Of a stretch of 64,000 bases of DNA, positions 1-64,000 are shown piece by piece. The position numbers and the translations under genes were made by a program. The DNA lies in NCBI GenBank assembly GCA_964457485.1, contig CAYWFO010000001.1, forward strand, positions 6,755 through 70,754. Reading direction: 5' to 3'. The stretch's first letter is position 1, and each line of letters begins with the position of its first letter. A model generated the notes under the pieces. It was not told the DNA's origin, did not search any database, and worked only from the letters and a program-made list of their open reading frames with translations. This DNA comes from an uncultured Haloferacaceae archaeon (GTDB taxonomy: Archaea > Halobacteriota > Halobacteria > Halobacteriales > Haloferacaceae).

Positions 1-401
1 ACCGCGTCCTCACGAACCGCCGTCACATCGCCGTGGAGTCCGTTTTGTGCGTGGACGTGCATCCCGACCGCTGGTGGATTGCCGACCATTCCCTCGAACA
101 CCTCGGGGTCGTACTCGCGAACCCGTTCCTCGTCGAACTCGCCGTAGGCCTCCTCGGGTGGAATCGTGAGTGTCGTTTTTTTGCCGGATTCACAGCCAAT
201 GATCCCTGATTCGAGCCCCTCGATTACCTCGCCATCGCCAACACGGAACGAAAGCGACGAGTAGTCGCTTTCGTCCGCTTCTTGAGCTGCAACGAGTCCA
301 TGTTCTTTGGCGACAGCGTACCGCGAGGTGTCAAAAACAGTGCCATCGTCGAACGACCCAACGTACTCGATAACGACCGTATCGCCCTCGGTGATTGCCA
401 T
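1..401 (-). CDS. FKBP-type peptidyl-prolyl cis-trans isomerase (SlyD-like); N-terminal part only, ORF runs off the left edge
   Basis: Own reverse-strand translation from ATG at 401-399: MAITEGDTVVIEYVGSFDDGTVFDTSRYAVAKEHGL...FRVGDGEVIEGLESGIIGCESGKKTTLTIPPEEAYGEFDEE. This fits the FKBP-domain pattern (Y.G....G..FDTS ... IP.E.AYG). It is absent from the ORF track because no stop lies inside the window. Confidence 0.8.
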   Translation of the reverse strand, partial: MAITEGDTVVIEYVGSFDDGTVFDTSRYAVAKEHGLVAAQEADESDYSSLSFRVGDGEVIEGLESGIIGCESGKKTTLTIPPEEAYGEFDEERVREYDPEVFEGMVGNPPAVGMHVHAQNGLHGDVTAVREDA

Positions 402-472
402 ACCGGGGCTCACGCCAGCGGCGTAATAAGCGTACCCGTTGGACGATACGGCTGCCCCCCGATTGCGACGGT

Positions 473-1120
473 TCAAGATTCCTCAACGAGTCGTCTGAAC
501 TGTTCGGGCGGCACCGCCCCGCGGGCGGCATGCCCATCGTACCCGAACGTCGGGACGGCCGTGATGCCCGCACGCTGGGCCGCCGCGAACGCCTCGTCGA
601 GTTTCTCGCGCTGGGCGTCGCTGTCGAGTGCCGCACTAACTTCGTCGGGATCGATGTCGGCGCCGGTGGCGAGTTCGCGGAGCACTGTTGTCTCACCGAT
701 GTCTCGGCCGTCGACCCAAAGCGCCTCAAACACCGATTCATCGAACGCGAGCCACGTCTCGTAGGGATACCGTTCGACCACGTCATAACTCACCAGTTGC
801 GCCGGAAGCGAATCGATGTCAGTCGCGAGATCGAGTTCCATCTCGACGTCATACTGCGCCTGGAGTCGCCGTACAGAGGCTTTGGCCTGCTTGAAATAGG
901 CGCCGTCCTTGCCGTCGTCGACCGCGTGGTCGATTTCGCCGTCAGCGGTGCGTTTGTCGCGTCTGAGATCGAATGGCCGCCACTCGATTCCGAGCGGTTC
1001 CCCGCCGCTGGCCTGATACCGCGCGAGCGACTCACGGCCGAAATAACAAAACGGGCAGACGTAGTCGGAGTAGAGTATAATCGGTTCGGTTGTCGTCGTC
1101 TCATCGGACGTTGCGGTCAT
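473..1120 (-). CDS. DsbA/FrnE-family thiol:disulfide oxidoreductase
   Basis: Thioredoxin-fold CPFC motif (ILYSDYVCPFCYFG) and DsbA-like length. Start moved from the track's 1162 to MTATSDETT at 1120. Confidence 0.85.
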   Translation of the reverse strand: MTATSDETTTTEPIILYSDYVCPFCYFGRESLARYQASGGEPLGIEWRPFDLRRDKRTADGEIDHAVDDGKDGAYFKQAKASVRRLQAQYDVEMELDLATDIDSLPAQLVSYDVVERYPYETWLAFDESVFEALWVDGRDIGETTVLRELATGADIDPDEVSAALDSDAQREKLDEAFAAAQRAGITAVPTFGYDGHAARGAVPPEQFRRLVEES

Positions 1121-1247
1121 AGCTCGTATTAGATTTCGGATCGCAAAAGTAGGGCGGTGCACTCGGTTGAACCGGTTGGCGGGGTGTGCCGGTCACAGCG
1201 GCCCAACACGGAGTGGTTTCTTGAGACTGCCGCCACAACCGACGGTT

Positions 1248-1751
1248 ATGTTCCGCCCCATCCGCGAAGCGGGTCCCGGGTTGTTGGTTCCCCTGGCATG
1301 GCTGTTCGTCGCGCTGGCCGAGCAGGGAATCGTGGCCAGCCGCTCGATGTTTATTGCGCATCTGGTGATGGCCGCATTCATTACGTTCTTCTTACTCACC
1401 GGTTGGGCCGAAATGGAGTCGGGCGCACTCGCCGGCTGGCGTGCCGTGATGGTCGTTGGCCTCGGGCTCACGTTCGCTGGCATTGGCGGCTTTGTGCTCG
1501 AATCGACCCCGTTGCTCGCAACGAGTCTGGTCGGATGGATGATGCTGCCGGTTGTTGGTTTGGCCTACACCGGCCGGCTGCTGTCGACGGCGAAAATGCC
1601 CTACCTCGGCGGTGCCGCGGTTGCCGCGGTCGGTGCGGTCGTCGCTGTCGGAGGACTGGTCGGTGGGTCGACAGCGGTCACGCTCGGCGGGATTGGGCTG
1701 GTTGGTCTCGGACAGACGGTCGGAATCGTCGACGCTGTGGTTCGATTTTAA
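1248..1751 (+). CDS. hypothetical multi-pass membrane protein
   Basis: Track ORF 1167-1751. Hydrophobic Gly/Ala/Val/Leu-rich helices throughout. First ATG is at 1248 (MFRPIREAG). No family recognised. Confidence 0.55.
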   Translation: MFRPIREAGPGLLVPLAWLFVALAEQGIVASRSMFIAHLVMAAFITFFLLTGWAEMESGALAGWRAVMVVGLGLTFAGIGGFVLESTPLLATSLVGWMMLPVVGLAYTGRLLSTAKMPYLGGAAVAAVGAVVAVGGLVGGSTAVTLGGIGLVGLGQTVGIVDAVVRF

Positions 1752-1857
1752 CTACTGGTCGCGGCACGGTCAGAACGGAGGCCCGACAAGGACGCGCATG
1801 TGCGAGTGCGGATACCAATCGCTAGCGAAGAGGTGCTCGCGGTGTGGGTCGCCGGAA

Positions 1858-2032
1858 AATGCGGTGGGACTGGGATTCGAACTCACTCGCAAATCGAAGA
1901 TTTGCTCACGGCGTTGCCGTTCGCATTCGAGGTCGCAAGCGACCTCGCACTCCCTATTCGAATCCCCCTCCGTCGCAGCAGCCGCTCGCGGACGTTGCTC
2001 GCGGCAGAATGCGGTGGGACTGGGATTCGAAC
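1858..2032. repeat. 25-bp perfect direct repeat AATGCGGTGGGACTGGGATTCGAAC (copies 1858-1882 and 2008-2032) duplicating the 3' end of tRNA-Ser
   Basis: Read directly. The two copies are exactly 150 bp apart. The right copy is the T-arm/acceptor 3' part of the tRNA plus 4 nt downstream. The left copy has no matching 5' tRNA half. Confidence 0.9.
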
Positions 2033-2094
2033 CCAGGAGGCCATAGGCCACCTGCTTTCAAGGCAGGCGCAATAGTCCACTCTGCCATCCCACC
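2012..2094 (-). tRNA. tRNA-Ser (anticodon UGA)
   Basis: Hand-folded on the minus strand. Acceptor GGTGGGA/TCCCACC, anticodon stem CCTGC/GCAGG with loop CTTGAAA (anticodon TGA). Long variable arm GGCC-TAT-GGCC (type II tRNA). T-arm CTGGG-TTCGAAT-CCCAG, discriminator G. CCA is not encoded. Confidence 0.85.
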
Positions 2095-2195
2095 AGTTTG
2101 TCGCCGTCACGGCCGCACTTCATCCACCGGCTGTAGTTCGTGTATGCGAACTCTTGAGCGTATCGTTCTCAGTGACTCACCGCCTACCGTGACGG

Positions 2196-2957
2196 TCACT
2201 CGGCGTCAGCGACAAGCGTTGGCCCCTCGTCGGTGTCGACGACATCAAGACCATACTCGTGGACAAACGTTGCCGTGTGTTCCGGAACGATCCGTTCGGC
2301 ACGGAACCGCGAGCGGAGCATCGGAACCAGCGTCAGCAGATCGTCGCCGGTTTCGACCGTCGGCGAGAGCGGGAGAAAGCCGGTCGTCAGGTCGGCGTCG
2401 GCCGCGCGGTTGGCGAGCCGCTGTTGTTCGATTCCAGAAAACACCTCCGCAAAATCAATCGGTTCGGTAAAGCCCGCATAGTAGGTTTCTCCGTCGGCTG
2501 CGGGACCAATAACGACCTCGTTTGTCCGGAGTTTCATCGCTGCCGAGTCGATCGCAAGCCGTGTCAAAAACGGAGCGGTTCCTCGAACAATCGCGACGGA
2601 GTTCGCCGCTTCGGTCTCCAAGAGGTGCGTTGCCGTATTGCCTGCTCGCGCCGAAAACGTCGAGCCGACCTGCGGTTCGAACCGCGCCGACGAAACGTCA
2701 TCAAGCGTTTCGGCCGCCAGCGCGCGAAACTCGGCGACGGGTTCGGTGTCGGTGCGGTAGTCGGCCGGAAGCTGGTCGGATTCGGGGTAGTTGACCAGTA
2801 GCTCACCGCCCGAGCGCTCAACCGCTTGGAAGGTGTCTCGAAGCATCGCCTCGTAGAGTTCGGTCGCCTCGGCAGCCGACAGCGGGCTTGTTTCGGGCAG
2901 GTCAGGAAGTACCAACCCCGTCCGTGGGGGCAACGCGAGCACGACGATAACGGTCAT
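2196..2957 (-). CDS. DUF2064-like (GT-A / nucleotidyltransferase-fold) protein
   Basis: 253-aa ORF. Pattern VIVVLALPPRTG..., ...VAIVRGTAPFL...EVVIGPAADGETYYAGF...LSPTVETGDDL resembles the DUF2064 layout as I recall it. Assigned by eye only. Confidence 0.6.
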   Translation of the reverse strand: MTVIVVLALPPRTGLVLPDLPETSPLSAAEATELYEAMLRDTFQAVERSGGELLVNYPESDQLPADYRTDTEPVAEFRALAAETLDDVSSARFEPQVGSTFSARAGNTATHLLETEAANSVAIVRGTAPFLTRLAIDSAAMKLRTNEVVIGPAADGETYYAGFTEPIDFAEVFSGIEQQRLANRAADADLTTGFLPLSPTVETGDDLLTLVPMLRSRFRAERIVPEHTATFVHEYGLDVVDTDEGPTLVADAE

Positions 2958-3096
2958 AACCGACTCTCAGAGCGGCGGCATCTTGAACGCGATGATACCG
3001 AACGGCGTCAGAGCGTGAGGCGAGTTCCGTGTACCCGATAACGCGCCGATCTGGACGGCTTCGACGCGGGGGATCGCTGCTTGGCGGGCGAACTAC

Positions 3097-3693
3097 TCAG
3101 CGGCTCTGTCGGCCTTTTGTTTGGCGATAATCACGCGAAAACACGTTGGAAACGACGTGGTCGACGAACGCCTCGCGGTCGGCGTCGGTCTGGCGGTCGA
3201 GTTCAAGCATCGGAACGAGTTCGAAGCCACGACCACGCACCGTCGTTGCGTGTTCGGTGTCGATATCGAAGCTGTCGGGTCGGCGGGTCGTGTACTCGGT
3301 CGCGAGCGATTCGAGCACGCGCTGGCCGATGGGAACGAGAATCTGCGGGTTGATCATTCGGATTTCGGCGTTGAGATACGGCTCGCAGGTGTCGATCTCG
3401 GTCTCAGTTGGGGGCCGCTCGGGGTGTCGACACCGCGTGAGATACGTACAGTAGGCGTTCTGCATGTCGGGTTCGGCGGCGTCCGGTTCCGTGCGGACAA
3501 AACCGAGGTCTCCGAGAATCGACTGGAGGCGTTCACCTGCCGCGTCACCGGTAAAGGGAATACCCGTTTCGTCGGCACCGGTATGGGGTCGTTCGGCAAT
3601 AAACAGGAACTCGCCGCCGACGTCGCCGTAGCCGTGGACGACGTTCTCGCGGACGTCACAGAGTCCCGGACAGTTCGTACACTGCTCGTCCAT
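3097..3693 (-). CDS. uracil-DNA glycosylase superfamily protein (family 4-like)
   Basis: CTNCPGLC...FLFIAERPHTGADETGIPFTGDAAGERL...CEPYLNAEIRMINPQILVPIG matches the family-4 UDG architecture (Cys cluster, GE.PG-like motif, PF.G.aG). The ATG at 3693 (MDEQCTNC) was chosen. A non-ATG start further upstream, up to 3882, cannot be excluded. Confidence 0.8.
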   Translation of the reverse strand: MDEQCTNCPGLCDVRENVVHGYGDVGGEFLFIAERPHTGADETGIPFTGDAAGERLQSILGDLGFVRTEPDAAEPDMQNAYCTYLTRCRHPERPPTETEIDTCEPYLNAEIRMINPQILVPIGQRVLESLATEYTTRRPDSFDIDTEHATTVRGRGFELVPMLELDRQTDADREAFVDHVVSNVFSRDYRQTKGRQSR

Positions 3694-3900
3694 GCCAAAC
3701 GGGTTTTCGAGTTCTGGCTGATGGGCGTCCACAAACTCGTTTAGCGACGTATCGGCAAAACAGTACGGATGCGACAACGCGGATTCGGGTTTGTCGTCCC
3801 AAGCCACCGGCGTACGACGCCCGACACCACAGCATGACGCCCCCACGTCACCACAGCACGTCGTTCCGCGGTACCACAGCACGCCGTTCCGCGTCGCAAG

Positions 3901-4806
3901 CTATAATCCGACAAAAACGACTGCCGTTTCGGCGGCCTCCATAATCTCTTCCTCATAAACGGTCACGACATAGAGCAACAACAACGCAATCGAGTTGTAG
4001 AGGCCGTGAACGAGTGCAACAACAGTCAGATTGCCCGTCCACTCGTACAGCCCGCCGAACACCAGCGAGCCACCGAAAATCACCGTCAACGCGAGCAGTA
4101 GTTCAGCAACTCCGGCCGTTCCAAGCCCGTAGGCCGGAAGGTGGATCATCGCGAACACCACGCTGGCGGCCACGATCGACGAGATTGCCCCGAACGATTC
4201 ACGAAGTCGAGTCTGGATCACGCCCCGGTAGAGCAGTTCCTCGAACGGGCCAACGATGAGGAGCATAATCGGAATAAGATAGAGGTAGAACGTTGGATCG
4301 ATGGCCTCGACTTCGGCGATTGCATGCGGCGATGATTCGATTTGGAGCGCCATCCCGGCCAGGTTGACAACGAAACTCACCGCAAACACCGCAAACGGTC
4401 CCGCAAACACAACAAGCCACTCTGTGAGCGATGGCCAGCGGATCTTGACGTACGAGAGTTGTCGTCCCGTCGCCCAGAGATATCCCAACGCGATCGCACC
4501 CATGACAATCAGTTGACCGACAACGAGTTCGAGCGTGACGAGCGCCAGCGCCGACTCCGGCAGCGGAACGGACAGGATCTGCAGCACGCCAATCAGGCCG
4601 AGAATAACGACAAGCGAAACCACAATCGTGCCAAACCCGAGGCCGACGGCGACGACAAGCGACCAGAGTTTGCTGAGAAGCGACGATGTGTCGATCGGAC
4701 TGTCGTCCGAACCGCCTCCCTCGGCAGTCACAATCCGGCCGTCACTCGTGACCGCACCAACCGGCAGTTCCTCTGCCGTGTTCGATCCGTTGTCGCGATT
4801 GCTCAT
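3901..4806 (-). CDS. CPBP-family intramembrane glutamic endopeptidase (CAAX-protease-like)
   Basis: Multi-TM protein carrying the CPBP motifs EELLYRG, FAMIHL and HGLYNS. Confidence 0.85.
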   Translation of the reverse strand: MSNRDNGSNTAEELPVGAVTSDGRIVTAEGGGSDDSPIDTSSLLSKLWSLVVAVGLGFGTIVVSLVVILGLIGVLQILSVPLPESALALVTLELVVGQLIVMGAIALGYLWATGRQLSYVKIRWPSLTEWLVVFAGPFAVFAVSFVVNLAGMALQIESSPHAIAEVEAIDPTFYLYLIPIMLLIVGPFEELLYRGVIQTRLRESFGAISSIVAASVVFAMIHLPAYGLGTAGVAELLLALTVIFGGSLVFGGLYEWTGNLTVVALVHGLYNSIALLLLYVVTVYEEEIMEAAETAVVFVGL

Positions 4807-5009
4807 GGATCAGCCTCGTTGGAGAGAATCCGATCCAGTCGACAGTTCGTTCGGTTCGGAGTCGACGTCGCGGTCAGCGAACAATGTCGGCAGCGGCTGG
4901 AGGACATGACTGCAATATACGGGGTTGAGAGGCAAAAACACTCGTATTCGCGGTGCTGAACCGGTCGACCGGACGGTTGCGAGACACCGAATTCGCCGTG
5001 TCGTCTGGC

Positions 5010-5495
5010 TCAGACCGTCCCGAATGCGACGGCTGCCCATCCAACGGTAACGGCGATGCCAAGGCCAAACAGGCCGTAGTTCACGGTCATGTTGTCCGCG
5101 CGAGTCAGCGAAAACGAGAACGTCCGCTGGAACGGCCAAAAATAGTTGACGCCGGCGTACGTCAGCGTGTCACCCAACAAATGCGCGAATACGGTCAGAA
5201 ATCCGAGGAGGAAGCCGAACGTGACGAGGCTCACGCCGGCAACGCTGAACGCGCCTTCCAACATGACGCCGGCGAGACCAAACAACCCGCCAACGAGGAT
5301 GGCAAACACCAGCGAGTGGGTCATCCCGCGGTGCTCGATCACCGGCAGCCGGTGGTCGATATCTGGAAGCATCGCCAGCCAGAGCATGACTGTGCCGGTC
5401 AACAGCGCTGTTTCGGGTTCGCCCAGACTCACCAGCCAGTAGCCAACCGGCGCAAAAACGAGTAGCGAGATGCCGATGTGGCCCTTCCGATACAT
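5010..5495 (-). CDS. membrane-bound metal-dependent hydrolase (YdjM/DUF457 family)
   Basis: MYRKGHIGISLL...LPDIDHRLP..HRGMTHS...HLLGD is typical of DUF457. Start taken at MYRKGH (5495), not the track's 5591. Confidence 0.7.
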   Translation of the reverse strand: MYRKGHIGISLLVFAPVGYWLVSLGEPETALLTGTVMLWLAMLPDIDHRLPVIEHRGMTHSLVFAILVGGLFGLAGVMLEGAFSVAGVSLVTFGFLLGFLTVFAHLLGDTLTYAGVNYFWPFQRTFSFSLTRADNMTVNYGLFGLGIAVTVGWAAVAFGTV

Positions 5496-5653
5496 GCTGT
5501 CGTCTCGGCGCGACTGGTAAAAACACTTGATATCTGTGTGTATCGCACCGAACCGTGGCCAGTGTCGGTTCCGACGCACGGCCACCCGCAAAATGCAATC
5601 GGTGCGACGGCGTACACCACGCGGTTTTAGGTCTCCGGCCGTCTCAGATAGGC

Positions 5654-5782
5654 ATGGTCACCGAGATTCTCGACGGCGTGCTTGCCGTGTTCGGGCCGTT
5701 CGTGATTCCGGTTGCACTGTTTGTCGGTGGACTGATCGGCTATCTCGTGTTGGTTGCGATTTCGCGAGCGTGGACGGAGTGA
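5654..5782 (+). CDS. small hypothetical membrane protein (42 aa)
   Basis: Internal ATG of track ORF 5555-5782: MVTEILDGVLAVFGPFVIPVALFVGGLIGYLVLVAISRAWTE, with one or two TM helices. No other support. Confidence 0.35.
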   Translation: MVTEILDGVLAVFGPFVIPVALFVGGLIGYLVLVAISRAWTE

Positions 5783-5841
5783 AGTCTTCGAGACCGTGGG
5801 GAGATGACACGATTTAACTGGCTCCACACCAAACTTCGCCT

Positions 5842-6126
5842 GTGTCAGAAGAATCAGGGAGGAAAAACCTCCGCATGCCCGACGAGAACCAGATGTTCGC
5901 GGTCGTCACCGACATGCTCGGTGCGGGCCGGGTTCGACTCCGGTGTAACGACGGCAAAGAGCGCATGGGCCGGATTCCCGGCCGAATGCGCTTTCGAACC
6001 TGGATCAACGAGGACGATGTCGTAATCATCGAGCCGTGGGACTGGCAGGACGAAAAGGCCGACGTCGAATGGCGCTACGACAGCCAAGACGCCGACCAAC
6101 TGCGCCGCGAAGGCCACATCGACTGA
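5842..6126 (+). CDS. eif1a: translation initiation factor aIF-1A
   Basis: [50 protein letters not shown]...[18 protein letters not shown]. This is a classic S1-like aIF-1A sequence. Confidence 0.92.
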
Positions 6127-6189
6127 TCCTCACCGGGTACGACCCTGTTGTCGGTTTGTTTCCGCATGCCACGAGTGCCAACAGATCCG

Positions 6190-6261
6190 TTCGCCGAAGA
6201 ACCGGGTGAGCACTTCGCGGGGGAATCGGGTGACCACCTCGCCGAAGAACCGGGTGAGCAC
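6190..6261. repeat. 3 x 24-bp tandem repeat in a convergent intergenic gap
   Basis: Units TTCGCCGAAGAACCGGGTGAGCAC / TTCGCGGGGGAATCGGGTGACCAC / CTCGCCGAAGAACCGGGTGAGCAC, read directly. Units 1 and 3 differ only at the first base. Confidence 0.9.
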
Positions 6262-6311
6262 CCCGACTGCGCCGCAGTGAACCGGACGGAGTGCGCAACG
6301 CGAATGGGTTG

Positions 6312-7829
6312 TCAGTCAGCGGTTGTCGGCTCTTTTTTGCGGACGTAGCGATCGTAGGCCGAAAGGAACTCTTCGTCGCCCTCTTCGGCGGCCTCCCACT
6401 CGACGAGCCCGCGCTCCTCGCGCGTCCCGGGAATCGTGTTGTCGAAAAACAGCGCGAGCAACCCGCCCACTGCCATACCGGTCGAGCCGATCACGAAGAT
6501 GGTCGTCGCCACGGCGTCCGTGCCGAGCACCGGTCCGAGCAGCGCCACGTCGCCGAGTCCCGCCGCCAACGTGTCGACGTCGCCAACGTTGTCCATGTAG
6601 GTCGGAATCGCCAGCCCCGCGAACAACGAAATGCCGAGCACGAAGAGGTTGCGCTGGGATTCGAGATCGACGAACTTCAGATTCGCGAGGCCAACAGCGA
6701 CGATCTGGCCGAACATCGCGATGTAGAGCCCACCGATTATCGGCCCGGGAATCGAGGCGACGAGCGCACCCCAGTAGCCGATGAAGCCCGCGAACAACAT
6801 GACGACTGCACCGAGTTGGACGACGTACCGCGAGGCGACACCGGTGAGGCCGATTGCGCCGATGTTTTCGGAGTACGATGTCGAGCCACCGGTTCCCATC
6901 ACGCCCGAAAAGACGTTCATCAGCCCCTCCATGCCGATACCGTGGTCGATGCGTTTCGCGCTCGGCGCGGCAGCACCGGAGAGCCGCGCAACCGCGTAGT
7001 AATCTCCGAGACTTTCGACGATGGAGGCGGCGACGCCAGCGAGAATACCGATGACGAACGCCGCGGTGACCGTCGGCATGCCCCACTGGAACGGGGTGAT
7101 CGGCAGGATCAACGAGGCCTCCGCCGCGCCACTAAGATCGACGAATCCGGGATCCGCCGGTGTGTAGACGCCCGACAGCGAGAGCGCGAGCGCGACGAGA
7201 TAGGCCGCAACAATGCCGAGCAGGATGGGGAACAGCTTGAACAGCCGGTTGGTTCGAATGTACTGCGAGAACAGCGCGATCAGCCCGAGCGTTAGCCCGA
7301 CCAGCGCCCAGTCCTGATCGGGTGTCACCACATCGGGGGCGTTGAACAACGCCAGCCCGATGAGCGCAATCGTCGGTGCGATGACGACTGGTGAGAGAAA
7401 CCGTTTGAGCCGGCCGACAAGGCCGAAGTAGCCGATGGCGACCTGGACAAACGCTGCAACAATGATCGCGCCCTGAAGCTGCAACAGCGCAGCCTGCCAC
7501 GCCTCGCCGGCTGGATTCGTCGCCTGGACGACGCCGATGACCGCGAGCGCGGGGGCGAGCAGCGAGAAGGGCGCGCCCTGGACGATCGGATACCGGTTGC
7601 CGAACGTCGTCTGCGCCAGCGTTGCGACGCCGGAGACGACGAAAAACGTCCCAATAAACCGCGGCCAGAGCTCTTCGGGCATGCCGAGCGCACCCGCGAG
7701 AATAAGAGGGACCGCGATGTTGGCCCCGACCATCGTGAGGTAATGTTGGATTCCAAGAAAGACTGAGGTTCCGAGTGGTGGTTTGTCATCGATACCGTAG
7801 CGAACAAGTGACGAATCGTCACTACTCAT
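6312..7829 (-). CDS. nucleobase:cation symporter-2 (NCS2/SLC23) family permease
   Basis: 505 aa with about 12 TM helices. The N-terminus GIDDKPPLGTSVFLGIQHYLTMVGANIAVPLIL is typical of xanthine/uracil/vitamin C permeases. Confidence 0.85.
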   Translation of the reverse strand: MSSDDSSLVRYGIDDKPPLGTSVFLGIQHYLTMVGANIAVPLILAGALGMPEELWPRFIGTFFVVSGVATLAQTTFGNRYPIVQGAPFSLLAPALAVIGVVQATNPAGEAWQAALLQLQGAIIVAAFVQVAIGYFGLVGRLKRFLSPVVIAPTIALIGLALFNAPDVVTPDQDWALVGLTLGLIALFSQYIRTNRLFKLFPILLGIVAAYLVALALSLSGVYTPADPGFVDLSGAAEASLILPITPFQWGMPTVTAAFVIGILAGVAASIVESLGDYYAVARLSGAAAPSAKRIDHGIGMEGLMNVFSGVMGTGGSTSYSENIGAIGLTGVASRYVVQLGAVVMLFAGFIGYWGALVASIPGPIIGGLYIAMFGQIVAVGLANLKFVDLESQRNLFVLGISLFAGLAIPTYMDNVGDVDTLAAGLGDVALLGPVLGTDAVATTIFVIGSTGMAVGGLLALFFDNTIPGTREERGLVEWEAAEEGDEEFLSAYDRYVRKKEPTTAD

Positions 7830-7953
7830 CGTTTCTCCTGCATTATTTCAGCACATTCCCACCGCCGTATAGAACCTATCGGTTTGCGAAATCCGTGTGT
7901 GCGTCTCGCCGTAGCGACACCGCAATCGACTCCCCGCCGGCAGCGACGCCGCT

Positions 7954-8919
7954 CTACGACTGTTCGGCGTGAAACGCCGCCAGCGACTCGCGCGTTGGCA
8001 ACGCGGTCATCGCTCCCGGTTCGGTCGTCGTCAGCGCGGCAACCGCGTTCCCCTGTTCGACGGCCGCAGCGAGCGACTCGCCCGCGGCGAGCGCCGCGAG
8101 CGCACCGGCGGTAAAGCCATCGCCTGCTCCAGTTGTATCGACCGGATCGACGGCGTAACCCGTGTGACGAACGGTCTGTGGCTCGCCGGTTTCGTTCCAC
8201 GGAGCCTCAGGCGTTGCGTACGCGAGCGCACCCTCGCTTCCAAGTGTGAGCACAACGGTGTGGGGACCCGCAGCCGCGACCGACGCCGCCACCGACTCTG
8301 GCGACTGTTCGGTGTCGAACTCGGTCGCCGCGAGGTCTTCGTCGGTGACTTTGGCGACATCCGCCAAAGAGAGTGCGGTCGAAAGCGACTCCGCGTAGTC
8401 GAAATCGATCCAGAGTTCGGGCCGCGCGTTGGGATCGAACGAGACGGTCGCTCCGGCGTCGCGGGCCGCCCGTGCGAGGTCGAATGTCGCCGTTCGTGCG
8501 GGTTCGTCAGCGAGCGTCACCCCGCCGAAATGCACCCACGAAACGTTCGAAAGAAGGGTGCTCCCGACGCGGGCGGGATCCAGTCGGGTGTCGGCGCTTG
8601 CGGTTCGGTGAAACGAGAATTCGCGCTCGGCATCGGTGCCGAGACTGACGAACGCCAGCCCGGTTTTTGCCGTCGGATCTCGTTCGATGTGCATCTCCGA
8701 TAGCCCCGCGTCAACGAGGGTGTCCACGAGAAAGTCGCCGAACGGGTCGTCGCCGACGCGCGTCCAAAACTGCACCGGCGCGTCGAGCCGAGAGAGGCCG
8801 ACCGCCACGTTTGCGGGTGCGCCACCGGGTCGTCGCCGGAAGCCCTCGACCGATTTGAGCGGCCCGCGCTGTTCGGGTAAGAAGTCGATCAGCGTCTCGC
8901 CGCAGACGAGAATCGTCAT
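7954..8919 (-). CDS. PfkB-family carbohydrate kinase (fructokinase / KDG-kinase-like)
   Basis: GGAPANVAVGLSRLD near the N-terminus and DTTGAGDGFTAG near the C-terminus are the two PfkB signatures. Confidence 0.85.
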   Translation of the reverse strand: MTILVCGETLIDFLPEQRGPLKSVEGFRRRPGGAPANVAVGLSRLDAPVQFWTRVGDDPFGDFLVDTLVDAGLSEMHIERDPTAKTGLAFVSLGTDAEREFSFHRTASADTRLDPARVGSTLLSNVSWVHFGGVTLADEPARTATFDLARAARDAGATVSFDPNARPELWIDFDYAESLSTALSLADVAKVTDEDLAATEFDTEQSPESVAASVAAAGPHTVVLTLGSEGALAYATPEAPWNETGEPQTVRHTGYAVDPVDTTGAGDGFTAGALAALAAGESLAAAVEQGNAVAALTTTEPGAMTALPTRESLAAFHAEQS

Positions 8920-9144
8920 GCCCGCAGATTGGACGCGAGCAACTTAGCTACGTGGGCAGACCTAGGAGAATACCAACGAGGGCGGCTCGGCAAACGTGAC
9001 ACCAACGGGAAACACGAGTGATTGTGACTCAGCATATAACTGGCTAAAAAACCATTCTCACGTACAAAAAGCGAGCAAATAACTACCAAAAACGCGGACA
9101 ATACTTCTATTCGGTGGACGTTTCGGTGAGCAAAAACCAAAGGT

Positions 9145-9153
9145 ATTCATAAT
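9145..9153 (+). promoter_or_regulatory. TATA-like element (ATTCATAAT) about 25 nt upstream of the ATG at 9174; suggests a leaderless transcript
   Basis: AT-rich hexamer at the spacing expected for haloarchaeal leaderless promoters. Based on position only. Confidence 0.3.
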
Positions 9154-9173
9154 CGTCGATCATTGTGTTAGGT

Positions 9174-9434
9174 ATGAAGACGGAACCAAAAAAGCCGCAC
9201 GAATATCGCATTCTTCGCAAAATGAACAGCAAGAATGCAATTTGTGTCCTCGCCCCGTCGGCCAACCGGGTGTTTCAGGTTGTCGAGTTCGAAGACGAGT
9301 CCCTCCGAGACGAACTGTCGACGCTCGATCCCGGAAAGTTGGTCGAACTCAAACTCGAACGGGTGGGCAACCGCTCGAACGTCTGGCAGGCAAACTGGCC
9401 AGAAAACGTCCAGTCGCTCACCGCTGGACGATAG
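9174..9434 (+). CDS. hypothetical small protein (86 aa)
   Basis: MKTEPKKPHEYRILRKMNSKNAICVLAPSANRVFQVVEFEDESLRDELSTLDPGKLVELKLERVGNRSNVWQANW. Basic N-terminus followed by an acidic body. The 5' end lies in a low-G+C patch. No family recognised. Confidence 0.5.
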   Translation: MKTEPKKPHEYRILRKMNSKNAICVLAPSANRVFQVVEFEDESLRDELSTLDPGKLVELKLERVGNRSNVWQANWPENVQSLTAGR

Positions 9435-9557
9435 CGATTCCATCCGAAAAGACACGAGAACTCCGGAACAAGCCATCGGCCCACGACAGCTCAATTGGCT
9501 CCACAGAACCCGCACCGCAGCACAGACCCCGTTACTTATGCGTGGTCAAAGCGTCAC

Positions 9558-10379
9558 ATGAACCTGATGTCAGTACGCCGTTTCGTTCGTGGCCGGATCG
9601 AGTGGGACGATCTCGAACACGTCGTCCGCACCGTCGCCGACCGGTACGACCGCGAGACGGTTCGCGCCGAATTCCTCGACGCCGACAACTGGCTGTCGAC
9701 CCCCCTCGTGATCGATGACGAGTTGTTCGTCAAAATCATTAGCCAGCAGAACACGCTCGTTCACGCCTTGTTTACAACCGGGCGAAACCTTGGCGCGTTC
9801 TCGAGCGGCACCGAGGGCTTTTTTGAGTCGTTTCAGAGCCCCTACGAGATGGCTCGCCACGAGTTGGAGTCGACCCACGCCATCCGCGAACTCGGGCTCA
9901 ACGCCCCCGAACCGATCGAGGCGTTCGAGGTCGGCGAGTATGGTGTTGTCGTCTTCGAGTATCTCCCGGAGTTCACGACGCTCGATGCGGTCGATCCCAC
10001 CGATGAGACCGACATTCCGAACGACCTGTTTGCGTCGCTCGCGACGCTCCACGAGGCGGAAATGGCTCACGGCGACCTACGGGCCGAAAACGTGCTCATT
10101 TTTGAGGGAGAACTCTACTTTATTGATGCGACCAGTGTCGATGCGAGCAACTCGGCGATTCAATCGTACGACCTCGCCTGCGGGCTCGCCGCGCTCGAAC
10201 CGCTGATCGGCCCGCGGGCGACCGTCGATGCCGCGGCGGACTCGTACTCGGTAGAATCCTTGCTCAGAGCGGTCGACTTCCTCGATTTCGTCGCCATCCG
10301 CCCGGATCACGATTTCGCGCCAAGCACGCTCAAAAGCGAGATCGAAAAACGAGCGACCGATAGCCAGCGCAACGCGTAG
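9558..10379 (+). CDS. protein-kinase-like-fold phosphotransferase (Kdo/WaaP/RIO/APH-like)
   Basis: Catalytic-loop motif HGDLRAENVLI followed by YFIDATS (DFG-equivalent). Start taken at MNLMSVRR (9558) within track ORF 9495-10379. Confidence 0.65.
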   Translation: MNLMSVRRFVRGRIEWDDLEHVVRTVADRYDRETVRAEFLDADNWLSTPLVIDDELFVKIISQQNTLVHALFTTGRNLGAFSSGTEGFFESFQSPYEMARHELESTHAIRELGLNAPEPIEAFEVGEYGVVVFEYLPEFTTLDAVDPTDETDIPNDLFASLATLHEAEMAHGDLRAENVLIFEGELYFIDATSVDASNSAIQSYDLACGLAALEPLIGPRATVDAAADSYSVESLLRAVDFLDFVAIRPDHDFAPSTLKSEIEKRATDSQRNA

Positions 10380-10432
10380 CCTCATCGCTGTTTCGGAGTC
10401 TCACTGCCGGTCGTTCAGGAGTCTTCGGCGTC

Positions 10433-10882
10433 TCAGTCTGCAGCCGATGGCGACGACACAAACTCGTCAAGCGCAGCGTCAATCACCGTTGCCTCGACGA
10501 GCGCACGGGTTTCAGTGAGCGGATCGTCGGCTGCGGCCAACACCGATTGGCTGCGTTCGCGAAGCCGCGTTTCGAGTGCTCGCTGGTCGGGCGCGGCCTT
10601 GGTTTCGGTGAGCATCGCCTCGAAGTCCTCGCGCAGATCAAACGAGGCGTAGGCGACGTTGCACCGCGAGAGCGGGTGGTGTCCCATCTCGAGTACGAGG
10701 TCACAGACGAGTTCCCAGTCGTCCTCGCAGAACTGAATCGTCACGGGGCCGACGATGTCCTGCCAGGCGATCGGCCCGCTGTTTTTCATTAGCGTGACCG
10801 CTCGCGGCGGAACCTCGATACGGCTGTGGGTTTTCGGGTTCCCACAGAGACAACATGGGGTGTCGGTTCGGCCCGTATACAT
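10433..10882 (-). CDS. hypothetical protein (possible Cys-pair metal site)
   Basis: 149-aa acidic ORF with PCCLCGNPKTH and FCEDDWELVC. An alternative start exists at 10789 (MKNSGPIAW). No family recognised. Confidence 0.5.
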   Translation of the reverse strand: MYTGRTDTPCCLCGNPKTHSRIEVPPRAVTLMKNSGPIAWQDIVGPVTIQFCEDDWELVCDLVLEMGHHPLSRCNVAYASFDLREDFEAMLTETKAAPDQRALETRLRERSQSVLAAADDPLTETRALVEATVIDAALDEFVSSPSAAD

Positions 10883-10990
10883 ACTGTCGCTTGGTGTTCA
10901 GCGGTTATGTGACTTTGGCAAACGCGTGGGAAACACCAATAGGTCGCGAGTCCAAAGCTGTGTATCGTCGGTGTTCCGACACTCCAACCC

Positions 10991-11611
10991 ATGCGAACGC
11001 TTCGATCATTGTTCGGCCTCAGCGCACTCTGGCTGGTCGCCGCGCTGGCGTTGTTCGGTCTCTCGGCAACTGTATCGTCGGCGCTTCACGCCGGTATGCT
11101 CGTGTTTGTCGGCGTGCTCATGATCGGGTTGGCCCTGCTGTTCGCAGTGGTCGGCGTGTCGTGGTCGATCGCCGGCTCGGCCGTGGATTCAGCCAAAACG
11201 GTCGTCCAAACACGATCGCAATCGCTCGTCCAGTGGGCCGACGCCAACAGCGACAACGTGGCGTTAGCACGAGTGCTCAGACGGTCGGCGCTGCTCGCCA
11301 AACTCGACGGCCGAACGGCCGAACAACGAGTTGCCGATCGCGTTCGCGACATCCATCAACGGTACGTTGACGGTGACCTGAGCGAGGCCGCCTTCGAGGC
11401 CGAGTTGGCCGCGGTGTTTGACGAACTGGGGAGACGAGAGCCAGCAACGAACCGAGAGACCCACAGCAAACGGGATGGGCGGAATGGGCACCCAACACGG
11501 GAGGAGTTCGACGACATCGACACGGCGTCAGCGTCGTCCGCGTCGGATGCGTCCGGCGGAACCGACCCCGCCGCAATCAACCCCGACACTGTGTTTGAGG
11601 AACTGCGCTGA
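10991..11611 (+). CDS. membrane protein with SHOCT-like C-terminal segment
   Basis: Three N-terminal hydrophobic helices, then RVRDIHQRYVDGDLSEAAFEAELAAVFDE, which resembles the SHOCT short C-terminal domain. Acidic tail. Confidence 0.55.
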   Translation: MRTLRSLFGLSALWLVAALALFGLSATVSSALHAGMLVFVGVLMIGLALLFAVVGVSWSIAGSAVDSAKTVVQTRSQSLVQWADANSDNVALARVLRRSALLAKLDGRTAEQRVADRVRDIHQRYVDGDLSEAAFEAELAAVFDELGRREPATNRETHSKRDGRNGHPTREEFDDIDTASASSASDASGGTDPAAINPDTVFEELR

Positions 11612-11633
11612 GTTGCGTCTTTTCACGCGGCAC

Positions 11634-12464
11634 CTACCGCTCGGCGAGCGCGCGGAACCCCTCCCACGACGGGTCGCTGGCGGGCCCGACGATCCGCATC
11701 GGCAGTCCTCGGCGGTCACGCGGCGGCTCGCTGGGCACCGACGACAACGGCTGCCGCCCAGCCGCGACCAACGCGAGTGCATCAAGAACGTCGTCACGGG
11801 CGACGGTTTTGCGGTAATATGCCGCCAGCGACTCGGTGTAACAGCGCTGCCAATCAAGCGTTGGTTGTTGGTCAGCAGCCCCGAACGCCCGGTCGAGCAC
11901 ACCAAACCGCGCGGCCCGACCGCGCGCCGTCGATTTCGGGTGGGCGATCGCATAGCCATCGTTGAGTCGGGCAAAACAGTACTCGGGATGGCTCTCGTAC
12001 ACCGCGACGGATGGCGAGTGCGACCGGAGCACACGATCCATGTCGGCGATTTTGTCGGTGATGTTCCACGCCTGTTTCGAGAGTCCCGCACCGATCCGTT
12101 TGCGTTGAAGTTCGTTTGCGCGATCATAGCGTGCGTCGTCGCCAGCGGTCTGGCGGTACGAAACAACCGACCGACAGGGGGTTGGAAACACCGACCGGCC
12201 GCGCGCACCGAGCCGACGTCGAACCGCGTCGTCACAGCGGCGCGAGCCGTCGGCAGCGAGGCCGATGGGAATGTCGACGAGGAGTCGGTCGGCGGCAGCG
12301 TGGTCGGCAAACACGGCCGACAAATCGGTGTAGCAGTCGTGTTCGAGGCCGCGGTCGGCCGTCCAGACCGCGAACCAGCCGCCAGCACAGCCGTCGAGAC
12401 CGACGACGTAGTCGGCCGGCTGTGTGGGATTTTCGGACACGTCGATCGATGAGCACGTCGTCAT
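11634..12464 (-). CDS. DUF429-family protein (RNase H-like fold)
   Basis: VVGLDGCAGGWFAV...DIPIGL...R.CD..VRRRLG.RGRSVF..P...ESHPEYCF matches the DUF429 pattern from memory. Start at MTTCSS (12464) or 12479. Confidence 0.65.
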   Translation of the reverse strand: MTTCSSIDVSENPTQPADYVVGLDGCAGGWFAVWTADRGLEHDCYTDLSAVFADHAAADRLLVDIPIGLAADGSRRCDDAVRRRLGARGRSVFPTPCRSVVSYRQTAGDDARYDRANELQRKRIGAGLSKQAWNITDKIADMDRVLRSHSPSVAVYESHPEYCFARLNDGYAIAHPKSTARGRAARFGVLDRAFGAADQQPTLDWQRCYTESLAAYYRKTVARDDVLDALALVAAGRQPLSSVPSEPPRDRRGLPMRIVGPASDPSWEGFRALAER

Positions 12465-12538
12465 ACGCACCAGTGGCACTGCTCGGTCAAATCTCTGGCT
12501 GGCGAACGACTATACGCCGTGGCCGATTATGCGACCCA

Positions 12539-13129
12539 ATGACGCATCGACACGGGCCGCCAACCGCGTTCGGGTCGCCGTATCGCCTGCTCTCGACGGT
12601 CGTCACGCCGCGGCCAATCGCCTGGGTGTCGACAACGAGTGCCGACGGCGTCGACAACCTCGCGCCGTACAGTTTCTCGACGGTCGCCGCCATCGATCCA
12701 CCCGTCGTGTTGTTCGCGCCGGTCGGCCGTGAGCCGCGCAAAGACACCCCACGAAACGCGCTCACGAGCGGCGAGTTCGTCGTCAACGTCGTGACGCGTG
12801 ATCTGGTCGACCAGATGAACGCAACGAGCGCGACGCTGTCGCCCGGCGAAAGCGAGTTCGACCACGTCGGAATCGAGCGCGCGCCGTGCGAGGAGATCGC
12901 CCCGCACCGCGTTGCCGACGCACACATCGCGCTCGAATGCGACCTGTACGACTCGGTCGCGGTCGGCGACAGCCTCCTCGTGTTGGGAGAGGTCGTTCAC
13001 GTTCACGTCGACGACGCGGTGCTGACCGACGGGATGGTCGACATCGACGCACTCGACACGGTTGGGCGCCTGTCGGGCAGTCAGTACGCCACAACGAGCG
13101 AGCGGTTTTCGATCGAGCGGCCGTCGTGA
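12539..13129 (+). CDS. flavin reductase-like FMN-binding protein
   Basis: Internal ATG at 12539 of track ORF 12116-13129. RLLSTVVTPRPIAWVSTTSADGVDNLAPYSFS...GEFVVNVV...HVGI is typical of the split-barrel flavin reductase family. Confidence 0.85.
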   Translation: MTHRHGPPTAFGSPYRLLSTVVTPRPIAWVSTTSADGVDNLAPYSFSTVAAIDPPVVLFAPVGREPRKDTPRNALTSGEFVVNVVTRDLVDQMNATSATLSPGESEFDHVGIERAPCEEIAPHRVADAHIALECDLYDSVAVGDSLLVLGEVVHVHVDDAVLTDGMVDIDALDTVGRLSGSQYATTSERFSIERPS

Positions 13130-13255
13130 GTTCGGATACGGTGAACCGCCTTCGTAAGTGCGGATATGGCCGATCGGCGAGTCTGGTTCACTGTGAACGC
13201 CGAACACGACACGCAACCGATGAGGGTTTATTTTCGGTCGGTCTTACATCACTAT

Positions 13256-14095
13256 ATGAAGATTCTCGATCGCGCCGCGGCCGGCGACACATCCGTCGCC
13301 ATCGTTGGCGGGATGCACGGCGACGAGCCCGCAGGGTGGCGAATCGTAAACCAACTGGCCGACGAGTTGCCTGCGTACAATGCGGATTCAGACGCGGGAC
13401 GGATTCGACTGATTATTGCGAACGAGCCGGCCATTTCGGCCGAAACGCGGTACACCGAAACCGATCTCAACCGGGCGTTTCCCGGCGACACGGAGAGCGA
13501 CGCGTACGAGGATCGACTCGCAGTCGAACTCGCTGAATCCGTTGCCGGTGCCGACGCAGTGCTCGCCATTCACACCTCCCACAGCGCCCCGCCGCCGTTT
13601 GCCATCTACAGCGATCTGACTACGTCGGTACGACGGACGGTCGCCGGTATGCCCGTCGACTATGTGCTTGACGCCAGTGAACTTCGGGGAACCACGTTCG
13701 ATTCGACGGTTCCGCACACCGTCTCGATCGAAGTCGGCCGCCAAGGCAGCGAGGAGGCCGTCGATTTCGGGTACAAAGCCGTTCGGGCGTTTTTGCGGGC
13801 TCACGGCGCGCTCACCGACCAGCCGCCGACGTTCAGCGAGACGACCATCGTCAAGGGGCTCGAAGAGGTTCCAAAAGGGGGCGGCGACCCACAGGTCAAC
13901 TACGCGAACTTCGAGGAGATTCCGACCGGTGCGGTGTTCGCCAGCGACGATGTCTACACCCACCGTGTCGAGGAAAGCGGTCTCGTTCCGGTGCTCGCGA
14001 GCGAGGAGGGTTACGAGAACCTCTTTGGGCTCTACGGCCGGATCACCGAAACGCTCGAACCGCCGGCGGATTCGCCGGCCGTCACCGACGACTGA
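13256..14095 (+). CDS. succinylglutamate desuccinylase/aspartoacylase-family (M14-like) zinc hydrolase
   Basis: VAIVGGMHGDEPAG...DLNRAFPG... are AstE/AspA family hallmarks. Start at MKILDR (13256). Confidence 0.8.
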   Translation: MKILDRAAAGDTSVAIVGGMHGDEPAGWRIVNQLADELPAYNADSDAGRIRLIIANEPAISAETRYTETDLNRAFPGDTESDAYEDRLAVELAESVAGADAVLAIHTSHSAPPPFAIYSDLTTSVRRTVAGMPVDYVLDASELRGTTFDSTVPHTVSIEVGRQGSEEAVDFGYKAVRAFLRAHGALTDQPPTFSETTIVKGLEEVPKGGGDPQVNYANFEEIPTGAVFASDDVYTHRVEESGLVPVLASEEGYENLFGLYGRITETLEPPADSPAVTDD

Positions 14096-14241
14096 GTGTC
14101 GCAACCGGCCCGCACCGGCGACACGGTGCTGACAGCGGACGATTGCCGCGCGCCGTATCTCAACGAGCGCATCAGCACCGATCACGTGCGTGAGCCCTGA
14201 GTCGGCCGTGTGTTTTTGTGCGCTGGGCAATCAGTATCGGT

Positions 14242-15174
14242 ATGATTCGGGTTTCGGGGCTGACAAAAACCTACGGCGGGTTTGCGGCGGTCGTCGACAG
14301 CAGTTTCGCGGTCGACTCCGGCGAGGTGTTCGGCCTCGTCGGCCCCAACGGTGCGGGCAAAACAACGACGTTGAAAATGCTCGCCGGGCTCATCGAACCG
14401 ACCTCAGGGACGGCCCGCGTCGCGGGATACTCGGCGGCGAACCCTGAAATGCGCCGCACGCTTGGCTTTCTGCCCGAGGAGTCGCCGCTGTACGAGGAAA
14501 TGACGCCACGTTCGTATCTCCGGTTTTTTGCGGACCTCTACGACGTTCCCCGCGACGTTGCCACCGAACGCGCCGAATCGGCGCTCGACCGACTTGATCT
14601 CCAGCACCGCGACCGCCGACTCGGCGACATGTCGAAAGGAATGAAGCGCAAGGTTGCCATCGCCCGCTCGCTCGTCAACGATCCCGACGTGCTGATTTAC
14701 GACGAACCCGCAAGCGGGCTCGACCCGCTGACGACCAACACCGTGTTGGCGTTCACCCGCGAACTGCGCGCGGCCGGCAAAACGGTCGTCTTCAGTGCGC
14801 ACAACCTGTACCACGTCGAGAGCGTCTGCGACCGCGTCGTCATCATGAACGAGGGCCGGATTATCGCGCGGGGGACAATCGACGACATTCGCGAGGATCA
14901 CGGCGAGACGACCTACCGCGTCTTCAGCACTGTCGAACTCGAACCGCCCGAGACAGTCGATCTTCTCGATCCGATTGAGCCGACAGGCGACGGCCGGTAC
15001 GAAACGACCGTCGAAACAATGGATGCCGTCGAATCGTTACAGGCTGCGGCCGCGGCCGCCGGAGGCCGGGTCGACGACATTCGAACCGATGAGCCGAGTC
15101 TCGAAACCATCTTTTTGGAACTCACGGGCCGGCCAATGAACACGCCGAGAACGGTGGCGGAGTCCGACCGGTGA
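14242..15174 (+). CDS. ABC transporter ATP-binding protein (ABC-2 type)
   Basis: Walker A GPNGAGKTT, signature MSKGMKRK, Walker B VLIYDEP. Start at MIRVSGL (14242). Confidence 0.92.
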   Translation: MIRVSGLTKTYGGFAAVVDSSFAVDSGEVFGLVGPNGAGKTTTLKMLAGLIEPTSGTARVAGYSAANPEMRRTLGFLPEESPLYEEMTPRSYLRFFADLYDVPRDVATERAESALDRLDLQHRDRRLGDMSKGMKRKVAIARSLVNDPDVLIYDEPASGLDPLTTNTVLAFTRELRAAGKTVVFSAHNLYHVESVCDRVVIMNEGRIIARGTIDDIREDHGETTYRVFSTVELEPPETVDLLDPIEPTGDGRYETTVETMDAVESLQAAAAAAGGRVDDIRTDEPSLETIFLELTGRPMNTPRTVAESDR

Positions 15175-17030
15175 GCCCACGGCGTCGACTCCGCTCGATC
15201 GTTCGAATCGCCCGCTGGGAGGCGTTCGAGCGACGAGAATCGATCGATCGCCGAACGCTCGTCGTCGGATTCATCCTCTTGCTCATCGTCGGCTCGCTCG
15301 GCGTTGGGGCAGTCGCCCTTGGAGCGAGTTTCTCGCCGTCGGCCGACATCTACCGGGTCGGCGTCGACAGTGACAGCGCCTACGCACCGGTCGTCGATGG
15401 CCACCCCTCGCTCGTTGCCCACCCGGCCGACCGAGCGGCGCTTGACCGCGGCGACATCGACCTGCTTGTCGTCGATGGCGGCGAAACTGACGAACGTGGC
15501 GAGACTGGCGAGGATGAGTCGGGGAACGGTGTTCGGATTGTCGCCACCGAGAGTCCGAAAGGCGAGGCCGCGCTGACGACGTTCCGGAGCGCGGTCGAGT
15601 CGTACAACGACCGGCTGCTGGCGTTCGAAGCCAACGAAACGGCCGCCTACCCGGTGACGGTCACGCTACAGTACCGAAGCCAGTCGGCCGTCGCGGTGGA
15701 TGGAGTCGCTGTCGAAGACGATCCAGCAGACGGCGACGACGCGGCGGAACCCGACGATGGGCCCGACGAGGCCGACGACGACCCGGCCGATGGCGACGCG
15801 GATGATGTGGACGGAGGCGCTGGGAACGACACGGACGACAGGGCCGGAAACTGGCTTTTGACCGCGTTGTTCGGCGGGAGTGCGCCCGACTCGCCGGCGG
15901 ATATCCAGCCGCCGTTTCCGTTCTCTTCGCTCGTGTTGGCGTTTCTGTTCGTGATTCCGATGAACTTCGTTATCCAGGCCTACGGGAGCTCGGTTCTCAC
16001 CGAGCGGATCAACCGCCGGGGCGAACTGCTGTTGGTCGCGCCGGTCGGCCGACTCGACATCGTCGCGGGCAAAACCCTGCCGTATCTGCTCGCGATGGTC
16101 GGTCTCATCGTCGCCATTGCCGTCGCGATCGGCGGTGGTGTTCTCTCGGTGCTCGCGGTGCTTCCCATTGCGCTGACGTTTCTGGCGGCGACGTTCGCCG
16201 GCGCGATGTTCGCGCGCTCGTTCAAGGAACTGACGTTCGTGACCGTCACCATCTCGGTGACTCTCACCAGCTACGTGTTCGTGCCCGCGATTTTCGCGAC
16301 GGTGACGCCGATTGCGCTGATTTCGCCGCTCACGCTCGTCGTGATGGAGTTACAGGGTGAGGCAGTCGGCCTCGGAGCCTACGTGTTTTCGACCGCGGCG
16401 TTCTATCTGAGCGCGGGCGTGTTGTTCCTGCTCGGCGCGGGCGTCTACCGCGAGGAGGACATGTTCACCCAGAAGTCGGTGCCGCTGAAGTTCCTCGACG
16501 CGCTCGACGCACGGCTTTCTGGGGTCGCTTCGGTTGGCGTGCTCACCGCGCTGTTCGTTCCGTTCGTCTTTATTTTCGAGTTGTTGGCGATTGCGGTGTT
16601 GTTCGTGCTGCCGATCGAGCTCTCGATTCCGCTGATTCTCGTCGCCATCGCGGCCATTGAGGAGGTCGCAAAAAGCATTCATCTCTACGCCGGCTTCGAA
16701 AGCGACCGGTTCGACCGAACGCCCCGACTAGCGCTGCTGCTCGGCTTGGCGTCGGGCATCGGCTTCTTTCTGGCCGAAAAACTCACCGTCATCGCCCAGG
16801 TTGTCGGCCTTCCCGAGTTGGCGCTCGGACAGGCGGTGTTCACGCCGGCGGGCGTGACGCCGACAACGACGCTGGCGCTCGTGTTCGCCCCGCTCGTGTT
16901 GCACGTTGTCACCGCGTCGATTTCGGCGCTCGGCGCGCGAAAGAACCTGCGGTGGTATCTGGCCGCGCTGGTCGTCGCCACCGCGGTGCACGCGCTGTAC
17001 AACATGGGAGTGTTGGCGATCTATGCGTGA
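15171..17030 (+). CDS. ABC-2 permease fused to a C-terminal PrsW-like intramembrane protease domain, with an acidic low-complexity extracellular insert
   Basis: The GTG start overlaps the ATPase stop (GTGA at 15171-15174). The central part ERINRRGELLLVAPVGRLDIVAGKTLPY is ABC-2/NatB-like. The C-terminal motifs AIEEVAKS, GIGFFLAEK, LHVV...ALG and HALYNMG match the PrsW/CPBP E-E-x-x-K ... H-x3-N pattern. The insert is DDPADGDDAAEPDDGPDEADDDPADGDADDVDGG. Confidence 0.75.
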   Translation: MSPRRRLRSIVRIARWEAFERRESIDRRTLVVGFILLLIVGSLGVGAVALGASFSPSADIYRVGVDSDSAYAPVVDGHPSLVAHPADRAALDRGDIDLLVVDGGETDERGETGEDESGNGVRIVATESPKGEAALTTFRSAVESYNDRLLAFEANETAAYPVTVTLQYRSQSAVAVDGVAVEDDPADGDDAAEPDDGPDEADDDPADGDADDVDGGAGNDTDDRAGNWLLTALFGGSAPDSPADIQPPFPFSSLVLAFLFVIPMNFVIQAYGSSVLTERINRRGELLLVAPVGRLDIVAGKTLPYLLAMVGLIVAIAVAIGGGVLSVLAVLPIALTFLAATFAGAMFARSFKELTFVTVTISVTLTSYVFVPAIFATVTPIALISPLTLVVMELQGEAVGLGAYVFSTAAFYLSAGVLFLLGAGVYREEDMFTQKSVPLKFLDALDARLSGVASVGVLTALFVPFVFIFELLAIAVLFVLPIELSIPLILVAIAAIEEVAKSIHLYAGFESDRFDRTPRLALLLGLASGIGFFLAEKLTVIAQVVGLPELALGQAVFTPAGVTPTTTLALVFAPLVLHVVTASISALGARKNLRWYLAALVVATAVHALYNMGVLAIYA

Positions 17031-18123
17031 AGAAGACGGAGAGGGCGCAGGGATAACGCGGATTCGATCGTGGCTCGCCGACTGCCGAGTCACGATTGCG
17101 CGGCGCGAGCTCCAGGTGTTGCGCCGTGAGAAAACCATCGTGCTCGCGCTTGCCATCCAGCTGTTCATTGCCGGCTTTTCGGGCTTTCTCGTTGTGGGTC
17201 TCGTCTCCATCTACGACCCCGCCAGCGTCGACGGCTTCCAGGTCGATGCGGCGGTAACCGGCGAGGCGAGCGACGAGGTGCTCGCGGCAACGGAAGAGGT
17301 GGAGTCGGTGTCGGGTACCGAGTACGACTCGGTCGACGAGGCGTTTGCGGCGTTCGAGCGTGGTGGCGTCCAGGCGGTGTTCGAGACCGCGCGGAGCGAC
17401 GGCCACATCGAGGTAATCGTCACCGCACCGGAGGGCAGCATCGAGACGACGCTCGTCGTGGCCGAAAGCCAGTCGGTGTTGCGCGCGCTCGAACGGGCCC
17501 AACATGCCGAGCGCGCGGCGTTTCTCGACCGTCAGCCGCTCGCGGTGCCGCCCGACCGCGGGGCCAACCCGTACGTCGACTTCATGTATTCCGTGTTGGT
17601 GCCGATGTTGGTGTTTTTGCCGGTGTTCATCAGCGGCTCGATCACGGTCGATTCGATCACCGAGGAGGTCGAACGCGGCACGCTCGAACTGCTCCGCGTC
17701 GCCCCCGTGACGATGGGCGACATCGTCGCGGGCAAGGCGCTGGCGATGATCGCAATCGTCCCCCTTCAGGTGGCCGCATGGCTCGCGTTGCTCGTGCTCA
17801 ACGACGTCGCGATCGCCAACATCGGCTGGCTGCTCGTACTCGCGACTGCGGCGGCGACAATCGTTGTTGCGCTGGCGGTGGCGACCGCGTTGGCAACGCC
17901 GGATCGACAGGCGGCCCAACTGGTGTACTCGATCGCCGTGGTGGCCGTCTTCGGTCTTGGCTCGCTGGTTCCGGGTGGCCCGATAAACGCCGCCGTGTTG
18001 CTGGCGATCGACAGCGCCACAGCCCAGACATTGCTGACGGTCGGCGCGGTCGTCGTCGTCGCAGCGCTCGCGGTGGCTGCGACGCGATTGCTCGTCGAGC
18101 GAGTCGACCCGAACGCGTTGTGA
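17023..18123 (+). CDS. ABC-2 type transporter permease
   Basis: The ATG at 17023 overlaps the upstream stop (ATGCGTGA). EEVERGTLELLRVAPVTMGDIVAGKALAM is the ABC-2 permease signature region. Multi-TM. Confidence 0.8.
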   Translation: MREEDGEGAGITRIRSWLADCRVTIARRELQVLRREKTIVLALAIQLFIAGFSGFLVVGLVSIYDPASVDGFQVDAAVTGEASDEVLAATEEVESVSGTEYDSVDEAFAAFERGGVQAVFETARSDGHIEVIVTAPEGSIETTLVVAESQSVLRALERAQHAERAAFLDRQPLAVPPDRGANPYVDFMYSVLVPMLVFLPVFISGSITVDSITEEVERGTLELLRVAPVTMGDIVAGKALAMIAIVPLQVAAWLALLVLNDVAIANIGWLLVLATAAATIVVALAVATALATPDRQAAQLVYSIAVVAVFGLGSLVPGGPINAAVLLAIDSATAQTLLTVGAVVVVAALAVAATRLLVERVDPNAL

Positions 18124-18152
18124 GCGGCGGCGGTGGCGACGCCGAGAGCCGG

Positions 18153-19067
18153 TCAGTCAGCGCTGCTGACGAACTCCGGCGGCGCGGCCATTCCGACCTC
18201 GCCTGACAGATCGCGCTGTGGGAACGGAATGGTGATGTCCTCGCGGTCGAAGCGCTGTTTGACCCGTTTGACGTACTCCGCACGGGTTCGCACGAAATCC
18301 GAGCGCCGGGGCTGGGTGATCCAGACACGCGCCTGCAAGCCGACGTGCGAGTCGCCAAGTTCGATGAGTCGGACCGATGGCGCAGGATCGTCAATGATGT
18401 CGGCGTGGGCCTCGGCTTCCTCGATGATGATGTCGGTCGCGGTGTCGATGTTGTCCTCGTAGCTGATTCCGAAGGTGAACTTGAGTCGAAGTTTGTCGCC
18501 GTCGACTGGATTTTTCACGACGCCGTCGGTGAGCTGGGAGTTCGGAACCGTCAGGAGTTCGTTGTCGAACGTTCGCACCCGCGTCACGCGGAAACTGATG
18601 TCCTCGACGATACCCGAGTTGCCGTCCCACTCGATCCAGTCGCCGATTTTGAACGGCTTGTCGGTGAAAATAAAGATTCCTGACACGAAGTTTTTGATGA
18701 CGTCCTGCAGGGCAAAGCCGATCGCGAGCGTGGCGGCCGCCCCAATCGTCGCCAACGAGGTCAGAAAGTTGCCGAAGCCGGCCGCCCCAAACGCGACCGA
18801 GAGGGCGACGAACACGATGACGATGTTGACAATCTTCTTCAGCGGGCGAACCGCATGCGTTTCGAGCCCCCGGGCGGTCAACAGCCGGTCGAAAAGTGGA
18901 AGGACAACCAGTTTTGCGACAAGGTAGATGAGAATAAAGGCGACGACAAACGTGACCGCCGCACCGACTGCGTCGGCCGCGGGAACCCCTGCGTCGGCGA
19001 GAATGTCGCCCAGCACGGTCCGCGTTGTGGGTGTGCCGGCTACAAGCACGACGGGTGGCAGGCTCAT
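18153..19067 (-). CDS. mechanosensitive ion channel (MscS family)
   Basis: Three TM helices plus the conserved MscS beta-domain (FKIGDWIEWDGNSGIVEDISFRVTRVRTFDNELLTVPNSQL). Confidence 0.9.
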   Translation of the reverse strand: MSLPPVVLVAGTPTTRTVLGDILADAGVPAADAVGAAVTFVVAFILIYLVAKLVVLPLFDRLLTARGLETHAVRPLKKIVNIVIVFVALSVAFGAAGFGNFLTSLATIGAAATLAIGFALQDVIKNFVSGIFIFTDKPFKIGDWIEWDGNSGIVEDISFRVTRVRTFDNELLTVPNSQLTDGVVKNPVDGDKLRLKFTFGISYEDNIDTATDIIIEEAEAHADIIDDPAPSVRLIELGDSHVGLQARVWITQPRRSDFVRTRAEYVKRVKQRFDREDITIPFPQRDLSGEVGMAAPPEFVSSAD

Positions 19068-19309
19068 GTGAACACCGCCGTGTTCCCCCGTGTTTCGACG
19101 ACCGCCGCGTTGACCCGTTCGGCCAGTTCGTCGGCCAGCTCGGCGACATCGTCGGTGCCGCGAGCCGACCGAAGAAACTTGACTTTGATCAGGTTTCTGT
19201 CGTCCAACTGATCGGCGAGTTCGTCGGTCACCGCCTCGATACCGCCTTTGCCGACCCAGACCGTCACCGAAAGGTCGTGCGCCTCCTTGCGAAGTTCTTG
19301 TCTATCCAT
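19064..19309 (-). CDS. YhbY-family (CRM domain) RNA-binding protein
   Basis: [46 protein letters not shown] fits the CRM/YhbY pattern. Its stop overlaps the MscS start (ATGA at 19064-19067). Confidence 0.8.
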
Positions 19310-19419
19310 GCATGAGCGGTGGGTGTGTGGCTGTTTCAAGCTTTAGATACCGACCGTGCAACGGCGTGAGCTCGTGGAAACTCCGACATTCTGATAGCCC
19401 TCCGGTGGGAGCGTGCTGC

Positions 19420-20754
19420 ATGGACGTTCACGTCTCGGCCTCGACGGTCGGGGGATCAACGCGCGCGCCGCCCTCGAAAAGTTACACCCACCGGGCGATT
19501 CTCGCGGCGGGCTACAGCGACCGCGCAACCGTCTACGACCCGCTCGACAGCGCTGACCCACGGGCAACTCAGCGCGCGGTCGAAGGGTTCGGCGGCTCAG
19601 TCACCAACGCCGGCGACAACGCGCTCGAGATTGACGGCTTTGGCGGCGTTCCCGACGTTCCAGACGATATTATCGACTGTGCCAACAGCGGGACGACGAT
19701 GCGGCTTGTGACTGCAACTGCGGCGCTCGCTGACGGACTCACTGTGCTGACCGGCGATGACTCGCTTCGCTCGCGGCCACAGGGGCCGCTGCTCGAGGCA
19801 CTCACCGCCCTCGGTGTTCGCGCCGAAAGCAGTCGCAACAACGGCCAGGCCCCACTCGTGATCGAAGGGCCGCTGTCGGGCGGGTCGGTGGCGATTCCGG
19901 GCGATGTCTCCTCGCAGTACATTTCGGCGCTGCTCATGGCGGGCGCGGTCACCGAGGAGGGAATCGAACTCGAGCTGACGACCGAACTCAAATCGGCCCC
20001 CTACGTCGACATCACGCTGGAAGTGCTCGACGACTTCGGCGTCGAGGCAGCGCCGATCGGCGCGACCGGCGCGGGCGGCGTTCGGTCGGCCGGAGCCGAT
20101 GGGTTCGTCGTCGACGGCGGTCAGCAGTACGAGCCACGCGACGGCGAGTACCACGTTCCCGGCGATTTCTCGTCGATGTCGTACCTGCTCGCTGCGGGTG
20201 CCGTTGCGGGCGATGCGGACACGTCGGTCGTCGTCGAAGGGGCCCAACCGAGCGCGCAGGGCGACAGCGCGATCGTCGACATTCTTGAGGCGATGGACGC
20301 GCCCATCGCGTGGAACAAGGCGGCCGGCGAGATCAGCGTCCGACGATCCGAACTCACCGGAACCACCGTCGATGTCGGCAACACACCCGATCTGTTGCCG
20401 ACGATTGCGACGCTCGGGGCGGTCGCCGACGGCGACACGGTCATCGAAAACTGCGAACACGTTCGGTACAAAGAAACCGATCGCGTGAGCGCGATGGCGA
20501 CCGAGTTGGCGAAACTGGGCGTCTCGGTGACCGAAAAACACGACGAACTCACGATCCACGGCAGCGAGTCGTCGCTCTCGGGAGCCACGGTTGACGGCTA
20601 TCACGACCACCGCATCATCATGTCGCTCGTCGTTGCCGGCCTCGTTGCCGACGGCACAACGACCGTGCGCGGAGCCGAGCACGTCGACGTATCGTTCCCG
20701 GATTTCTTCGAACGCATGGCCGACCTCGGTGCCGCTATCGAGCATGTAGCGTAG
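19420..20754 (+). CDS. aroA: 3-phosphoshikimate 1-carboxyvinyltransferase (EPSP synthase)
   Basis: [14 protein letters not shown]...NSGTTMRL...[13 protein letters not shown]...DHRIIMSL are canonical EPSPS motifs. Start at MDVHVS (19420). Confidence 0.95.
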
Positions 20755-20838
20755 TTGATGGTTGCGTGAGCGCGTACGGAATGTTGGTTTGCATGAGCGC
20801 ACGCGAGACGGGAACGGTTCGCCCGCCCGAGAGTCGGC

Positions 20839-21525
20839 TTGGATTCCCGGTACTTTTTATCGGCTGTCAGATACTGTGTATGTGTGTCCCTCCACACGCT
20901 AGCCGTCGAACCAGTCGTACAGACGTCCTCGGCCGGACAACTCGAAGAACTCGCGCTTGGTGGCAGCCTGCTGCTCTTTTTTCTGCTGCTTATTTTGATC
21001 TCATATCTCATCAACGTGGTTCTGACGCTCGTCGTCGGCGCTCCGTTGGTCGCTGTTGCTGCCGAGTGGCTCCGAGGAGTCGAACGCCACGCCTCCAGTG
21101 AGCCGGTTCGATCGGGGGCTATCGGGTTCGGAGCGCTACTTGGCGGAATCGTCGGCTTCGTGGTGTTCGCTCTCGGGGTTCAGCTGTCGATAGCCGCGGG
21201 GCTTCCCGAGTTTCTTGGAACCGGAGTCGTCCTCGTTGGCGTTGTCGGCCTGCTCGGGTTGTTCGTACTAACAGCGGTGGGCGAGATTCTCGCCGGCTTG
21301 GTGCTGCTCACACGGTTCGGCAGCGACGACGAACCGAGCCTCTGGGTCGCACTCGTTGTCGCTGCGGTCGTCGTCAACGTCGCGTATCTCGTTCCGCTGG
21401 CCGGGTCACTGCTTGCGCTTGCCCTGTTGTCGGTGGCGACCGGCGCGGCCGTCGACCGCTGGTGGCAGCGCCGCGGCGACGACGCACCGCCGGCCAGTCC
21501 CGTGGCCGAGTCGGTTAACAACTGA
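20839..21525 (+). CDS. hypothetical membrane protein (start uncertain; no in-frame ATG)
   Basis: Long ORF with about 5 hydrophobic helices lying between aroA and aroC. It contains no methionine codon, so it must start at TTG or GTG. Family unknown. Confidence 0.5.
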   Translation: MDSRYFLSAVRYCVCVSLHTLAVEPVVQTSSAGQLEELALGGSLLLFFLLLILISYLINVVLTLVVGAPLVAVAAEWLRGVERHASSEPVRSGAIGFGALLGGIVGFVVFALGVQLSIAAGLPEFLGTGVVLVGVVGLLGLFVLTAVGEILAGLVLLTRFGSDDEPSLWVALVVAAVVVNVAYLVPLAGSLLALALLSVATGAAVDRWWQRRGDDAPPASPVAESVNN

Positions 21526-21664
21526 ACACGGCGTGCTGGCCGAGTTGCGGTTTCGGCCGCATTGCTGACAGTGACCGAGAGTCAGGTCGCGTTGGTAGCA
21601 GGGGTCGGGGTTTCGTTTGCGCGTAGTGCAAGCTTCAAATGCGCGCAGGTCTCACCGTATGGTA

Positions 21665-22819
21665 ATGAACGGTAATCAGTTCGGGCGACTCTTTCAGGTG
21701 ACGACCTACGGCGAAAGCCACGGGAAGGCAATGGGCGTGACCGTCAGTGGCTGCCCGGCAGGGCTCGAACTCGACGCCGAGGACATCCAGTATGAACTCG
21801 ACCGGCGGAAACCCGGCCAGTCCATGATCACGACCTCGCGTGGCGAACCCGACGCGGTCACGATCAACTCCGGCGTTCAGGACGGCTACACGACGGGAAT
21901 GCCCATCGGGATGGTCATCGAGAACAAGGACGCCCGCTCGGGCAAGTACGAACCATTCATCACCGCACCGCGACCGTCACATGGCGACTTCACCTACTCG
22001 GCGAAGTTCGGCACGCGCAACTGGGGCGGCGGCGGTCGGTCGTCGGCGCGCGAAACGGTCAACTGGGTCGCCGCCGGCGCGATTGCCAAACAGATCACCG
22101 AACACCACGGCATCGAAGTCAAAGCCCACGTCAACCAGATCGGCGACGTGCGCGCCGAAGATGTCACGTGGGACGACATGCTCGAACACACCGAGGAGAA
22201 CGAGGTTCGGTGTGCCGATCCCGAGGCGGCCGAGAAAATGCGTGAGTTGGCCGACCAGTACCAACGCGAGGGCGACTCGATCGGCGGCTCGATCTACTTC
22301 GAAGCCCGCGGTGTCCCGCGTGGACTCGGTGCCCCACGGTTCGACTCGTTTCCGGCCCGCCTCGGCCAGGCGATGTTTGCGATTCCCGCCTGCACGCATG
22401 TCGAGTACGGTCTCGGCAAGGAGGCTCGCGAGTGGAGCGGCAGCGACCGCAACGAAAACTGGGAGTTCGACGACGGCGGCGATCCGGTGCCGGTCGGCAA
22501 CAAACACGGTGGGCTGCAGGGCGGAATCACGACGGGCCAACCGATCTGGGGAGAGGCAACCTGGCATGCGCCGACTTCGATTCCGAAAACACAGGAGACG
22601 GTCGACTGGGAGACCGGTGAAACCAAGGAAATTCAGGTCGTCGGCCGCCATGACCCTGTGTTGCCGCCACGGGGCGTGCCGGTCGTCGAGGCGATGCTCA
22701 ATCTGACGATTCTCGACTTCATGTTGCTCGCGGGGCGGATCAATCCCGACCGGCTTGACGGTGCTGTCGGCGAGTATGACACCGACTACCACCCCCGCAG
22801 TCCGGCAAACATGGAGTAG
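21665..22819 (+). CDS. aroC: chorismate synthase
   Basis: MNGNQFGRLFQVTTYGESHG...GRSSARETV...GGISNG-like GGLQGGITTGQPI. Canonical AroC. Confidence 0.95.
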   Translation: MNGNQFGRLFQVTTYGESHGKAMGVTVSGCPAGLELDAEDIQYELDRRKPGQSMITTSRGEPDAVTINSGVQDGYTTGMPIGMVIENKDARSGKYEPFITAPRPSHGDFTYSAKFGTRNWGGGGRSSARETVNWVAAGAIAKQITEHHGIEVKAHVNQIGDVRAEDVTWDDMLEHTEENEVRCADPEAAEKMRELADQYQREGDSIGGSIYFEARGVPRGLGAPRFDSFPARLGQAMFAIPACTHVEYGLGKEAREWSGSDRNENWEFDDGGDPVPVGNKHGGLQGGITTGQPIWGEATWHAPTSIPKTQETVDWETGETKEIQVVGRHDPVLPPRGVPVVEAMLNLTILDFMLLAGRINPDRLDGAVGEYDTDYHPRSPANME

Positions 22820-22834
22820 TCGCGTTCGATCGGC

Positions 22835-23242
22835 CTAGCCCTGAACCGACTCCAGAAACCCGAGCCAGCGCTTGCAATCTTCGATATGGTTGGCCTGCGA
22901 TTCGTCACCGTACCGGGGACGACGAATCGTGTCGAGTGCGTTGAGCGCGCGGTCAATTCCGATGATCTCCGTGGCGAGCGATTCGGCCTCCTCCTCATCG
23001 AGTGGGGCCTCTTTGAGTCGCTCGTAGCGCTCCTCACGGGCATCCCGAAACACGCGCTTGGCCTCCGCGAGGGTTTCGGCGGCCTCGGGTGGAATCCGTT
23101 CGAGCGCCCGCGTCTCGATGAGAAACGCGTCAAGATCGATCTCCGTGCCCTCCACGATGACCGTTTCAGGAAGCTTCGCGCCGACCGTTGCCCCCTGTCT
23201 GCTGACACGTTTGAGGAGCGCCCGTCTGTCGGCTTCATCCAT
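22835..23242 (-). CDS. hypothetical acidic protein
   Basis: Track ORF 22835-23269, start taken at MDEADRRAL (23242). Helical, Glu/Arg-rich. No family recognised with confidence. Confidence 0.55.
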   Translation of the reverse strand: MDEADRRALLKRVSRQGATVGAKLPETVIVEGTEIDLDAFLIETRALERIPPEAAETLAEAKRVFRDAREERYERLKEAPLDEEEAESLATEIIGIDRALNALDTIRRPRYGDESQANHIEDCKRWLGFLESVQG

Positions 23243-23339
23243 CTGGCGTTGACACCTGTCATGAACCAAGAACGCAAGGGATTTGAGTGGTTCGATCGCA
23301 CCGATAGCAGCTCCAAGTGCGTTCAGTCCTGTTCGACAT

Positions 23340-23526
23340 TGTAATAGTCCTTTTTATTGAGACGCATAAAATTTAGTTGATAATGAATAAAACCGTGGTT
23401 TGATTGAACAATCATGAATAAATTATGTTTATCATTATCTTTCCTTGGTAATCCATAGCAAACCCTTTTATCCGGGGCTGGCAAACTGTAACTACGAGTG
23501 GCCCTGCGGGGCCGTGACCGAAAACT
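23340..23526 (+). promoter_or_regulatory. AT-rich upstream region of the oxidoreductase operon, with a TATA-like TTTTAT (23466-23471) and repeated ATGAATAAA motifs
   Basis: This is the most AT-rich stretch in the window. ATGAATAAA occurs at 23383-23391 and 23414-23422. There is an imperfect inverted repeat GATAATGAATAAA / TTTATCATTATC (23379-23391 and 23428-23439). The TATA-like box lies about 58 nt upstream of the ATG. Confidence 0.45.
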
Positions 23527-25425
23527 ATGATTACCAACGAACTCATCTGGCGAATCGCCGGCGGTTCCGGTGACGGAATCGCGTCGACGAGCCAGAACTT
23601 CGCGAAAGCCCTGATGCGTTCAGGCCTGGACGTATTCACGCACCGACACTATCCGTCCCGAATCCGCGGTGGCCATACCTACACCGAGATTCGCGCCTCG
23701 GCCGAGCCAGTCAAATCCCGCGGCGACGGCTACAACTTCCTGCTTGCGCTAGGTGACTCCTTTGCGCGCAATCCAAAGGAAGGATCCGTCTACGGGAACG
23801 AAGAAATCAAACCGCTGTCGGAGAACCTCGATGAGCTCCACGAGGGCGGCGTTATCATCTACGACTCGGGGCTGCTCGACGCCTCCGAGATAGACGACTT
23901 CGACGCGCGAGTGGAGGAGAACAACTGGCACGTCTACGACATCGACCTTCGGACGATGGCCCGCGAACAGGGCCGTGAGGTCATGCGCAACACCGCCGGC
24001 GTTGGCGCAACCTGTGCGCTCGCCGGCATCGACCTCCACTGGATCGAGGAGTTGATGACCGACGCAATGCCCGAGAAGATTCTCGAACCGAACCTCGAGA
24101 TCCTCCACAACGCCTACGAAAAAGTGCTCGACGAGTACGATGTCGACGCCCACGACGTCAAAGTTCCAACTGGGAGCCACGACGAAGAGCAGGTGCTGTT
24201 GTCGGGATCGGACGCAATCGCGTACGGTTCGCTCGACGAGGGCTGTCGGTTCATTGCGGGGTATCCGATGACACCGTGGACCGAAGTGTTCACGATTATG
24301 TGTCAGAACCTTCCGAAGGTCGGCGGAATCTCCGAGCAGGTCGAAGACGAAATCGCGGCTGCCGCCCTCGCAATCGGGGCGAGCCACGCCGGTGCCAAGG
24401 CGATGTCCGGCTCATCGGGTGGCGGCTTCGCGCTGATGAGCGAACCGCTCGGGCTTGCGGAGATGACCGAAACACCGGTCGTCCTGATTGAGGCCATGCG
24501 TGCGGGTCCGTGTACCGGGATGCCGACGAAGCCCGAACAGGGCGACCTCGAACACGTGCTGTACACCTCACAGGGCGACTCGCACCGGGTCGTGTTCGCA
24601 CCCGGTACCGTCGCCGAGGCGTACACACAAACCCGACGCGCGTTCGAAATCGCCTACGAGTACCAGATTCCATCGATTATTCTGTACGATCAGAAACTCG
24701 GTGGCGAACTGGTGAGCGTTCCCGCCTCGGTGTTTGACGAGGAACCGAACCCGTCGCTGGGTTCGACGTTGACTGAAGCCGAGTTGGCCGACGCCCCGCA
24801 CGACGAGACGGGCAAGTACAGCCGCTTCCAGCACGATGTCGAAGACGGCGTCAGCCCGCGGTCGATTCCGGGCCAGAAGGGTGGTCGCTTCCTCGCAACC
24901 GGAAACGAACACACGCCGGAGGGCCACATCGAGGAATCACCCGAAAACCGCGTGGCACAAATGAACCGCCGTCTCCAGAAAAAGGAGGCAATTCGCGCGG
25001 ATCTCGCGGCGCAGGCCGAAAGCCACCAGACCTACCACGGTCCCGACGAGGCGACCTACGGGCTAATGACCTACGGCAGCCAGCAGGGAACCGTCGAGGA
25101 GGCCGTCGACATGCTTACCGACGAGGGGTACTCGGTCAAATCGCTCGGCGTCTCCGACATGGCTCCGTATCCGGTCGACGAGGTCAGCGAGTTCATCGAG
25201 AGCGTCGACGAGGTGCTCGTCGTCGAAATGAACGCGACCGCACAGTTCCGCGGGTTGACCCAGAAGGAACTCGGCACGTACGGCGAGAAGCTGTCGAGCC
25301 TTCTCAAGTACAACGGCAACCCGTTCGAACCGCTCGACATCACCGAGGGATTCAAGACGAAAATCGTCGAGGACGGAGAACTCCCCGGCGGTGAAACCAA
25401 ATTCGTTCCAGCAGCAGGTGACTAA
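23527..25425 (+). CDS. porA: 2-oxoacid:ferredoxin oxidoreductase, alpha (gamma-alpha fused) subunit; probably pyruvate-specific
   Basis: The N-terminal gamma-like domain (IAGGSGDGIASTSQNFAKA) is fused to an alpha domain (GYPMTPWTE). The 632-aa/312-aa subunit sizes match the haloarchaeal PorAB pair rather than KorAB, as I recall. Substrate assignment is an inference. Confidence 0.88.
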   Translation: MITNELIWRIAGGSGDGIASTSQNFAKALMRSGLDVFTHRHYPSRIRGGHTYTEIRASAEPVKSRGDGYNFLLALGDSFARNPKEGSVYGNEEIKPLSENLDELHEGGVIIYDSGLLDASEIDDFDARVEENNWHVYDIDLRTMAREQGREVMRNTAGVGATCALAGIDLHWIEELMTDAMPEKILEPNLEILHNAYEKVLDEYDVDAHDVKVPTGSHDEEQVLLSGSDAIAYGSLDEGCRFIAGYPMTPWTEVFTIMCQNLPKVGGISEQVEDEIAAAALAIGASHAGAKAMSGSSGGGFALMSEPLGLAEMTETPVVLIEAMRAGPCTGMPTKPEQGDLEHVLYTSQGDSHRVVFAPGTVAEAYTQTRRAFEIAYEYQIPSIILYDQKLGGELVSVPASVFDEEPNPSLGSTLTEAELADAPHDETGKYSRFQHDVEDGVSPRSIPGQKGGRFLATGNEHTPEGHIEESPENRVAQMNRRLQKKEAIRADLAAQAESHQTYHGPDEATYGLMTYGSQQGTVEEAVDMLTDEGYSVKSLGVSDMAPYPVDEVSEFIESVDEVLVVEMNATAQFRGLTQKELGTYGEKLSSLLKYNGNPFEPLDITEGFKTKIVEDGELPGGETKFVPAAGD

Positions 25426-25427
25426 TC

Positions 25428-26366
25428 ATGAGTGCATTTTCCGCAATCGGCGAGGGACAGGAAATCGACCAAAACGAGTACACGCCCGGACTTGAGCCAC
25501 AGGCAACGTGGTGTCCAGGCTGTGGCGACTTCGGCGTGCTCAAAGCGCTGAAGGGCGCAGCCTCGGAACTCGGTCTGTCGCCAGAGGAGATTCTGTTGAC
25601 GACCGGCATCGGCTGTTCGGGCAAACTGAACAGCTACTTCGACAGCTACGGCTTCCACACGATTCACGGCCGGTCGCTCCCGGTCGCCCGTGCAGCCAAA
25701 CTCGCAAACCCGGGGCTCGAAGTCATCGCCGCCGGCGGTGACGGTGACGGCTACGGCATCGGTGGCAACCACTTCATGCACACCGCCCGCGAGAACCACG
25801 ACATGACCTACATCGTGTTCAACAACGAGATTTTCGGCCTCACAAAGGGCCAGACCTCGCCAACGAGCCCGAAAGGTCACAAGTCGAAAACGCAGCCCGC
25901 AGGGAACGCCAAAGAGCCGCTTCGGCCGCTCTCGCTGGCGCTCAACGCCGGGGCCTCCTACGTCGCCCGCACGGCCGCGGTGAATCCAAATCAAGCGAAA
26001 GAGATCATCGTCGAGGCGATGGAGCACGACGGCTTCGCGCACATCGATTTCCTCACGCAGTGTCCAACGTGGAACAAGGACGCCCGCCAGTACGTTCCGT
26101 ACATCGACGTCAACGACTCGGATGACTACGACTTCGACAAAACGGACAGGCGCTCGGCGGCCGACATGATGGCCGAAACCGAACAGGCGCTTCACGAGGG
26201 CAAGGTGCTTACCGGGCGGTACTACGTCGATAGCGACCGGCCCTCCTACGGCGACGAAAAGCGCGCCATCGGCGAGATGCCCGAAGAGCCGCTCGCAGAG
26301 CGCTACTTCGACGACTCCTACGAGTGGGAACGCTCGGCGGACCTGTTCCTCGACAAACACAAGTAA
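25428..26366 (+). CDS. porB: 2-oxoacid:ferredoxin oxidoreductase, beta (TPP-binding) subunit
   Basis: WCPGCGDFG...GIGCSGK...GGDGDGYGIGGNH...NNEIFGLTKGQ are TPP-binding beta subunit motifs. The gene starts 2 nt after the porA stop. Confidence 0.9.
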   Translation: MSAFSAIGEGQEIDQNEYTPGLEPQATWCPGCGDFGVLKALKGAASELGLSPEEILLTTGIGCSGKLNSYFDSYGFHTIHGRSLPVARAAKLANPGLEVIAAGGDGDGYGIGGNHFMHTARENHDMTYIVFNNEIFGLTKGQTSPTSPKGHKSKTQPAGNAKEPLRPLSLALNAGASYVARTAAVNPNQAKEIIVEAMEHDGFAHIDFLTQCPTWNKDARQYVPYIDVNDSDDYDFDKTDRRSAADMMAETEQALHEGKVLTGRYYVDSDRPSYGDEKRAIGEMPEEPLAERYFDDSYEWERSADLFLDKHK

Positions 26367-26417
26367 TCCATTCGCTTGGATTACACAACCAACGAAAAGG
26401 GTTTTCGGTTCGCAAGC

Positions 26418-26426
26418 TATTTTTTC
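26418..26426 (+). promoter_or_regulatory. T-rich element CTATTTTTT: candidate TATA box for a leaderless lrp and/or oligo-T terminator of the upstream operon
   Basis: Centred about 27 nt upstream of the ATG at 26448 and about 55 nt downstream of the porB stop. Based on position only. Confidence 0.3.
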
Positions 26427-26447
26427 GCTGAAGCAAAACAATAACTC

Positions 26448-26876
26448 ATGAGCACGATATCGACGGAAGACCGAATTCTCGCTGTGTTGGAGGATGACGC
26501 CCAGGCATCCTACGCTGAAATCGCAAGCCGGGCGGAGGTGTCGAAGCCGACAGTGCGGAAATATATTCGAAAACTCGAAGATGAAGGGGTTATCGTTGGG
26601 TACTCCGCCGATATCGATCCAAAAAAACTCTCCTCGCAAACCATCGCGCTTGTCGGGGTCGACGTCGCCAGCGAACTCTACGTCGAGGCAACGCGCGCGC
26701 TCAAATCGCTCGACGCCGTCGAGTCACTCTACACGTCTTCGGGCGATCATATGCTGATGGCCGAGGTTCGCTCGCAGGACGGCGACTCGCTTGGTGACGT
26801 GATTAGCGACGATATTCTCGAGATTGAAGGCGTGACGGCGGCACACCCCTCGTTTCTCCAAGAACGGTTAAAATAA
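26448..26876 (+). CDS. Lrp/AsnC-family transcriptional regulator
   Basis: N-terminal HTH (DRILAVLEDDAQASYAEIASRAEVSKPTVRKYIRKLEDEGVI) followed by a RAM/ACT-like C-terminal domain. Confidence 0.9.
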   Translation: MSTISTEDRILAVLEDDAQASYAEIASRAEVSKPTVRKYIRKLEDEGVIVGYSADIDPKKLSSQTIALVGVDVASELYVEATRALKSLDAVESLYTSSGDHMLMAEVRSQDGDSLGDVISDDILEIEGVTAAHPSFLQERLK

Positions 26877-26969
26877 CGTCCGCCGCAAGCGGTGTCGCGA
26901 AATCACGGATCGGCTACCCTCACCGAGCCGAGGGGCACGCTCATAGTTGTAGAGCCCAACGGAAACGAT

Positions 26970-28427
26970 ATGGACGGCCCGCCGCTCTCGCGAGTCCGTG
27001 ACGACGAGGATTCCATCATTCTCCACGTCGATATGGACTGTTTTTATGCCTCCTGTGAACGACTGCGCGAACCGCGTCTTGCCGGCGAACCCGTCGTTGT
27101 CGGTATGGGTTATGAACCCGGCGAGCGCCACGGCGCGGTCGCTACCGCGAGCTACGAGGCCCGCGCGGTCGGCGTCGAAAGCGCCCAGCCGATCGGCCAA
27201 GCGCTCGATGTGCTCCCACGTGCGGTGGACACCTCGGCCGACCACGAGGGGTCGGTTGGCCACTACCGAAGTGTCGACCTCGCGTTCTACAAATCGGTTG
27301 CGGCCGATGTCAAAGAACTCCTCCACGAATCGGCCGATGTGGTCAGGGAGGTGAGCATTGACGAGGCGTATCTCGATGTGACCGACCGGACGAGTTGGGC
27401 GCTTGCTGGCGACGAGAGAGCGAGTGCGACTGCCAATAGCAGTAATGAACCCGACGAGACCGACAACGAAACCAGCAACCAACGGACGCTCGCGGCCGGC
27501 TACGCCCGTTACATCAAACAGCGTATTGCTCGCGAGGTCGGTGTGCCCGCGAGCGTTGGTGTCGCCCCGAATATGTCGACAGCGAAAATCGCCAGCGACA
27601 TCGACAAACCCGATGGGCTGACTGTCGTGCGCCCGACAGATGTGACGGCGTTTCTCGACCCGCTTTCGGTCGAGATGATCCACGGCGTTGGCCCCGTGAC
27701 AGCAGGCGAACTCGCTGCGATGGACATCGAGACGGCGGGCGATCTGGCCGACGCCGACGTCTCGGTGATCGTCGATCGCTTCGGCGAACGCGGTCGCGAA
27801 CTTCACGCGCGCGCTCGCGGCGAAGACAGGCGGTCGGTAACGCCAACCGGCCGGCCGAAAAGCCTCTCGCGGGAGTCGGCGTTCACCGAGGCGACCGCTG
27901 ACACCGAAACACACCAAACTAAAATCCAAGCACTTGCCGCCGATGTGGCCGATCGTGCGCGCACCCGCGGCGCGATGTACCGCACGATCGGAATAAAGGT
28001 GGTCACGCCGCCGTTCGACATCAACACGCGCGCCTCTTCGCTGTCGGGTCCTGTCGACGATCCGGAGCTCGTCGAACGGGTTGCGCTCGACCTTCTGGCC
28101 GAGTTCGACGACACACAGGTTCGAAAGCTCGGGGTGCGCGTCTCGAACCTCTCGTTTGCCAATGGGAATCAGGCACAGTTGGGCGGATTCGACGGTGACA
28201 CCATCGACAGTGACGATGGTGACGCTGACACCGATATCAATGACAATGCTGACACTAACGACACCGGTGCTGACAGCACAACCGAACGAGCTGCGCAAAC
28301 CGACTGCGTCGCTCCCGACAGCCGACTCACCGACTGGATCGAGGCGTGTGGCGCGGCCGAAACCGCCCGCAAGCCGGGCGATGATGACGGACAGTCGTCG
28401 CTTACGGAGTTCGAAGAGATCGACTAA
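26970..28427 (+). CDS. dinB: Y-family DNA polymerase IV (DinB/Dpo4-like)
   Basis: ILHVDMDCFYASCE...SIDEAYLDVT...GVAPNMSTAKIASD are Y-family motifs. Long Asp/Asn/Thr-rich C-terminal tail ending in the PIP-like QSSLTEFEEID. Start at MDGPPL (26970). Confidence 0.9.
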   Translation: MDGPPLSRVRDDEDSIILHVDMDCFYASCERLREPRLAGEPVVVGMGYEPGERHGAVATASYEARAVGVESAQPIGQALDVLPRAVDTSADHEGSVGHYRSVDLAFYKSVAADVKELLHESADVVREVSIDEAYLDVTDRTSWALAGDERASATANSSNEPDETDNETSNQRTLAAGYARYIKQRIAREVGVPASVGVAPNMSTAKIASDIDKPDGLTVVRPTDVTAFLDPLSVEMIHGVGPVTAGELAAMDIETAGDLADADVSVIVDRFGERGRELHARARGEDRRSVTPTGRPKSLSRESAFTEATADTETHQTKIQALAADVADRARTRGAMYRTIGIKVVTPPFDINTRASSLSGPVDDPELVERVALDLLAEFDDTQVRKLGVRVSNLSFANGNQAQLGGFDGDTIDSDDGDADTDINDNADTNDTGADSTTERAAQTDCVAPDSRLTDWIEACGAAETARKPGDDDGQSSLTEFEEID

Positions 28428-28526
28428 CACACTCGGCGAGCAGAACACCAAGTCGGTCGAAGCAGCCAAACCCGGTGTGTCGTTGTCAGCGATCACGACG
28501 CCATTGTGCGGTTCGGTGGAGCATAA

Positions 28527-28946
28527 CCTAGTGAGATTCATACAACGTACGATATCACCGAGGGCGGATTGCTCGGTGCGCTTCGTGAGATGGCCGACAG
28601 CGCAGGGCTTCGCGTCAGCGTCGACTCCAGCCGTGTTCCGGACGACCCCTGCGTGATCGTGGTGTGTGAGGCCGTTCAACTGGATCGCTGGCGGGCGACC
28701 AGCGCTGGTTCGGTGCCTCTGTCGGCCGCCCCCGACTCGACCGACCGCGTTGTCAGCGCGTTGCGAGCGGCGGACACGACGACCGCCGCAATCGGTTTCG
28801 TCACACAGCGATCGGGCGTGCATCGAGACAGTGAGCCGACCGAGTGGCCGGCGGCCGATTCCTCGTGGAAAATCTACAGAGATGCAGCGAGAGTGCCTCG
28901 GGGTCGTACGGAAATCGGAGATTTCCGTGATGACGAGAATATTTGA
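28527..28946 (+). pseudogene. C-terminal fragment of an AIR-synthase-related (PurM/ThiL/HypE superfamily) protein; the N-terminal roughly two-thirds are missing
   Basis: The open frame after TAA at 28524-28526 reads PSEIHTTYDITEGGLLGALREMADSAGLRVSVDSSRVP...AIGFVTQRSGVHRDSEPTEWP. The D.TEGGL..AL.E motif marks the start of the PurM-like C-terminal domain. No N-terminal domain lies upstream, because dinB ends at 28427. Confidence 0.6.
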
Positions 28947-29069
28947 TTCTCGAACCATTTGATCCCGGGGTACTTCACGAGACGTTCTCGACGCCCGGTG
29001 AGTCGAACGTACCAAAACGAGTTTGTAATCCGTCAACCTATACTGAGTGGAGTCTCACGACAACAACCC

Positions 29070-29555
29070 ATGGATACCTCGCTTATTCGCACGCGTGTTC
29101 GGTCGTACCGAAGCCAGTTCGAAACGATTGATGGGTTTATCGCGACCCAGATGGATCGCTGGAGCGTTCCCGTGTTGCGCGTCGCGATTGCCGTCGTCTT
29201 CATCTGGTTTGGCGCGCTCAAAGTGTTCGGCATTAGCCCGGCCGGCGAGCTGGTCGCCGCGACGGTGTACGTCGTCGACCCCGCGGTGTTCGTTCCGGTG
29301 TTGGGCCTCTGGGAGGTGCTGATTGGGCTCTGTCTGCTGTACCGACCGCTGATTCGCCCCGGGATTTTCCTGCTGTTCTTGCAGCTTCCGGGCACCTTTC
29401 TCCCGGTCATCCTGCTTCCAGGCACCGTCTTCACGACCATCCCGTACGGCCTCACCGTTGAGGGACAGTACATCATAAAGAACCTCGTCATCATCGGGGC
29501 TGCGCTCGTGATTGGTGGGACGGTTCGCGATGATACCGAGAGCTCTGGTCGATAA
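29070..29555 (+). CDS. small membrane protein (DoxX/YkgB-DUF417-like)
   Basis: Start at MDTSLIR (29070). Four hydrophobic helices: RVAIAVVFIWFGALKVFG...LWEVLIGLCLL...IIKNLVIIGAALVI. The family call is tentative. Confidence 0.5.
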   Translation: MDTSLIRTRVRSYRSQFETIDGFIATQMDRWSVPVLRVAIAVVFIWFGALKVFGISPAGELVAATVYVVDPAVFVPVLGLWEVLIGLCLLYRPLIRPGIFLLFLQLPGTFLPVILLPGTVFTTIPYGLTVEGQYIIKNLVIIGAALVIGGTVRDDTESSGR

Positions 29556-29885
29556 TCCTCTGAGAGTGCTGGATCGTCTCTGTGGTGAATGTCTCGGATC
29601 GAGCTCGTACTCGCTATGACCGAGATTGACCGACCGAACGCGACAGTGCGACCGACGGTGTCATAGGACGCCCAACGCGAGATCCATACCGTGGGGTAAC
29701 TCGTCCACAGCAATGGTTTCGACTCTCTATCATGCTATTCCGATGAACACAACTTCTCGCCGGTGACACACCGCTGCTGTTAACGCTTTTCATGACACGG
29801 TTGAAATCAAGTCCCGTACCCAGCGTGTTTGGTCGTCCGCGAGCACGCTCGCCCAAGGCAACTGAGTCGGTTTCGGGCGAGACGC

Positions 29886-30188
29886 TCAATCGACTGACTC
29901 GTTAATCCACGAGCCAAAGCGGTCGAGCACGTCGTCGGTCTCGAACCGCTCGATACATGGCACCTCGTGCGGGTGGAGTGCTTCAATGCGCTCGGTTGCC
30001 CGGTCGGCCGCCTCGGCAGTTGTTTTGATCAACAACACTCGCTCGTCGTCGTGAGCGACCTCGTCGTCCCAGCGGTAGGTCGATTGGCAGTCGATGGCGT
30101 TGACGCAGGCCGCAAGCCGTTCGCTGACGAGCGTGTCGGCGAGATCGTCAGCAGCAGCCGGCGGGGCGGTAACGTAGAGTGTCGGCAT
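29886..30188 (-). CDS. cutA: divalent-cation tolerance protein CutA
   Basis: 100 aa. LAACVNAIDCQSTYRWDDEV...LLIKTT...HPHEVPCIE is the typical CutA1 pattern. Confidence 0.9.
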   Translation of the reverse strand: MPTLYVTAPPAAADDLADTLVSERLAACVNAIDCQSTYRWDDEVAHDDERVLLIKTTAEAADRATERIEALHPHEVPCIERFETDDVLDRFGSWINESVD

Positions 30189-30307
30189 CGACCACCAATT
30201 GGGCTGGCACGACTACAACGTTGGGGGACGGCAGCGTGGCAGTCAGCGCCAACCGCTACGACACTGTCTGACACAGGAACTATGTGGTCGCATGCGGAGT
30301 ATCAGCC

Positions 30308-32140
30308 ATGGGCGAGCAGGAGACCATCACCGTCGCGGACGTCAGTGCCGGCGCAGGCGGAACTAACGACATCGACCCGGAAACGCCAGTCAAACTACCC
30401 GTCGTCGACATTCTGACCGGCCGCGGCTTCATCACCGGCAAGAGTGGCAGCGGCAAATCGAACACCGCCTCGGTCGTCCTCGAAAACCTGCTCGACAACA
30501 ACTTTCCCGTGTTGATCGTTGACAGCGACGGCGAGTACTACGGGCTCAAAGAAGCCTACGAAATCCTGCATGTCGGGGCCGACGAGGAGTGTGACATCCA
30601 GGTCACCGCCGATCACGCCGAAAAAATCGCCTCACTCGCGCTCGAAGAGAACGTCCCGATTATTCTCGATGTTTCGGGCTATCTCGACGACAGCGACGCC
30701 AACGAACTGATTTTGGAGACAGCGCGGCACCTGTTTGCCAAAGAAAAGAAACTCAAAAAACCGTTCTTGCTCGTTGTTGAAGAGTGCCACGAGTACATCC
30801 CCGAAAAAAGCGGGATGGGCGAGGCCGGTAAGATGCTGATCAAGGTCGGCAAACGCGGACGCAAACACGGCCTCGGAATCGTCGGGATCAGCCAGCGGCC
30901 CGCTGATGTAAAAAAAGACTTCATCACCCAGTGCGACTGGCTCGTCTGGCACCGACTGACCTGGCGAAACGACACCAAAGTCGTCGGTCGGATTCTCGGA
31001 AGCGAGTACGCCAAGGCGGTCGAGGAACTGGGCGACGGCGAGGGCTTTCTCGTCGCCGACTGGTCGGAAGCGATTCGCCGCGTCCAGTTTCACCGCAAAC
31101 ACACCTTCGACGCGGGTGCAACGCCCGGACTCGAAGATTTCGAGCGGCCGGAACTCAAATCGGTCAGCGGCGACCTCGTTTCGGAGCTCACCGAGATTTC
31201 CGACGAGAAAGCCCGCCGTGAAAGCGAACTCGCCGATATTCGCGCGGAACTCGACAAAAAGAACGCCGAAATCGAGCAACTCAAACAGGAGTTGAGCGAC
31301 GCCCGCGATTTGAGTCGGATGGCCGATCAGTTCGCCCAAGCGCTGTTGGGCCGCGCCGAAGCGCCGTACCGTGGCGGCGACGGTCGAAATCTCGACCAAC
31401 CGGGTGAGCAGGCCGAGCTGTACGAGTACGAACCCGAGAGCAGCCGGCAAACAGCTGAGTCGTCGCCAGACGGTGACGACAGCGACACAGCGGCACCACG
31501 GACTGAGGGCCAACAACCGATCGAAACCGCGGCGTTCGCCTCGGCGACGCGACCCGCAGATGCGTCGGCTACGGGCGAATCGTCGAGCGGCGACCCCCGA
31601 CCGGCCGCCGCGACACAGCCGACCCGTGACACCGATATCGTCTCGCGCAGCGAAATCGCCGAGTCGGCAATGCGGTTTGCCGAGGCGGTCAAACTGGGTA
31701 CGCGCGAGGCGGTGATCGACGAGCTCAGCTCACGCATTGCCGACCTCTCGCCACGGTCGACAGAGATGCTCGCACACTACCGTGCGGTCGGCGAAACAAC
31801 GCCTGTTGAGGCCCACGTTGCCGCCGGCGGCGACGAAGACCAACAGCTCGCCTACAGCCGTAACCGACCGATTCGGCGCAAGAAGCTGGTTCGACACGTC
31901 GGGCAGGGAACCTACGCCTACGCGGTTCCGGATCTGATCCGCGAAACGTACGCCTACCAGCTCACCGATGAGGCGGTCGATTCGATGGTGCAGTCGGTCG
32001 AGCGTGAGCTGCGCGAGGTTGATGCCGGCAGCGAGGGCAAAGCCGACGCTGCCGGGTTCGTCAATCGCATTAATAAAACCGAAGCCGACCGATCGGAGAC
32101 GGATGCTGACGATCCGGTCGACTTCGGTTCGATATTCTGA
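30308..32140 (+). CDS. HerA/FtsK-superfamily (DUF87-like) P-loop ATPase with coiled-coil, disordered acidic linker and wHTH-like C-terminus
   Basis: Walker A GKSGSGKSNT, Walker B LLVVEECHEY, ISQRPADV. Coiled coil DEKARRESELADIRAELDKKNAEIEQLKQELSDARD. The C-terminal STEMLAHYRAVGETTPVEAH...LVRHVGQGTYAYAV is wHTH-like. Start at MGEQET (30308). Confidence 0.75.
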   Translation: MGEQETITVADVSAGAGGTNDIDPETPVKLPVVDILTGRGFITGKSGSGKSNTASVVLENLLDNNFPVLIVDSDGEYYGLKEAYEILHVGADEECDIQVTADHAEKIASLALEENVPIILDVSGYLDDSDANELILETARHLFAKEKKLKKPFLLVVEECHEYIPEKSGMGEAGKMLIKVGKRGRKHGLGIVGISQRPADVKKDFITQCDWLVWHRLTWRNDTKVVGRILGSEYAKAVEELGDGEGFLVADWSEAIRRVQFHRKHTFDAGATPGLEDFERPELKSVSGDLVSELTEISDEKARRESELADIRAELDKKNAEIEQLKQELSDARDLSRMADQFAQALLGRAEAPYRGGDGRNLDQPGEQAELYEYEPESSRQTAESSPDGDDSDTAAPRTEGQQPIETAAFASATRPADASATGESSSGDPRPAAATQPTRDTDIVSRSEIAESAMRFAEAVKLGTREAVIDELSSRIADLSPRSTEMLAHYRAVGETTPVEAHVAAGGDEDQQLAYSRNRPIRRKKLVRHVGQGTYAYAVPDLIRETYAYQLTDEAVDSMVQSVERELREVDAGSEGKADAAGFVNRINKTEADRSETDADDPVDFGSIF

Positions 32141-32173
32141 GTCGCGAGTCGGCCGGTTTCGGTTCGATATCCC

Positions 32174-32818
32174 CTAGAGATCTGAAACGAGGTCTTCGAG
32201 CGCCGCCCGTGGGTCGTCGGCTTTGGCGACACCGCTGGCGAGAAGAATGCCCTCCGCGCCGAGGTCACCGGCGGCGATAACGTCGTCACCGGTCGAGACG
32301 CCCGCGCCACAGAACACCGCGACATCGTCGTCGACAGCGGCGGCCGCTGACACGGCGTCGGTCACGATATCGGGGTCACCGGTGGCAACCGAGACATCCC
32401 CGCCGATGAGTTCGGGCGGTTCGACGGCGACCGAGTCGGGGCCGAGCGCGGCGGCCGCGGCGGTCTGCCGAGGGTTGTTCGCACAGACACAGGTTTCGAG
32501 GCCCGCGCGTTCGGCTGCGCGAACCGAGGCGTCGATGTCGGCGAGTTTGCGCCGGTTTTCGGAGTGGTTGATCAGCGTGCCGACCGCGCCGGCGTCGGCG
32601 ACGGCTTCGGCGAGCGTGCTGCCGGTGAAGCTGCCGTGGCCGTTGGGCGACACGTGCTGGGCCCACGTTTCGACGCCCGTTTCGGCGACCGCACCGATAT
32701 GGGCGGCCTGTGGCGAAACGGCGATTCGAACGCCCGACTCGTCGGCAACTTCCTTCGCCGCAGTTGCGACGTCGATTGGATCACACGGATACGCCTTGAG
32801 GTTCACCAGAATGAACAT
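32174..32818 (-). CDS. tpiA: triose-phosphate isomerase (archaeal type)
   Basis: [10 protein letters not shown]...[26 protein letters not shown]...[10 protein letters not shown] is the short archaeal TIM. Start at 32818. Confidence 0.9.
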
Positions 32819-32962
32819 ACCGCACGATTCGTCGCCGACAGTAAATAGGTTCAACATTGTGTCGCGACCGCGACCACGACCGAGACGGTGAAAGCTGGCC
32901 CAACCTATCAGAAATATTCACAAAGCATCAAATACTGTGCGTGTTTCCTTCCACGCAGTTCG

Positions 32963-33697
32963 ATGTCACTGCACGCGTTGATTGCCGAAATCGAAGCCCG
33001 TCGTATGACGCTGACGCTTATTAACGTCGCCGAACGGGTGGTCGACGAGATTCGCGAGCAGTATGCCGACCGGAACCTCGAAATCGCACAGGGTCGTCTC
33101 GATGGCGACCCACGTGAGTTTGCCGTGTTGAGTCGCAACGGCGAGTTCGTGACCGCGCTCAGTCTCGACGAGGTGCATGCGGCACCGGCACGCGAAGAAC
33201 AAGTTCTCGATCACCTCGACGAGACGCTGTTCACATCGTACTCGATCAGACAGATGTTTCTGGCCTCCAGAGAGATCGAGGATCGCGCGTGGCGAATCGG
33301 ATCAGGATCGCTCCATGCTGGATTTCAGACGCTTGCGGTTCTCGACGGACAGACCGAGGCCTACAATCAACTCGGCCAGTACAGCGAGCTCGCAGTGCAC
33401 GCGTACTGCGCGCCCGACGGTGATGACGAAACAATGCCGAATCACGATCACTACACGCTCCACGTCGAACAGGATCCCGAAATCCGCAACAGTTGGTTCG
33501 TGGTGTACGATGGCGGCGGTGTCAACCGGAACAAATGTGCGTTGCTGGCCGAAGAGCGTGGCCAGCGAGAGTTTTACGGCTTTTGGAGTTACGAGCCAGA
33601 CACGGTCGATTATCTACTGGAGTATTTGCGGGCGAACTACGGCAGTCTCTTGGATGACGACGGTGAAAACAGTTCGCCACCCGCTCACGGGCCGTGA
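32963..33697 (+). CDS. conserved hypothetical protein (possibly DICT-type sensory domain)
   Basis: MSLHALIAEIEARRMTLTLINVAERVVDEIREQYADRNLEIAQGRLDG...FAVLSRNGEFVTALSLDEV. It resembles haloarchaeal DICT-domain proteins from memory. Weak assignment. Confidence 0.45.
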   Translation: MSLHALIAEIEARRMTLTLINVAERVVDEIREQYADRNLEIAQGRLDGDPREFAVLSRNGEFVTALSLDEVHAAPAREEQVLDHLDETLFTSYSIRQMFLASREIEDRAWRIGSGSLHAGFQTLAVLDGQTEAYNQLGQYSELAVHAYCAPDGDDETMPNHDHYTLHVEQDPEIRNSWFVVYDGGGVNRNKCALLAEERGQREFYGFWSYEPDTVDYLLEYLRANYGSLLDDDGENSSPPAHGP

Positions 33698-33713
33698 GCC
33701 GAAGCGATCCGAT

Positions 33714-34256
33714 TTAGTCCTTGCGCTTGACCACATCGCCGAGCGTCATCGAGCCGCCTGAGTTGCTTGACCACTCGGCATTTTCGACATCGGTTCCTTC
33801 GGTGAGCGCGATATCGAGTTTTCGCTCGAGCTTTTTGCGGACATCGTCGCTCGGGAGGATGTCTCCGCGTTCGAGTTTGCGGATCAGGCTTGCCTTCTCG
33901 TTGAGGTCGTCTGCGAGTTCCTCCTGAGTAAGCCCCTCTGATTCGCGAGCGTTGCGAATGCGGTCGTCGTAGTCGCCCGCCAGTTCATCCATGTTGTCGA
34001 ACATGTCTTTGCGTCGGCTGGTCGACCCGCCGGACGATCGATTGGACGACCCGCCGCCCGAGTTGCCAGCGCTCCCCGAATCCGCCGTTCCGCTACTCGA
34101 TGTCGTCGAGTATTTGCTCGTACTCGAACTCGACGACTGGGTTTTGACCTCGGTACCGAACTCTTTGCAGTCATCACAGAGTTCCAGTTCTGCCCCCTCG
34201 ACTTTGGTGGTGGTGAGCGACGCCTGCTCGGCACCACACATCTCACATTGGGCCAT
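33714..34256 (-). CDS. multiprotein-bridging factor 1 family protein (zinc ribbon + XRE-type HTH)
   Basis: N-terminal CEMCG...CDDC zinc ribbon, a Ser/Gly-rich linker, then a C-terminal HTH (IRNARESEGLTQEELADDLNEKASLIRKLERG). Confidence 0.85.
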   Translation of the reverse strand: MAQCEMCGAEQASLTTTKVEGAELELCDDCKEFGTEVKTQSSSSSTSKYSTTSSSGTADSGSAGNSGGGSSNRSSGGSTSRRKDMFDNMDELAGDYDDRIRNARESEGLTQEELADDLNEKASLIRKLERGDILPSDDVRKKLERKLDIALTEGTDVENAEWSSNSGGSMTLGDVVKRKD

Positions 34257-34334
34257 ACCACCGCGTACCGTTCGGTCCGGTATAAAGCATGCGCCGCAGA
34301 GCGATCGGTTCGAAACCTCCCAAGCGCTGCTGGC

Positions 34335-34937
34335 TCAGAGATCCGACCACGCGCCCCAAAACCGCTGGAGCGCGGTCAGATGCCCCACGACCGCAAAAAA
34401 GACCAACAGCAGCTCAATGACGCCGAGGCCGAACACGAGCGGTTCGGCGATGACGGCGGCGACAACGGCTGCCAGCCCCATCAACACGAGACGGTCGGCG
34501 CGGCCGACCAGCCCGCCGTAAGCCCGGCCGAGACCGACCGCCTGAATCTGTGTACCGAGATACGAGGTCATGAGCACGCCGGTCACCGCGAGAAAGCCGA
34601 GCGCGAAGCTCTCGACGCCGGCGGCGAGCCCCCCAATGATGACCAGGTCGGCATAGCGATCGATCACGTGATCCAACAGATCCCCCTGTGGCGAGTCGAT
34701 TTCCTGTTTTCGGGCGAGCGCACCATCGATGAGATCGAGCCAGCCGTTGGCAAAAACGAACAGTCCGCCGAGAACGTACCACAGCGGTTCGGCGATGGTG
34801 AACGCGGCGGCCGCCGCCAGCGCAAAGCCAAGCGAAATCACGCTCACGCCGTTCGGTGACAACCCAGCGGCGTCGGCCGCGCTGACAAACGGCGTCAATA
34901 ATCGCTCGGCCACCGGCCGGAGACGGTCGAGTGTCAT
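34335..34937 (-). CDS. CDP-alcohol phosphatidyltransferase (archaetidylinositol-phosphate/serine-synthase-like)
   Basis: D-G-x2-A-R-x8-G-x3-D-x3-D is present as DGALARKQEIDSPQGDLLDHVID. The start ATG overlaps the fap7 stop (ATGA at 34934-34937). Confidence 0.85.
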   Translation of the reverse strand: MTLDRLRPVAERLLTPFVSAADAAGLSPNGVSVISLGFALAAAAAFTIAEPLWYVLGGLFVFANGWLDLIDGALARKQEIDSPQGDLLDHVIDRYADLVIIGGLAAGVESFALGFLAVTGVLMTSYLGTQIQAVGLGRAYGGLVGRADRLVLMGLAAVVAAVIAEPLVFGLGVIELLLVFFAVVGHLTALQRFWGAWSDL

Positions 34938-35488
34938 CCGATAAGATACTCCGTGAAATCCACCTCGCCGGCGCTCGGCTGGCGAGTGCCCTCGAGTACC
35001 GAGTGAATCTCGCTGGCGACCCATTCAACCGACCGATCGGTCGAATCGATTTCGTACACGTTCTCGCGGCCGTGGCGGTCGACGGCCTCCGAGAGAATCA
35101 CGTCTAGCGCCTCGCTTTCGGCGTTTTCGCGCGCCTTGAATTCTGGTTCGCCGCGGTCACAAAGGCGTGATTCGAGTTCGCTCGGTTCACAGCGAAGAAC
35201 GACAACACGGTCGGCATCGAACAGATGCGCGAGGTGCGAGTCGAGCACGCCGTGCCAGTCGCCGAGATAGTCAGCGATGGCGTCGAGGTCGGCGATGAGC
35301 GAGTCGCGGTCGACATCGCGGTCGTCCCACAGGTCGGCCTCGCGGATTTCGGTGGTGAGATGAATGATCGGCGCGCCGACACCCCGCTCGGCAAGTGCCT
35401 TCGTGGCCGTGGTTTTGCCTGTTCCGGGCGTGCCGGTAACCACGACTTTGCGTTCCTCGCTGTGCTGGTTCTTCCCGACTGTGGTCAC
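34934..35488 (-). CDS. adenylate kinase isoenzyme 6 / Fap7-like NTPase
   Basis: KVVVTGTPGTGKTT P-loop in a protein of about 184 aa. The GTG start at 35488 overlaps the hisC stop (GTGA). Confidence 0.8.
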   Translation of the reverse strand: MTTVGKNQHSEERKVVVTGTPGTGKTTATKALAERGVGAPIIHLTTEIREADLWDDRDVDRDSLIADLDAIADYLGDWHGVLDSHLAHLFDADRVVVLRCEPSELESRLCDRGEPEFKARENAESEALDVILSEAVDRHGRENVYEIDSTDRSVEWVASEIHSVLEGTRQPSAGEVDFTEYLIG

Positions 35489-36615
35489 GTCGGCGTCACC
35501 TCGTCGGCGGGATAGGTGGGGATATCGCCCGCCGCACGGAGGTCGGCAAGCAGTTGGTTGATTGTTTCGACCGCCGCTTTCGTCTGCTCGCGCGTGCCAC
35601 ACGAAACACGAATACAACCCGGCAAACCGAAACTCGAACAGTCGCGAATGATTACCCCCGCGCGCTGGCTTTCTTCGGCCACGAGGCGTGCGTTACCGAC
35701 ATCACACAGCACGAAGTTGCCGGCGCTCTCAACCGTTGGTGCATCGAGTTCGGCGTGGAGATACTCGCGGGCCCACCGAGCGCTCTCGACGCTCCGTTCG
35801 ACGTGCGCGTTGTCGTCGAGCGCGGCGAGCGCGGCCCGACAGGCAAGTTCGTTTGCCGCAAACGGCGTATTGACGCGGGCGTAGGCGTCGGCCCACTCGT
35901 CGGGAACAACGGCGTAGCCGATTCGTAGTCCGGCCAACCCGTGGGCTTTCGAGAATGTTCGCAACACGGCCAGATTGTCGTACTCGTCGACGAGTTCGAT
36001 GCTGCTCGGTCCGTCGGCGTACTCGCCGTAGGCCTCGTCGACGACGACGAGCGTGTCGTCGTCGACGCGGTCGAGCAGTTCGGTGATTTCGGCGCGCGAA
36101 CACTCGGTGCCTGTAGGGTTGTGCGGCGAGGTGAGATAGACGATCCGGTCGCCCTCGTAGGCCGCCATCACGCAGTCGGCGGTCTGGGCGAAGTCGTCCG
36201 CCTTCGACAACTCGTACTCGCGAACCCTCGCGTGGTGGTAGCGGGCGCTCATCGCGTAGTAGGCAAATCCCGGTGCCGAGACGAGCACCGACTGTCCCGG
36301 GTCGAGAACCGCCCGCGAAAGCAGATCGATCGCACCATCAGCCCCCGGCGTGAGCCAGAGCTGTTCGGACGTGACTGCCCACTTGTCGGCAAGTTTCTCG
36401 GTGAGATCGGTGTGGGCGGCCTTCGGATAGGTGTGGAGCCCCTCGGCGGCACGCGACCGGACGGCTTCGATTGCGCTCGGGCTTGATCCGTGGGGGTTTT
36501 CGTTCGACGAAAGTTTGATCAGTTCGTCGGGGTTGACGTCGAGGTCGCGGGCGACCTCCTCGATTCCCCGACCCGGAACGTACGGGCTGTGCGTCGAAAG
36601 ATCCCGTGGGTGCAT
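35485..36615 (-). CDS. hisC: histidinol-phosphate aminotransferase
   Basis: Class II aminotransferase: KLSSNENPHG...YLTSPHNPTG...RTFSKAHGLAGLRIGY (PLP-binding lysine). Confidence 0.9.
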   Translation of the reverse strand: MHPRDLSTHSPYVPGRGIEEVARDLDVNPDELIKLSSNENPHGSSPSAIEAVRSRAAEGLHTYPKAAHTDLTEKLADKWAVTSEQLWLTPGADGAIDLLSRAVLDPGQSVLVSAPGFAYYAMSARYHHARVREYELSKADDFAQTADCVMAAYEGDRIVYLTSPHNPTGTECSRAEITELLDRVDDDTLVVVDEAYGEYADGPSSIELVDEYDNLAVLRTFSKAHGLAGLRIGYAVVPDEWADAYARVNTPFAANELACRAALAALDDNAHVERSVESARWAREYLHAELDAPTVESAGNFVLCDVGNARLVAEESQRAGVIIRDCSSFGLPGCIRVSCGTREQTKAAVETINQLLADLRAAGDIPTYPADEVTPT

Positions 36616-36744
36616 ACCTCAAAAGAGCGGACGCCGACTCTTAAATATGCGCACACCGCACCGCTGCCCGCGACAGGGCTGGCGATCCACACGTGGCGAA
36701 CCGGTCGTCGAACGAGGACGCCGGCGACAGCCTGACGCGACGAG

Positions 36745-37485
36745 TCAGTCGGCCGCCCGAATCGATACCTCGTGTTCGAGCGTGCCGATTCCCTCGATTT
36801 CGACTTCGATACGGTCACCATCGGAAAGCGCACCGACGCCGGCGGGCGTGCCCGTCGAAATCACATCGCCCGGCTCCAGTGTGAGATACTGGGTGAGTTC
36901 GGCGATGAGGTCGGGAACCGAAAACAGAAACTGACCAATCGATGAGGACTGCATGGTCTCACCGTTAGCGCGGAGTTCGATTGTCGCGTCGTCCGGGACT
37001 TCATCGGGTGTCGCAAGCACAGGGCCCATCGGAGCGGCGTTGTCGAACGCCTTGCCACGAACCCACTGCACCTCCGTCTCCTGATCATCACGGTTTGAGA
37101 TGTCGTTGAGACAGGTGTAGCCCGCGACGTAGTCCATCGCGTCGGCGGCGTCAACCGCCTTGGCCTGTTTGTCGATGACGACCGCAAACTCGGCTTCCCA
37201 GTCGATTCGGTTCTTTCCGGCCGGGAGGGTGACCGTCGAGCCGTGGGAGGCGACCGCGTTCGGCGGTTTGAGAAAGAACAGTGGCCGATCGGGAACCACC
37301 GAGTCGCGCTCGGCGGCGTGGTCAGCGTAGTTGAGGCCGACACAGACGATTTTTGTCGGTTCGCACGGTGCAAGCACGTCGATATCGTCGAACGCGTAGG
37401 TTCGATCGCCGAACACGACACGGTCGTCGACAACCCGGCCCTCGCGGACCGATCCGGCGGGATCACGAAATCGCAGTCGATGCAT
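36745..37485 (-). CDS. fumarylacetoacetate hydrolase-family protein
   Basis: KIVCVGLNYADHAAE...DWEAEFAVVI...GDVISTGTPAGVG are the FAH fold signatures. Confidence 0.9.
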   Translation of the reverse strand: MHRLRFRDPAGSVREGRVVDDRVVFGDRTYAFDDIDVLAPCEPTKIVCVGLNYADHAAERDSVVPDRPLFFLKPPNAVASHGSTVTLPAGKNRIDWEAEFAVVIDKQAKAVDAADAMDYVAGYTCLNDISNRDDQETEVQWVRGKAFDNAAPMGPVLATPDEVPDDATIELRANGETMQSSSIGQFLFSVPDLIAELTQYLTLEPGDVISTGTPAGVGALSDGDRIEVEIEGIGTLEHEVSIRAAD

Positions 37486-37613
37486 ACGAGTGCTCTCGTC
37501 GGTGGGATGAAAACTGTTGATACTGCGTGGTGGCCCGCTCTGCGAGAGGACTGTCGATGCTCACGCCGACCGTCCGATTTTTTACTGTCGTGGCAGTATT
37601 ATTCGACTGGAGC

Positions 37614-38345
37614 ATGACGATAGCACTCACTTACCACGGCCATTCGACCTGGCACGTTACGGTCGGCGACACGACGCTGCTCATCGATCCCTTTTTTAAC
37701 AACGCGCACAGCGACCTCGATCCGAGCGATGTCGAGACGCCGGACTACGTGTTGCTCACGCACGGCCATACCGACCACATTGCCGACGCGGGCGCGTTCA
37801 GCGAGGCGACGCTCGTGGCCACGCCCGAACTCGTCAGCTACGCCGAGGGGGAACTCGGCTTCGAGAACGCCGTCGGCGGAATGGGAATGAATCTGGGCGG
37901 AACCGTTGAGTGCGGTGATGCCTTCGTCACGATGGTTCGTGCCGATCACAGCAACGGCATCAACACCGACAACGCGCTCTCGGGCGGGATGCCAGCCGGC
38001 TTCGTCATCAGCGACACGAAACCAACGCAGGTCGCCGATGAGTCCTCGACGACGTTCTATCACGCCGGCGACACCAGTCTCATGAGCGAGATGCGTGATG
38101 TGATCGGCCCGTATCTCAAACCGGACGCGGCGGCAGTGCCAATTGGCGATCACTTTACCATGGGGCCATGGCAGGCCGCTGTCGCCGTTGACTGGCTCGG
38201 CGTCGACGACGCCTTCCCAATGCATTACGATACGTTCGGGCCAATCGAAGTCGATCCCGACGAGTGGGTTCGCGAGGTTCGTGCGACAGCCAGCGAGGTC
38301 GACACGCACGTGCTTGCCGGAGAGGAAACAGTCGTACTCGAGTGA
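37614..38345 (+). CDS. metallo-beta-lactamase-fold hydrolase (UPF0173 family)
   Basis: [28 protein letters not shown]...[10 protein letters not shown]. Start at 37614 within track ORF 37527-38345. Confidence 0.85.
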
Positions 38346-38430
38346 GACTGCGGACGGCCGTTCTCGAGTGAGAGCGCGGCGACCGACATGCGAACGGTGC
38401 GATGGCTGTCGCTCAGCGGGGAAAATGGCG

Positions 38431-38447
38431 TCAGCAAAAAATGCTGA
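38431..38447 (-). terminator. hairpin TCAGCA-TTTTT-TGCTGA (minus-strand reading) just downstream of the small ORF
   Basis: Perfect 6-bp stem with a T5 loop on the minus strand, 4 nt after the stop of ORF 38451-38588. It is only terminator-like. Archaeal termination normally needs oligo-T. Confidence 0.3.
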
Positions 38448-38450
38448 CAG

Positions 38451-38588
38451 TCACTGTTCGGTGCGGTGGTAGCTTCGGTAGGTCATCGCTTCACCGTCGA
38501 TAATTACGATGTCGCGCCCCTCAGGGTCGTGGCTGGGTTGTTCTGGCGGTTCGTCGCCGAAGACGTATGGTGAGTCTTTCGATACCAT
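38451..38588 (-). CDS. possible small acidic protein (45 aa), below the ORF-track length cutoff
   Basis: Own translation: MVSKDSPYVFGDEPPEQPSHDPEGRDIVIIDGEAMTYRSYHRTEQ. ATG start, halophile-like acidic composition, followed by the hairpin at 38431-38447. No homology check was possible. Confidence 0.3.
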   Translation of the reverse strand: MVSKDSPYVFGDEPPEQPSHDPEGRDIVIIDGEAMTYRSYHRTEQ

Positions 38589-38665
38589 ACCGGATTACTG
38601 ACGGCATGCAACATAAATCTTTGTCAGACATTCTCACGCATGATAGTGTGGTTCAATTCGATCGG

Positions 38666-39460
38666 TCAGCCGTGAGTCCCGTCGAGTACCGATCCGAGTT
38701 CGCCTACCGAGTCGAGCACGAAATCGGGTTTGATGTCCGACGCAGCGAGCGTCTCGGCGTCGGTGACACCCGTCAGGACGAGCGCCGTCATCATGCCCGC
38801 GTTTGAACCGAGTGCGATGTCGGTATCGAGGCGATCACCGACAACGAGGCAGTCACGCGCCGGCAGGTCGAGATGCTCGAGAGCGGCCTCGGCGGCGAAC
38901 TCCGAGGGTTTGCCACAGACGACGTCGACAGATCGGCCGGTCACACCCTCAATGGCGTGGAGCATCGCGCCAGTGCCCGGACGATTCCATCCACGATGCG
39001 GAATCAGCATGTCGGGATCGGTGCCAATGAACTCGGTTTCCTCATCGGCCAGCGCGACGATGGCGTTGCACAGCGACTCGTATGAAAAATCGCGATCGAT
39101 GGAGACGACGAGCGTGTCGGCTGCCTCCGGATCGGTCGTCAGCGAGAGGCCGGCAGCCGAAAGCTGCTCGACGACGCCGTCGTCGCCGATGACGAACAGC
39201 ACGTCCTCGCTGTGCTCGGCAGCGAGATAGGCGGTCGTGAGCGTCCCGGCGGTGCGCACTTCATCGCGGCCGACGCTGAAGCCGGCGGCGTCAAACCGTT
39301 CCTCGTAGGCGGCCGGCACTGCCGTCGGGTTGTTCGAGACGAACACTCGTGAGAGTCCGGCGGTGTCGACGGCCGCAAGTCCCCGTTTCGCCCCGTCGAT
39401 CGGCTCGCTTCCGTGGAGCACCGTGCCGTCGACATCGAGAATGACTCCCTGATAGTGCAC
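38666..39460 (-). CDS. HAD-IIA family phosphatase (NagD/PNPPase-like)
   Basis: GVILDVDGTVLHG (motif I DxDG), VSNNP (motif II), GKP...VGDRLDTDI (motifs III/IV). Confidence 0.85.
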   Translation of the reverse strand: MHYQGVILDVDGTVLHGSEPIDGAKRGLAAVDTAGLSRVFVSNNPTAVPAAYEERFDAAGFSVGRDEVRTAGTLTTAYLAAEHSEDVLFVIGDDGVVEQLSAAGLSLTTDPEAADTLVVSIDRDFSYESLCNAIVALADEETEFIGTDPDMLIPHRGWNRPGTGAMLHAIEGVTGRSVDVVCGKPSEFAAEAALEHLDLPARDCLVVGDRLDTDIALGSNAGMMTALVLTGVTDAETLAASDIKPDFVLDSVGELGSVLDGTHG

Positions 39461-39582
39461 GAACGGTCGTTTGTCACGAGTCGACTAAACCGCTCGGTTC
39501 TGGCGATGAAAGCCGGCCGCTGGCACACAAAACCGGTCGAACGGAAAGACACTAATTAGCGCGGCACGTACTCGGCATAACT

Positions 39583-40362
39583 GTGTCGACCATTCAACTG
39601 ACGCTCGTGCAAATCGACAACTATGGTCCGTGGACGGTGACGCCCGAACCCCGCCGCGAAATGGATCTCCAGACCCTCCAATCACGGCTGTTTGCCGACA
39701 TCGCCCAGTTCGTCGGAAGCCGCGACGGCTACGTGTTTTTTACCCGGTTCGACAACATGATTGCCGTCACAAACGGCATCGGCCGTCCGGCCCACAAAAC
39801 GCTTCAAGAGAGCATCCGCAACCGGTATCCGGTGACGATCAGCCTCGGCGTCGGCGTCGCCGACACTCCCGTCGACGCGCTTGAGGTCGCCACCGAGGAG
39901 ATTCAGGCCGCCGGGAGCGCCCAGGACGAAACACGAACCGAAGTGCTCGCCGGGGAGTTCCTCCCGGCCGACAGCGCGCGCACACTGACGATTGCACATT
40001 TCGATGTCAAAAACGCGACCGGCAAGTACACCGACCGGCTCAACGAGTTCGATTCGTTTATCGAAATCGAATGCGGCTACGCCTCGCTGATGGAGTACAT
40101 GCGCCGAACCCACGGCGCACTCTCGTTTTTTGTCGGCGGCGACAACATCATCGCGGTCTGTCCGGAACTGTCGACCGCTGACTACCGAGCCGCCGTCGAC
40201 CACGTCGACAGCGACGTTGGCGTCGCACTCCAGGTCGGGATCGGCCGGGGTGACTCCGCCCACGAGGCGGGCTACGCGGCGAAACACGCGCTTGAGGACT
40301 GTCGGTACAGCGGGACGACCGTCGAGTTCGGCGAGCAAGCGGTTGCAACGAGCGACGACTGA
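39583..40362 (+). CDS. arfA: GTP cyclohydrolase III (ArfA-type)
   Basis: The GTG-start ORF reads TLVQIDNYGPWTVTPEPRREMDLQTLQSRLFADI...FTRFDNMIAVTNGI...IRNRYPVTISLGVG. This closely resembles the M. jannaschii MJ0145-type enzyme as I remember it. Confidence 0.88.
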   Translation: MSTIQLTLVQIDNYGPWTVTPEPRREMDLQTLQSRLFADIAQFVGSRDGYVFFTRFDNMIAVTNGIGRPAHKTLQESIRNRYPVTISLGVGVADTPVDALEVATEEIQAAGSAQDETRTEVLAGEFLPADSARTLTIAHFDVKNATGKYTDRLNEFDSFIEIECGYASLMEYMRRTHGALSFFVGGDNIIAVCPELSTADYRAAVDHVDSDVGVALQVGIGRGDSAHEAGYAAKHALEDCRYSGTTVEFGEQAVATSDD

Positions 40363-41247
40363 ATGCGTCTACTTTTTACCATCGGGCTGGTCGCGGTCGT
40401 TCTCGGGGTCACCGCCGTTTTGCTTGCCGCGTTGCTCGTGATCTGTGTCGACCGCAAACGGCTGTCGTGGCTGCGAACCGATCGGGGGTTCGTTCGCGGT
40501 CGACTTCGGGCAATCGCCCCCTTCGTTGCGGTGCTGACCGGGATTCTCGTCGTCAACAAGGGATTGCAGCCATACATCGTCGCCTTCTCGTATCGGTACG
40601 GGGTCGAGCCGACCGAGCTGTTTTACGCCATCGAGGGCAACACGGTCGCGGTGATTCAGAGCGCGTTTCCGGGGTGGGCAACGGTGTACTTCTCGGGTAT
40701 GTACGTCTTCGGCTACGCAGTGTTGCTGACGTTTCCGTTGGGTGCGTATCTGTTCGCATCGTCGACGCGGCCGCTCAAAACGCTCGTCGGTGCGTACGCC
40801 ATCAACTACGCCGTGGCTGTCGGCTGTTATGCGGCCGTTCGAGCCCACGGGCCAGGAACCTTTCACGAGCAGTCGTCGTCGGCAGCGACAGTGAACCACG
40901 GCCTCGTCGAGCTGTTTCCCGACATCGTCTATCTCACCTCGTTGGTCAACTCCCAGACCAACGTGTTTCCATCGCTACACACTTCGCTGTCGGTGACGGT
41001 GCTGGCTGTCGCCGTGTTGACACACGCGGAGTTCCCGCGGTGGACACCGATCGCTACAGTGCTGGCGACAAGCATCGTGCTAGCGACACTGGTGCTCGGC
41101 ATTCACTGGCTCGTCGATGTCGCCGCCGGTGTCGTGTTGGCGGCGCTGAGCGTCGCTGGCGCGCGCCGAGTGGTCGGCCACCACGGTGGGTCGAACGCTG
41201 CCGAGCCAGTGACGTTGCGCGCGGGACACCCGACAGAATCCGACTGA
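40363..41247 (+). CDS. PAP2-superfamily membrane phosphatase/transferase
   Basis: Multi-TM protein with PAP2 C2/C3 motifs (FPSLHTS ... IHWLVDVAAG). Its ATG directly abuts the arfA stop (TGAATG). Confidence 0.75.
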   Translation: MRLLFTIGLVAVVLGVTAVLLAALLVICVDRKRLSWLRTDRGFVRGRLRAIAPFVAVLTGILVVNKGLQPYIVAFSYRYGVEPTELFYAIEGNTVAVIQSAFPGWATVYFSGMYVFGYAVLLTFPLGAYLFASSTRPLKTLVGAYAINYAVAVGCYAAVRAHGPGTFHEQSSSAATVNHGLVELFPDIVYLTSLVNSQTNVFPSLHTSLSVTVLAVAVLTHAEFPRWTPIATVLATSIVLATLVLGIHWLVDVAAGVVLAALSVAGARRVVGHHGGSNAAEPVTLRAGHPTESD

Positions 41248-41336
41248 GAAAGCGGTCGCACACTCAGTAAAACCGACTGAAAAAGCGGTCGCACACCCAA
41301 TAGAACCGACTACCGAAACGGTCGCACACTCGGCCA
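41238..41336. repeat. 3 x 33-bp tandem repeat overlapping the PAP2 stop codon
   Basis: Units ATCCGACTGAGAAAGCGGTCGCACACTCAGTAA / AACCGACTGAAAAAGCGGTCGCACACCCAATAG / AACCGACTACCGAAACGGTCGCACACTCGGCCA, read directly. The conserved core is CCGACT...GCGGTCGCACAC. Confidence 0.9.
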
Positions 41337-41345
41337 ACCGGCGTG

Positions 41346-42161
41346 CTACGCGGGCGTCGCCCGAAGCACCGGCCGCGAGGAAAACACCGGTTCGCACTCG
41401 TAGCCCGCAGCCGAGAGCAACTCGCGAATCCTCTCGCCGTCGACGTGAACCTCACAGTAGATAATCCGCGGCTCGTGTGTCGTGATCGTCTCTTCGAGTC
41501 CGCGGAGCACCGCGGCATCGGCACCCTCAGCGTCGATTTTGATGACGTCGGGTGGCGCTATCCGCTCTTCGTCGACGAGGCGGTCGCCGGTTGCGGTTTC
41601 GACCTCGATTGTCGCATCGAGCGCGTCCGGTTGGGCGGTCGAAAGCCGCGCAGCAGGCGTCGGATCGGCGGTGAACTCGGCGGTTTGGGTAGCGTCAGAC
41701 AGCGCACACTCGTGTACGCGAATGTCGTGACCCGTGGTGTCGACGACCTCGCGAAGCCGGTCGGCAACGCCAGGATGCGGTTCGAACGCCTCGACGGTCA
41801 CGTCGGGGGCGACCGCGGCTGCGACAACGGCGTGCCAGCCGAGGTGTGCGCCGACATCGTAAACTACGTCGCCTGCGGCGAGTTCCTCGCCGAGTTCCTC
41901 GAACAGTTCGTACTCGGGATGCATCCACCGAAAGCGTTCGTACTGCCAGTCGGCGGCGAGGGGGAACTCGACGTTTTGGTCGCCGATCTCGTGACAGATC
42001 GTTTCCCGCGAGGAAACTCGATAAAGCAGTTTCGGCACGCCGAGTTGCCAGTAGAGCCTACGGAGCCGCGACCGCAGCCCCACGCGGTCGAGTCCCGATT
42101 CGAGGCGAGTGCGATAGCGTCGGACGTCAGCACGCATTACGTACCGTTCGAACCACAGCAT
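41346..42161 (-). CDS. FkbM-family SAM-dependent methyltransferase
   Basis: VYDVGAHLGWH (motif I) and IKIDAEGADAAVLRGL are typical of Methyltransf_21/FkbM. Start at MLWFERY (42161), 8 nt downstream of the flippase stop. Confidence 0.8.
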   Translation of the reverse strand: MLWFERYVMRADVRRYRTRLESGLDRVGLRSRLRRLYWQLGVPKLLYRVSSRETICHEIGDQNVEFPLAADWQYERFRWMHPEYELFEELGEELAAGDVVYDVGAHLGWHAVVAAAVAPDVTVEAFEPHPGVADRLREVVDTTGHDIRVHECALSDATQTAEFTADPTPAARLSTAQPDALDATIEVETATGDRLVDEERIAPPDVIKIDAEGADAAVLRGLEETITTHEPRIIYCEVHVDGERIRELLSAAGYECEPVFSSRPVLRATPA

Positions 42162-42168
42162 CCTAAAT

Positions 42169-43677
42169 TCACGGCGACCGATCGACGAGTTCGGCGTACA
42201 GTTCGGCGTCAACGCGCTCGATGCCGAGCACCCAGAGCGTCCCGGCGTAGACGATGGTGGCCGCGCCGACGCCGACTGCAACGCCAACGGGCCCGCTAAT
42301 GACGACTCCTTGGGCAAGCGTGAGACCGACGGCGACAGCGACGCCAGCGACAAGCGGCTTAAGAAACGCTCGATTGTAGGGAGTCATCCCCTCGAAATAC
42401 CAGACCTCGGCGAGTTTGGTGAGGTTTCGCACGGCGAGCACGCCGGCGGAGGCGAGCGCGGCACCGACCAGGCCGAACAGCTGGATGAATACGACCGTGA
42501 GAACCACGTTGGCGACGCCGAACAGCCATTCGTTTGCCATAACGACGTACTGGTGATCGGTCATCATCAGCAAATAGCCGCTCGGGCCGGTCGCCGCGTT
42601 GCACAGTTGACCGACGAGCATCACCACCAAGACGGCCGTGCCAGCGGTGAACTCGGGGCCGAACAGTCCCAGGAGTTCGACCCGGAACGCGGCGATGAGC
42701 ACGGCCACCAGCAGGCTGATCGTGAAAATCCAGCGCGTGACTGCCCGGTAGATTGCCACCAGATCGGGACGCTGGCCGCGTGAGTAGAGTCGGGAGGCAA
42801 CCGGCGCGAACAGCTGGTTGGCCGCCAGCAACGGCACGTACAGCACCCCTGCGACCAACACGGCGACGTTGTAGACGCCGACGGCCGTTGCCGAGAGAAA
42901 CACGCCGACCAACAGCACGTCGAGACGGCCCTGCATCACCGTTCCGGCCTCTTTGGCCGTCAGCGGCAGCGAGTAGTTGTAGTAGTCGCGAACCGTCTCA
43001 CGGGTTGCCGCCGGCGAGCGAAGCTGTGGGCGAACCGCGGTTCGGGTGATGAACAGATACCCCGCCACGCCGAGCGTGAGCACGCTCGCGACGACCATGG
43101 CCACGACCACACCGAAGACGCCCACGCCAGCGACGAGCGCGACGCCGACACAGCCCACGCGCATGACCGGTTTGAACAGGCGCTTGCTGAGTACCTCGTA
43201 CTCGATGATTTCGAGCGCGCGAAACGTCGCATACACCAGATTGCCGGCCGTATCGAGAAACAAAATCACGGCAAACAGCCTCAGCACGCCGACGAACGTC
43301 GGCTCAGTGAGCGTGAGCGCGTTCACCGTCGGCGCAAAAACGAACAGCCCGCCGGCGACGACACTCGCCCCAGCGATCGAAGTGAGCCACGCGAGCGCCA
43401 AATAAAACCGTCGTCGCTCCGGGTGGTGTTCGTACTGCGGGAGATACCGAACGATCGATTTGTCGCTACCGAGATTCGTGAGCAACAACGCGGTAAAGGC
43501 GAGCGTTTTGCCGTAGGCGAACAGTCCATACAGCCCCGCACCGAGAACCCGCGAGACGAGGAGGTGGAGAATGAACTCGCCGATGTCGGAGACGACTTTT
43601 CCGACGGTGTACAGCGAGCCGCCACAGACGATTGTCACGAGCGACGAGCGCCGTGTGCCTTCGTCGGCTCCGCGCAT
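42169..43677 (-). CDS. Wzx-like oligo/polysaccharide flippase (MOP superfamily)
   Basis: 502 aa with about 12-14 TM helices and the polysaccharide-biosynthesis-protein layout (GKVVSDIGEFILHLLVSRVLG..., YNYSLPL). Confidence 0.8.
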   Translation of the reverse strand: MRGADEGTRRSSLVTIVCGGSLYTVGKVVSDIGEFILHLLVSRVLGAGLYGLFAYGKTLAFTALLLTNLGSDKSIVRYLPQYEHHPERRRFYLALAWLTSIAGASVVAGGLFVFAPTVNALTLTEPTFVGVLRLFAVILFLDTAGNLVYATFRALEIIEYEVLSKRLFKPVMRVGCVGVALVAGVGVFGVVVAMVVASVLTLGVAGYLFITRTAVRPQLRSPAATRETVRDYYNYSLPLTAKEAGTVMQGRLDVLLVGVFLSATAVGVYNVAVLVAGVLYVPLLAANQLFAPVASRLYSRGQRPDLVAIYRAVTRWIFTISLLVAVLIAAFRVELLGLFGPEFTAGTAVLVVMLVGQLCNAATGPSGYLLMMTDHQYVVMANEWLFGVANVVLTVVFIQLFGLVGAALASAGVLAVRNLTKLAEVWYFEGMTPYNRAFLKPLVAGVAVAVGLTLAQGVVISGPVGVAVGVGAATIVYAGTLWVLGIERVDAELYAELVDRSP

Positions 43678-43783
43678 AGTGGTTACTCGGCGCGCGGCCC
43701 CATCGCTCTTTGTATCTCCGTCCCCATCGGAATCGCGCCGACACGTCTTTTATGTCGGCAGTCGTACGTCGTGTATCCGCCAC

Positions 43784-44869
43784 ATGTCCGGATCCGCACT
43801 CTATTTCACCGCGCCGCGAACCGTCGAACGACGACCGATCGAAGTCGCTCGCGTGGCTCCCGATGAAGTGGTTGTCGAAACGGTGGCGTCGGCGATCAGC
43901 GCGGGCACCGAACTGTTGGTCTATCGCGACGAGATTCCCGAACAGACCCCGATTGACGACGCGCTTCCCGCATTCGATGGTGATTTTTCGTATCCGCTCC
44001 GGTACGGCTATTCGACCGTCGGTCGGGTCGTCGACTGCGGCTCGCGTGTTGACGACGACTGGCTCGGTCGAACCGTCTTTGGATTTTATCCGCATCAAAC
44101 ACACGTTACCGCAAGGCCAACGGAACTCGTGGTCGTCGACGACGCGGTTGAGCCGGCACACGCCGCGTTGTTACCGACGCTCGAAACCGCGACAAATCTC
44201 GTGTTGGACGCCGCGCCGATGCTCGGCGAGCGCGTGGTAGTGTTCGGCGCAGGCAGTATCGGGCTGTGTACTATCCGGCTGCTGGCGAGCTTCCCGCTTG
44301 CCGAACTCGTTGTCGTCGAACCGGTCGAACACCGACGGGAGATTGCCCGTGAGTTCGGTGCCGACCGCGTCTATGATCCCACCGCCGACACCGAGTTGGG
44401 TGCCGACCGCGATTTCGACGCCGGCGACAACGCCGACCGCGATGCCGCTGTCGGCAACAGTGAACCGGACGAAACTGTCGTCGACCGCGTTGGCGACGGC
44501 TTCGATCTGGCGATCGAACTGTCGGGCCAGCCCGACGTGCTCAACACCGCCGTCGACGCCGTGGGCTACGATGGCCGCGTCGTCGTCGGCTCGTGGTACG
44601 GCTCGAAACGGACGTCCGTCGACTTCGGCGGACGGTTCCATCGCAACCGCATCGAGATTCGTTCCAGCCAGGTGAGCACGATTGCCCCCGAACTCCGCGG
44701 CCGCTGGAACCGCGACCGGCGCTTCGAGACGGCGCTCGACGGGCTGTCTCGCATCGACTGCGAGCGCCTCATCACACACCGGATTCCGTTTACCGCGGCC
44801 GAGCGAGCCTACGAACTGCTCGATTCGTCGCCCGAATCGGTGTTGCAGGTGGTGTTGACATACGAATGA
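43784..44869 (+). CDS. medium-chain dehydrogenase/reductase (zinc-ADH fold, BchC/threonine-dehydrogenase-like)
   Basis: Start at MSGSALYF (43784). SAISAGTELLVYRD...YGYSTVGRVV...VVVFGAGSIGL (Rossmann GxGxxG). The canonical catalytic-Zn Cys/His ligands are not obvious. Confidence 0.75.
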   Translation: MSGSALYFTAPRTVERRPIEVARVAPDEVVVETVASAISAGTELLVYRDEIPEQTPIDDALPAFDGDFSYPLRYGYSTVGRVVDCGSRVDDDWLGRTVFGFYPHQTHVTARPTELVVVDDAVEPAHAALLPTLETATNLVLDAAPMLGERVVVFGAGSIGLCTIRLLASFPLAELVVVEPVEHRREIAREFGADRVYDPTADTELGADRDFDAGDNADRDAAVGNSEPDETVVDRVGDGFDLAIELSGQPDVLNTAVDAVGYDGRVVVGSWYGSKRTSVDFGGRFHRNRIEIRSSQVSTIAPELRGRWNRDRRFETALDGLSRIDCERLITHRIPFTAAERAYELLDSSPESVLQVVLTYE

Positions 44870-45414
44870 ATCTGGGCGACCGACTACGAGCGCGCCTGAC
44901 TGCATTCGCCCGACTCGCATTTGTCGGTGCGCTCGGCTGGCTGGCGCTTCGGTGGCTGCCGCTGTGGCGCGTTCGACGCTGGGCCGCCGTCTGGTCGGTT
45001 CGACTCCCCGACCGGTTGTTGCCGACCCATCTTCGCGTGTTGCCACCGCCCGACCGCGAGTATCTCGGCGTCTGGGCTGTGCCCCCCGCCGAGGCACGTC
45101 GGCGACTGCGGTCGACATACGGCTTCAGCCAGCAGATTCGAGCGTATCTCCACGCCTACGAGCGACACGGCGCGATGCGGTACGAACAGGCGAGTCTCTC
45201 GTATCGGCCCGACGGCTTTTTTGGCCCGTGGCAACTGCATGTGCGGCTGTTTCCGACCCATACCGGCGAGACTGCGGTATGGTGTCACTGGGAGCGCAAC
45301 CCCACGGTCTCCCCGCTTGCGCACCTCCGACAGGACGGCTACAGCCCGGCCAAAGGCAAACACTGGTTGCAGACGCTCCTCGATGAACCGCTTCGGCCTG
45401 CCGAAAACCGGTAA
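44866..45414 (+). CDS. hypothetical protein with N-terminal TM helix
   Basis: The ATG overlaps the upstream stop (ATGA at 44866-44869). 182 aa, Arg/Trp-rich. No family recognised. Confidence 0.55.
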   Translation: MNLGDRLRARLTAFARLAFVGALGWLALRWLPLWRVRRWAAVWSVRLPDRLLPTHLRVLPPPDREYLGVWAVPPAEARRRLRSTYGFSQQIRAYLHAYERHGAMRYEQASLSYRPDGFFGPWQLHVRLFPTHTGETAVWCHWERNPTVSPLAHLRQDGYSPAKGKHWLQTLLDEPLRPAENR

Positions 45415-45510
45415 TCTTGTCGGTCACGCGGTGAGATTAGCGACATCACGAGTCGACACGCAACCGCTCGCAACCAAACACATTTGCTCGTGTAGGCCAA
45501 CTACGAACCA

Positions 45511-45882
45511 ATGAGCCCGTTCGGCCGTGGACTGCAAACCGAATCACTGACTCCGCTGCACTGGGCCGCAATTGCGATGGCAATCGTCAGCGCAGCCGTC
45601 CACCTCCTCATCGGAATCGAAATTATGCCGAGCGCGCTGGGTATCTCGTTTTTGCTTGCGACCGGCGGTTTCATCGGCGGCATCCTGCTTGTGTTGTTCG
45701 CGATTCGTCGCCGACTCGTGTACGCGGCCGGAATTCCGTTCACGGGGATTCAGCTCATCCTCTGGTATCTGCTGAACGATATTTCGGGCTTCGGAGACAT
45801 CGGAACGCTTGACGCGGTCGACAAGATCGCACAGGTGCTGTTGATTCTCGCGCTCATCGTGCTCTTGCGCCGTGAGCCGTAG
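45511..45882 (+). CDS. hypothetical 4-TM membrane protein
   Basis: 123 aa with four clear hydrophobic helices. No family recognised. Confidence 0.6.
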   Translation: MSPFGRGLQTESLTPLHWAAIAMAIVSAAVHLLIGIEIMPSALGISFLLATGGFIGGILLVLFAIRRRLVYAAGIPFTGIQLILWYLLNDISGFGDIGTLDAVDKIAQVLLILALIVLLRREP

Positions 45883-46663
45883 CCATCAGTCTTCTTCGCC
45901 GCCAACGCTCTCGCCCAGCCGCCGCGTTCGCGGGCTGCTCGTTGTGGGCGTGAGACGGCGACTGACCCAGCCGCTCGCCCGTCGACTCACGCTTTCGTGG
46001 TGTCGCCGGCTACACGCGGCTCGCCGCCGACTCGCGCCGGGGCGCTACACCGATTGCGACCCGTTTCGTCTCATTTCGGTCGATCCCGACACCATCACTC
46101 ACAGCCTCCTCGAATCCGCTCCGAAGTATCCACAGTGGGGCCGGGTTGTCGGCGGCGACTGGGATCAACACGGCGAGCCGTTCGCCGACAGGTCGGTGTC
46201 ACGCGGGCTCAGACAGCGGTTCGCCGAAGGCCGACCGTGGGACGAAACGGCGCTGTTTGACGCGTTTGTCGACCAACTCGAGCGGTTTGGCAACGCGTGG
46301 GGCTACCGATCGCTTGCGGGATTCGACGCGCGGTGTGCGGAAATCGAGGCCTTGTCCGAGTCGCTTAACGCCGACGGCTACCGGCGACAGGAGCGGCTAG
46401 CCACCGTCGACACGCCGCGGCTGGCCCATCGCGCCGATGAGATCGGTGTCGACATCGGCCGTGATGGCGAAATCTACTGGCGTGCGTACGGCCAGCACCG
46501 CCTTGCGCTGGCACAGCTGCTCGGGCTCGATTCGGTTTGGGTGGTGGTTCATCGTCGTCACCGCCGTTGGCAGGCGCGTCGTGACCGGCTTCGAAACGAG
46601 CCACAAAACGTGACCAACACAAGCCACCCGGATCTGGCATCGGTTTCGGCGGTGAGTCGATGA
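45872..46663 (+). CDS. hypothetical protein with ParB/Srx-like C-terminal motif; contains no methionine codon (GTG start)
   Basis: ORF in the operon frame. GQHRLALAQLLGLDSVWVVVHRRH resembles the ParB-N/Srx G-x-H-R-[LV]-x-A motif. The N-terminus is Arg-rich. Its stop overlaps the next ATG (ATGA at 46660-46663). Confidence 0.55.
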   Translation: MSRSHQSSSPPTLSPSRRVRGLLVVGVRRRLTQPLARRLTLSWCRRLHAARRRLAPGRYTDCDPFRLISVDPDTITHSLLESAPKYPQWGRVVGGDWDQHGEPFADRSVSRGLRQRFAEGRPWDETALFDAFVDQLERFGNAWGYRSLAGFDARCAEIEALSESLNADGYRRQERLATVDTPRLAHRADEIGVDIGRDGEIYWRAYGQHRLALAQLLGLDSVWVVVHRRHRRWQARRDRLRNEPQNVTNTSHPDLASVSAVSR

Positions 46664-47424
46664 CAGCCGCAGCCGACGCGTCGCCGACCGGTGGACGCTG
46701 GCGGCCCTTCGCGGTGGCAACGCTCTGTGGACTGGCTGCGGTCGCCGGCGCGCTCGTGGCGCTTTCGAGGGTCGACGACGTTGTGCTGACAGAACGGGTC
46801 GTTGGCGTCCTCGCCGGCACGTTCATTGTGTTTGTCGCCATCGTTGGCTGGACGGTTACGTCTGCAACCCGGCAGGCGGGCCCACAGCGGCTCACCGTGG
46901 CGACCTGGGTCACGCTCGGCCGTGGCTGGGCGCTCGTGCTGTTTGCGGGCATCGTCGCGCTCGCGCCGACCGAAACTCGGCTTCAGTGGCTTGCGGCGGG
47001 GTTATTTCTCGTCGCTGCGGTGGGCGACGCCGCCGATGGGGCGCTGGCTCGTCGAACCGAGACGGTTTCGGAACTTGGAGCACGCCTCGACACGGAAACC
47101 GATGCGCTCGTTGTGCTCGTCGGCACGCTCGCGGTGGTCGGTCTCCGGTCGGTTCCCGGTGTCTTTGTGCTGGTTGGGCTCGCGCGCTACGGCTTCGTTG
47201 CGGCCGCCGGGCTCCGGCGACGCCGCGACCAGCCGATCTACGACCTCGAAGCGAACCGCTACCGCAAGTTCACGGGCGCAACGATCATGGGAACCATCGC
47301 GCTCGGGTTGGTTCCGGTCGTCGATCCAGCCGTCTCTCGCGCGGTTGGCTGGCTCGTCACCGTCCCGATTCTCACACATTTCATCTGGGACTATCTCGGT
47401 ATCACCGGCCGTCGTCCCGGCTGA
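46660..47424 (+). CDS. CDP-alcohol phosphatidyltransferase (second paralogue)
   Basis: Motif DGALARRTETVSELGARLDTETD equals D-G-x2-A-R-x8-G-x3-D-x3-D. Multi-TM. Confidence 0.85.
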   Translation: MTAAADASPTGGRWRPFAVATLCGLAAVAGALVALSRVDDVVLTERVVGVLAGTFIVFVAIVGWTVTSATRQAGPQRLTVATWVTLGRGWALVLFAGIVALAPTETRLQWLAAGLFLVAAVGDAADGALARRTETVSELGARLDTETDALVVLVGTLAVVGLRSVPGVFVLVGLARYGFVAAAGLRRRRDQPIYDLEANRYRKFTGATIMGTIALGLVPVVDPAVSRAVGWLVTVPILTHFIWDYLGITGRRPG

Positions 47425-47513
47425 GCCGTGTTTTCCGGCTACTTCTTCGGAGATCCGGCTGATCCGGCGTCGACTCGCCGGAACGTTCATTCGGTCGCCG
47501 GTACGACACCATC

Positions 47514-48287
47514 GTGATGACGACAGGCGACGAGCCCACGCGACACGCAGTCGGGGCGGGCGGCGAGTACATCGTTGGCGACGCCATTGTCCACCTCGCC
47601 GAGAACAAGGGGGCCGCGGCGATCGTTCTCGACGATGCGTGGGCGCGTCCCGGTCGACGCGAGCAGACGAGTGTGAGCTACCAGCTCCATCCGTTTGATG
47701 AGAACCAGCCGGCCGAGGGCGAACAGGTGACTGACGCGCTGACGACAACCCAGATTATCGATGCCTGTTACGACGCGCTCGCGCCTGGCGGCTGGCTCAT
47801 CGCCGACGTCGACGACTGGTTGTTGGCTCGGCTCGTTTCGTATCTCCGCAAAACGTGGGGTGATGCGACCGAACAACACGAGGGCGGCGGCTTTCGGCGG
47901 GTCGGCAGCGTGACGTATCTCACTGACGCGGGCGAACCCGACCGCGACACACATGGCCCGTTTCTCTCGACGGGCGGCTACAGCGTCGTCTTCGCGCACA
48001 AGGGCCCGACCGACCGCCGAACGAACGTATCGGCCAGACAGGTCGCCCGGTGGCCGACCGAAACCTACGGCCGCGGCGGCCGCGCCAAACCGGTCGGCCC
48101 GTACGAGGCGTGGCTGTCCGGCCTCGTTGACCCCGGCGAACTCGTGGTCGTTCCCTGTGCGGGCACTGCACCTGCGGCGATTGCGGCGCAACGACTGTTC
48201 GGCGATGAGGCCCGGTTCGTGTGTATCGATATCGAGCCGGCGGCCTACGAGGGGTTCGCCGCTCGGTACGACCAACAGGTCGAGTGA
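47514..48287 (+). CDS. N6/N4-DNA-methyltransferase-fold protein with degenerate catalytic and SAM motifs
   Basis: The layout parallels PF01555-type beta-class MTases: GDAIVHLAE..AAAIVLDDAWARP where S/D-P-P-Y is expected, ALAPGGWLIADVDDW, then AKPVGPYEAWLSGLVDPGELVVVPCAGTAPAAIAA where DPF-GSGTT is expected. Confidence 0.6.
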   Translation: MMTTGDEPTRHAVGAGGEYIVGDAIVHLAENKGAAAIVLDDAWARPGRREQTSVSYQLHPFDENQPAEGEQVTDALTTTQIIDACYDALAPGGWLIADVDDWLLARLVSYLRKTWGDATEQHEGGGFRRVGSVTYLTDAGEPDRDTHGPFLSTGGYSVVFAHKGPTDRRTNVSARQVARWPTETYGRGGRAKPVGPYEAWLSGLVDPGELVVVPCAGTAPAAIAAQRLFGDEARFVCIDIEPAAYEGFAARYDQQVE

Positions 48288-48325
48288 GCCGCGGATTTAA
48301 GCAACGCTCGCGTCTACCGTAACTC

Positions 48326-48703
48326 ATGTACGCGGTCTCCGTGTCGCGCAGTTTTGTCGCACAGCACTTTTTGACCGTGCCCGATCCGGGGCCCGAGGGC
48401 GAGTTGCACTCACACCACTTCACAGTCACCGCAACGTACCGTGGCCCACAACTCAATGCGTACGGCTATCTCGTCGACATCGACGCCGTTATCGAGGCGC
48501 TGGAGGCGACCGTCTCTTCGTTTCGTGACGAAACGCTCAACGACCTGTCGCTGTTCGAAGACAAAAACCCGAGCGCGGAGCATTTCGCACGGATTTTCGG
48601 CGACCGCCTGACCGACCGACTGCGTCCGCCGGGCGCGACACAGCTCGAAATCGCCATCCAAGAGGACGAGGTGGCAACGGTGACACACGAACGGTCGCTG
48701 TGA
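48326..48703 (+). CDS. 6-pyruvoyl-tetrahydropterin synthase/QueD-fold (COG0720) protein, Glu in place of catalytic Cys
   Basis: 125 aa with Zn-ligand histidines FVAQH14F and ELH28SH30H. The QueD-type C-x3-H-x-H motif reads E24-G-E-L-H-S-H. Confidence 0.8.
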   Translation: MYAVSVSRSFVAQHFLTVPDPGPEGELHSHHFTVTATYRGPQLNAYGYLVDIDAVIEALEATVSSFRDETLNDLSLFEDKNPSAEHFARIFGDRLTDRLRPPGATQLEIAIQEDEVATVTHERSL

Positions 48704-49836
48704 CTCACCATCCTCCCGACGAGCCGCTTCACATCGGCCTTGTCGTCTACGGCGACCTGTCGACTGCATCCGGCGGGTTTCGCTACGACCGAAAGCTCGT
48801 CGAGTTTCTTCGTCGTCGCGGAGACTGGGTCGACGTGATTTCGCTGCCTTGGCGGTCGTATTCGCGGAACGTCGCCCGCGGGCTGCTGCCCTCAGTTCGC
48901 ACGCGGTTGGATCGGCAGGTGGATGCGCTCGTTGTCGACGGGCTCTGTCACTCCGCGCTGTGGCGACACGGTGGCCGCCTCAGCGAGCCGCGCGCGGTTG
49001 TCGGCTTGCTCCATCACATCCAGTCGGACGATCCGACCGAGCGGTTCGGCCGATTTTTCGAACCGTTCGAGCGACGGTTTCTCCGCGGGCTCGACGCGAC
49101 GATTGCGACCAGCGAGTTCACCCAGCAGCGTGCGGCCCGGCTTGCGCCGACCGTGACCGATCAGCCGGCACTCGTTGCGCCACCCGGTGGGCGTCTGTCA
49201 GTTCGCGACCGAAACAACACCGAAACCACTGAAACCACCGAAGCCATCAAAAAACCACCGCGAAAACCGGGCGAGCCGTTCGAACTGCTGTTTGTCGGAA
49301 GCGTCGTCTCCCGGAAGGATCCCAAGGCGTTGCTTTCGGCGGTTAGCTCGGCTCGCGAGCAGTTGGGCGACTGGCGGCTCACCGTTATCGGCAGCCGAAC
49401 GGCCGACCCAGCGTACGCCAACTCCGTCGTTGCGTACGCCGAGTCGCTCGGCATCGCAGACCGGGTGACGTTCGCCGGTGAGGTGTCGAGACCAACAGTT
49501 GAGGCGGCGTTCGAGCGAAGTCACGTCTGTTGTGTTCCCTCCCGATACGAGGGGTTCGGCATGGTGTATCTCGAGGCGATGGAGTACGGTGTGGTGCCGA
49601 TTGCAAGCGCCCGCGGCGGTGCGAGCGAGTTCATCGAACACGGACGAAGCGGATTTCTGGTCGAACCAGGCGACTCCGCGACGATTGCGGATTCACTCAC
49701 CGCGCTGGCGACCGATTCCGACCGACTGGCGACGATGAGTCAGCGCGCTCGCACAGCGGCTGTCGCCCACCCACCCTGGGACGAAACGCTCGAAGAAGTC
49801 CGTTCGTTTCTCTCCCGCGTCGTCGACACGGCGTGA
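48700..49836 (+). CDS. GT4-family (GT-B, group 1) glycosyltransferase
   Basis: The GTG start overlaps the upstream stop (GTGA). E-x7-E motif EGFGMVYLEAME. Typical group-1 C-terminal domain. Confidence 0.85.
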   Translation: MTHHPPDEPLHIGLVVYGDLSTASGGFRYDRKLVEFLRRRGDWVDVISLPWRSYSRNVARGLLPSVRTRLDRQVDALVVDGLCHSALWRHGGRLSEPRAVVGLLHHIQSDDPTERFGRFFEPFERRFLRGLDATIATSEFTQQRAARLAPTVTDQPALVAPPGGRLSVRDRNNTETTETTEAIKKPPRKPGEPFELLFVGSVVSRKDPKALLSAVSSAREQLGDWRLTVIGSRTADPAYANSVVAYAESLGIADRVTFAGEVSRPTVEAAFERSHVCCVPSRYEGFGMVYLEAMEYGVVPIASARGGASEFIEHGRSGFLVEPGDSATIADSLTALATDSDRLATMSQRARTAAVAHPPWDETLEEVRSFLSRVVDTA

Positions 49837-49911
49837 GAACGCGGCGAACCCGACGGGTTGGACAGCATCAAAACCCGGAACCGATTTGACCGCGAGCCCA
49901 TTCATATCTGT

Positions 49912-50700
49912 ATGGACGACCGGCATCGACTCACAGTCGGTCTCGTTGTCGGCTCGCTGCTGGTTCTCAGTGGCTTCGCTCCCCATCCGATACTCGCCTC
50001 GCCGTACGAGACGAGCGAGCCCGCGCCGTACCTTCACCAAGCGGTTTCAGCAGATGACAGCCAGTTCGACCAACTGGTTGCGCTCTACGGATTCGATCGA
50101 GAGAACGCGATCGCTATCGAGGAGCTGTCGCCGGCGGCGCAAACCGCCGTTGAGCGGACGCTGGCCGACGATGCCGCCGCTGGCGAGTGGCGGCGGTACG
50201 AACTTCCCGTCTGTGCGACCGGCATGCTCGCGTGCGACACGGTTCGCGAACCGCCGAGCGAGTTCCACTACGGTGAAGGAACCCCCGACGAGGTTTTCAC
50301 CATCATCGACGTTGACGGCGACCGATATCTCCTCCAGACAGGTGTTCAGACCGACGCGCGAACCGGTGTCGACCTCCGCAGCCAACCGGTGTCGACGTTC
50401 GCGTGGCTGTTCGGGCTGCTTCCGTTCGGCGCGCTCGTCATTGCGAGCCACGTCATCGGCCGGGCGACCGGCGAGCGCCGCGTGGCCGACGTGCTGACTG
50501 CCGGCGGTGCGGGGCTGCTTGCGCTGGGCATTGCGGTGCCCTACCTCACCGTATTTGGCGTTCTCACCTACGACGACGTTGCGATCGACCTCCTCATCGT
50601 CGCCGTCGGGATGGCCGTTCTCGCGGCGGGCGGGCTGGTATACCAGACCGTCCAGTACGCAAAAACAACCGAGAGCGCGAAACGCCGACGTGGAACGTAA
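49912..50700 (+). CDS. hypothetical membrane-anchored protein
   Basis: Start at MDDRHRL (49912). N-terminal TM or signal anchor, soluble middle domain, then three C-terminal TM helices. No family recognised. Confidence 0.55.
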   Translation: MDDRHRLTVGLVVGSLLVLSGFAPHPILASPYETSEPAPYLHQAVSADDSQFDQLVALYGFDRENAIAIEELSPAAQTAVERTLADDAAAGEWRRYELPVCATGMLACDTVREPPSEFHYGEGTPDEVFTIIDVDGDRYLLQTGVQTDARTGVDLRSQPVSTFAWLFGLLPFGALVIASHVIGRATGERRVADVLTAGGAGLLALGIAVPYLTVFGVLTYDDVAIDLLIVAVGMAVLAAGGLVYQTVQYAKTTESAKRRRGT

Positions 50701-50825
50701 GCGCTGTTGGATTTGGGGCTCAGCACGGAACGCCACGCATCATTCACCACTGCTGTTGCTCATCGGACAAAAATGAAAGGAAGATTGGAGTCGTCCGTGG
50801 GTGTAACTGTAGGTCGGAAACCGAC

Positions 50826-51020
50826 TTACAGGCGGGTGACGTTCGTCGCCCGCGGGCCCTTTGGGGACTGTTCGATGTCGAACTCGACGTCCTGGCCCTC
50901 TTCGAGGTCCGGGCCGCCAACGTCTTCCATGTGGAAGAAGACGTCGTCGTCAGCATCGTCAGTGTCAATAAATCCGTAGCCGCCAGTGTCGTTGAAGAAG
51001 TCAACCGATCCGTTTGCCAT
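50826..51020 (-). CDS. cold-shock domain protein
   Basis: MANGSVDFFNDTGGYGFIDTDDADDDVFFHMEDV... contains the CSD RNP1-like GYGFI motif. 64 aa. Confidence 0.9.
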   Translation of the reverse strand: MANGSVDFFNDTGGYGFIDTDDADDDVFFHMEDVGGPDLEEGQDVEFDIEQSPKGPRATNVTRL

Positions 51021-51109
51021 TGCCTTTGTCTGAACCGCCGCTGACCGGATAAGGGTTGTGAGACGCGCTTCTCGCGAGAAATGGGTCAAAGCGGTCTCAA
51101 GCCGTCCGA

Positions 51110-52039
51110 TTACGCCGTTTCGAACGCTTCGAGCAGCGGCGGGACGACCTGTCGTTTTCGCGAGAGCAAGCCGTCGACAAATCCATCATCGACCGACAGG
51201 TCGACATCGAGCGCATTCTCGTACGCCGAGATGTCGTCGGAGACGACGAGCACGTAGCTGCCCTCCTGTGGAATGTCGGTGACGAGAAGGACGACGCCGT
51301 GGTAGTCGCCCTCGGTTTTGAGCGACTCCATCGCCGCGACATACTCGGCACGGTCTGCGAGAATGGACTCGCCGTCGGCGACCTCCATCTGGCCGATGGC
51401 GATCTCGCCCTTGCCCGAATCGTACAGCTTGAGATCGCCCCGCAGCGCCTCGTCCGCCGGGAGCTCACCCACGGTCGATTTGGCTGCAAACTGGTCGCGA
51501 CCGAACTCGTCGATGTCGACGCCGACCGTCTCGGCGAGTTCGCGTGCGGCCGCCTCGTCGCGGTCGGTACACGTCGGCGAGGAGAGCAACATCGTATCCG
51601 ACAAAATCGCGCCGAGCATCAGCCCCTGCACGTCCGCGGGGAGGTCGATTCCGCGGTCGTCGGCGAGTTCGTGAATGAGCGTTGCCGTACAGCCGACCGT
51701 GTCGGCGAAGTAGAAGGCGGGTCGCGAGCTTTCGATATCGCCGATTCGGTGGTGGTCGATGATGCCGCGAATCTGGTCGGGCGAGAGATCGTTCGGTGCC
51801 TGGTCGACTTCGCTGTGATCGACCAAAATGACGTTGCCCTCGGGAACCGACCGTCGCTCTTCGGGCAGCTCGACGTCAAAATACTCAAGAAGGAATGCTG
51901 TTTCGGCGTTCGGCTGACCCTGTATGAGCGGCGTTGCCTCCACGCCCTCCTCGCGTTTGAACGCCGCGAAGGCGATTGCCGAGCAGATGCTATCGGAGTC
52001 GGGCCGTGTGTGGCCGACAACGTAGGTTTGATCGTCCAT
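51110..52039 (-). CDS. ppaC: manganese-dependent inorganic pyrophosphatase (family II, DHH)
   Basis: VVGHTRPDSDSICSAIAF...LVDHSE...IIDHHRIGD...GCTATL are DHH/DHHA2 motifs. 309 aa. Confidence 0.9.
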   Translation of the reverse strand: MDDQTYVVGHTRPDSDSICSAIAFAAFKREEGVEATPLIQGQPNAETAFLLEYFDVELPEERRSVPEGNVILVDHSEVDQAPNDLSPDQIRGIIDHHRIGDIESSRPAFYFADTVGCTATLIHELADDRGIDLPADVQGLMLGAILSDTMLLSSPTCTDRDEAAARELAETVGVDIDEFGRDQFAAKSTVGELPADEALRGDLKLYDSGKGEIAIGQMEVADGESILADRAEYVAAMESLKTEGDYHGVVLLVTDIPQEGSYVLVVSDDISAYENALDVDLSVDDGFVDGLLSRKRQVVPPLLEAFETA

Positions 52040-52060
52040 ATCGCCGAAAAGACGTGCGTG

Positions 52061-53446
52061 CTAAAAGGCCCTGTTGGAATCCGTCCGCCGGGTAATCGTT
52101 GCCGGAATCGGCCCGCCGGGGCGCAACGTCGGCGTCGCCCGCAGGTCGGCAAGGGCGTTCTCGTCGACATCGACAGCAAACGAACGAACGATCGCGGCCA
52201 GAACGAGACGCGCACCCGTGACCGAGAACTGCCGGCCGATGCAGGCGTGGGGGCCGCTGCTGAAGGGGAAGTAGGCGGGAACCGACTGGGGCGAGCGGTC
52301 GATCCAGCGGTCAGGATCAAACTCATCCGGCGAATCAAAGTACCGCTCGTCGCGGTGAATCGACCACTGCGGCATCACCACCGCCGAACCCTCTGGAACG
52401 CGGTAGTCGCCGAGGCGCACGTCGGCGCTCGCCTGTCGGAACACGGCCCACGCCGCCGGGTAGCGCCGAAGCGCCTCGGTAAACACGCGCCCCGTATAGT
52501 CGAGGCCGTCGACGTGTTCGTACGTCGGCGTGTCGTCACCGAGAACCGACTCGACCTCCGCGCGAACCCGGTCGCGAACGTCGGGGTGCCACGCGAGCAA
52601 ACTCTGGGTGTAGGTCAACGACAGCGCGGTCGTCTCGTGGCCCGCAATCAGGAACGTCGCCACCTCGTCGCGAATCTGGTTTTCGGGATACTCGACGTCT
52701 GGATCGCTTTCGGCGCGAATGAGCAACGAGAGCATGTCCTTCGGTGGTTCCGCCTCCTCGTCGTCGCGTCCGGCGAGGTCGTCTCGGCGGCGTTCAATGA
52801 GTTCCTCAGCGAGTCCGAGAATGCCGTCTGCGGCCTCGCGAAACGCGGGGTCGGTTCTGGTCGGCACCCACTCGGGGCTCACCGCGTCGAGGCCGAACTC
52901 GAACTCGTCGCCGGCGACGGCCATCCACTCGTGGAACTGCTCGGCGCGCTCGCGGCCGATATCCTCGCCGAGCAGGATTTCGGAGGCGACTCGGACGGTG
53001 AGCGCCGTCATCTCGCCGTGGAGATCACGTTCGAGCGTTCCGTCGTCGGTCGCGTCGAGTGCCGCGTTCCACTCGTCGACGAGCGTTTCGACACGCCGTC
53101 CGACGGTGTTGGCGTAGGCGCGAACGCGCGGGCCCATGAACGCCGGTCCCATGATCGAGCGCTGTTGTCGCCAGAGGTCGCCGTCGCTCTGGACGAGTCC
53201 GTTTTCCGAGATGAGTGCTGCCGGTCCGGTCGCCGGGACGCGGCCGAACTCGGCGGGCCGACTCAGTGCGTCGTGGACGAGATCCGGATTGGTGACAATG
53301 ACCAGCGGGGCGCGGCCGGGAATCGGAACGGCGACCGCGTCGTCGAACCGTGCCTGCATTGTTTCAATAAATCGGAACGTGTTGTCGCCGAACCGAAGGG
53401 CGTTCCGCAGCCCCGATTCGGGCGGGTTCGGCAGGTCGTGTTGCAT
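52061..53446 (-). CDS. cytochrome P450
   Basis: Heme-binding loop FSSGPHACIGRQF, I-helix AGHETT and EALRRYP (ExxR). Start at MQHDLPN (53446). Confidence 0.9.
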   Translation of the reverse strand: MQHDLPNPPESGLRNALRFGDNTFRFIETMQARFDDAVAVPIPGRAPLVIVTNPDLVHDALSRPAEFGRVPATGPAALISENGLVQSDGDLWRQQRSIMGPAFMGPRVRAYANTVGRRVETLVDEWNAALDATDDGTLERDLHGEMTALTVRVASEILLGEDIGRERAEQFHEWMAVAGDEFEFGLDAVSPEWVPTRTDPAFREAADGILGLAEELIERRRDDLAGRDDEEAEPPKDMLSLLIRAESDPDVEYPENQIRDEVATFLIAGHETTALSLTYTQSLLAWHPDVRDRVRAEVESVLGDDTPTYEHVDGLDYTGRVFTEALRRYPAAWAVFRQASADVRLGDYRVPEGSAVVMPQWSIHRDERYFDSPDEFDPDRWIDRSPQSVPAYFPFSSGPHACIGRQFSVTGARLVLAAIVRSFAVDVDENALADLRATPTLRPGGPIPATITRRTDSNRAF

Positions 53447-53598
53447 GTGTGCGGTAGGAGATGCGTCGGCTTGTAGGTTGGGCTGGGTTGCCGGCAGGTG
53501 GCTGGCCGACGCGTGGTTGGCTGGCCGACGAATCCGGCGTGCTGACGGGGCGATTGGGAGCACCGGTTTTTATGCGACCACCTGACCTCTGTTCGTGC

Positions 53599-54039
53599 AT
53601 GTACGACGCAATTTTGGTGCCAACCGACGGCAGTGAGACGATCGACGGTACGCTTTCGCACGCCATCCGGATGGCCAGTGACACCGGGGCGACGATTCAG
53701 GCACTCTTCGTCGTCGACACGCGCGTGATTCACGCTACCTCCGGCGAGTTGCGCGAAACCCTCGCCGACGACCTGGCCGAACAGGGAACGGCGGCCGTCG
53801 AACACGTCGCCGACCGCGCTGAAGAGGCGGGGTTGGAGGTCGAAACCGCGGTACGGAAGGGAACTCCCGACAAGGAAATTATCACCTATGCTGACGAACA
53901 CGACACGGACGTCATCGTAATCGGCACGCACGGCAAAACCCCGCGCGAAAAGCTCCAGTCGCTCGGCAGCGTCTCCGAGCGCGTGGTCGACACCGCCGAA
54001 ATTCCGGTGTTCGTCATCAAAAATGCGGCCGACGCCTGA
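53599..54039 (+). CDS. universal stress protein (UspA family)
   Basis: MYDAILVPTDGSE...VIVIGTHGKT...LGSVSERVVDTAEIPVFVIK. Start at 53599 inside track ORF 53461-54039. Confidence 0.9.
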   Translation: MYDAILVPTDGSETIDGTLSHAIRMASDTGATIQALFVVDTRVIHATSGELRETLADDLAEQGTAAVEHVADRAEEAGLEVETAVRKGTPDKEIITYADEHDTDVIVIGTHGKTPREKLQSLGSVSERVVDTAEIPVFVIKNAADA

Positions 54040-54167
54040 ACCGTGCTGTCGACACCGCTGTCCGATCCCGCGTTGCGGTGGCACGACAGTCAGTCGTGAG
54101 CGACACGCTTAACCGCCAAACCGCGTGAACAAGGGATAATGAACCGTCTGCGACCGGAGGAATCGAC

Positions 54168-55835
54168 ATGAGTTCCGAGGTTGCCAGCGAACGCGAGTCC
54201 GATCCGTTCGAACAGGCCTGTATCGCGCTCGTCGACCGAATTGTTGCGGGCGAAATCGACCGCGATGGCCTCGAATCCGCCAAACTCAGCGTTTGTTCGG
54301 AGTTCTCCGCGCCGAAAGTTCCGAAAAACACCGAACTGCTCGAACACGCCCCGCCCGAGCATCGAGAGACAGTCAAACAGGTCGTCAAGCGCAAACCCGT
54401 CCGGACGGCTTCGGGCGTCTCGCCAGTGGCGATCATGACCTCGCCGCACATGTGTCCACACGGCAAGTGTCTGTACTGTCCCGGCGGCCCGGCCAGCGAG
54501 TTTTCGTCGTCACAGAGCTACACCGGCCACGAACCGGCGGCGGCCCGCGGCGTCCAGAACGATTACGACCCGTACGGTCAGGTCACACTCCGACTCCACC
54601 AACTGCGAACCATCGGCCACCCGGTCGACAAAGTCGAACTCATTCTCATGGGCGGAACGATGACCGCTCGGAGCCATGATTATCAGGAGTGGTTTGTCAA
54701 GCGCGCGCTCGAGGCACTGAACGACTACGACCTCGACAGCCCACCACAGGCCGCCGAGGGCGAGAGTTTCGCCCAAGATCCCGACGCCCGCGAGTTTCGG
54801 TACCTCGAAGACGTGATCGCCGAAAACGAGACCAACGAAATCCGCAACATCGGCACGACGTTCGAGACCAAGCCCGACTGGTGTGATCCCGAGCAGATCG
54901 ACCGAATGTTGGATCTGGGCGGCACCAAAGTCGAGGTCGGCGTCCAAACCACCTACGAGCGAATCAACCGCGAGATGCACCGCGGCCACGGCACGCAGGC
55001 CTCGATCGACGCCAACCGTCGGTTGCGCGATTCGGGGTTCAAAGTCGGCTTTCACATGATGCCCGGACAGCCCGGAATGACCCGCGAGATGTGTCTCGAA
55101 GATTTCCGACAGCTGTTTTCGAATTCGGACTACAAGCCCGACTATCTCAAAATATACCCGACGCTCGTCGTCCGCGACACCTTGACCTACGACATGTGGC
55201 GACGCGGCGAGTACGAGCCACTAGACAACGAGGAAGCCGCCGAAATTGTCGGCGAGGTGATGGGGATGATTCCGAAATACACCCGTCTGCAGCGCGTCCA
55301 ACGCGACATTCCGGCGGACTTTATCGATGCCGGCGTCTGGAAGTCGAATCTTCGACAACTCGCCCAGCAGTACGCTGACGACAACGGAATCGAGTGTCGC
55401 GACATTCGCGCCCGCGAGGTCGGCATGAACAGGGCCGACCCCAACAGTGGGGACATCGAACTCGACGTGCTGACGTACGACGTCTGTGGCGGAACCGAAC
55501 ACTTCATCAGTTTTGAAGACCCCGTTCAGGACCTCCTGATCGGCTTCTGTCGGCTTCGGTTTCCGAACAATCCGGTGCGACGCGAACTCGAAACCGCCGC
55601 GATCGTGCGCGAACTCCACGTTTACGGGAGCGAGGCCGGGATCGGCCAGCAGGCGGGCGAGCGGGACTGGCAGCATCGCGGCTATGGGCGGAAACTGCTC
55701 GCACACGCCGAGGAACTGGCTGTCGACGCCGGGTACGACAAGCTCAGCGTGATTTCGGGCATCGGCGTTCGCGAGTACTACCGCGAGAAACACGGCTACA
55801 TCCAGGACGGCCCCTACGTCAGCAAACAGCTGTGA
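54168..55835 (+). CDS. elp3: Elp3-type tRNA uridine(34) modification radical-SAM/GNAT enzyme
   Basis: Radical-SAM cluster CPHGKCLYCPGG plus a C-terminal GNAT (RELHVYG...QHRGYGRKLL). 555 aa. Confidence 0.92.
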   Translation: MSSEVASERESDPFEQACIALVDRIVAGEIDRDGLESAKLSVCSEFSAPKVPKNTELLEHAPPEHRETVKQVVKRKPVRTASGVSPVAIMTSPHMCPHGKCLYCPGGPASEFSSSQSYTGHEPAAARGVQNDYDPYGQVTLRLHQLRTIGHPVDKVELILMGGTMTARSHDYQEWFVKRALEALNDYDLDSPPQAAEGESFAQDPDAREFRYLEDVIAENETNEIRNIGTTFETKPDWCDPEQIDRMLDLGGTKVEVGVQTTYERINREMHRGHGTQASIDANRRLRDSGFKVGFHMMPGQPGMTREMCLEDFRQLFSNSDYKPDYLKIYPTLVVRDTLTYDMWRRGEYEPLDNEEAAEIVGEVMGMIPKYTRLQRVQRDIPADFIDAGVWKSNLRQLAQQYADDNGIECRDIRAREVGMNRADPNSGDIELDVLTYDVCGGTEHFISFEDPVQDLLIGFCRLRFPNNPVRRELETAAIVRELHVYGSEAGIGQQAGERDWQHRGYGRKLLAHAEELAVDAGYDKLSVISGIGVREYYREKHGYIQDGPYVSKQL

Positions 55836-55899
55836 ACGCCTGCAAACACACCCGTCACACAGCCGGTTGACCTATGGGCGTGGGTACCGAGTGAGTGGT

Positions 55900-56274
55900 A
55901 TGACAGAACACGTCTATCCGGAGCGGGTGTTCGACGACGAAGAACCGTACACACCCGCGGTGCTCCACGACGACCTCGTGTACGTTTCGGGCCAACACCC
56001 CGTCGACCGCACGGGCCGCGTCGTCGGTGACGACATGGCGGGCCAGACCGAACAAGTGTTCGACAACATCGAGCGTGTGCTGGCGGCGGCGGGAACAACG
56101 CCCGAAACCCTCGTGAAAACAACCGCGTTTCTCACGGATATGTCACAGTTTTCGGCGTTCAACAACGCGTACGAGCACTGTGTTGCCGACCCGAAACCCG
56201 CCCGGAGTGTCGTCGGCGTCACCGCGTTGGCCGTCGATTCCCTCGTCGAAATCGAGGCCGTTGCGACCCGGTGA
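55900..56274 (+). CDS. RidA/YjgF-family reactive-intermediate deaminase
   Basis: LVYVSGQHPVD...VKTTAFLTDMSQFSAFNNAY...PARSVVGVTALAVDSLVEIEAVA. Start at MTEHVYP (55900). Confidence 0.88.
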   Translation: MTEHVYPERVFDDEEPYTPAVLHDDLVYVSGQHPVDRTGRVVGDDMAGQTEQVFDNIERVLAAAGTTPETLVKTTAFLTDMSQFSAFNNAYEHCVADPKPARSVVGVTALAVDSLVEIEAVATR

Positions 56275-56394
56275 ATGCGAGCACAAACACGCGGACAACA
56301 CAGCGAGTAGCGCTCGCATACCGACCGCAAGCCATGTTACCGCGGTAATGAAACGACAGTGGAATTTATTACGTCCGCGCTGATACACTGGACA

Positions 56395-57201
56395 ATGATC
56401 GCGGTCTCCGAGACACAGTCACCGGATGATATTTCACCACTCGTGGGGGCGTGTTTGCTGGGTTCGATCGACAACGAAATAGCCCAGCGTCGGGCGGCGA
56501 CAGTGGCACACGCACTCGCCTGCGCACGCAATACCGATCTGCTCGTTGACAACACGGCTCCCGTCGCGGACGAAACGGAGGTCACGTCGACACCGCTGCC
56601 GGACAGCCACCGCGAAGCGCACTGTCGGTCGACGAGGCCGATGCATATCGGTGATAATCTCCAGCCGATCGTGAGTCAACACCAACCGTCTGGAGTCGTT
56701 CTCGAGCGTGGGAAAGACGCGTCGTTTCTGACCGAACTGTGGGCCGATACTGCCGAACGACTTGCCAGCGAAACCGACGTGTTGACCGTCGATAGCCGTG
56801 GCGAAATCGAGACGATCGCCTCAATGCTCGTTCCGGTCGCCGGGGGCCAACACAGCCAACTGGCCGCCGAAGCCGCCCACGCAATCGCGGTCGCCAACGA
56901 CGCGGCGGTCGACCTGTTTCACGTGATTGAATCCGATAGCGACGAGGCTCGCGAGGATGGGCAACGCGTTCTCGATGAGATGGTCGCTACGCTTGATGAC
57001 CCCGAGCGGGTCGACACCTGGCTGTTTGAGGCCCCAAACACCGCCGAGGCGATCATCGAGCAGTCGACGTACTACGATCTGACCGTTATGGGTGCGCCGA
57101 CGGTTGGGCCGCTCAAACGGTTCGTTTTCGGCTCGCTCTCGAAGCGCGTCCAGCGCGGTGCTGACTCGCCGGTCGTCGTTGCGCATTCGCACAGCGAGTG
57201 A
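56395..57201 (+). CDS. universal stress protein-like, tandem architecture with a degenerate N-terminal half
   Basis: The C-terminal half has USP motifs (MLVPVAGGQHS...DLTVMGAPTVG...FGSLSKRVQRGADSPVVV). The N-terminal half is USP-like in length only. Confidence 0.7.
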   Translation: MIAVSETQSPDDISPLVGACLLGSIDNEIAQRRAATVAHALACARNTDLLVDNTAPVADETEVTSTPLPDSHREAHCRSTRPMHIGDNLQPIVSQHQPSGVVLERGKDASFLTELWADTAERLASETDVLTVDSRGEIETIASMLVPVAGGQHSQLAAEAAHAIAVANDAAVDLFHVIESDSDEAREDGQRVLDEMVATLDDPERVDTWLFEAPNTAEAIIEQSTYYDLTVMGAPTVGPLKRFVFGSLSKRVQRGADSPVVVAHSHSE

Positions 57202-57234
57202 GACCGATCCCACGCACCAGCGTTCCGCGTGTTG

Positions 57235-58647
57235 CTACTCGAGTTCGTCGACGAGTTCGTCGGCGACGCCGGTGTATCCCGCGGGCGTCAGCGCCAGCAG
57301 TTCCTCGCGAACGGACTCGTCGATATCGAGCGATTCGAACAGCTCATAAAAATCATCGATCGTGACCTGCGTGCCGCGAGTGAGCGTTTTGACCCGTTCG
57401 TAGGCATCGGTGTCGCCCTCGCGTCGGAGAATCGTCTGGACGGCTTCGCCGATGACTTCCGGCGTTGCGGCCAACTCCTCGGCCATCACCTGCTCGTTGG
57501 GGACGATTTTTCCGAGACCTGCTCGTGCCTTCGTGTAGCCGATCAGACAGTGACCGAACGCGCTCCCGATGTTGCGCTTGACCGTCGAATCCGAGAGGTC
57601 GCGCTGGAGCCGCGAGGTCGTGATGTAGTCGGCCAGGAAGGTGAGATCCGCGTTTGCTTTCGAGAGGTTCCCCTCGCTGTTTTCGAAATCGATGGGGTTC
57701 ACCTTGTGCGGCATCGTCGACGACCCGGTTTCGCCCGCAGTCGCGCGCTGGCCGAGATACCGATCCGAAATGTAGAGCCACATGTCGCGATCCATATCGA
57801 TGAGAACGCTGTTTGCTCCTCGGAGCGCGTCGAACACGGCCGCCAGATCATCACACGGATTGACCTGCGTTGTCAACGGAGTGTGTTCGAGTCCGAGATC
57901 CGAGACGAACCGACGAGAAAACGCCTGCCAGTCGACCGCAGGATAGGCCGCGTGATGGGCGGCGTAGGTGCCGGATGCACCGGCGAGTTTGCCCGATAGC
58001 GCCCTGGTTGCGCGGCGAATCCGTCCCATCGTGGTTCCCAGCCGCGCCGCATAGACGGCGAGTTCCTTGCCGAACGTCGTCGGTGTCGCCGGCTGGCCGT
58101 GTGTGCGTGCCAGCATCGACAGATCACGGTGCTCGCGGGCGAGTTCGGCGAGATCATCACGAATTTCGGTGAGTGCCGGGAGCAACACCTCGTCGACCGC
58201 GCCCGCAACCAGCATCCGGTGGGCGAGATTGTTGACATCCTCGCTCGTCAGGCCGAAGTGAATCCATGGATACAGCGCCTCGGCGTTCTCGATTGCATCC
58301 GAATCGGCCACCCGAATGCGCAGAAAGTACTCGACGGCTTTGACATCGTGGTTGGTCGCGCTGTAGCCCTCGGCCCCCTCGACTTCGAGTTGTTTGATCA
58401 GTCGGGCATCCGCGGCGTCAAAGGTTTCGTAGGTCGCCCGGATAGCTGCACGTTCGCCGGCGGAGAGATCGAGGCCGATTGCCGAAACCGACGCAAGCGC
58501 ACACAGATACTCCGCCTCAACGCGGATCCGTGCCCGCATCAGCGCCGATTCGCTGACGTAGGGTGAAAGCGGCGCGGTTCGGCCGGCGTAGCGCCCATCG
58601 AGCGGCGAAACCGCCGACAACGGATCCGCACGCGGAAGCTCAGTCAT
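57235..58647 (-). CDS. purB: adenylosuccinate lyase
   Basis: SPLDGRYA..., the fumarate-lyase signature SSTMPHKVNP, and a 470-aa length. Start at MTELPR (58647). Confidence 0.93.
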   Translation of the reverse strand: MTELPRADPLSAVSPLDGRYAGRTAPLSPYVSESALMRARIRVEAEYLCALASVSAIGLDLSAGERAAIRATYETFDAADARLIKQLEVEGAEGYSATNHDVKAVEYFLRIRVADSDAIENAEALYPWIHFGLTSEDVNNLAHRMLVAGAVDEVLLPALTEIRDDLAELAREHRDLSMLARTHGQPATPTTFGKELAVYAARLGTTMGRIRRATRALSGKLAGASGTYAAHHAAYPAVDWQAFSRRFVSDLGLEHTPLTTQVNPCDDLAAVFDALRGANSVLIDMDRDMWLYISDRYLGQRATAGETGSSTMPHKVNPIDFENSEGNLSKANADLTFLADYITTSRLQRDLSDSTVKRNIGSAFGHCLIGYTKARAGLGKIVPNEQVMAEELAATPEVIGEAVQTILRREGDTDAYERVKTLTRGTQVTIDDFYELFESLDIDESVREELLALTPAGYTGVADELVDELE

Positions 58648-58832
58648 ACCGAAGCCTGCCCGTGGAACTCGCAAAAGCGTGTCGATGAGGCGGTCGATCG
58701 AGGCGAAAAACCATCACCGCTGTGCATAGTGATCCGTATTTACGCCGAAAAACACCCATAATATATGCGTACTCATGGATAGTGCCGCAGCCCGACCACA
58801 ACTGTTTTTCGGCCTGCCGGAAAGCGAGAGAT

Positions 58833-60416
58833 ATGTGCAAAATCGCCGGTCTGGCCAGCAACCGTGGCCGCAACCTGTTACATCTCGCCGACTGGAACCC
58901 CGGTGGGGCCGAACTCGGAATCGTCCTCACCAACACCGAGGGCGCGCCCGTGGTCGAGGCCGCATCCGAACGCGGGATTCCAACCGAGGTCGTCAGCCGC
59001 GCGGAGGGCGAGTCGCGAGAGCAACACGAACAACGGATTCTCGACACCCTCTCGGGCTACGATTTCGACCTCGTCTGTCTCGACGGCTACATGCGCGTGT
59101 TGACCGAGACGTTCATCGCAAACACGCCACTCACACTCAACATTCATCCCTCGTTGCTGCCGGCGTTTCCGGGGATGGACGCCCACGCGCAGGTGCTCGA
59201 TGCTGGCGTCCGAATGACCGGCTGTACCGTCCATGTTGTCACTGACGAGGTCGACGCCGGCCCGATCGTCACCCAGGAGGCGGTTCCGGTGTACGAGGAC
59301 GACGACGCCGACGCGCTGAAAGAACGGGTGCTGTACGAAGCCGAGTTCACGGCCTATCCGCGGGCGGTGCGCTGGGCTGCTGACGGTCAGTTGTCGGTCG
59401 ATCACGACGCCGGCCGGGTCGAAATCGCGGGCGACACGGGTGGGGAGTTCCCCCAGCGGCGCGTCGTCTCCGACGACCTCGCCGACACGCTCCGGTACGG
59501 CGAAAATCCCCATCAGGACGCGGCAGTCTACGCCGACACCGCCTGCGAGGAGGCGAACGTCGTCGCCGCCGACCAGCTAAACGAGGGGGCGAAAGCGCTC
59601 AGTTACAACAACTACAACGACGCCGACGGCGCGCTCACCCTGATCAAGGAGTTCGACGCGCCTGCGGCCGCCGTCATCAAGCACACGAATCCGGCGGGCT
59701 GTGCGACGGCGGACTCGCTGGCCGACGCCTACGACAGGGCGTTGCGAACCGATCCAAAGAGCGCCTTTGGCGGCGTGGTCGCACTCAACCGCCCGTGTGA
59801 CGCCGAAACCGCCGAAGAGATCGTTGACTCGTTCAAAGAGGTCGTCATCGCGCCGGGGTATACCGACGCTGCACTCGACGTACTGACCGAAAAACAGAAC
59901 CTCCGCGTGCTCGATGTGGGCGATCTGAACGAGATTTCCGAGCCGATGGCCGAAAAGCCGATCGTCGGCGGCAGACTGGTGCAACAGCGCGATCTGGCCG
60001 CCCCAACCGTCGAGGAGTTCGAGGTCGTCTCCGAACGCGAGCCGACTGACGAGGAATGCGAGACGATGGCGTTCGCGTGGAAAACGCTCAAACACGTGAA
60101 ATCCAACGGGATCGTTTTCGCGTCCGGAACCGAAACGGTCGGCCTCGGCGTCGGCCAGGTGTCGCGTGTCGATGCCGTCGAACTCGCCGCAAAAAAGGCC
60201 GGACGCGACGCAGAAGGGAAGGAGTCCGCCGGCGCGGTAATGGCCTCCGACGCCTTCTTCCCGTTCCCTGACGGCATCGACGCGGCCGCCGACGCCGGCA
60301 TCGACGCGGTGATTCAGCCCGGTGGGAGCGTCAACGACGAGGACGTAATCGCGGCGGCTGACGACCACGGAATGGCGATGGTGTTCACCGGAATGCGGTG
60401 CTTTCGGCACGACTGA
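58833..60416 (+). CDS. purH: fused phosphoribosylglycinamide formyltransferase (PurN) / AICAR formyltransferase (PurH C-terminal domain)
   Basis: N-terminal PurN motifs (NIHPSLLPAFPG...GCTVHVVTDEVDAGPI) are followed by the AICARFT domain (LRYGENPHQ...SYNNYNDAD...IKHTNPAG...QPGGSVND). No MGS-like IMP cyclohydrolase domain is present. Confidence 0.9.
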   Translation: MCKIAGLASNRGRNLLHLADWNPGGAELGIVLTNTEGAPVVEAASERGIPTEVVSRAEGESREQHEQRILDTLSGYDFDLVCLDGYMRVLTETFIANTPLTLNIHPSLLPAFPGMDAHAQVLDAGVRMTGCTVHVVTDEVDAGPIVTQEAVPVYEDDDADALKERVLYEAEFTAYPRAVRWAADGQLSVDHDAGRVEIAGDTGGEFPQRRVVSDDLADTLRYGENPHQDAAVYADTACEEANVVAADQLNEGAKALSYNNYNDADGALTLIKEFDAPAAAVIKHTNPAGCATADSLADAYDRALRTDPKSAFGGVVALNRPCDAETAEEIVDSFKEVVIAPGYTDAALDVLTEKQNLRVLDVGDLNEISEPMAEKPIVGGRLVQQRDLAAPTVEEFEVVSEREPTDEECETMAFAWKTLKHVKSNGIVFASGTETVGLGVGQVSRVDAVELAAKKAGRDAEGKESAGAVMASDAFFPFPDGIDAAADAGIDAVIQPGGSVNDEDVIAAADDHGMAMVFTGMRCFRHD

Positions 60417-60442
60417 GTAGCCCAAAGAGCGCCTCGTTTTTA

Positions 60443-61675
60443 TCATGTAGTCGCTGTCAGCCGAACGAGTGGGGCAGGATCGGCGTCGACAACGGCGTAC
60501 AAGTCACCATTCGCGACGGCAACGTCGCGAACCCGCCAGCCGCGGTCGGCGAGCAGCGGGTCGCGTTCGTCGACGGCGGTGCCATTGACGGAGAACCGGC
60601 CGAGATACTGGCCGGCGAGATTCCCGACGAACAGATCACCCTGCCAGTCGTCGATCGGGCCCTCGTAAAACGCCATTCCAGAGGGTGGAAAGCCGCCGCT
60701 TCCGCAGGGCCAGTGGTAGACGGGATCGACCACGTCGTCGCGCTCGCCGGGTTCGTCGCCGACGGGGTCGTCGGTGCCGTACTGACAGCCGTAGTGGGCG
60801 ACCGGCCAGCCGTGGTTTCCGCCCCGTTCGACGATGAAGATGGCGTCGCCGTCGCGCTCGCCGTGGTCGGCCTGCCAGAGCGCGCCCGTCTCGGGGTGGA
60901 CGGTCATCGCCTGGGTGTTGCGATGGCCGTAGCTGTAGATCGGGTCGTGGCCCGCTTCGCCGACGAACGGATTGTCCTCGGGAACCGAGCCGTCGGGGTC
61001 GAACCGGAGCGTTGCGCCGAGCCCGTTCGTGGTGTCCTGCGAGAAATGATCGGGGCCGAACGCCTTCGACTGGCGATCGCCGACGGTCATGTACAGCCGG
61101 TCGTCTTCACCGAACACGAGCCGTGAGCCGTAGTGGCCAGACGAGTCGACGGCCATGGCGGTGTACAGCGTTTCGACAGCCGACAGCGACGTCGACCCCG
61201 GTTCGAGTCGGCCGCGGGCGAGCCGGGTCGCCGTCCGGCCGTCGACGCTCGCCGCGAACGTGAAATACAGCCACGGCTCGTCGGGATAGTTGGGATGCGG
61301 TACCACATCGAGCAGGCCGCCTTGGCCCGCCGAATCGACCAACGGTACGCCCGAAATCGACTCGTCATCGCCGTCGGGGTCGATCCGACGCAGCCGACCC
61401 ATGTCGCGTTCGGTCACCAGCAACTGGCCGTCGGGAAGCACCGTGACCGCCCACGGGCTGGCGAGATCTTCGCGTACCAGGTCGATGTCGACGCCGTCGG
61501 GCAGGGTGTCGATGTCGCCGCCGTCGTCGCCATCGAGACTGTCGAGTGGGCCACCGAGACAGCCCGCCGCGCTGGCAGCGAGACCACTTGCGAGTACGGC
61601 GAGATATCGCCGTCTGTGCGGGTCGGTGTCGGCGCGCGTCGGTTGTCGGTTCATGCGCGTCGGCGATCGATCCAT
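60443..61675 (-). CDS. PQQ-dependent sugar dehydrogenase (soluble glucose/sorbosone dehydrogenase-like), Tat-lipoprotein-type signal
   Basis: The twin-arginine/lipobox N-terminus is HRRRYLAVLASGLAASAAGC. Beta-propeller motifs include PDG.L.VTER.G, HYGSRLVF and YSYGHRN.Q. The start could be 61654 (MNRQ). Confidence 0.8.
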   Translation of the reverse strand: MDRSPTRMNRQPTRADTDPHRRRYLAVLASGLAASAAGCLGGPLDSLDGDDGGDIDTLPDGVDIDLVREDLASPWAVTVLPDGQLLVTERDMGRLRRIDPDGDDESISGVPLVDSAGQGGLLDVVPHPNYPDEPWLYFTFAASVDGRTATRLARGRLEPGSTSLSAVETLYTAMAVDSSGHYGSRLVFGEDDRLYMTVGDRQSKAFGPDHFSQDTTNGLGATLRFDPDGSVPEDNPFVGEAGHDPIYSYGHRNTQAMTVHPETGALWQADHGERDGDAIFIVERGGNHGWPVAHYGCQYGTDDPVGDEPGERDDVVDPVYHWPCGSGGFPPSGMAFYEGPIDDWQGDLFVGNLAGQYLGRFSVNGTAVDERDPLLADRGWRVRDVAVANGDLYAVVDADPAPLVRLTATT

Positions 61676-61837
61676 TCTCGGTTACCGCTACGTGCTACCA
61701 CACACCTAAGCGTTGCTGCGCCGAGGAAATCATCGCACAGAACCACGGTCGTTGGGTTCGTCGCGGGGGTGTTGCCGTTGTCACCCCGGCAATGGCTCGT
61801 CCGTCACCGATAACTTCGCTCTCGCGCTGTCGTCCGT

Positions 61838-63298
61838 ATGGAGTACGACGCGGCCGAGCGGGTGTTGCTTGGGCTCGACCGATCCGACGGCCGACCGGCA
61901 CGCGCGTCGGCTGCATTCCTGTGGGCGGAACTCGGCGAACCCGGTTCGGAGCTTCCGTTCGTCCACGTCGCCGGCTCGAACGGCAAGGGCAGCACGGCGA
62001 AGCTGACCGAATCGATACTTCGCGAGGCCGGGTTCTCGGTCGGACTGTTCACCTCGCCGCATCTCGAACGCCTCACCGAGCGGATTCGCGTCGACGGCGA
62101 CCCGATCGCACCCGACGCAGTCGCGGCGTTCGTCGAGCGGATTCAGCCGTGGCTGGCCGAACGGGCCGCCGCCGGAACCGAGCCAGCGTTTTTTGACGCG
62201 ATCACGGCGATGGGACTGTGGTATTTCGCTCGAAAAGAGATCGATGTCGCGGTACTCGAGGTCGGCGTCGGCGGTGCCGAGGACGCAACGGGAATCGTCG
62301 ATCCCGTCGCAAGCGCGGTGACGAGCGTTTCGCTCGACCACACGGCCGTTCTCGGCGACACGATCGCCGACATCGCCATCGCCCAGGCGGCCGTCGCCCC
62401 GCCCGGCGACAGACCGCTTGTGACCGGGGCAACCGGCGCTGGCCGCGAGGCGATCCGGACAGCCGCCGCCGACATCGTGACCATCGGCACTCCGGCGGCC
62501 GATGCCGACACTGAAGACGAACAGCCGGATATCATCGCTCGCTACGACGGGCCAACGGAAGCGATGGACGGCCTGATTTCGGTTTCGATTCCCGAGGGCG
62601 TTATCGAACATGCGGCGTTTGTCGACGGTATGACGTTCGATTCTCGACTCGCGTTGCTCGGAGCCCATCAGGCGCGAAACGCCGCGATCGCGACGACGCT
62701 TGCCGGACAGGTCGTTGCGACAGTCACTGGCTCCGCCGACGCCGACGAAAGCGAACGGACGGCAACCACCCGCGCTATCGACTTCGACGCCGACGTGATC
62801 GCGCGCGGACTGCGCACCGCGCGCTGGCCCGGCCGGTTCGAAACCGTCGACCGCGAGCCACTGACCGTGCTCGACGGCGCGCACAACCGCGCGGCGATCG
62901 ACGCGCTCACCGAGACGCTGTCGGCGGTTCCGTTCGACGACCTCCATCTCGTCTTCGGCGCAATGGACGACAAACCCCACGCAGCCATGATCGAATCGGC
63001 ACCCGCGACCGACTCCGTCGTCACCTGCCGACCACGGCTCGCTCGGGCGGCCGATCCCGCGATGCTCGCGCGGTGTTGTGAGAACAGCGGAATCGAACAG
63101 GTGACTGTTGGTGAGCGTGTTGACGACGCGTTTGCGACCGCCTGCGACCGTGCGGGGCCGACCGACTGTGTCCTCGTAACCGGTTCCTTGTTTGTCGTTG
63201 GCGAGGTGCGGTCGTTGTTGAACGCGCAGTCGGTTTCCACCGACGGAGAGCGCCACGGACGGCCCGACAACAAGAGACCACAACCGACAAGCCGCTGA
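61838..63298 (+). CDS. folC: folylpolyglutamate synthase/dihydrofolate synthase (Mur-ligase family)
   Basis: P-loop VHVAGSNGKGST and FTSPHLERLTERI. Mur-ligase middle and C-terminal domains (LDGAHN). Confidence 0.88.
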   Translation: MEYDAAERVLLGLDRSDGRPARASAAFLWAELGEPGSELPFVHVAGSNGKGSTAKLTESILREAGFSVGLFTSPHLERLTERIRVDGDPIAPDAVAAFVERIQPWLAERAAAGTEPAFFDAITAMGLWYFARKEIDVAVLEVGVGGAEDATGIVDPVASAVTSVSLDHTAVLGDTIADIAIAQAAVAPPGDRPLVTGATGAGREAIRTAAADIVTIGTPAADADTEDEQPDIIARYDGPTEAMDGLISVSIPEGVIEHAAFVDGMTFDSRLALLGAHQARNAAIATTLAGQVVATVTGSADADESERTATTRAIDFDADVIARGLRTARWPGRFETVDREPLTVLDGAHNRAAIDALTETLSAVPFDDLHLVFGAMDDKPHAAMIESAPATDSVVTCRPRLARAADPAMLARCCENSGIEQVTVGERVDDAFATACDRAGPTDCVLVTGSLFVVGEVRSLLNAQSVSTDGERHGRPDNKRPQPTSR

Positions 63299-63315
63299 AC
63301 CGGAAACGTCAGCGT

Positions 63316-64000
63316 ATGTACGAGGCGGTTTCGGCGTATCCCGACGGCACAAGCACGGTGAGTCGGTACGCTCGAACCGCCGCGCGTTACGGCTACGACG
63401 GCCTCGTTGTTCGCAGCCGAGGGGGCGACTATGATCCCGACGCGATCGCCGAAACCTACGAAATTGACGTTGTTTCAGGTATCGAAATCGATGCCGAAAC
63501 GCCCCAGCAGGCAGCCGGCAGCATCGGTAACTTCCGACCGCGCTGTTCGGTGCTCATGGTTCGCGGCGGAAGCGACGAACTGAACCGATTTTGCGTCGAA
63601 ACCGACCGCGTCGATGTCTTGACACGCCCGATGGCGACGGGTGGTGACATCAACCATGTATTGGCGCGAGCGGCGAAAACCAACCGGGTGTTCATCGAGT
63701 TCGACCTCGGTTCCGTGCTTCGCGAACACGGCGGGAACCGAGTCAAGGCGATACGCACGCTTCGCAAGCTCCGCGAACTGGTCGAGCACTACGACGCGCC
63801 GTTCGTCGTGAGTGCGAACGCGACCAGCCATTTCGAGCTTCGGGCGCCGCGCGAACTGTGTGCGCTCGGCGAGCAGATCGGGTTTTCGGCCGCCCAGATC
63901 CGGTCGGGACTACGCGCATGGCGTGAAATCGCCGCGCGAAACCGCCGGCGTGCGTCAGATGCATACATCGAACCCGGCGTTCGTCTCGGTCGCACTGGTG
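63316..64000 (+). CDS. rnp3: RNase P protein component 3 (Rpp30 homologue); 3' end outside the window
   Basis: Own translation from ATG 63316: MYEAVSAYPDGTSTVSRYARTAARYGYDGLVV...VDVLTRPMATGGDINHVLARAAKTNRVFIEFDL...PFVVSANATSHFELRAPREL. PHP/TIM-barrel Rpp30 pattern. No stop before 64000. Confidence 0.8.
   Translation, partial: MYEAVSAYPDGTSTVSRYARTAARYGYDGLVVRSRGGDYDPDAIAETYEIDVVSGIEIDAETPQQAAGSIGNFRPRCSVLMVRGGSDELNRFCVETDRVDVLTRPMATGGDINHVLARAAKTNRVFIEFDLGSVLREHGGNRVKAIRTLRKLRELVEHYDAPFVVSANATSHFELRAPRELCALGEQIGFSAAQIRSGLRAWREIAARNRRRASDAYIEPGVRLGRTG

What the first reader, a model, noticed from the sequence alone, without database searches (positions are those of the whole stretch)
41346..50700. 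Unassigned, translationally coupled biosynthetic cluster with a divergent Wzx-like flippase and FkbM methyltransferase
Nine same-strand ORFs (43784-50700) are packed with start/stop overlaps: ATGA at 44866-44869 and 46660-46663, GTGA at 48700-48703, and an 11-nt overlap at 45872-45882. A flippase + FkbM methyltransferase pair diverges from the same 106-bp gap (43678-43783).

I cannot match the enzyme mix to any pathway I know. It is not an Agl-type N-glycosylation set, because there is no oligosaccharyltransferase, no GT2 dolichol-phosphate glycosyltransferase and no nucleotide-sugar enzymes. It nevertheless combines:
- a CDP-alcohol phosphatidyltransferase (lipid head-group chemistry)
- a pterin-synthase-fold enzyme
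- an NAD(P)-dehydrogenase fold
- a GT4 glycosyltransferase
- two methyltransferase folds
- a ParB/Srx-like protein
- a flippase and three small membrane or unknown proteins

Working hypothesis, inference only: the cluster makes, decorates and exports a novel polar head group or glycoconjugate on an archaeol- or polyprenol-phosphate carrier, possibly built from a pterin-like or sugar-like alcohol.
Basis: partly seen in the sequence, partly recalled or inferred. Interest (0 to 1): 0.8.

Follow-up and report, generated by a model that had tools for sequence, protein, structure and literature searches.

The report
Cross-domain conserved orphan biosynthetic gene cluster
The cluster is real, and it is the haloarchaeal version of an enzyme set also conserved in Streptomyces, Agrobacterium and other bacteria (dehydrogenase, pterin-synthase-like protein, sugar transferase, methyltransferase and lipid head-group transferase, next to a GTP ring-opening enzyme); its product is unknown but is probably a GTP-derived, sugar-decorated membrane compound.

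Summary
The ORFs, coordinates, start/stop overlaps and seven of the eight family calls check out. The ParB/Srx call could not be verified.

The nine-gene array is not the conserved unit. Across 80 haloarchaeal loci the recurrent core is DUF7475, CDP-alcohol phosphatidyltransferase, MDR dehydrogenase, PTPS-like protein, GT4 and a class I methyltransferase. That methyltransferase is missing in this window. O4, O6, O8, O11, Wzx, FkbM and PAP2 are lineage-specific additions.

The PTPS-like protein's best solved relative is SCO6650, the PTPS-IV subfamily. Streptomyces, Agrobacterium, Thiodictyon and Methylosinus carry the same ADH-PTPS-GT4-MT order. They add a CDP-alcohol transferase, GTP cyclohydrolase II, a RibD-family reductase and an MprF-type flippase-like protein.

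In this window, GTP cyclohydrolase IIa (archaeal type III) with a coupled PAP2 phosphatase lies just upstream, and the same enzyme recurs beside the cluster in at least five haloarchaeal lineages.

So the cluster is not unassigned. It belongs to a cross-domain neighbourhood already noted in the literature. I found no paper giving its product.

Best reading (inferred): a GTP-derived aminopyrimidine or pteridine-like alcohol is remodelled, glycosylated, methylated, joined to archaeol phosphate and flipped.

It is not Agl-type, not an inositol-lipid pathway and not QueD.

Interest is moderate to high.

The parts
39583..40362 (+). GTP cyclohydrolase IIa (archaeal type III, ArfA-like). Probable supplier of the GTP-derived formylamino-pyrimidine precursor.
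   Evidence: Pfam GCH_III 297 bits. NCBIfam NF002587 395.7 bits against a cut-off of 306. A homologue lies beside the PTPS cluster in 7 of 80 loci from at least five lineages. Bacterial versions carry GTP cyclohydrolase II instead.
40363..41247 (+). PAP2-family membrane phosphatase. Its ATG directly follows the GCH IIa stop codon (TGA|ATG).
   Evidence: Pfam PAP2_3/PAP2. Weak NCBIfam hits to PgpB and undecaprenyl-diphosphate phosphatase. Five hydrophobic segments. Junction shown. Co-located with PTPS in L012, L013, L016 and L037.
41346..42161 (-). FkbM-family SAM methyltransferase, downstream of Wzx on the minus strand.
   Evidence: PF05050 73 bits and TIGR01444 102 bits. FkbM-like genes lie beside the cluster in 5 of 80 loci.
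42169..43677 (-). Wzx/MOP-type flippase (Polysacc_synt).
   Evidence: PF01943 68.5 bits and PF13440 51.7 bits. Many hydrophobic segments. Present in 4 of 80 loci. Bacterial versions carry an LPG_synthase_TM flippase-like protein instead.
43678..43783 (.). 106-bp divergent intergenic region, with a TTTTAT box about 31 nt upstream of the ADH ATG.
   Evidence: Sequence read directly. Promoter function is inferred, not tested.
43784..44869 (+). MDR-family NAD(P) dehydrogenase (BchC-like) that seems to lack the classical catalytic and structural zinc cysteines.
   Evidence: ADH_zinc_N 54.6 bits; best NCBIfam hit BchC at 87 bits, below cut-off. GAGSIG at residue 155 and first Cys at residue 85. 33% identical to the Streptomyces cluster ADH and 30% to the Agrobacterium one, E about 1e-36. 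Within 10 kb of PTPS in 62 of 80 loci.
44866..45414 (+). O4, a 182-aa basic protein of unknown family. Its start overlaps the ADH stop (ATGA).
   Evidence: No Pfam, NCBIfam, PDB or PADLOC hit. Paired with ADH in 8 of 80 loci and in L010.
45511..45882 (+). DUF7475, a small protein with four hydrophobic segments.
   Evidence: PF24287 39 bits. Hydropathy. Present in 41 of 80 loci. DUF7475 and CDPOH each occur within 5 kb of PTPS in 31 of 59 complete loci, 28 of them with both.
45944..46663 (+). O6, a 239-aa basic protein (263 aa if it starts at GTG 45872). Its stop overlaps the CDPOH start (ATGA). Family without a Pfam model.
   Evidence: Start as called. Conserved YGQHRLAxA and HRRHxxWQ motifs. 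2743 representative relatives at E<=1e-3. A few relatives carry class I MT domains. ParB/Srx fold not verified. Found in 8 of 80 loci plus L009 and L010.
46660..47424 (+). CDP-alcohol phosphatidyltransferase paralogue, a multi-span membrane enzyme of unassigned specificity.
   Evidence: PF01066 65.5 bits. All NCBIfam equivalogs fall far below cut-off (PgsA 40 against 109, AIP synthase 25 against 180). Complete catalytic motif at residue 123. 33-43% identical to the cluster CDPOH of Agrobacterium and Streptomyces. Present in 41 of 80 loci.
47517..48287 (+). O8, a beta-class N6A/N4C DNA-methyltransferase-fold protein with motif IV DDAW in place of DPPY. Lineage-specific insert.
   Evidence: AF2 pLDDT 88. 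Foldseek hits to M1.HpyAVI, CcrM, MboIIA and PvuII at E 1e-10 to 1e-8. Invariant LDDAWxRP and VPCAGTAPAA. Weak PADLOC MTase hits. In 5 of 80 loci. Homologues at about 50% identity sit alone in defence islands.
48326..48703 (+). PTPS-fold (T-fold) protein of a haloarchaeal PTPS-IV-like clade. It keeps three His in the Zn-site positions, has Glu24 where QueD has Cys, and has an invariant Glu113. An ATTTAAG box lies about 30 nt upstream.
   Evidence: PF01242 76.7 bits. Best solved relative is SCO6650 (3D7J), E 2e-15 over the full length, against QueD at 1.5e-6. Residue comparison. 357 relatives found in Halobacteria. Upstream sequence.
48700..49836 (+). GT4 retaining glycosyltransferase. Its start overlaps the PTPS stop (GTGA).
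   Evidence: PF00534 129 bits. EX7E at residue 284. 30% identical over 368 aa to the Agrobacterium cluster GT4, E 1e-30. Best solved relatives match only the C-terminal half: sucrose-phosphate synthase, BshA, MshA, and BH4 glucosyltransferase at E 8e-10. Present in 53 of 80 loci.
49912..50700 (+). O11, a 262-aa membrane protein of unknown family. It sits where other loci have the class I methyltransferase.
   Evidence: No Pfam or NCBIfam hit. One N-terminal and several C-terminal hydrophobic segments. Directly follows PTPS in four Halonotius loci, and follows the PTPS-GT4 pair in L012 and L013.

Best explanation
**Shown**
- The window carries the haloarchaeal version of a gene neighbourhood conserved across domains and built around a PTPS-IV-type T-fold protein.
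- The recurrent haloarchaeal core is DUF7475, CDP-alcohol phosphatidyltransferase, MDR dehydrogenase, PTPS-like protein, GT4 and a class I methyltransferase.
- Streptomyces, Agrobacterium, Thiodictyon and Methylosinus have homologous ADH-PTPS-GT4-MT genes in the same order. They add CDPOH, GTP cyclohydrolase II, a RibD-family reductase, an MprF-type flippase-like protein and cytochrome b561.
- In this window the class I MT is missing. Lineage-specific genes are added: O4, O6, the O8 MTase-fold protein, O11, Wzx, FkbM, and the GCH IIa-PAP2 pair.

**Inferred mechanism**
1. GTP cyclohydrolase IIa opens GTP to a 2-amino-5-formylamino-6-ribosylamino-pyrimidinone 5'-phosphate.
2. The PTPS-like enzyme remodels this compound or a close derivative. 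It seems to keep the His triad of the Zn site and the base-binding Glu, but has no Cys nucleophile. The NAD(P) dehydrogenase acts in the same step or next to it.
3. GT4 adds a sugar to the resulting alcohol.
4. A methyltransferase methylates it. Here that would be FkbM or O8, elsewhere the class I MT.
5. The CDP-alcohol phosphatidyltransferase couples it through a phosphodiester to archaeol phosphate, from CDP-archaeol.
6. PAP2 removes a remaining phosphate, following the PGP-synthase/PgpB logic.
7. Wzx flips the product to the outer face of the membrane.

The minimal versions (ADH-PTPS-MT) imply that the first product is a small soluble molecule. GT4 and CDPOH+DUF7475 are separable add-on modules.
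For: - **Synteny in Halobacteria.** In 80 loci, ADH occurs in 62, MT in 60, GT4 in 53, CDPOH in 41 and DUF7475 in 41. Of 59 loci with at least 5 kb on both sides, 24 have the full set.
- **Link to PTPS-IV.** The PTPS profile's best solved match is SCO6650 at E 2e-15, against 1.5e-6 for the best QueD.
- **Bacterial neighbourhoods.**
  - Streptomyces L092: CDPOH | ADH-PTPS-GT4-MT-LPG_synthase_TM-187aa-GCH II.
  - Agrobacterium pAt: flippase-like | CDPOH-RibA | ADH-PTPS-GT4-MT | RibD-cyt b.
  - Thiodictyon: ADH-PTPS-GT4-MT-cyt b-RibD-CDPOH.
  - Methylosinus: ADH-PTPS-GT4-MT-like | RibD.
- **Homology.** Pairwise identity of ADH, PTPS, GT4, MT and CDPOH between the domains is 24-43%, with E values from 1e-4 (the methyltransferase) to 1e-36.
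- **GTP link.** GCH IIa is adjacent in 7 of 80 loci from at least five lineages. About 0.5 would be expected for a single-copy gene within 20 kb; this is my estimate. AGeNNT independently reports PF00925 and RibD_C in PTPS-IV neighbourhoods (PMC5445326).
- **Membrane end-point.** CDPOH with an intact motif, DUF7475, PAP2, Wzx and O11 are all membrane proteins. The bacterial versions have MprF-type flippase-like proteins.
- **Not the housekeeping enzyme.** An AIP-synthase-like paralogue lies elsewhere in the window, at 34335-35024.
Against: - No enzyme activity, metabolite or lipid has been observed. Every chemical step is inferred from family membership and gene context.
- A 2016 review states, citing unpublished work, that PTPS-IV acts in F420 synthesis (PMC5041015). 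That would point to a soluble cofactor.
- GT4 and CDPOH are absent from many loci and from the Rhodobacteraceae example, so lipid linkage is not universal.
- GCH IIa is adjacent in only 7 of 80 loci, and it may simply be the housekeeping riboflavin gene.
- The haloarchaeal PTPS differs from bacterial PTPS-IV at the signature: PGPEG...HSH against FGPAQ...HGA. The chemistry may therefore differ.
- CDP-alcohol transferases can also make soluble phosphodiesters, as in di-myo-inositol phosphate synthesis (from my own knowledge).
- Wzx, FkbM and PAP2 are linked in only 4-5 loci and could serve an unrelated surface glycan.
Confidence: 0.45

Rival explanations
1. Soluble cofactor or small-molecule pathway. 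The conserved ADH-PTPS-MT core, with GCH II/IIa and RibD, makes a soluble GTP-derived pteridine, flavin or deazaflavin-related compound, or a precursor for F420. GT4 adds a sugar, as in pterin glycosides. The CDP-alcohol transferase forms a soluble phosphodiester rather than a lipid.
For: - Minimal clusters lack both GT4 and CDPOH: the Halobellus and Haloplanus loci and Rhodobacteraceae L097.
- A review says PTPS-IV is involved in F420 synthesis, citing unpublished work (PMC5041015).
- RibD_C and GCH II neighbours match the early riboflavin/F420 steps.
- The GT4 has a detectable match to UDP-glucose:tetrahydrobiopterin glucosyltransferase, E 8e-10.
Against: - This window's version has five membrane proteins: CDPOH, DUF7475, PAP2, Wzx and O11.
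- Two bacterial versions have MprF-type flippase-like proteins, which a soluble product would not need.
- The BH4-glucosyltransferase hit is no better than generic GT4 hits.
- The cluster also occurs in Agrobacterium, which to my knowledge is not an F420 producer. I did not test this.
Confidence: 0.25
2. A mosaic with no single pathway. The 9+2 gene block brings several units together by accident:
- the PTPS-IV core;
- an orphan DNA methyltransferase (O8) with a partner (O6);
- a Wzx/FkbM pair for a surface glycan;
- the housekeeping riboflavin gene for GCH IIa.

On this reading the start/stop overlaps reflect ordinary operon packing.
For: - O4, O6, O8, O11, Wzx, FkbM and PAP2 each occur in only 4-8 of 80 loci.
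- O8 homologues at 47-51% identity sit alone in defence or mobile islands beside GmrSD.
- Intergenic gaps with TATA-like boxes split the array.
- In H. vacuolatum the parts lie on two contigs.
Against: - The accessory genes travel with the core into different genomic contexts (L010/L011, L016, L037, L038, L045, L049).
- O6 is translationally coupled to CDPOH, and O4 to ADH.
- GCH II or IIa recurs next to the core in both domains.
- A flippase of a different family recurs in bacteria.
Confidence: 0.15
3. An Agl-type or S-layer glycan, or a glycosylated inositol-phospholipid pathway. In the second case CDPOH would be an AIP/PIP synthase and GT4 a PimA-like enzyme, as in the mycobacterial pgsA1-pimA operon.
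For: - A CDPOH, GT4, flippase and methyltransferase occur together.
- GT4's best characterised relatives include MshA, which uses inositol phosphate.
- The ADH has a weak hit to scyllo-inosose dehydrogenase.
Against: - No AglB/STT3, GT2 or nucleotide-sugar enzyme appears in any scanned ORF.
- The cluster CDPOH scores 25 bits against the AIP-synthase model's cut-off of 180. A separate paralogue at 34335-35024 scores 141.
- No inositol-phosphate synthase is present.
- This reading does not explain the invariant PTPS-like gene or the GTP cyclohydrolase link.
Confidence: 0.07
4. A DNA or RNA base-modification or defence module. A QueD-like enzyme would make a 7-deazaguanine-type base that O8 (DNA-MTase fold), O6 (ParB-like) and GT4 install or decorate on nucleic acid.
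For: - O8 has a beta-class DNA MTase fold and weak PADLOC MTase hits.
- O8 homologues lie next to GmrSD, TGT/DpdA-like and BrxC/D-like genes in L007.
- GT4 has a sub-dominant hit to the 'GT4-conflict' Pfam family.
Against: - The core is conserved without O8 or O6 in more than 70 loci and in bacteria.
- The PTPS lacks the QueD cysteine.
- No QueC, QueE or DpdA is present in the window.
- Apart from O8's two weak methyltransferase matches, none of the seven proteins tested, including O6, GT4 and PTPS, hits a PADLOC model.
- A membrane CDP-alcohol transferase has no role in such a system.
Confidence: 0.03

Closest known systems
SCO6650 / PTPS-IV neighbourhood of Streptomyces coelicolor and other bacteria (structure 3D7J, function unassigned)
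   Same: - SCO6650 is the best solved relative of the window's PTPS-like protein.
- Homologous ADH, PTPS, GT4, MT and CDPOH genes lie in the same order.
- A GTP ring-opening cyclohydrolase is adjacent: GCH II in bacteria, GCH IIa here.
- A flippase-type membrane protein is present.
   Different: - The haloarchaeal protein has PGPEG...HSH (three His, Glu24). The bacterial proteins have FGPAQ...HGA (two His).
- The cyclohydrolase is the archaeal IIa/III type, not type II.
- The flippase is Wzx/MOP, not LPG_synthase_TM.
- No RibD_C or cytochrome b561 is present. DUF7475 is present instead.
- This window lacks the class I MT and has extra O4, O6, O8, O11, FkbM and PAP2.
Two-step phospholipid head-group synthesis (PgsA + PgpB; mycobacterial PgsA1 + PimA operon)
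   Same: A CDP-alcohol phosphatidyltransferase with an intact catalytic motif, a PAP2 phosphatase and a GT4 lie in one neighbourhood. PgsA is the best solved relative of the CDPOH.
   Different: - Scores fall far below every equivalog cut-off: PgsA 40 against 109, AIP synthase 25 against 180.
- The acceptor alcohol is unknown.
- The cluster is tied to PTPS-like and GTP cyclohydrolase genes, which no known phospholipid pathway uses.
Pteridine glycoside biosynthesis (tetrahydrobiopterin glucoside and cyanopterin in cyanobacteria; solfapterin in Sulfolobus)
   Same: A PTPS-fold enzyme is paired with a GT4-type glycosyltransferase. GT4 matches BH4 glucosyltransferase 5ZER at E 8e-10. A methyltransferase fits methylated sugar decorations (from my own knowledge of cyanopterin).
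   Different: - The PTPS here lacks the catalytic Cys.
- The linked cyclohydrolase is type IIa, which opens the imidazole ring. It is not type I or MptA, which make neopterin.
- The BGluT match is no stronger than generic GT4 matches.
- Known pterin-glycoside pathways have no CDPOH or flippase.
Early riboflavin/F420 pathway (ArfA GCH IIa, RibD reductase)
   Same: GCH IIa is a bona fide member above the curated cut-off. RibD_C reductases sit in the bacterial clusters. A review links PTPS-IV to F420.
   Different: No lumazine or riboflavin synthase and no CofG/H/C/D/E lie in the cluster. ADH, GT4, MT and CDPOH have no role in the known pathways.
Haloarchaeal Agl N-glycosylation clusters
   Same: A Wzx-type flippase, a methyltransferase and a glycosyltransferase lie near each other.
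   Different: No AglB oligosaccharyltransferase, no GT2 dolichol-phosphate glycosyltransferase and no nucleotide-sugar enzymes are present. The conserved core contains PTPS, ADH and CDPOH instead.

Membership tests
PTPS-IV (SCO6650-type) conserved neighbourhood | The PTPS-fold protein is closest to SCO6650 rather than to QueD, PTPS-II or PTPS-III | tested here: met
   Profile A2 against PDB: 3D7J (SCO6650) at E 2e-15 over the full length; best QueD at 1.5e-6.
PTPS-IV (SCO6650-type) conserved neighbourhood | Sequence signature FGPAQ upstream of the His pair (PMC5445326) | tested here: not met
   Haloarchaeal proteins have PGPEGxLHSH. The bacterial ones have FGPAQ(R/G)(L/M)HGA. This is a sister clade, not a textbook member.
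PTPS-IV (SCO6650-type) conserved neighbourhood | ADH-PTPS-GT4-class I MT gene order | tested here: inconclusive
   The order ADH...PTPS-GT4 is present, and the family-wide order is met in 60 of 80 loci. This window has no class I MT, and four other genes lie between ADH and PTPS.
PTPS-IV (SCO6650-type) conserved neighbourhood | A GTP cyclohydrolase II-type gene, a RibD_C gene or both in the neighbourhood | tested here: met
   GCH IIa at 39583-40362, 4.2 kb upstream of ADH. No RibD_C in the window.
PTPS-IV (SCO6650-type) conserved neighbourhood | CDP-alcohol phosphatidyltransferase homologous to the bacterial cluster enzyme | tested here: met
   33% identity with Agrobacterium (E 2e-16) and 43% with Streptomyces (E 4e-11).
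QueD / PTPS-I (archaeosine and queuosine) | CxxxHGH motif with the catalytic Cys; QueC and QueE neighbours | tested here: not met
   Glu24 replaces the Cys, giving ExxxHSH. TIGR03367 scores 36 bits against a cut-off of 89. No QueC or QueE in the window.
Agl-type N-glycosylation cluster | AglB (STT3) oligosaccharyltransferase, GT2 Dol-P glycosyltransferases, nucleotide-sugar enzymes | tested here: not met
   None appears among the ORFs scanned across the window.
Archaetidylinositol-phosphate / PGP / archaetidylserine synthases | Score above the curated equivalog cut-off | tested here: not met
   PgsA 40.2 against 109; AIP synthase 25.3 against 180; archaetidylserine synthase 25.4 against 200. 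A different paralogue at 34335-35024 scores 140.9 against 180 for AIP synthase.
CDP-alcohol phosphatidyltransferase superfamily | Motif D(x)2DG(x)2AR(x)8G(x)3D(x)3D in a multi-span membrane protein | tested here: met
   DAADGALARRTETVSELGARLDTETD at residue 123, and about six hydrophobic segments.
Beta-class N6A/N4C DNA methyltransferases (for O8) | Permuted MTase fold with motif IV (D/N/S)PP(Y/F/W) and the motif I FxGxG SAM loop | tested here: inconclusive
   The fold is met. Motif IV is an invariant DDAW, not DPPY, and the motif I-like sequence is PCAGTAPAA. No Pfam N6_N4_Mtase hit. Activity and target cannot be tested here.
ParB/Srx-like fold (for O6) | ParB N-terminal domain fold with a DGxHR-type motif | tested here: inconclusive
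   Only a motif-level resemblance, YGQHRLAxA. No Pfam or PDB sequence hit.
Zinc-dependent alcohol dehydrogenases (catalytic-Zn MDR) | Catalytic Cys/His/Glu(Cys) ligands and a structural four-Cys lobe | tested here: not met
   Only three Cys (residues 85, 162, 326) and none in the N-terminal GxCxxD-type position. The comparison with the consensus is from my own knowledge. The NAD(P) Rossmann motif GAGSIG is present.

The most novel reading that the evidence does not exclude
The cluster, together with its Streptomyces, Agrobacterium and Thiodictyon counterparts, makes a previously undescribed class of membrane compound. In it, a GTP-derived aminopyrimidine or pteridine-like head group is made by GTP cyclohydrolase II/IIa, a Cys-less PTPS-IV enzyme and an MDR dehydrogenase. 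The head group is then glycosylated, methylated, phosphodiester-linked to archaeol or diacylglycerol, and flipped outward. The result would be a nucleobase-derived, possibly redox-active lipid shared by Halobacteria, Actinobacteria and Proteobacteria. In the Halorubrum-type version, a DNA-methyltransferase-fold enzyme (O8) may have been recruited to methylate an exocyclic amine of that small molecule.
Probability: 0.3. Interest if true: 0.85.

Novelty: new variant of a known kind. Interest (0 to 1): 0.62.

Why it matters
The PTPS-IV branch of the COG0720/T-fold family has had a crystal structure but no published function for many years. The only hints are an unpublished F420 claim and a neighbourhood-network note.

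This analysis shows that the same ADH-PTPS-GT4-MT-CDPOH set, tied to a GTP ring-opening cyclohydrolase, is conserved from Halobacteria to Streptomyces and Agrobacterium. That gives a concrete hypothesis: a GTP-derived, glycosylated head group or cofactor that is probably membrane-bound. It also offers several genetically tractable hosts for testing.

If confirmed, the work would:
- add a new type of polar lipid or cofactor;
- assign functions to at least five orphan families (PTPS-IV, the BchC-like MDR, DUF7475, O6 and the CDPOH paralogue);
- correct the routine mis-annotation of these proteins as 6-carboxytetrahydropterin synthase (QueD).

If the product proves to be an F420 or riboflavin intermediate, the result would be more modest but would still fill a pathway gap.

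Tried and rejected
- **Agl/S-layer glycan cluster.** Rejected. No AglB, GT2 or nucleotide-sugar genes were found.
- **QueD/archaeosine.** Rejected. There is no Cys, the score is sub-threshold, and QueC and QueE are absent.
- **Inositol-lipid (AIP synthase + PimA-like).** Rejected. The CDPOH scores 25 against a cut-off of 180, and a separate AIP-synthase-like paralogue exists.
- **Defence system.** PADLOC gave only two weak MTase hits for O8 and nothing for O4, O6, O11, GT4, PTPS or FkbM.
- **O8 by sequence.** The profile against PDB found nothing. Only structure prediction with Foldseek gave an assignment.
- **O6.**
  - Pfam on 8 and then 28 family members found no domain except occasional fused class I MT domains.
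  - PDB profile searches found nothing.
  - The single-sequence model failed at pLDDT 39.
- **O4.** No hit in Pfam, NCBIfam, PADLOC or PDB.
- **Literature.** Nine full-text searches found no paper that characterises the cluster. They covered PTPS+GT+CDP-alcohol, SCO6650/SCO6655, halopterins, GCH II+CDP-alcohol and the title of the SCO6650 structure paper. The COG0720 paper (PMC3262898) is not held.
- **Other recurrent neighbours in the 80 loci.** These turned out to be ribosomal proteins L11, L1, L10 and L12, PEPCK and TctA. They reflect flanking conservation in Natrialbaceae, not cluster members.
- **Bacterial accessory genes.** RibD_C, cytochrome b561, LPG_synthase_TM and GCH II have no homologue in the window or in the haloarchaeal loci, apart from one RibD_C about 7 kb from the H. 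vacuolatum sub-cluster.
- **Promoter tool.** I did not use the sigma-70 promoter and terminator scan, because archaeal promoters are outside its scope. TATA-like boxes were read by eye instead.

Full report
**1. The observation**

The window has about 62% GC and comes from a haloarchaeon. The nearest named relatives are Halorubrum vacuolatum and an uncultured Haloferacaceae MAG.

The three 4-nt overlaps are exact: ATGA at 44866, ATGA at 46660 and GTGA at 48700.

The fourth overlap, 45872-45882, depends on the start chosen for O6. Gene callers on identical metagenome contigs use GTG 45944.

Gaps of 96, 92, 38 and 75 nt separate O4/DUF7475, CDPOH/O8, O8/PTPS and GT4/O11. TATA-like boxes lie about 27-32 nt upstream of the ADH, PTPS and O11 starts. 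The array is therefore more likely four or five transcription units than one. This is inference.

Profile searches confirm these families:
- FkbM methyltransferase
- Wzx-like flippase
- an MDR dehydrogenase whose best NCBIfam hit is BchC
- DUF7475
- a CDP-alcohol phosphatidyltransferase with a complete catalytic motif
- a PTPS-fold protein
- a GT4 with EX7E

O4, O6, O8 and O11 have no Pfam or NCBIfam hit.

**2. The unknowns**

*O8 (47517-48287).* It gave a confident model at pLDDT 88. The best structural matches are beta-class N6-adenine/N4-cytosine DNA methyltransferases: M1.HpyAVI, CcrM, MboIIA and PvuII. Its motif IV is an invariant DDAW, not DPPY.

*O6.* The family is large, with 2743 representative clusters, and has no Pfam model and no solved relative. 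A YGQHRLAxA motif recalls ParB, but the fold could not be tested. A few relatives are fused to class I methyltransferase domains.

*Charge.* O4 and O6 are unusually basic for haloarchaeal proteins.

**3. Which genes belong together**

A scan of one genome per GTDB species with a profile of the PTPS-like protein found 357 relatives. The best 80, which are the only ones listed, are all from Halobacteria, and these loci were kept.

Genes within 10 kb of the PTPS-like gene:

| Gene | Loci (of 80) |
|---|---|
| ADH | 62 |
| Class I MT (about 310 aa) | 60 |
| GT4 | 53 |
| CDPOH | 41 |
| DUF7475 | 41 |
| O6 | 8 |
| O4 | 8 |
| GCH IIa | 7 |
| O11 | 6 |
| O8 | 5 |
| FkbM | 5 |
| Wzx | 4 |
| PAP2 | 4 |

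Among the 59 loci with at least 5 kb on each side, 24 have DUF7475+CDPOH+ADH+GT4+MT. Eight have ADH+GT4+MT and five have ADH+MT only.

The conserved unit is therefore DUF7475-CDPOH-ADH-PTPS-GT4-MT. Its minimal core is ADH-PTPS-MT, with two separable add-ons: GT4, and CDPOH with DUF7475.

The window version lacks the class I MT entirely. It carries a lineage-specific set shared with L012, L013 and, in part, L016, L037, L038, L045, L049 and L010.

The other frequent neighbours are ribosomal-protein genes and PEPCK. They are flanking genes in Natrialbaceae, not cluster members.

**4. The link to a known family**

The PTPS profile's best solved relative is SCO6650 of Streptomyces coelicolor (3D7J), at E 2e-15 over the full length. 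The best QueD match reaches only 1.5e-6.

SCO6650 carries the FGPAQ signature that the literature uses for the PTPS-IV subfamily (PMC5445326).

The genomic contexts match:

| Organism | Gene order |
|---|---|
| Streptomyces (L092) | CDPOH \| ADH-PTPS-GT4-MT-LPG_synthase_TM-187aa-GCH II |
| Agrobacterium pAt (L094) | flippase-like \| CDPOH-RibA \| ADH-PTPS-GT4-MT \| RibD-cytochrome b561 |
| Thiodictyon (L095) | ADH-PTPS-GT4-MT-cyt b-RibD-CDPOH |
| Methylosinus (L093) | ADH-PTPS-GT4-MT-like \| RibD |
| Rhodobacteraceae (L097) | ADH-PTPS-MT \| RibD |

ADH, PTPS, GT4, MT and CDPOH are each homologous between the domains, at 24-43% identity and E values from 1e-4 (the methyltransferase) to 1e-36.

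The window cluster is thus the haloarchaeal form of this cross-domain neighbourhood.

The forms differ in several ways:
- The haloarchaeal PTPS keeps all three Zn-site His and has Glu24 (PGPEGxLHSH). Bacterial PTPS-IV has FGPAQ...HGA.
- The linked cyclohydrolase is the archaeal IIa/III type.
- The flippase here is Wzx-type.
- RibD_C and cytochrome b561 are absent here.

**5. What it probably does**

GTP cyclohydrolase IIa lies 4.2 kb upstream of ADH. It is translationally coupled to a PAP2 phosphatase (TGA|ATG). The same enzyme sits beside the cluster in at least five haloarchaeal lineages, in varying arrangements. Bacterial clusters carry GCH II and a RibD-type reductase.

The recurring theme is a ring-opened, GTP-derived ribosyl- or ribityl-aminopyrimidine as precursor.

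From my own knowledge, and not verified here: the Streptomyces cluster cyclohydrolase, SCO6655, was reported to make the same formylamino product as the archaeal type III enzyme.

The T-fold protein keeps the Glu that binds the 2-amino-4-oxo-pyrimidine edge in this superfamily. The rest of the set would act as follows:
- The MDR dehydrogenase supplies redox chemistry.
- GT4 adds a sugar.
- The methyltransferase adds a methyl group.
- The CDP-alcohol transferase forms a phosphodiester.

This window's version also has DUF7475, PAP2, Wzx and O11, all membrane proteins. Two bacterial versions have MprF-type flippase-like proteins. I therefore favour a membrane-bound, outward-flipped end product, at confidence 0.45.

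The main rival is a soluble pteridine, flavin or F420-related compound. The minimal clusters and an unpublished F420 claim support it (PMC5041015).

The cluster CDPOH is not a housekeeping lipid synthase. All equivalog scores are far below cut-off, and an AIP-synthase-like paralogue lies at 34335-35024.

**6. O6 and O8**

They occur together between CDPOH and PTPS in only seven loci, all with Halorubrum- or Haloferacaceae-type arrangements. O8 homologues at about 50% identity sit alone beside GmrSD in defence islands of Halorussus and Natronolimnobius.

Two readings remain open:
- An orphan DNA methyltransferase has hitch-hiked into the cluster.
- An amino-methyltransferase fold has been recruited to methylate an exocyclic amine of the GTP-derived base. 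In this window it might replace the missing class I MT.

Neither is resolved.

**7. Novelty and verdict**

Three of its claims need correcting:
- The cluster is not unmatched.
- Its boundaries are different from those given.
- It is not a single nine-gene unit.

Nine full-text searches found no paper that characterises the pathway.

I rate the finding a new variant of a known but functionally orphan kind. Interest is 0.62.

Noticed in passing
window 34335-35024 (-): A second CDP-alcohol phosphatidyltransferase paralogue. It scores 140.9 bits on the archaetidylinositol-phosphate synthase model (cut-off 180). It is probably a housekeeping lipid synthase, distinct from the cluster enzyme.
   Followed up: partly
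L007 (Halorussus salilacus) 4110-10795; L008 (Natronolimnobius) 9131-12588: Homologues of O8 (DDAW-motif, DNA-MTase-fold protein; 51% and 47% identity) lie without the biosynthetic genes in defence or mobile islands. They sit next to GmrSD in both loci. L007 also has a TGT/DpdA-like gene and a BrxC/BrxD-like ATPase. L008 has transposases.
   Followed up: partly
L029, L032, L033, L039 and other Natrialbaceae loci: In Natrialbaceae the DUF7475-CDPOH-ADH-PTPS-GT4-MT operon sits between the ribosomal protein L11 gene and the L1/L10/L12 genes, an unusual position for a biosynthetic cluster.
   Followed up: partly
L068 and L071 (Haladaptatus pallidirubidus chromosome, 1.99 Mb and 1.44 Mb): Two copies of ADH-PTPS-GT4-MT on one chromosome, with identical match statistics. 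This looks like a recent duplication.
   Followed up: no
window 45944-46663 and relatives P0361-P0510: The O6 family is large (2743 representative clusters at E<=1e-3; 1508 at E<=1e-10) yet has no Pfam model and no solved structure. A few members are fused to class I SAM-methyltransferase domains.
   Followed up: partly
window 38666-39460 (-): A HAD-IIA phosphatase is transcribed divergently from GCH IIa across a 122-bp gap. The same pairing occurs in L013. It could be the missing phosphatase for a phosphorylated pyrimidine intermediate, or it could be unrelated.
   Followed up: no
window 51110-53563 (-) and 54129-55835 (+): A DHH/DHHA2 phosphoesterase and a cytochrome P450 form a tandem pair just downstream of the cluster, followed by an ELP3-like radical-SAM/GNAT protein. 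The identical metagenome contigs also carry a cold-shock gene between them.
   Followed up: no
window 58722-60416 (+), 57235-58647 (-), 61838-63298 (+): A Formyl_trans_N + AICARFT fusion (PurN/PurH-like) lies beside adenylosuccinate lyase and a FolC-type folylpolyglutamate synthase. These purine and folate genes are within 8-13 kb of a GTP-linked cluster.
   Followed up: no
window 15093-17030 (+): A 645-aa ORF with strong coding signal and no Pfam hit, lying between an ABC ATPase and an ABC-2 permease.
   Followed up: no
L009 (Halorubrum vacuolatum) and L037: In H. vacuolatum the cluster is split. DUF7475-O6-CDPOH-O8 with a nearby ADH is on one contig, next to F420 ligase (CofE-like), a luciferase-like oxidoreductase and, 7 kb away, a RibD_C gene. 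O4-Wzx-FkbM-PAP2-PTPS is on another contig, without GT4.
   Followed up: partly
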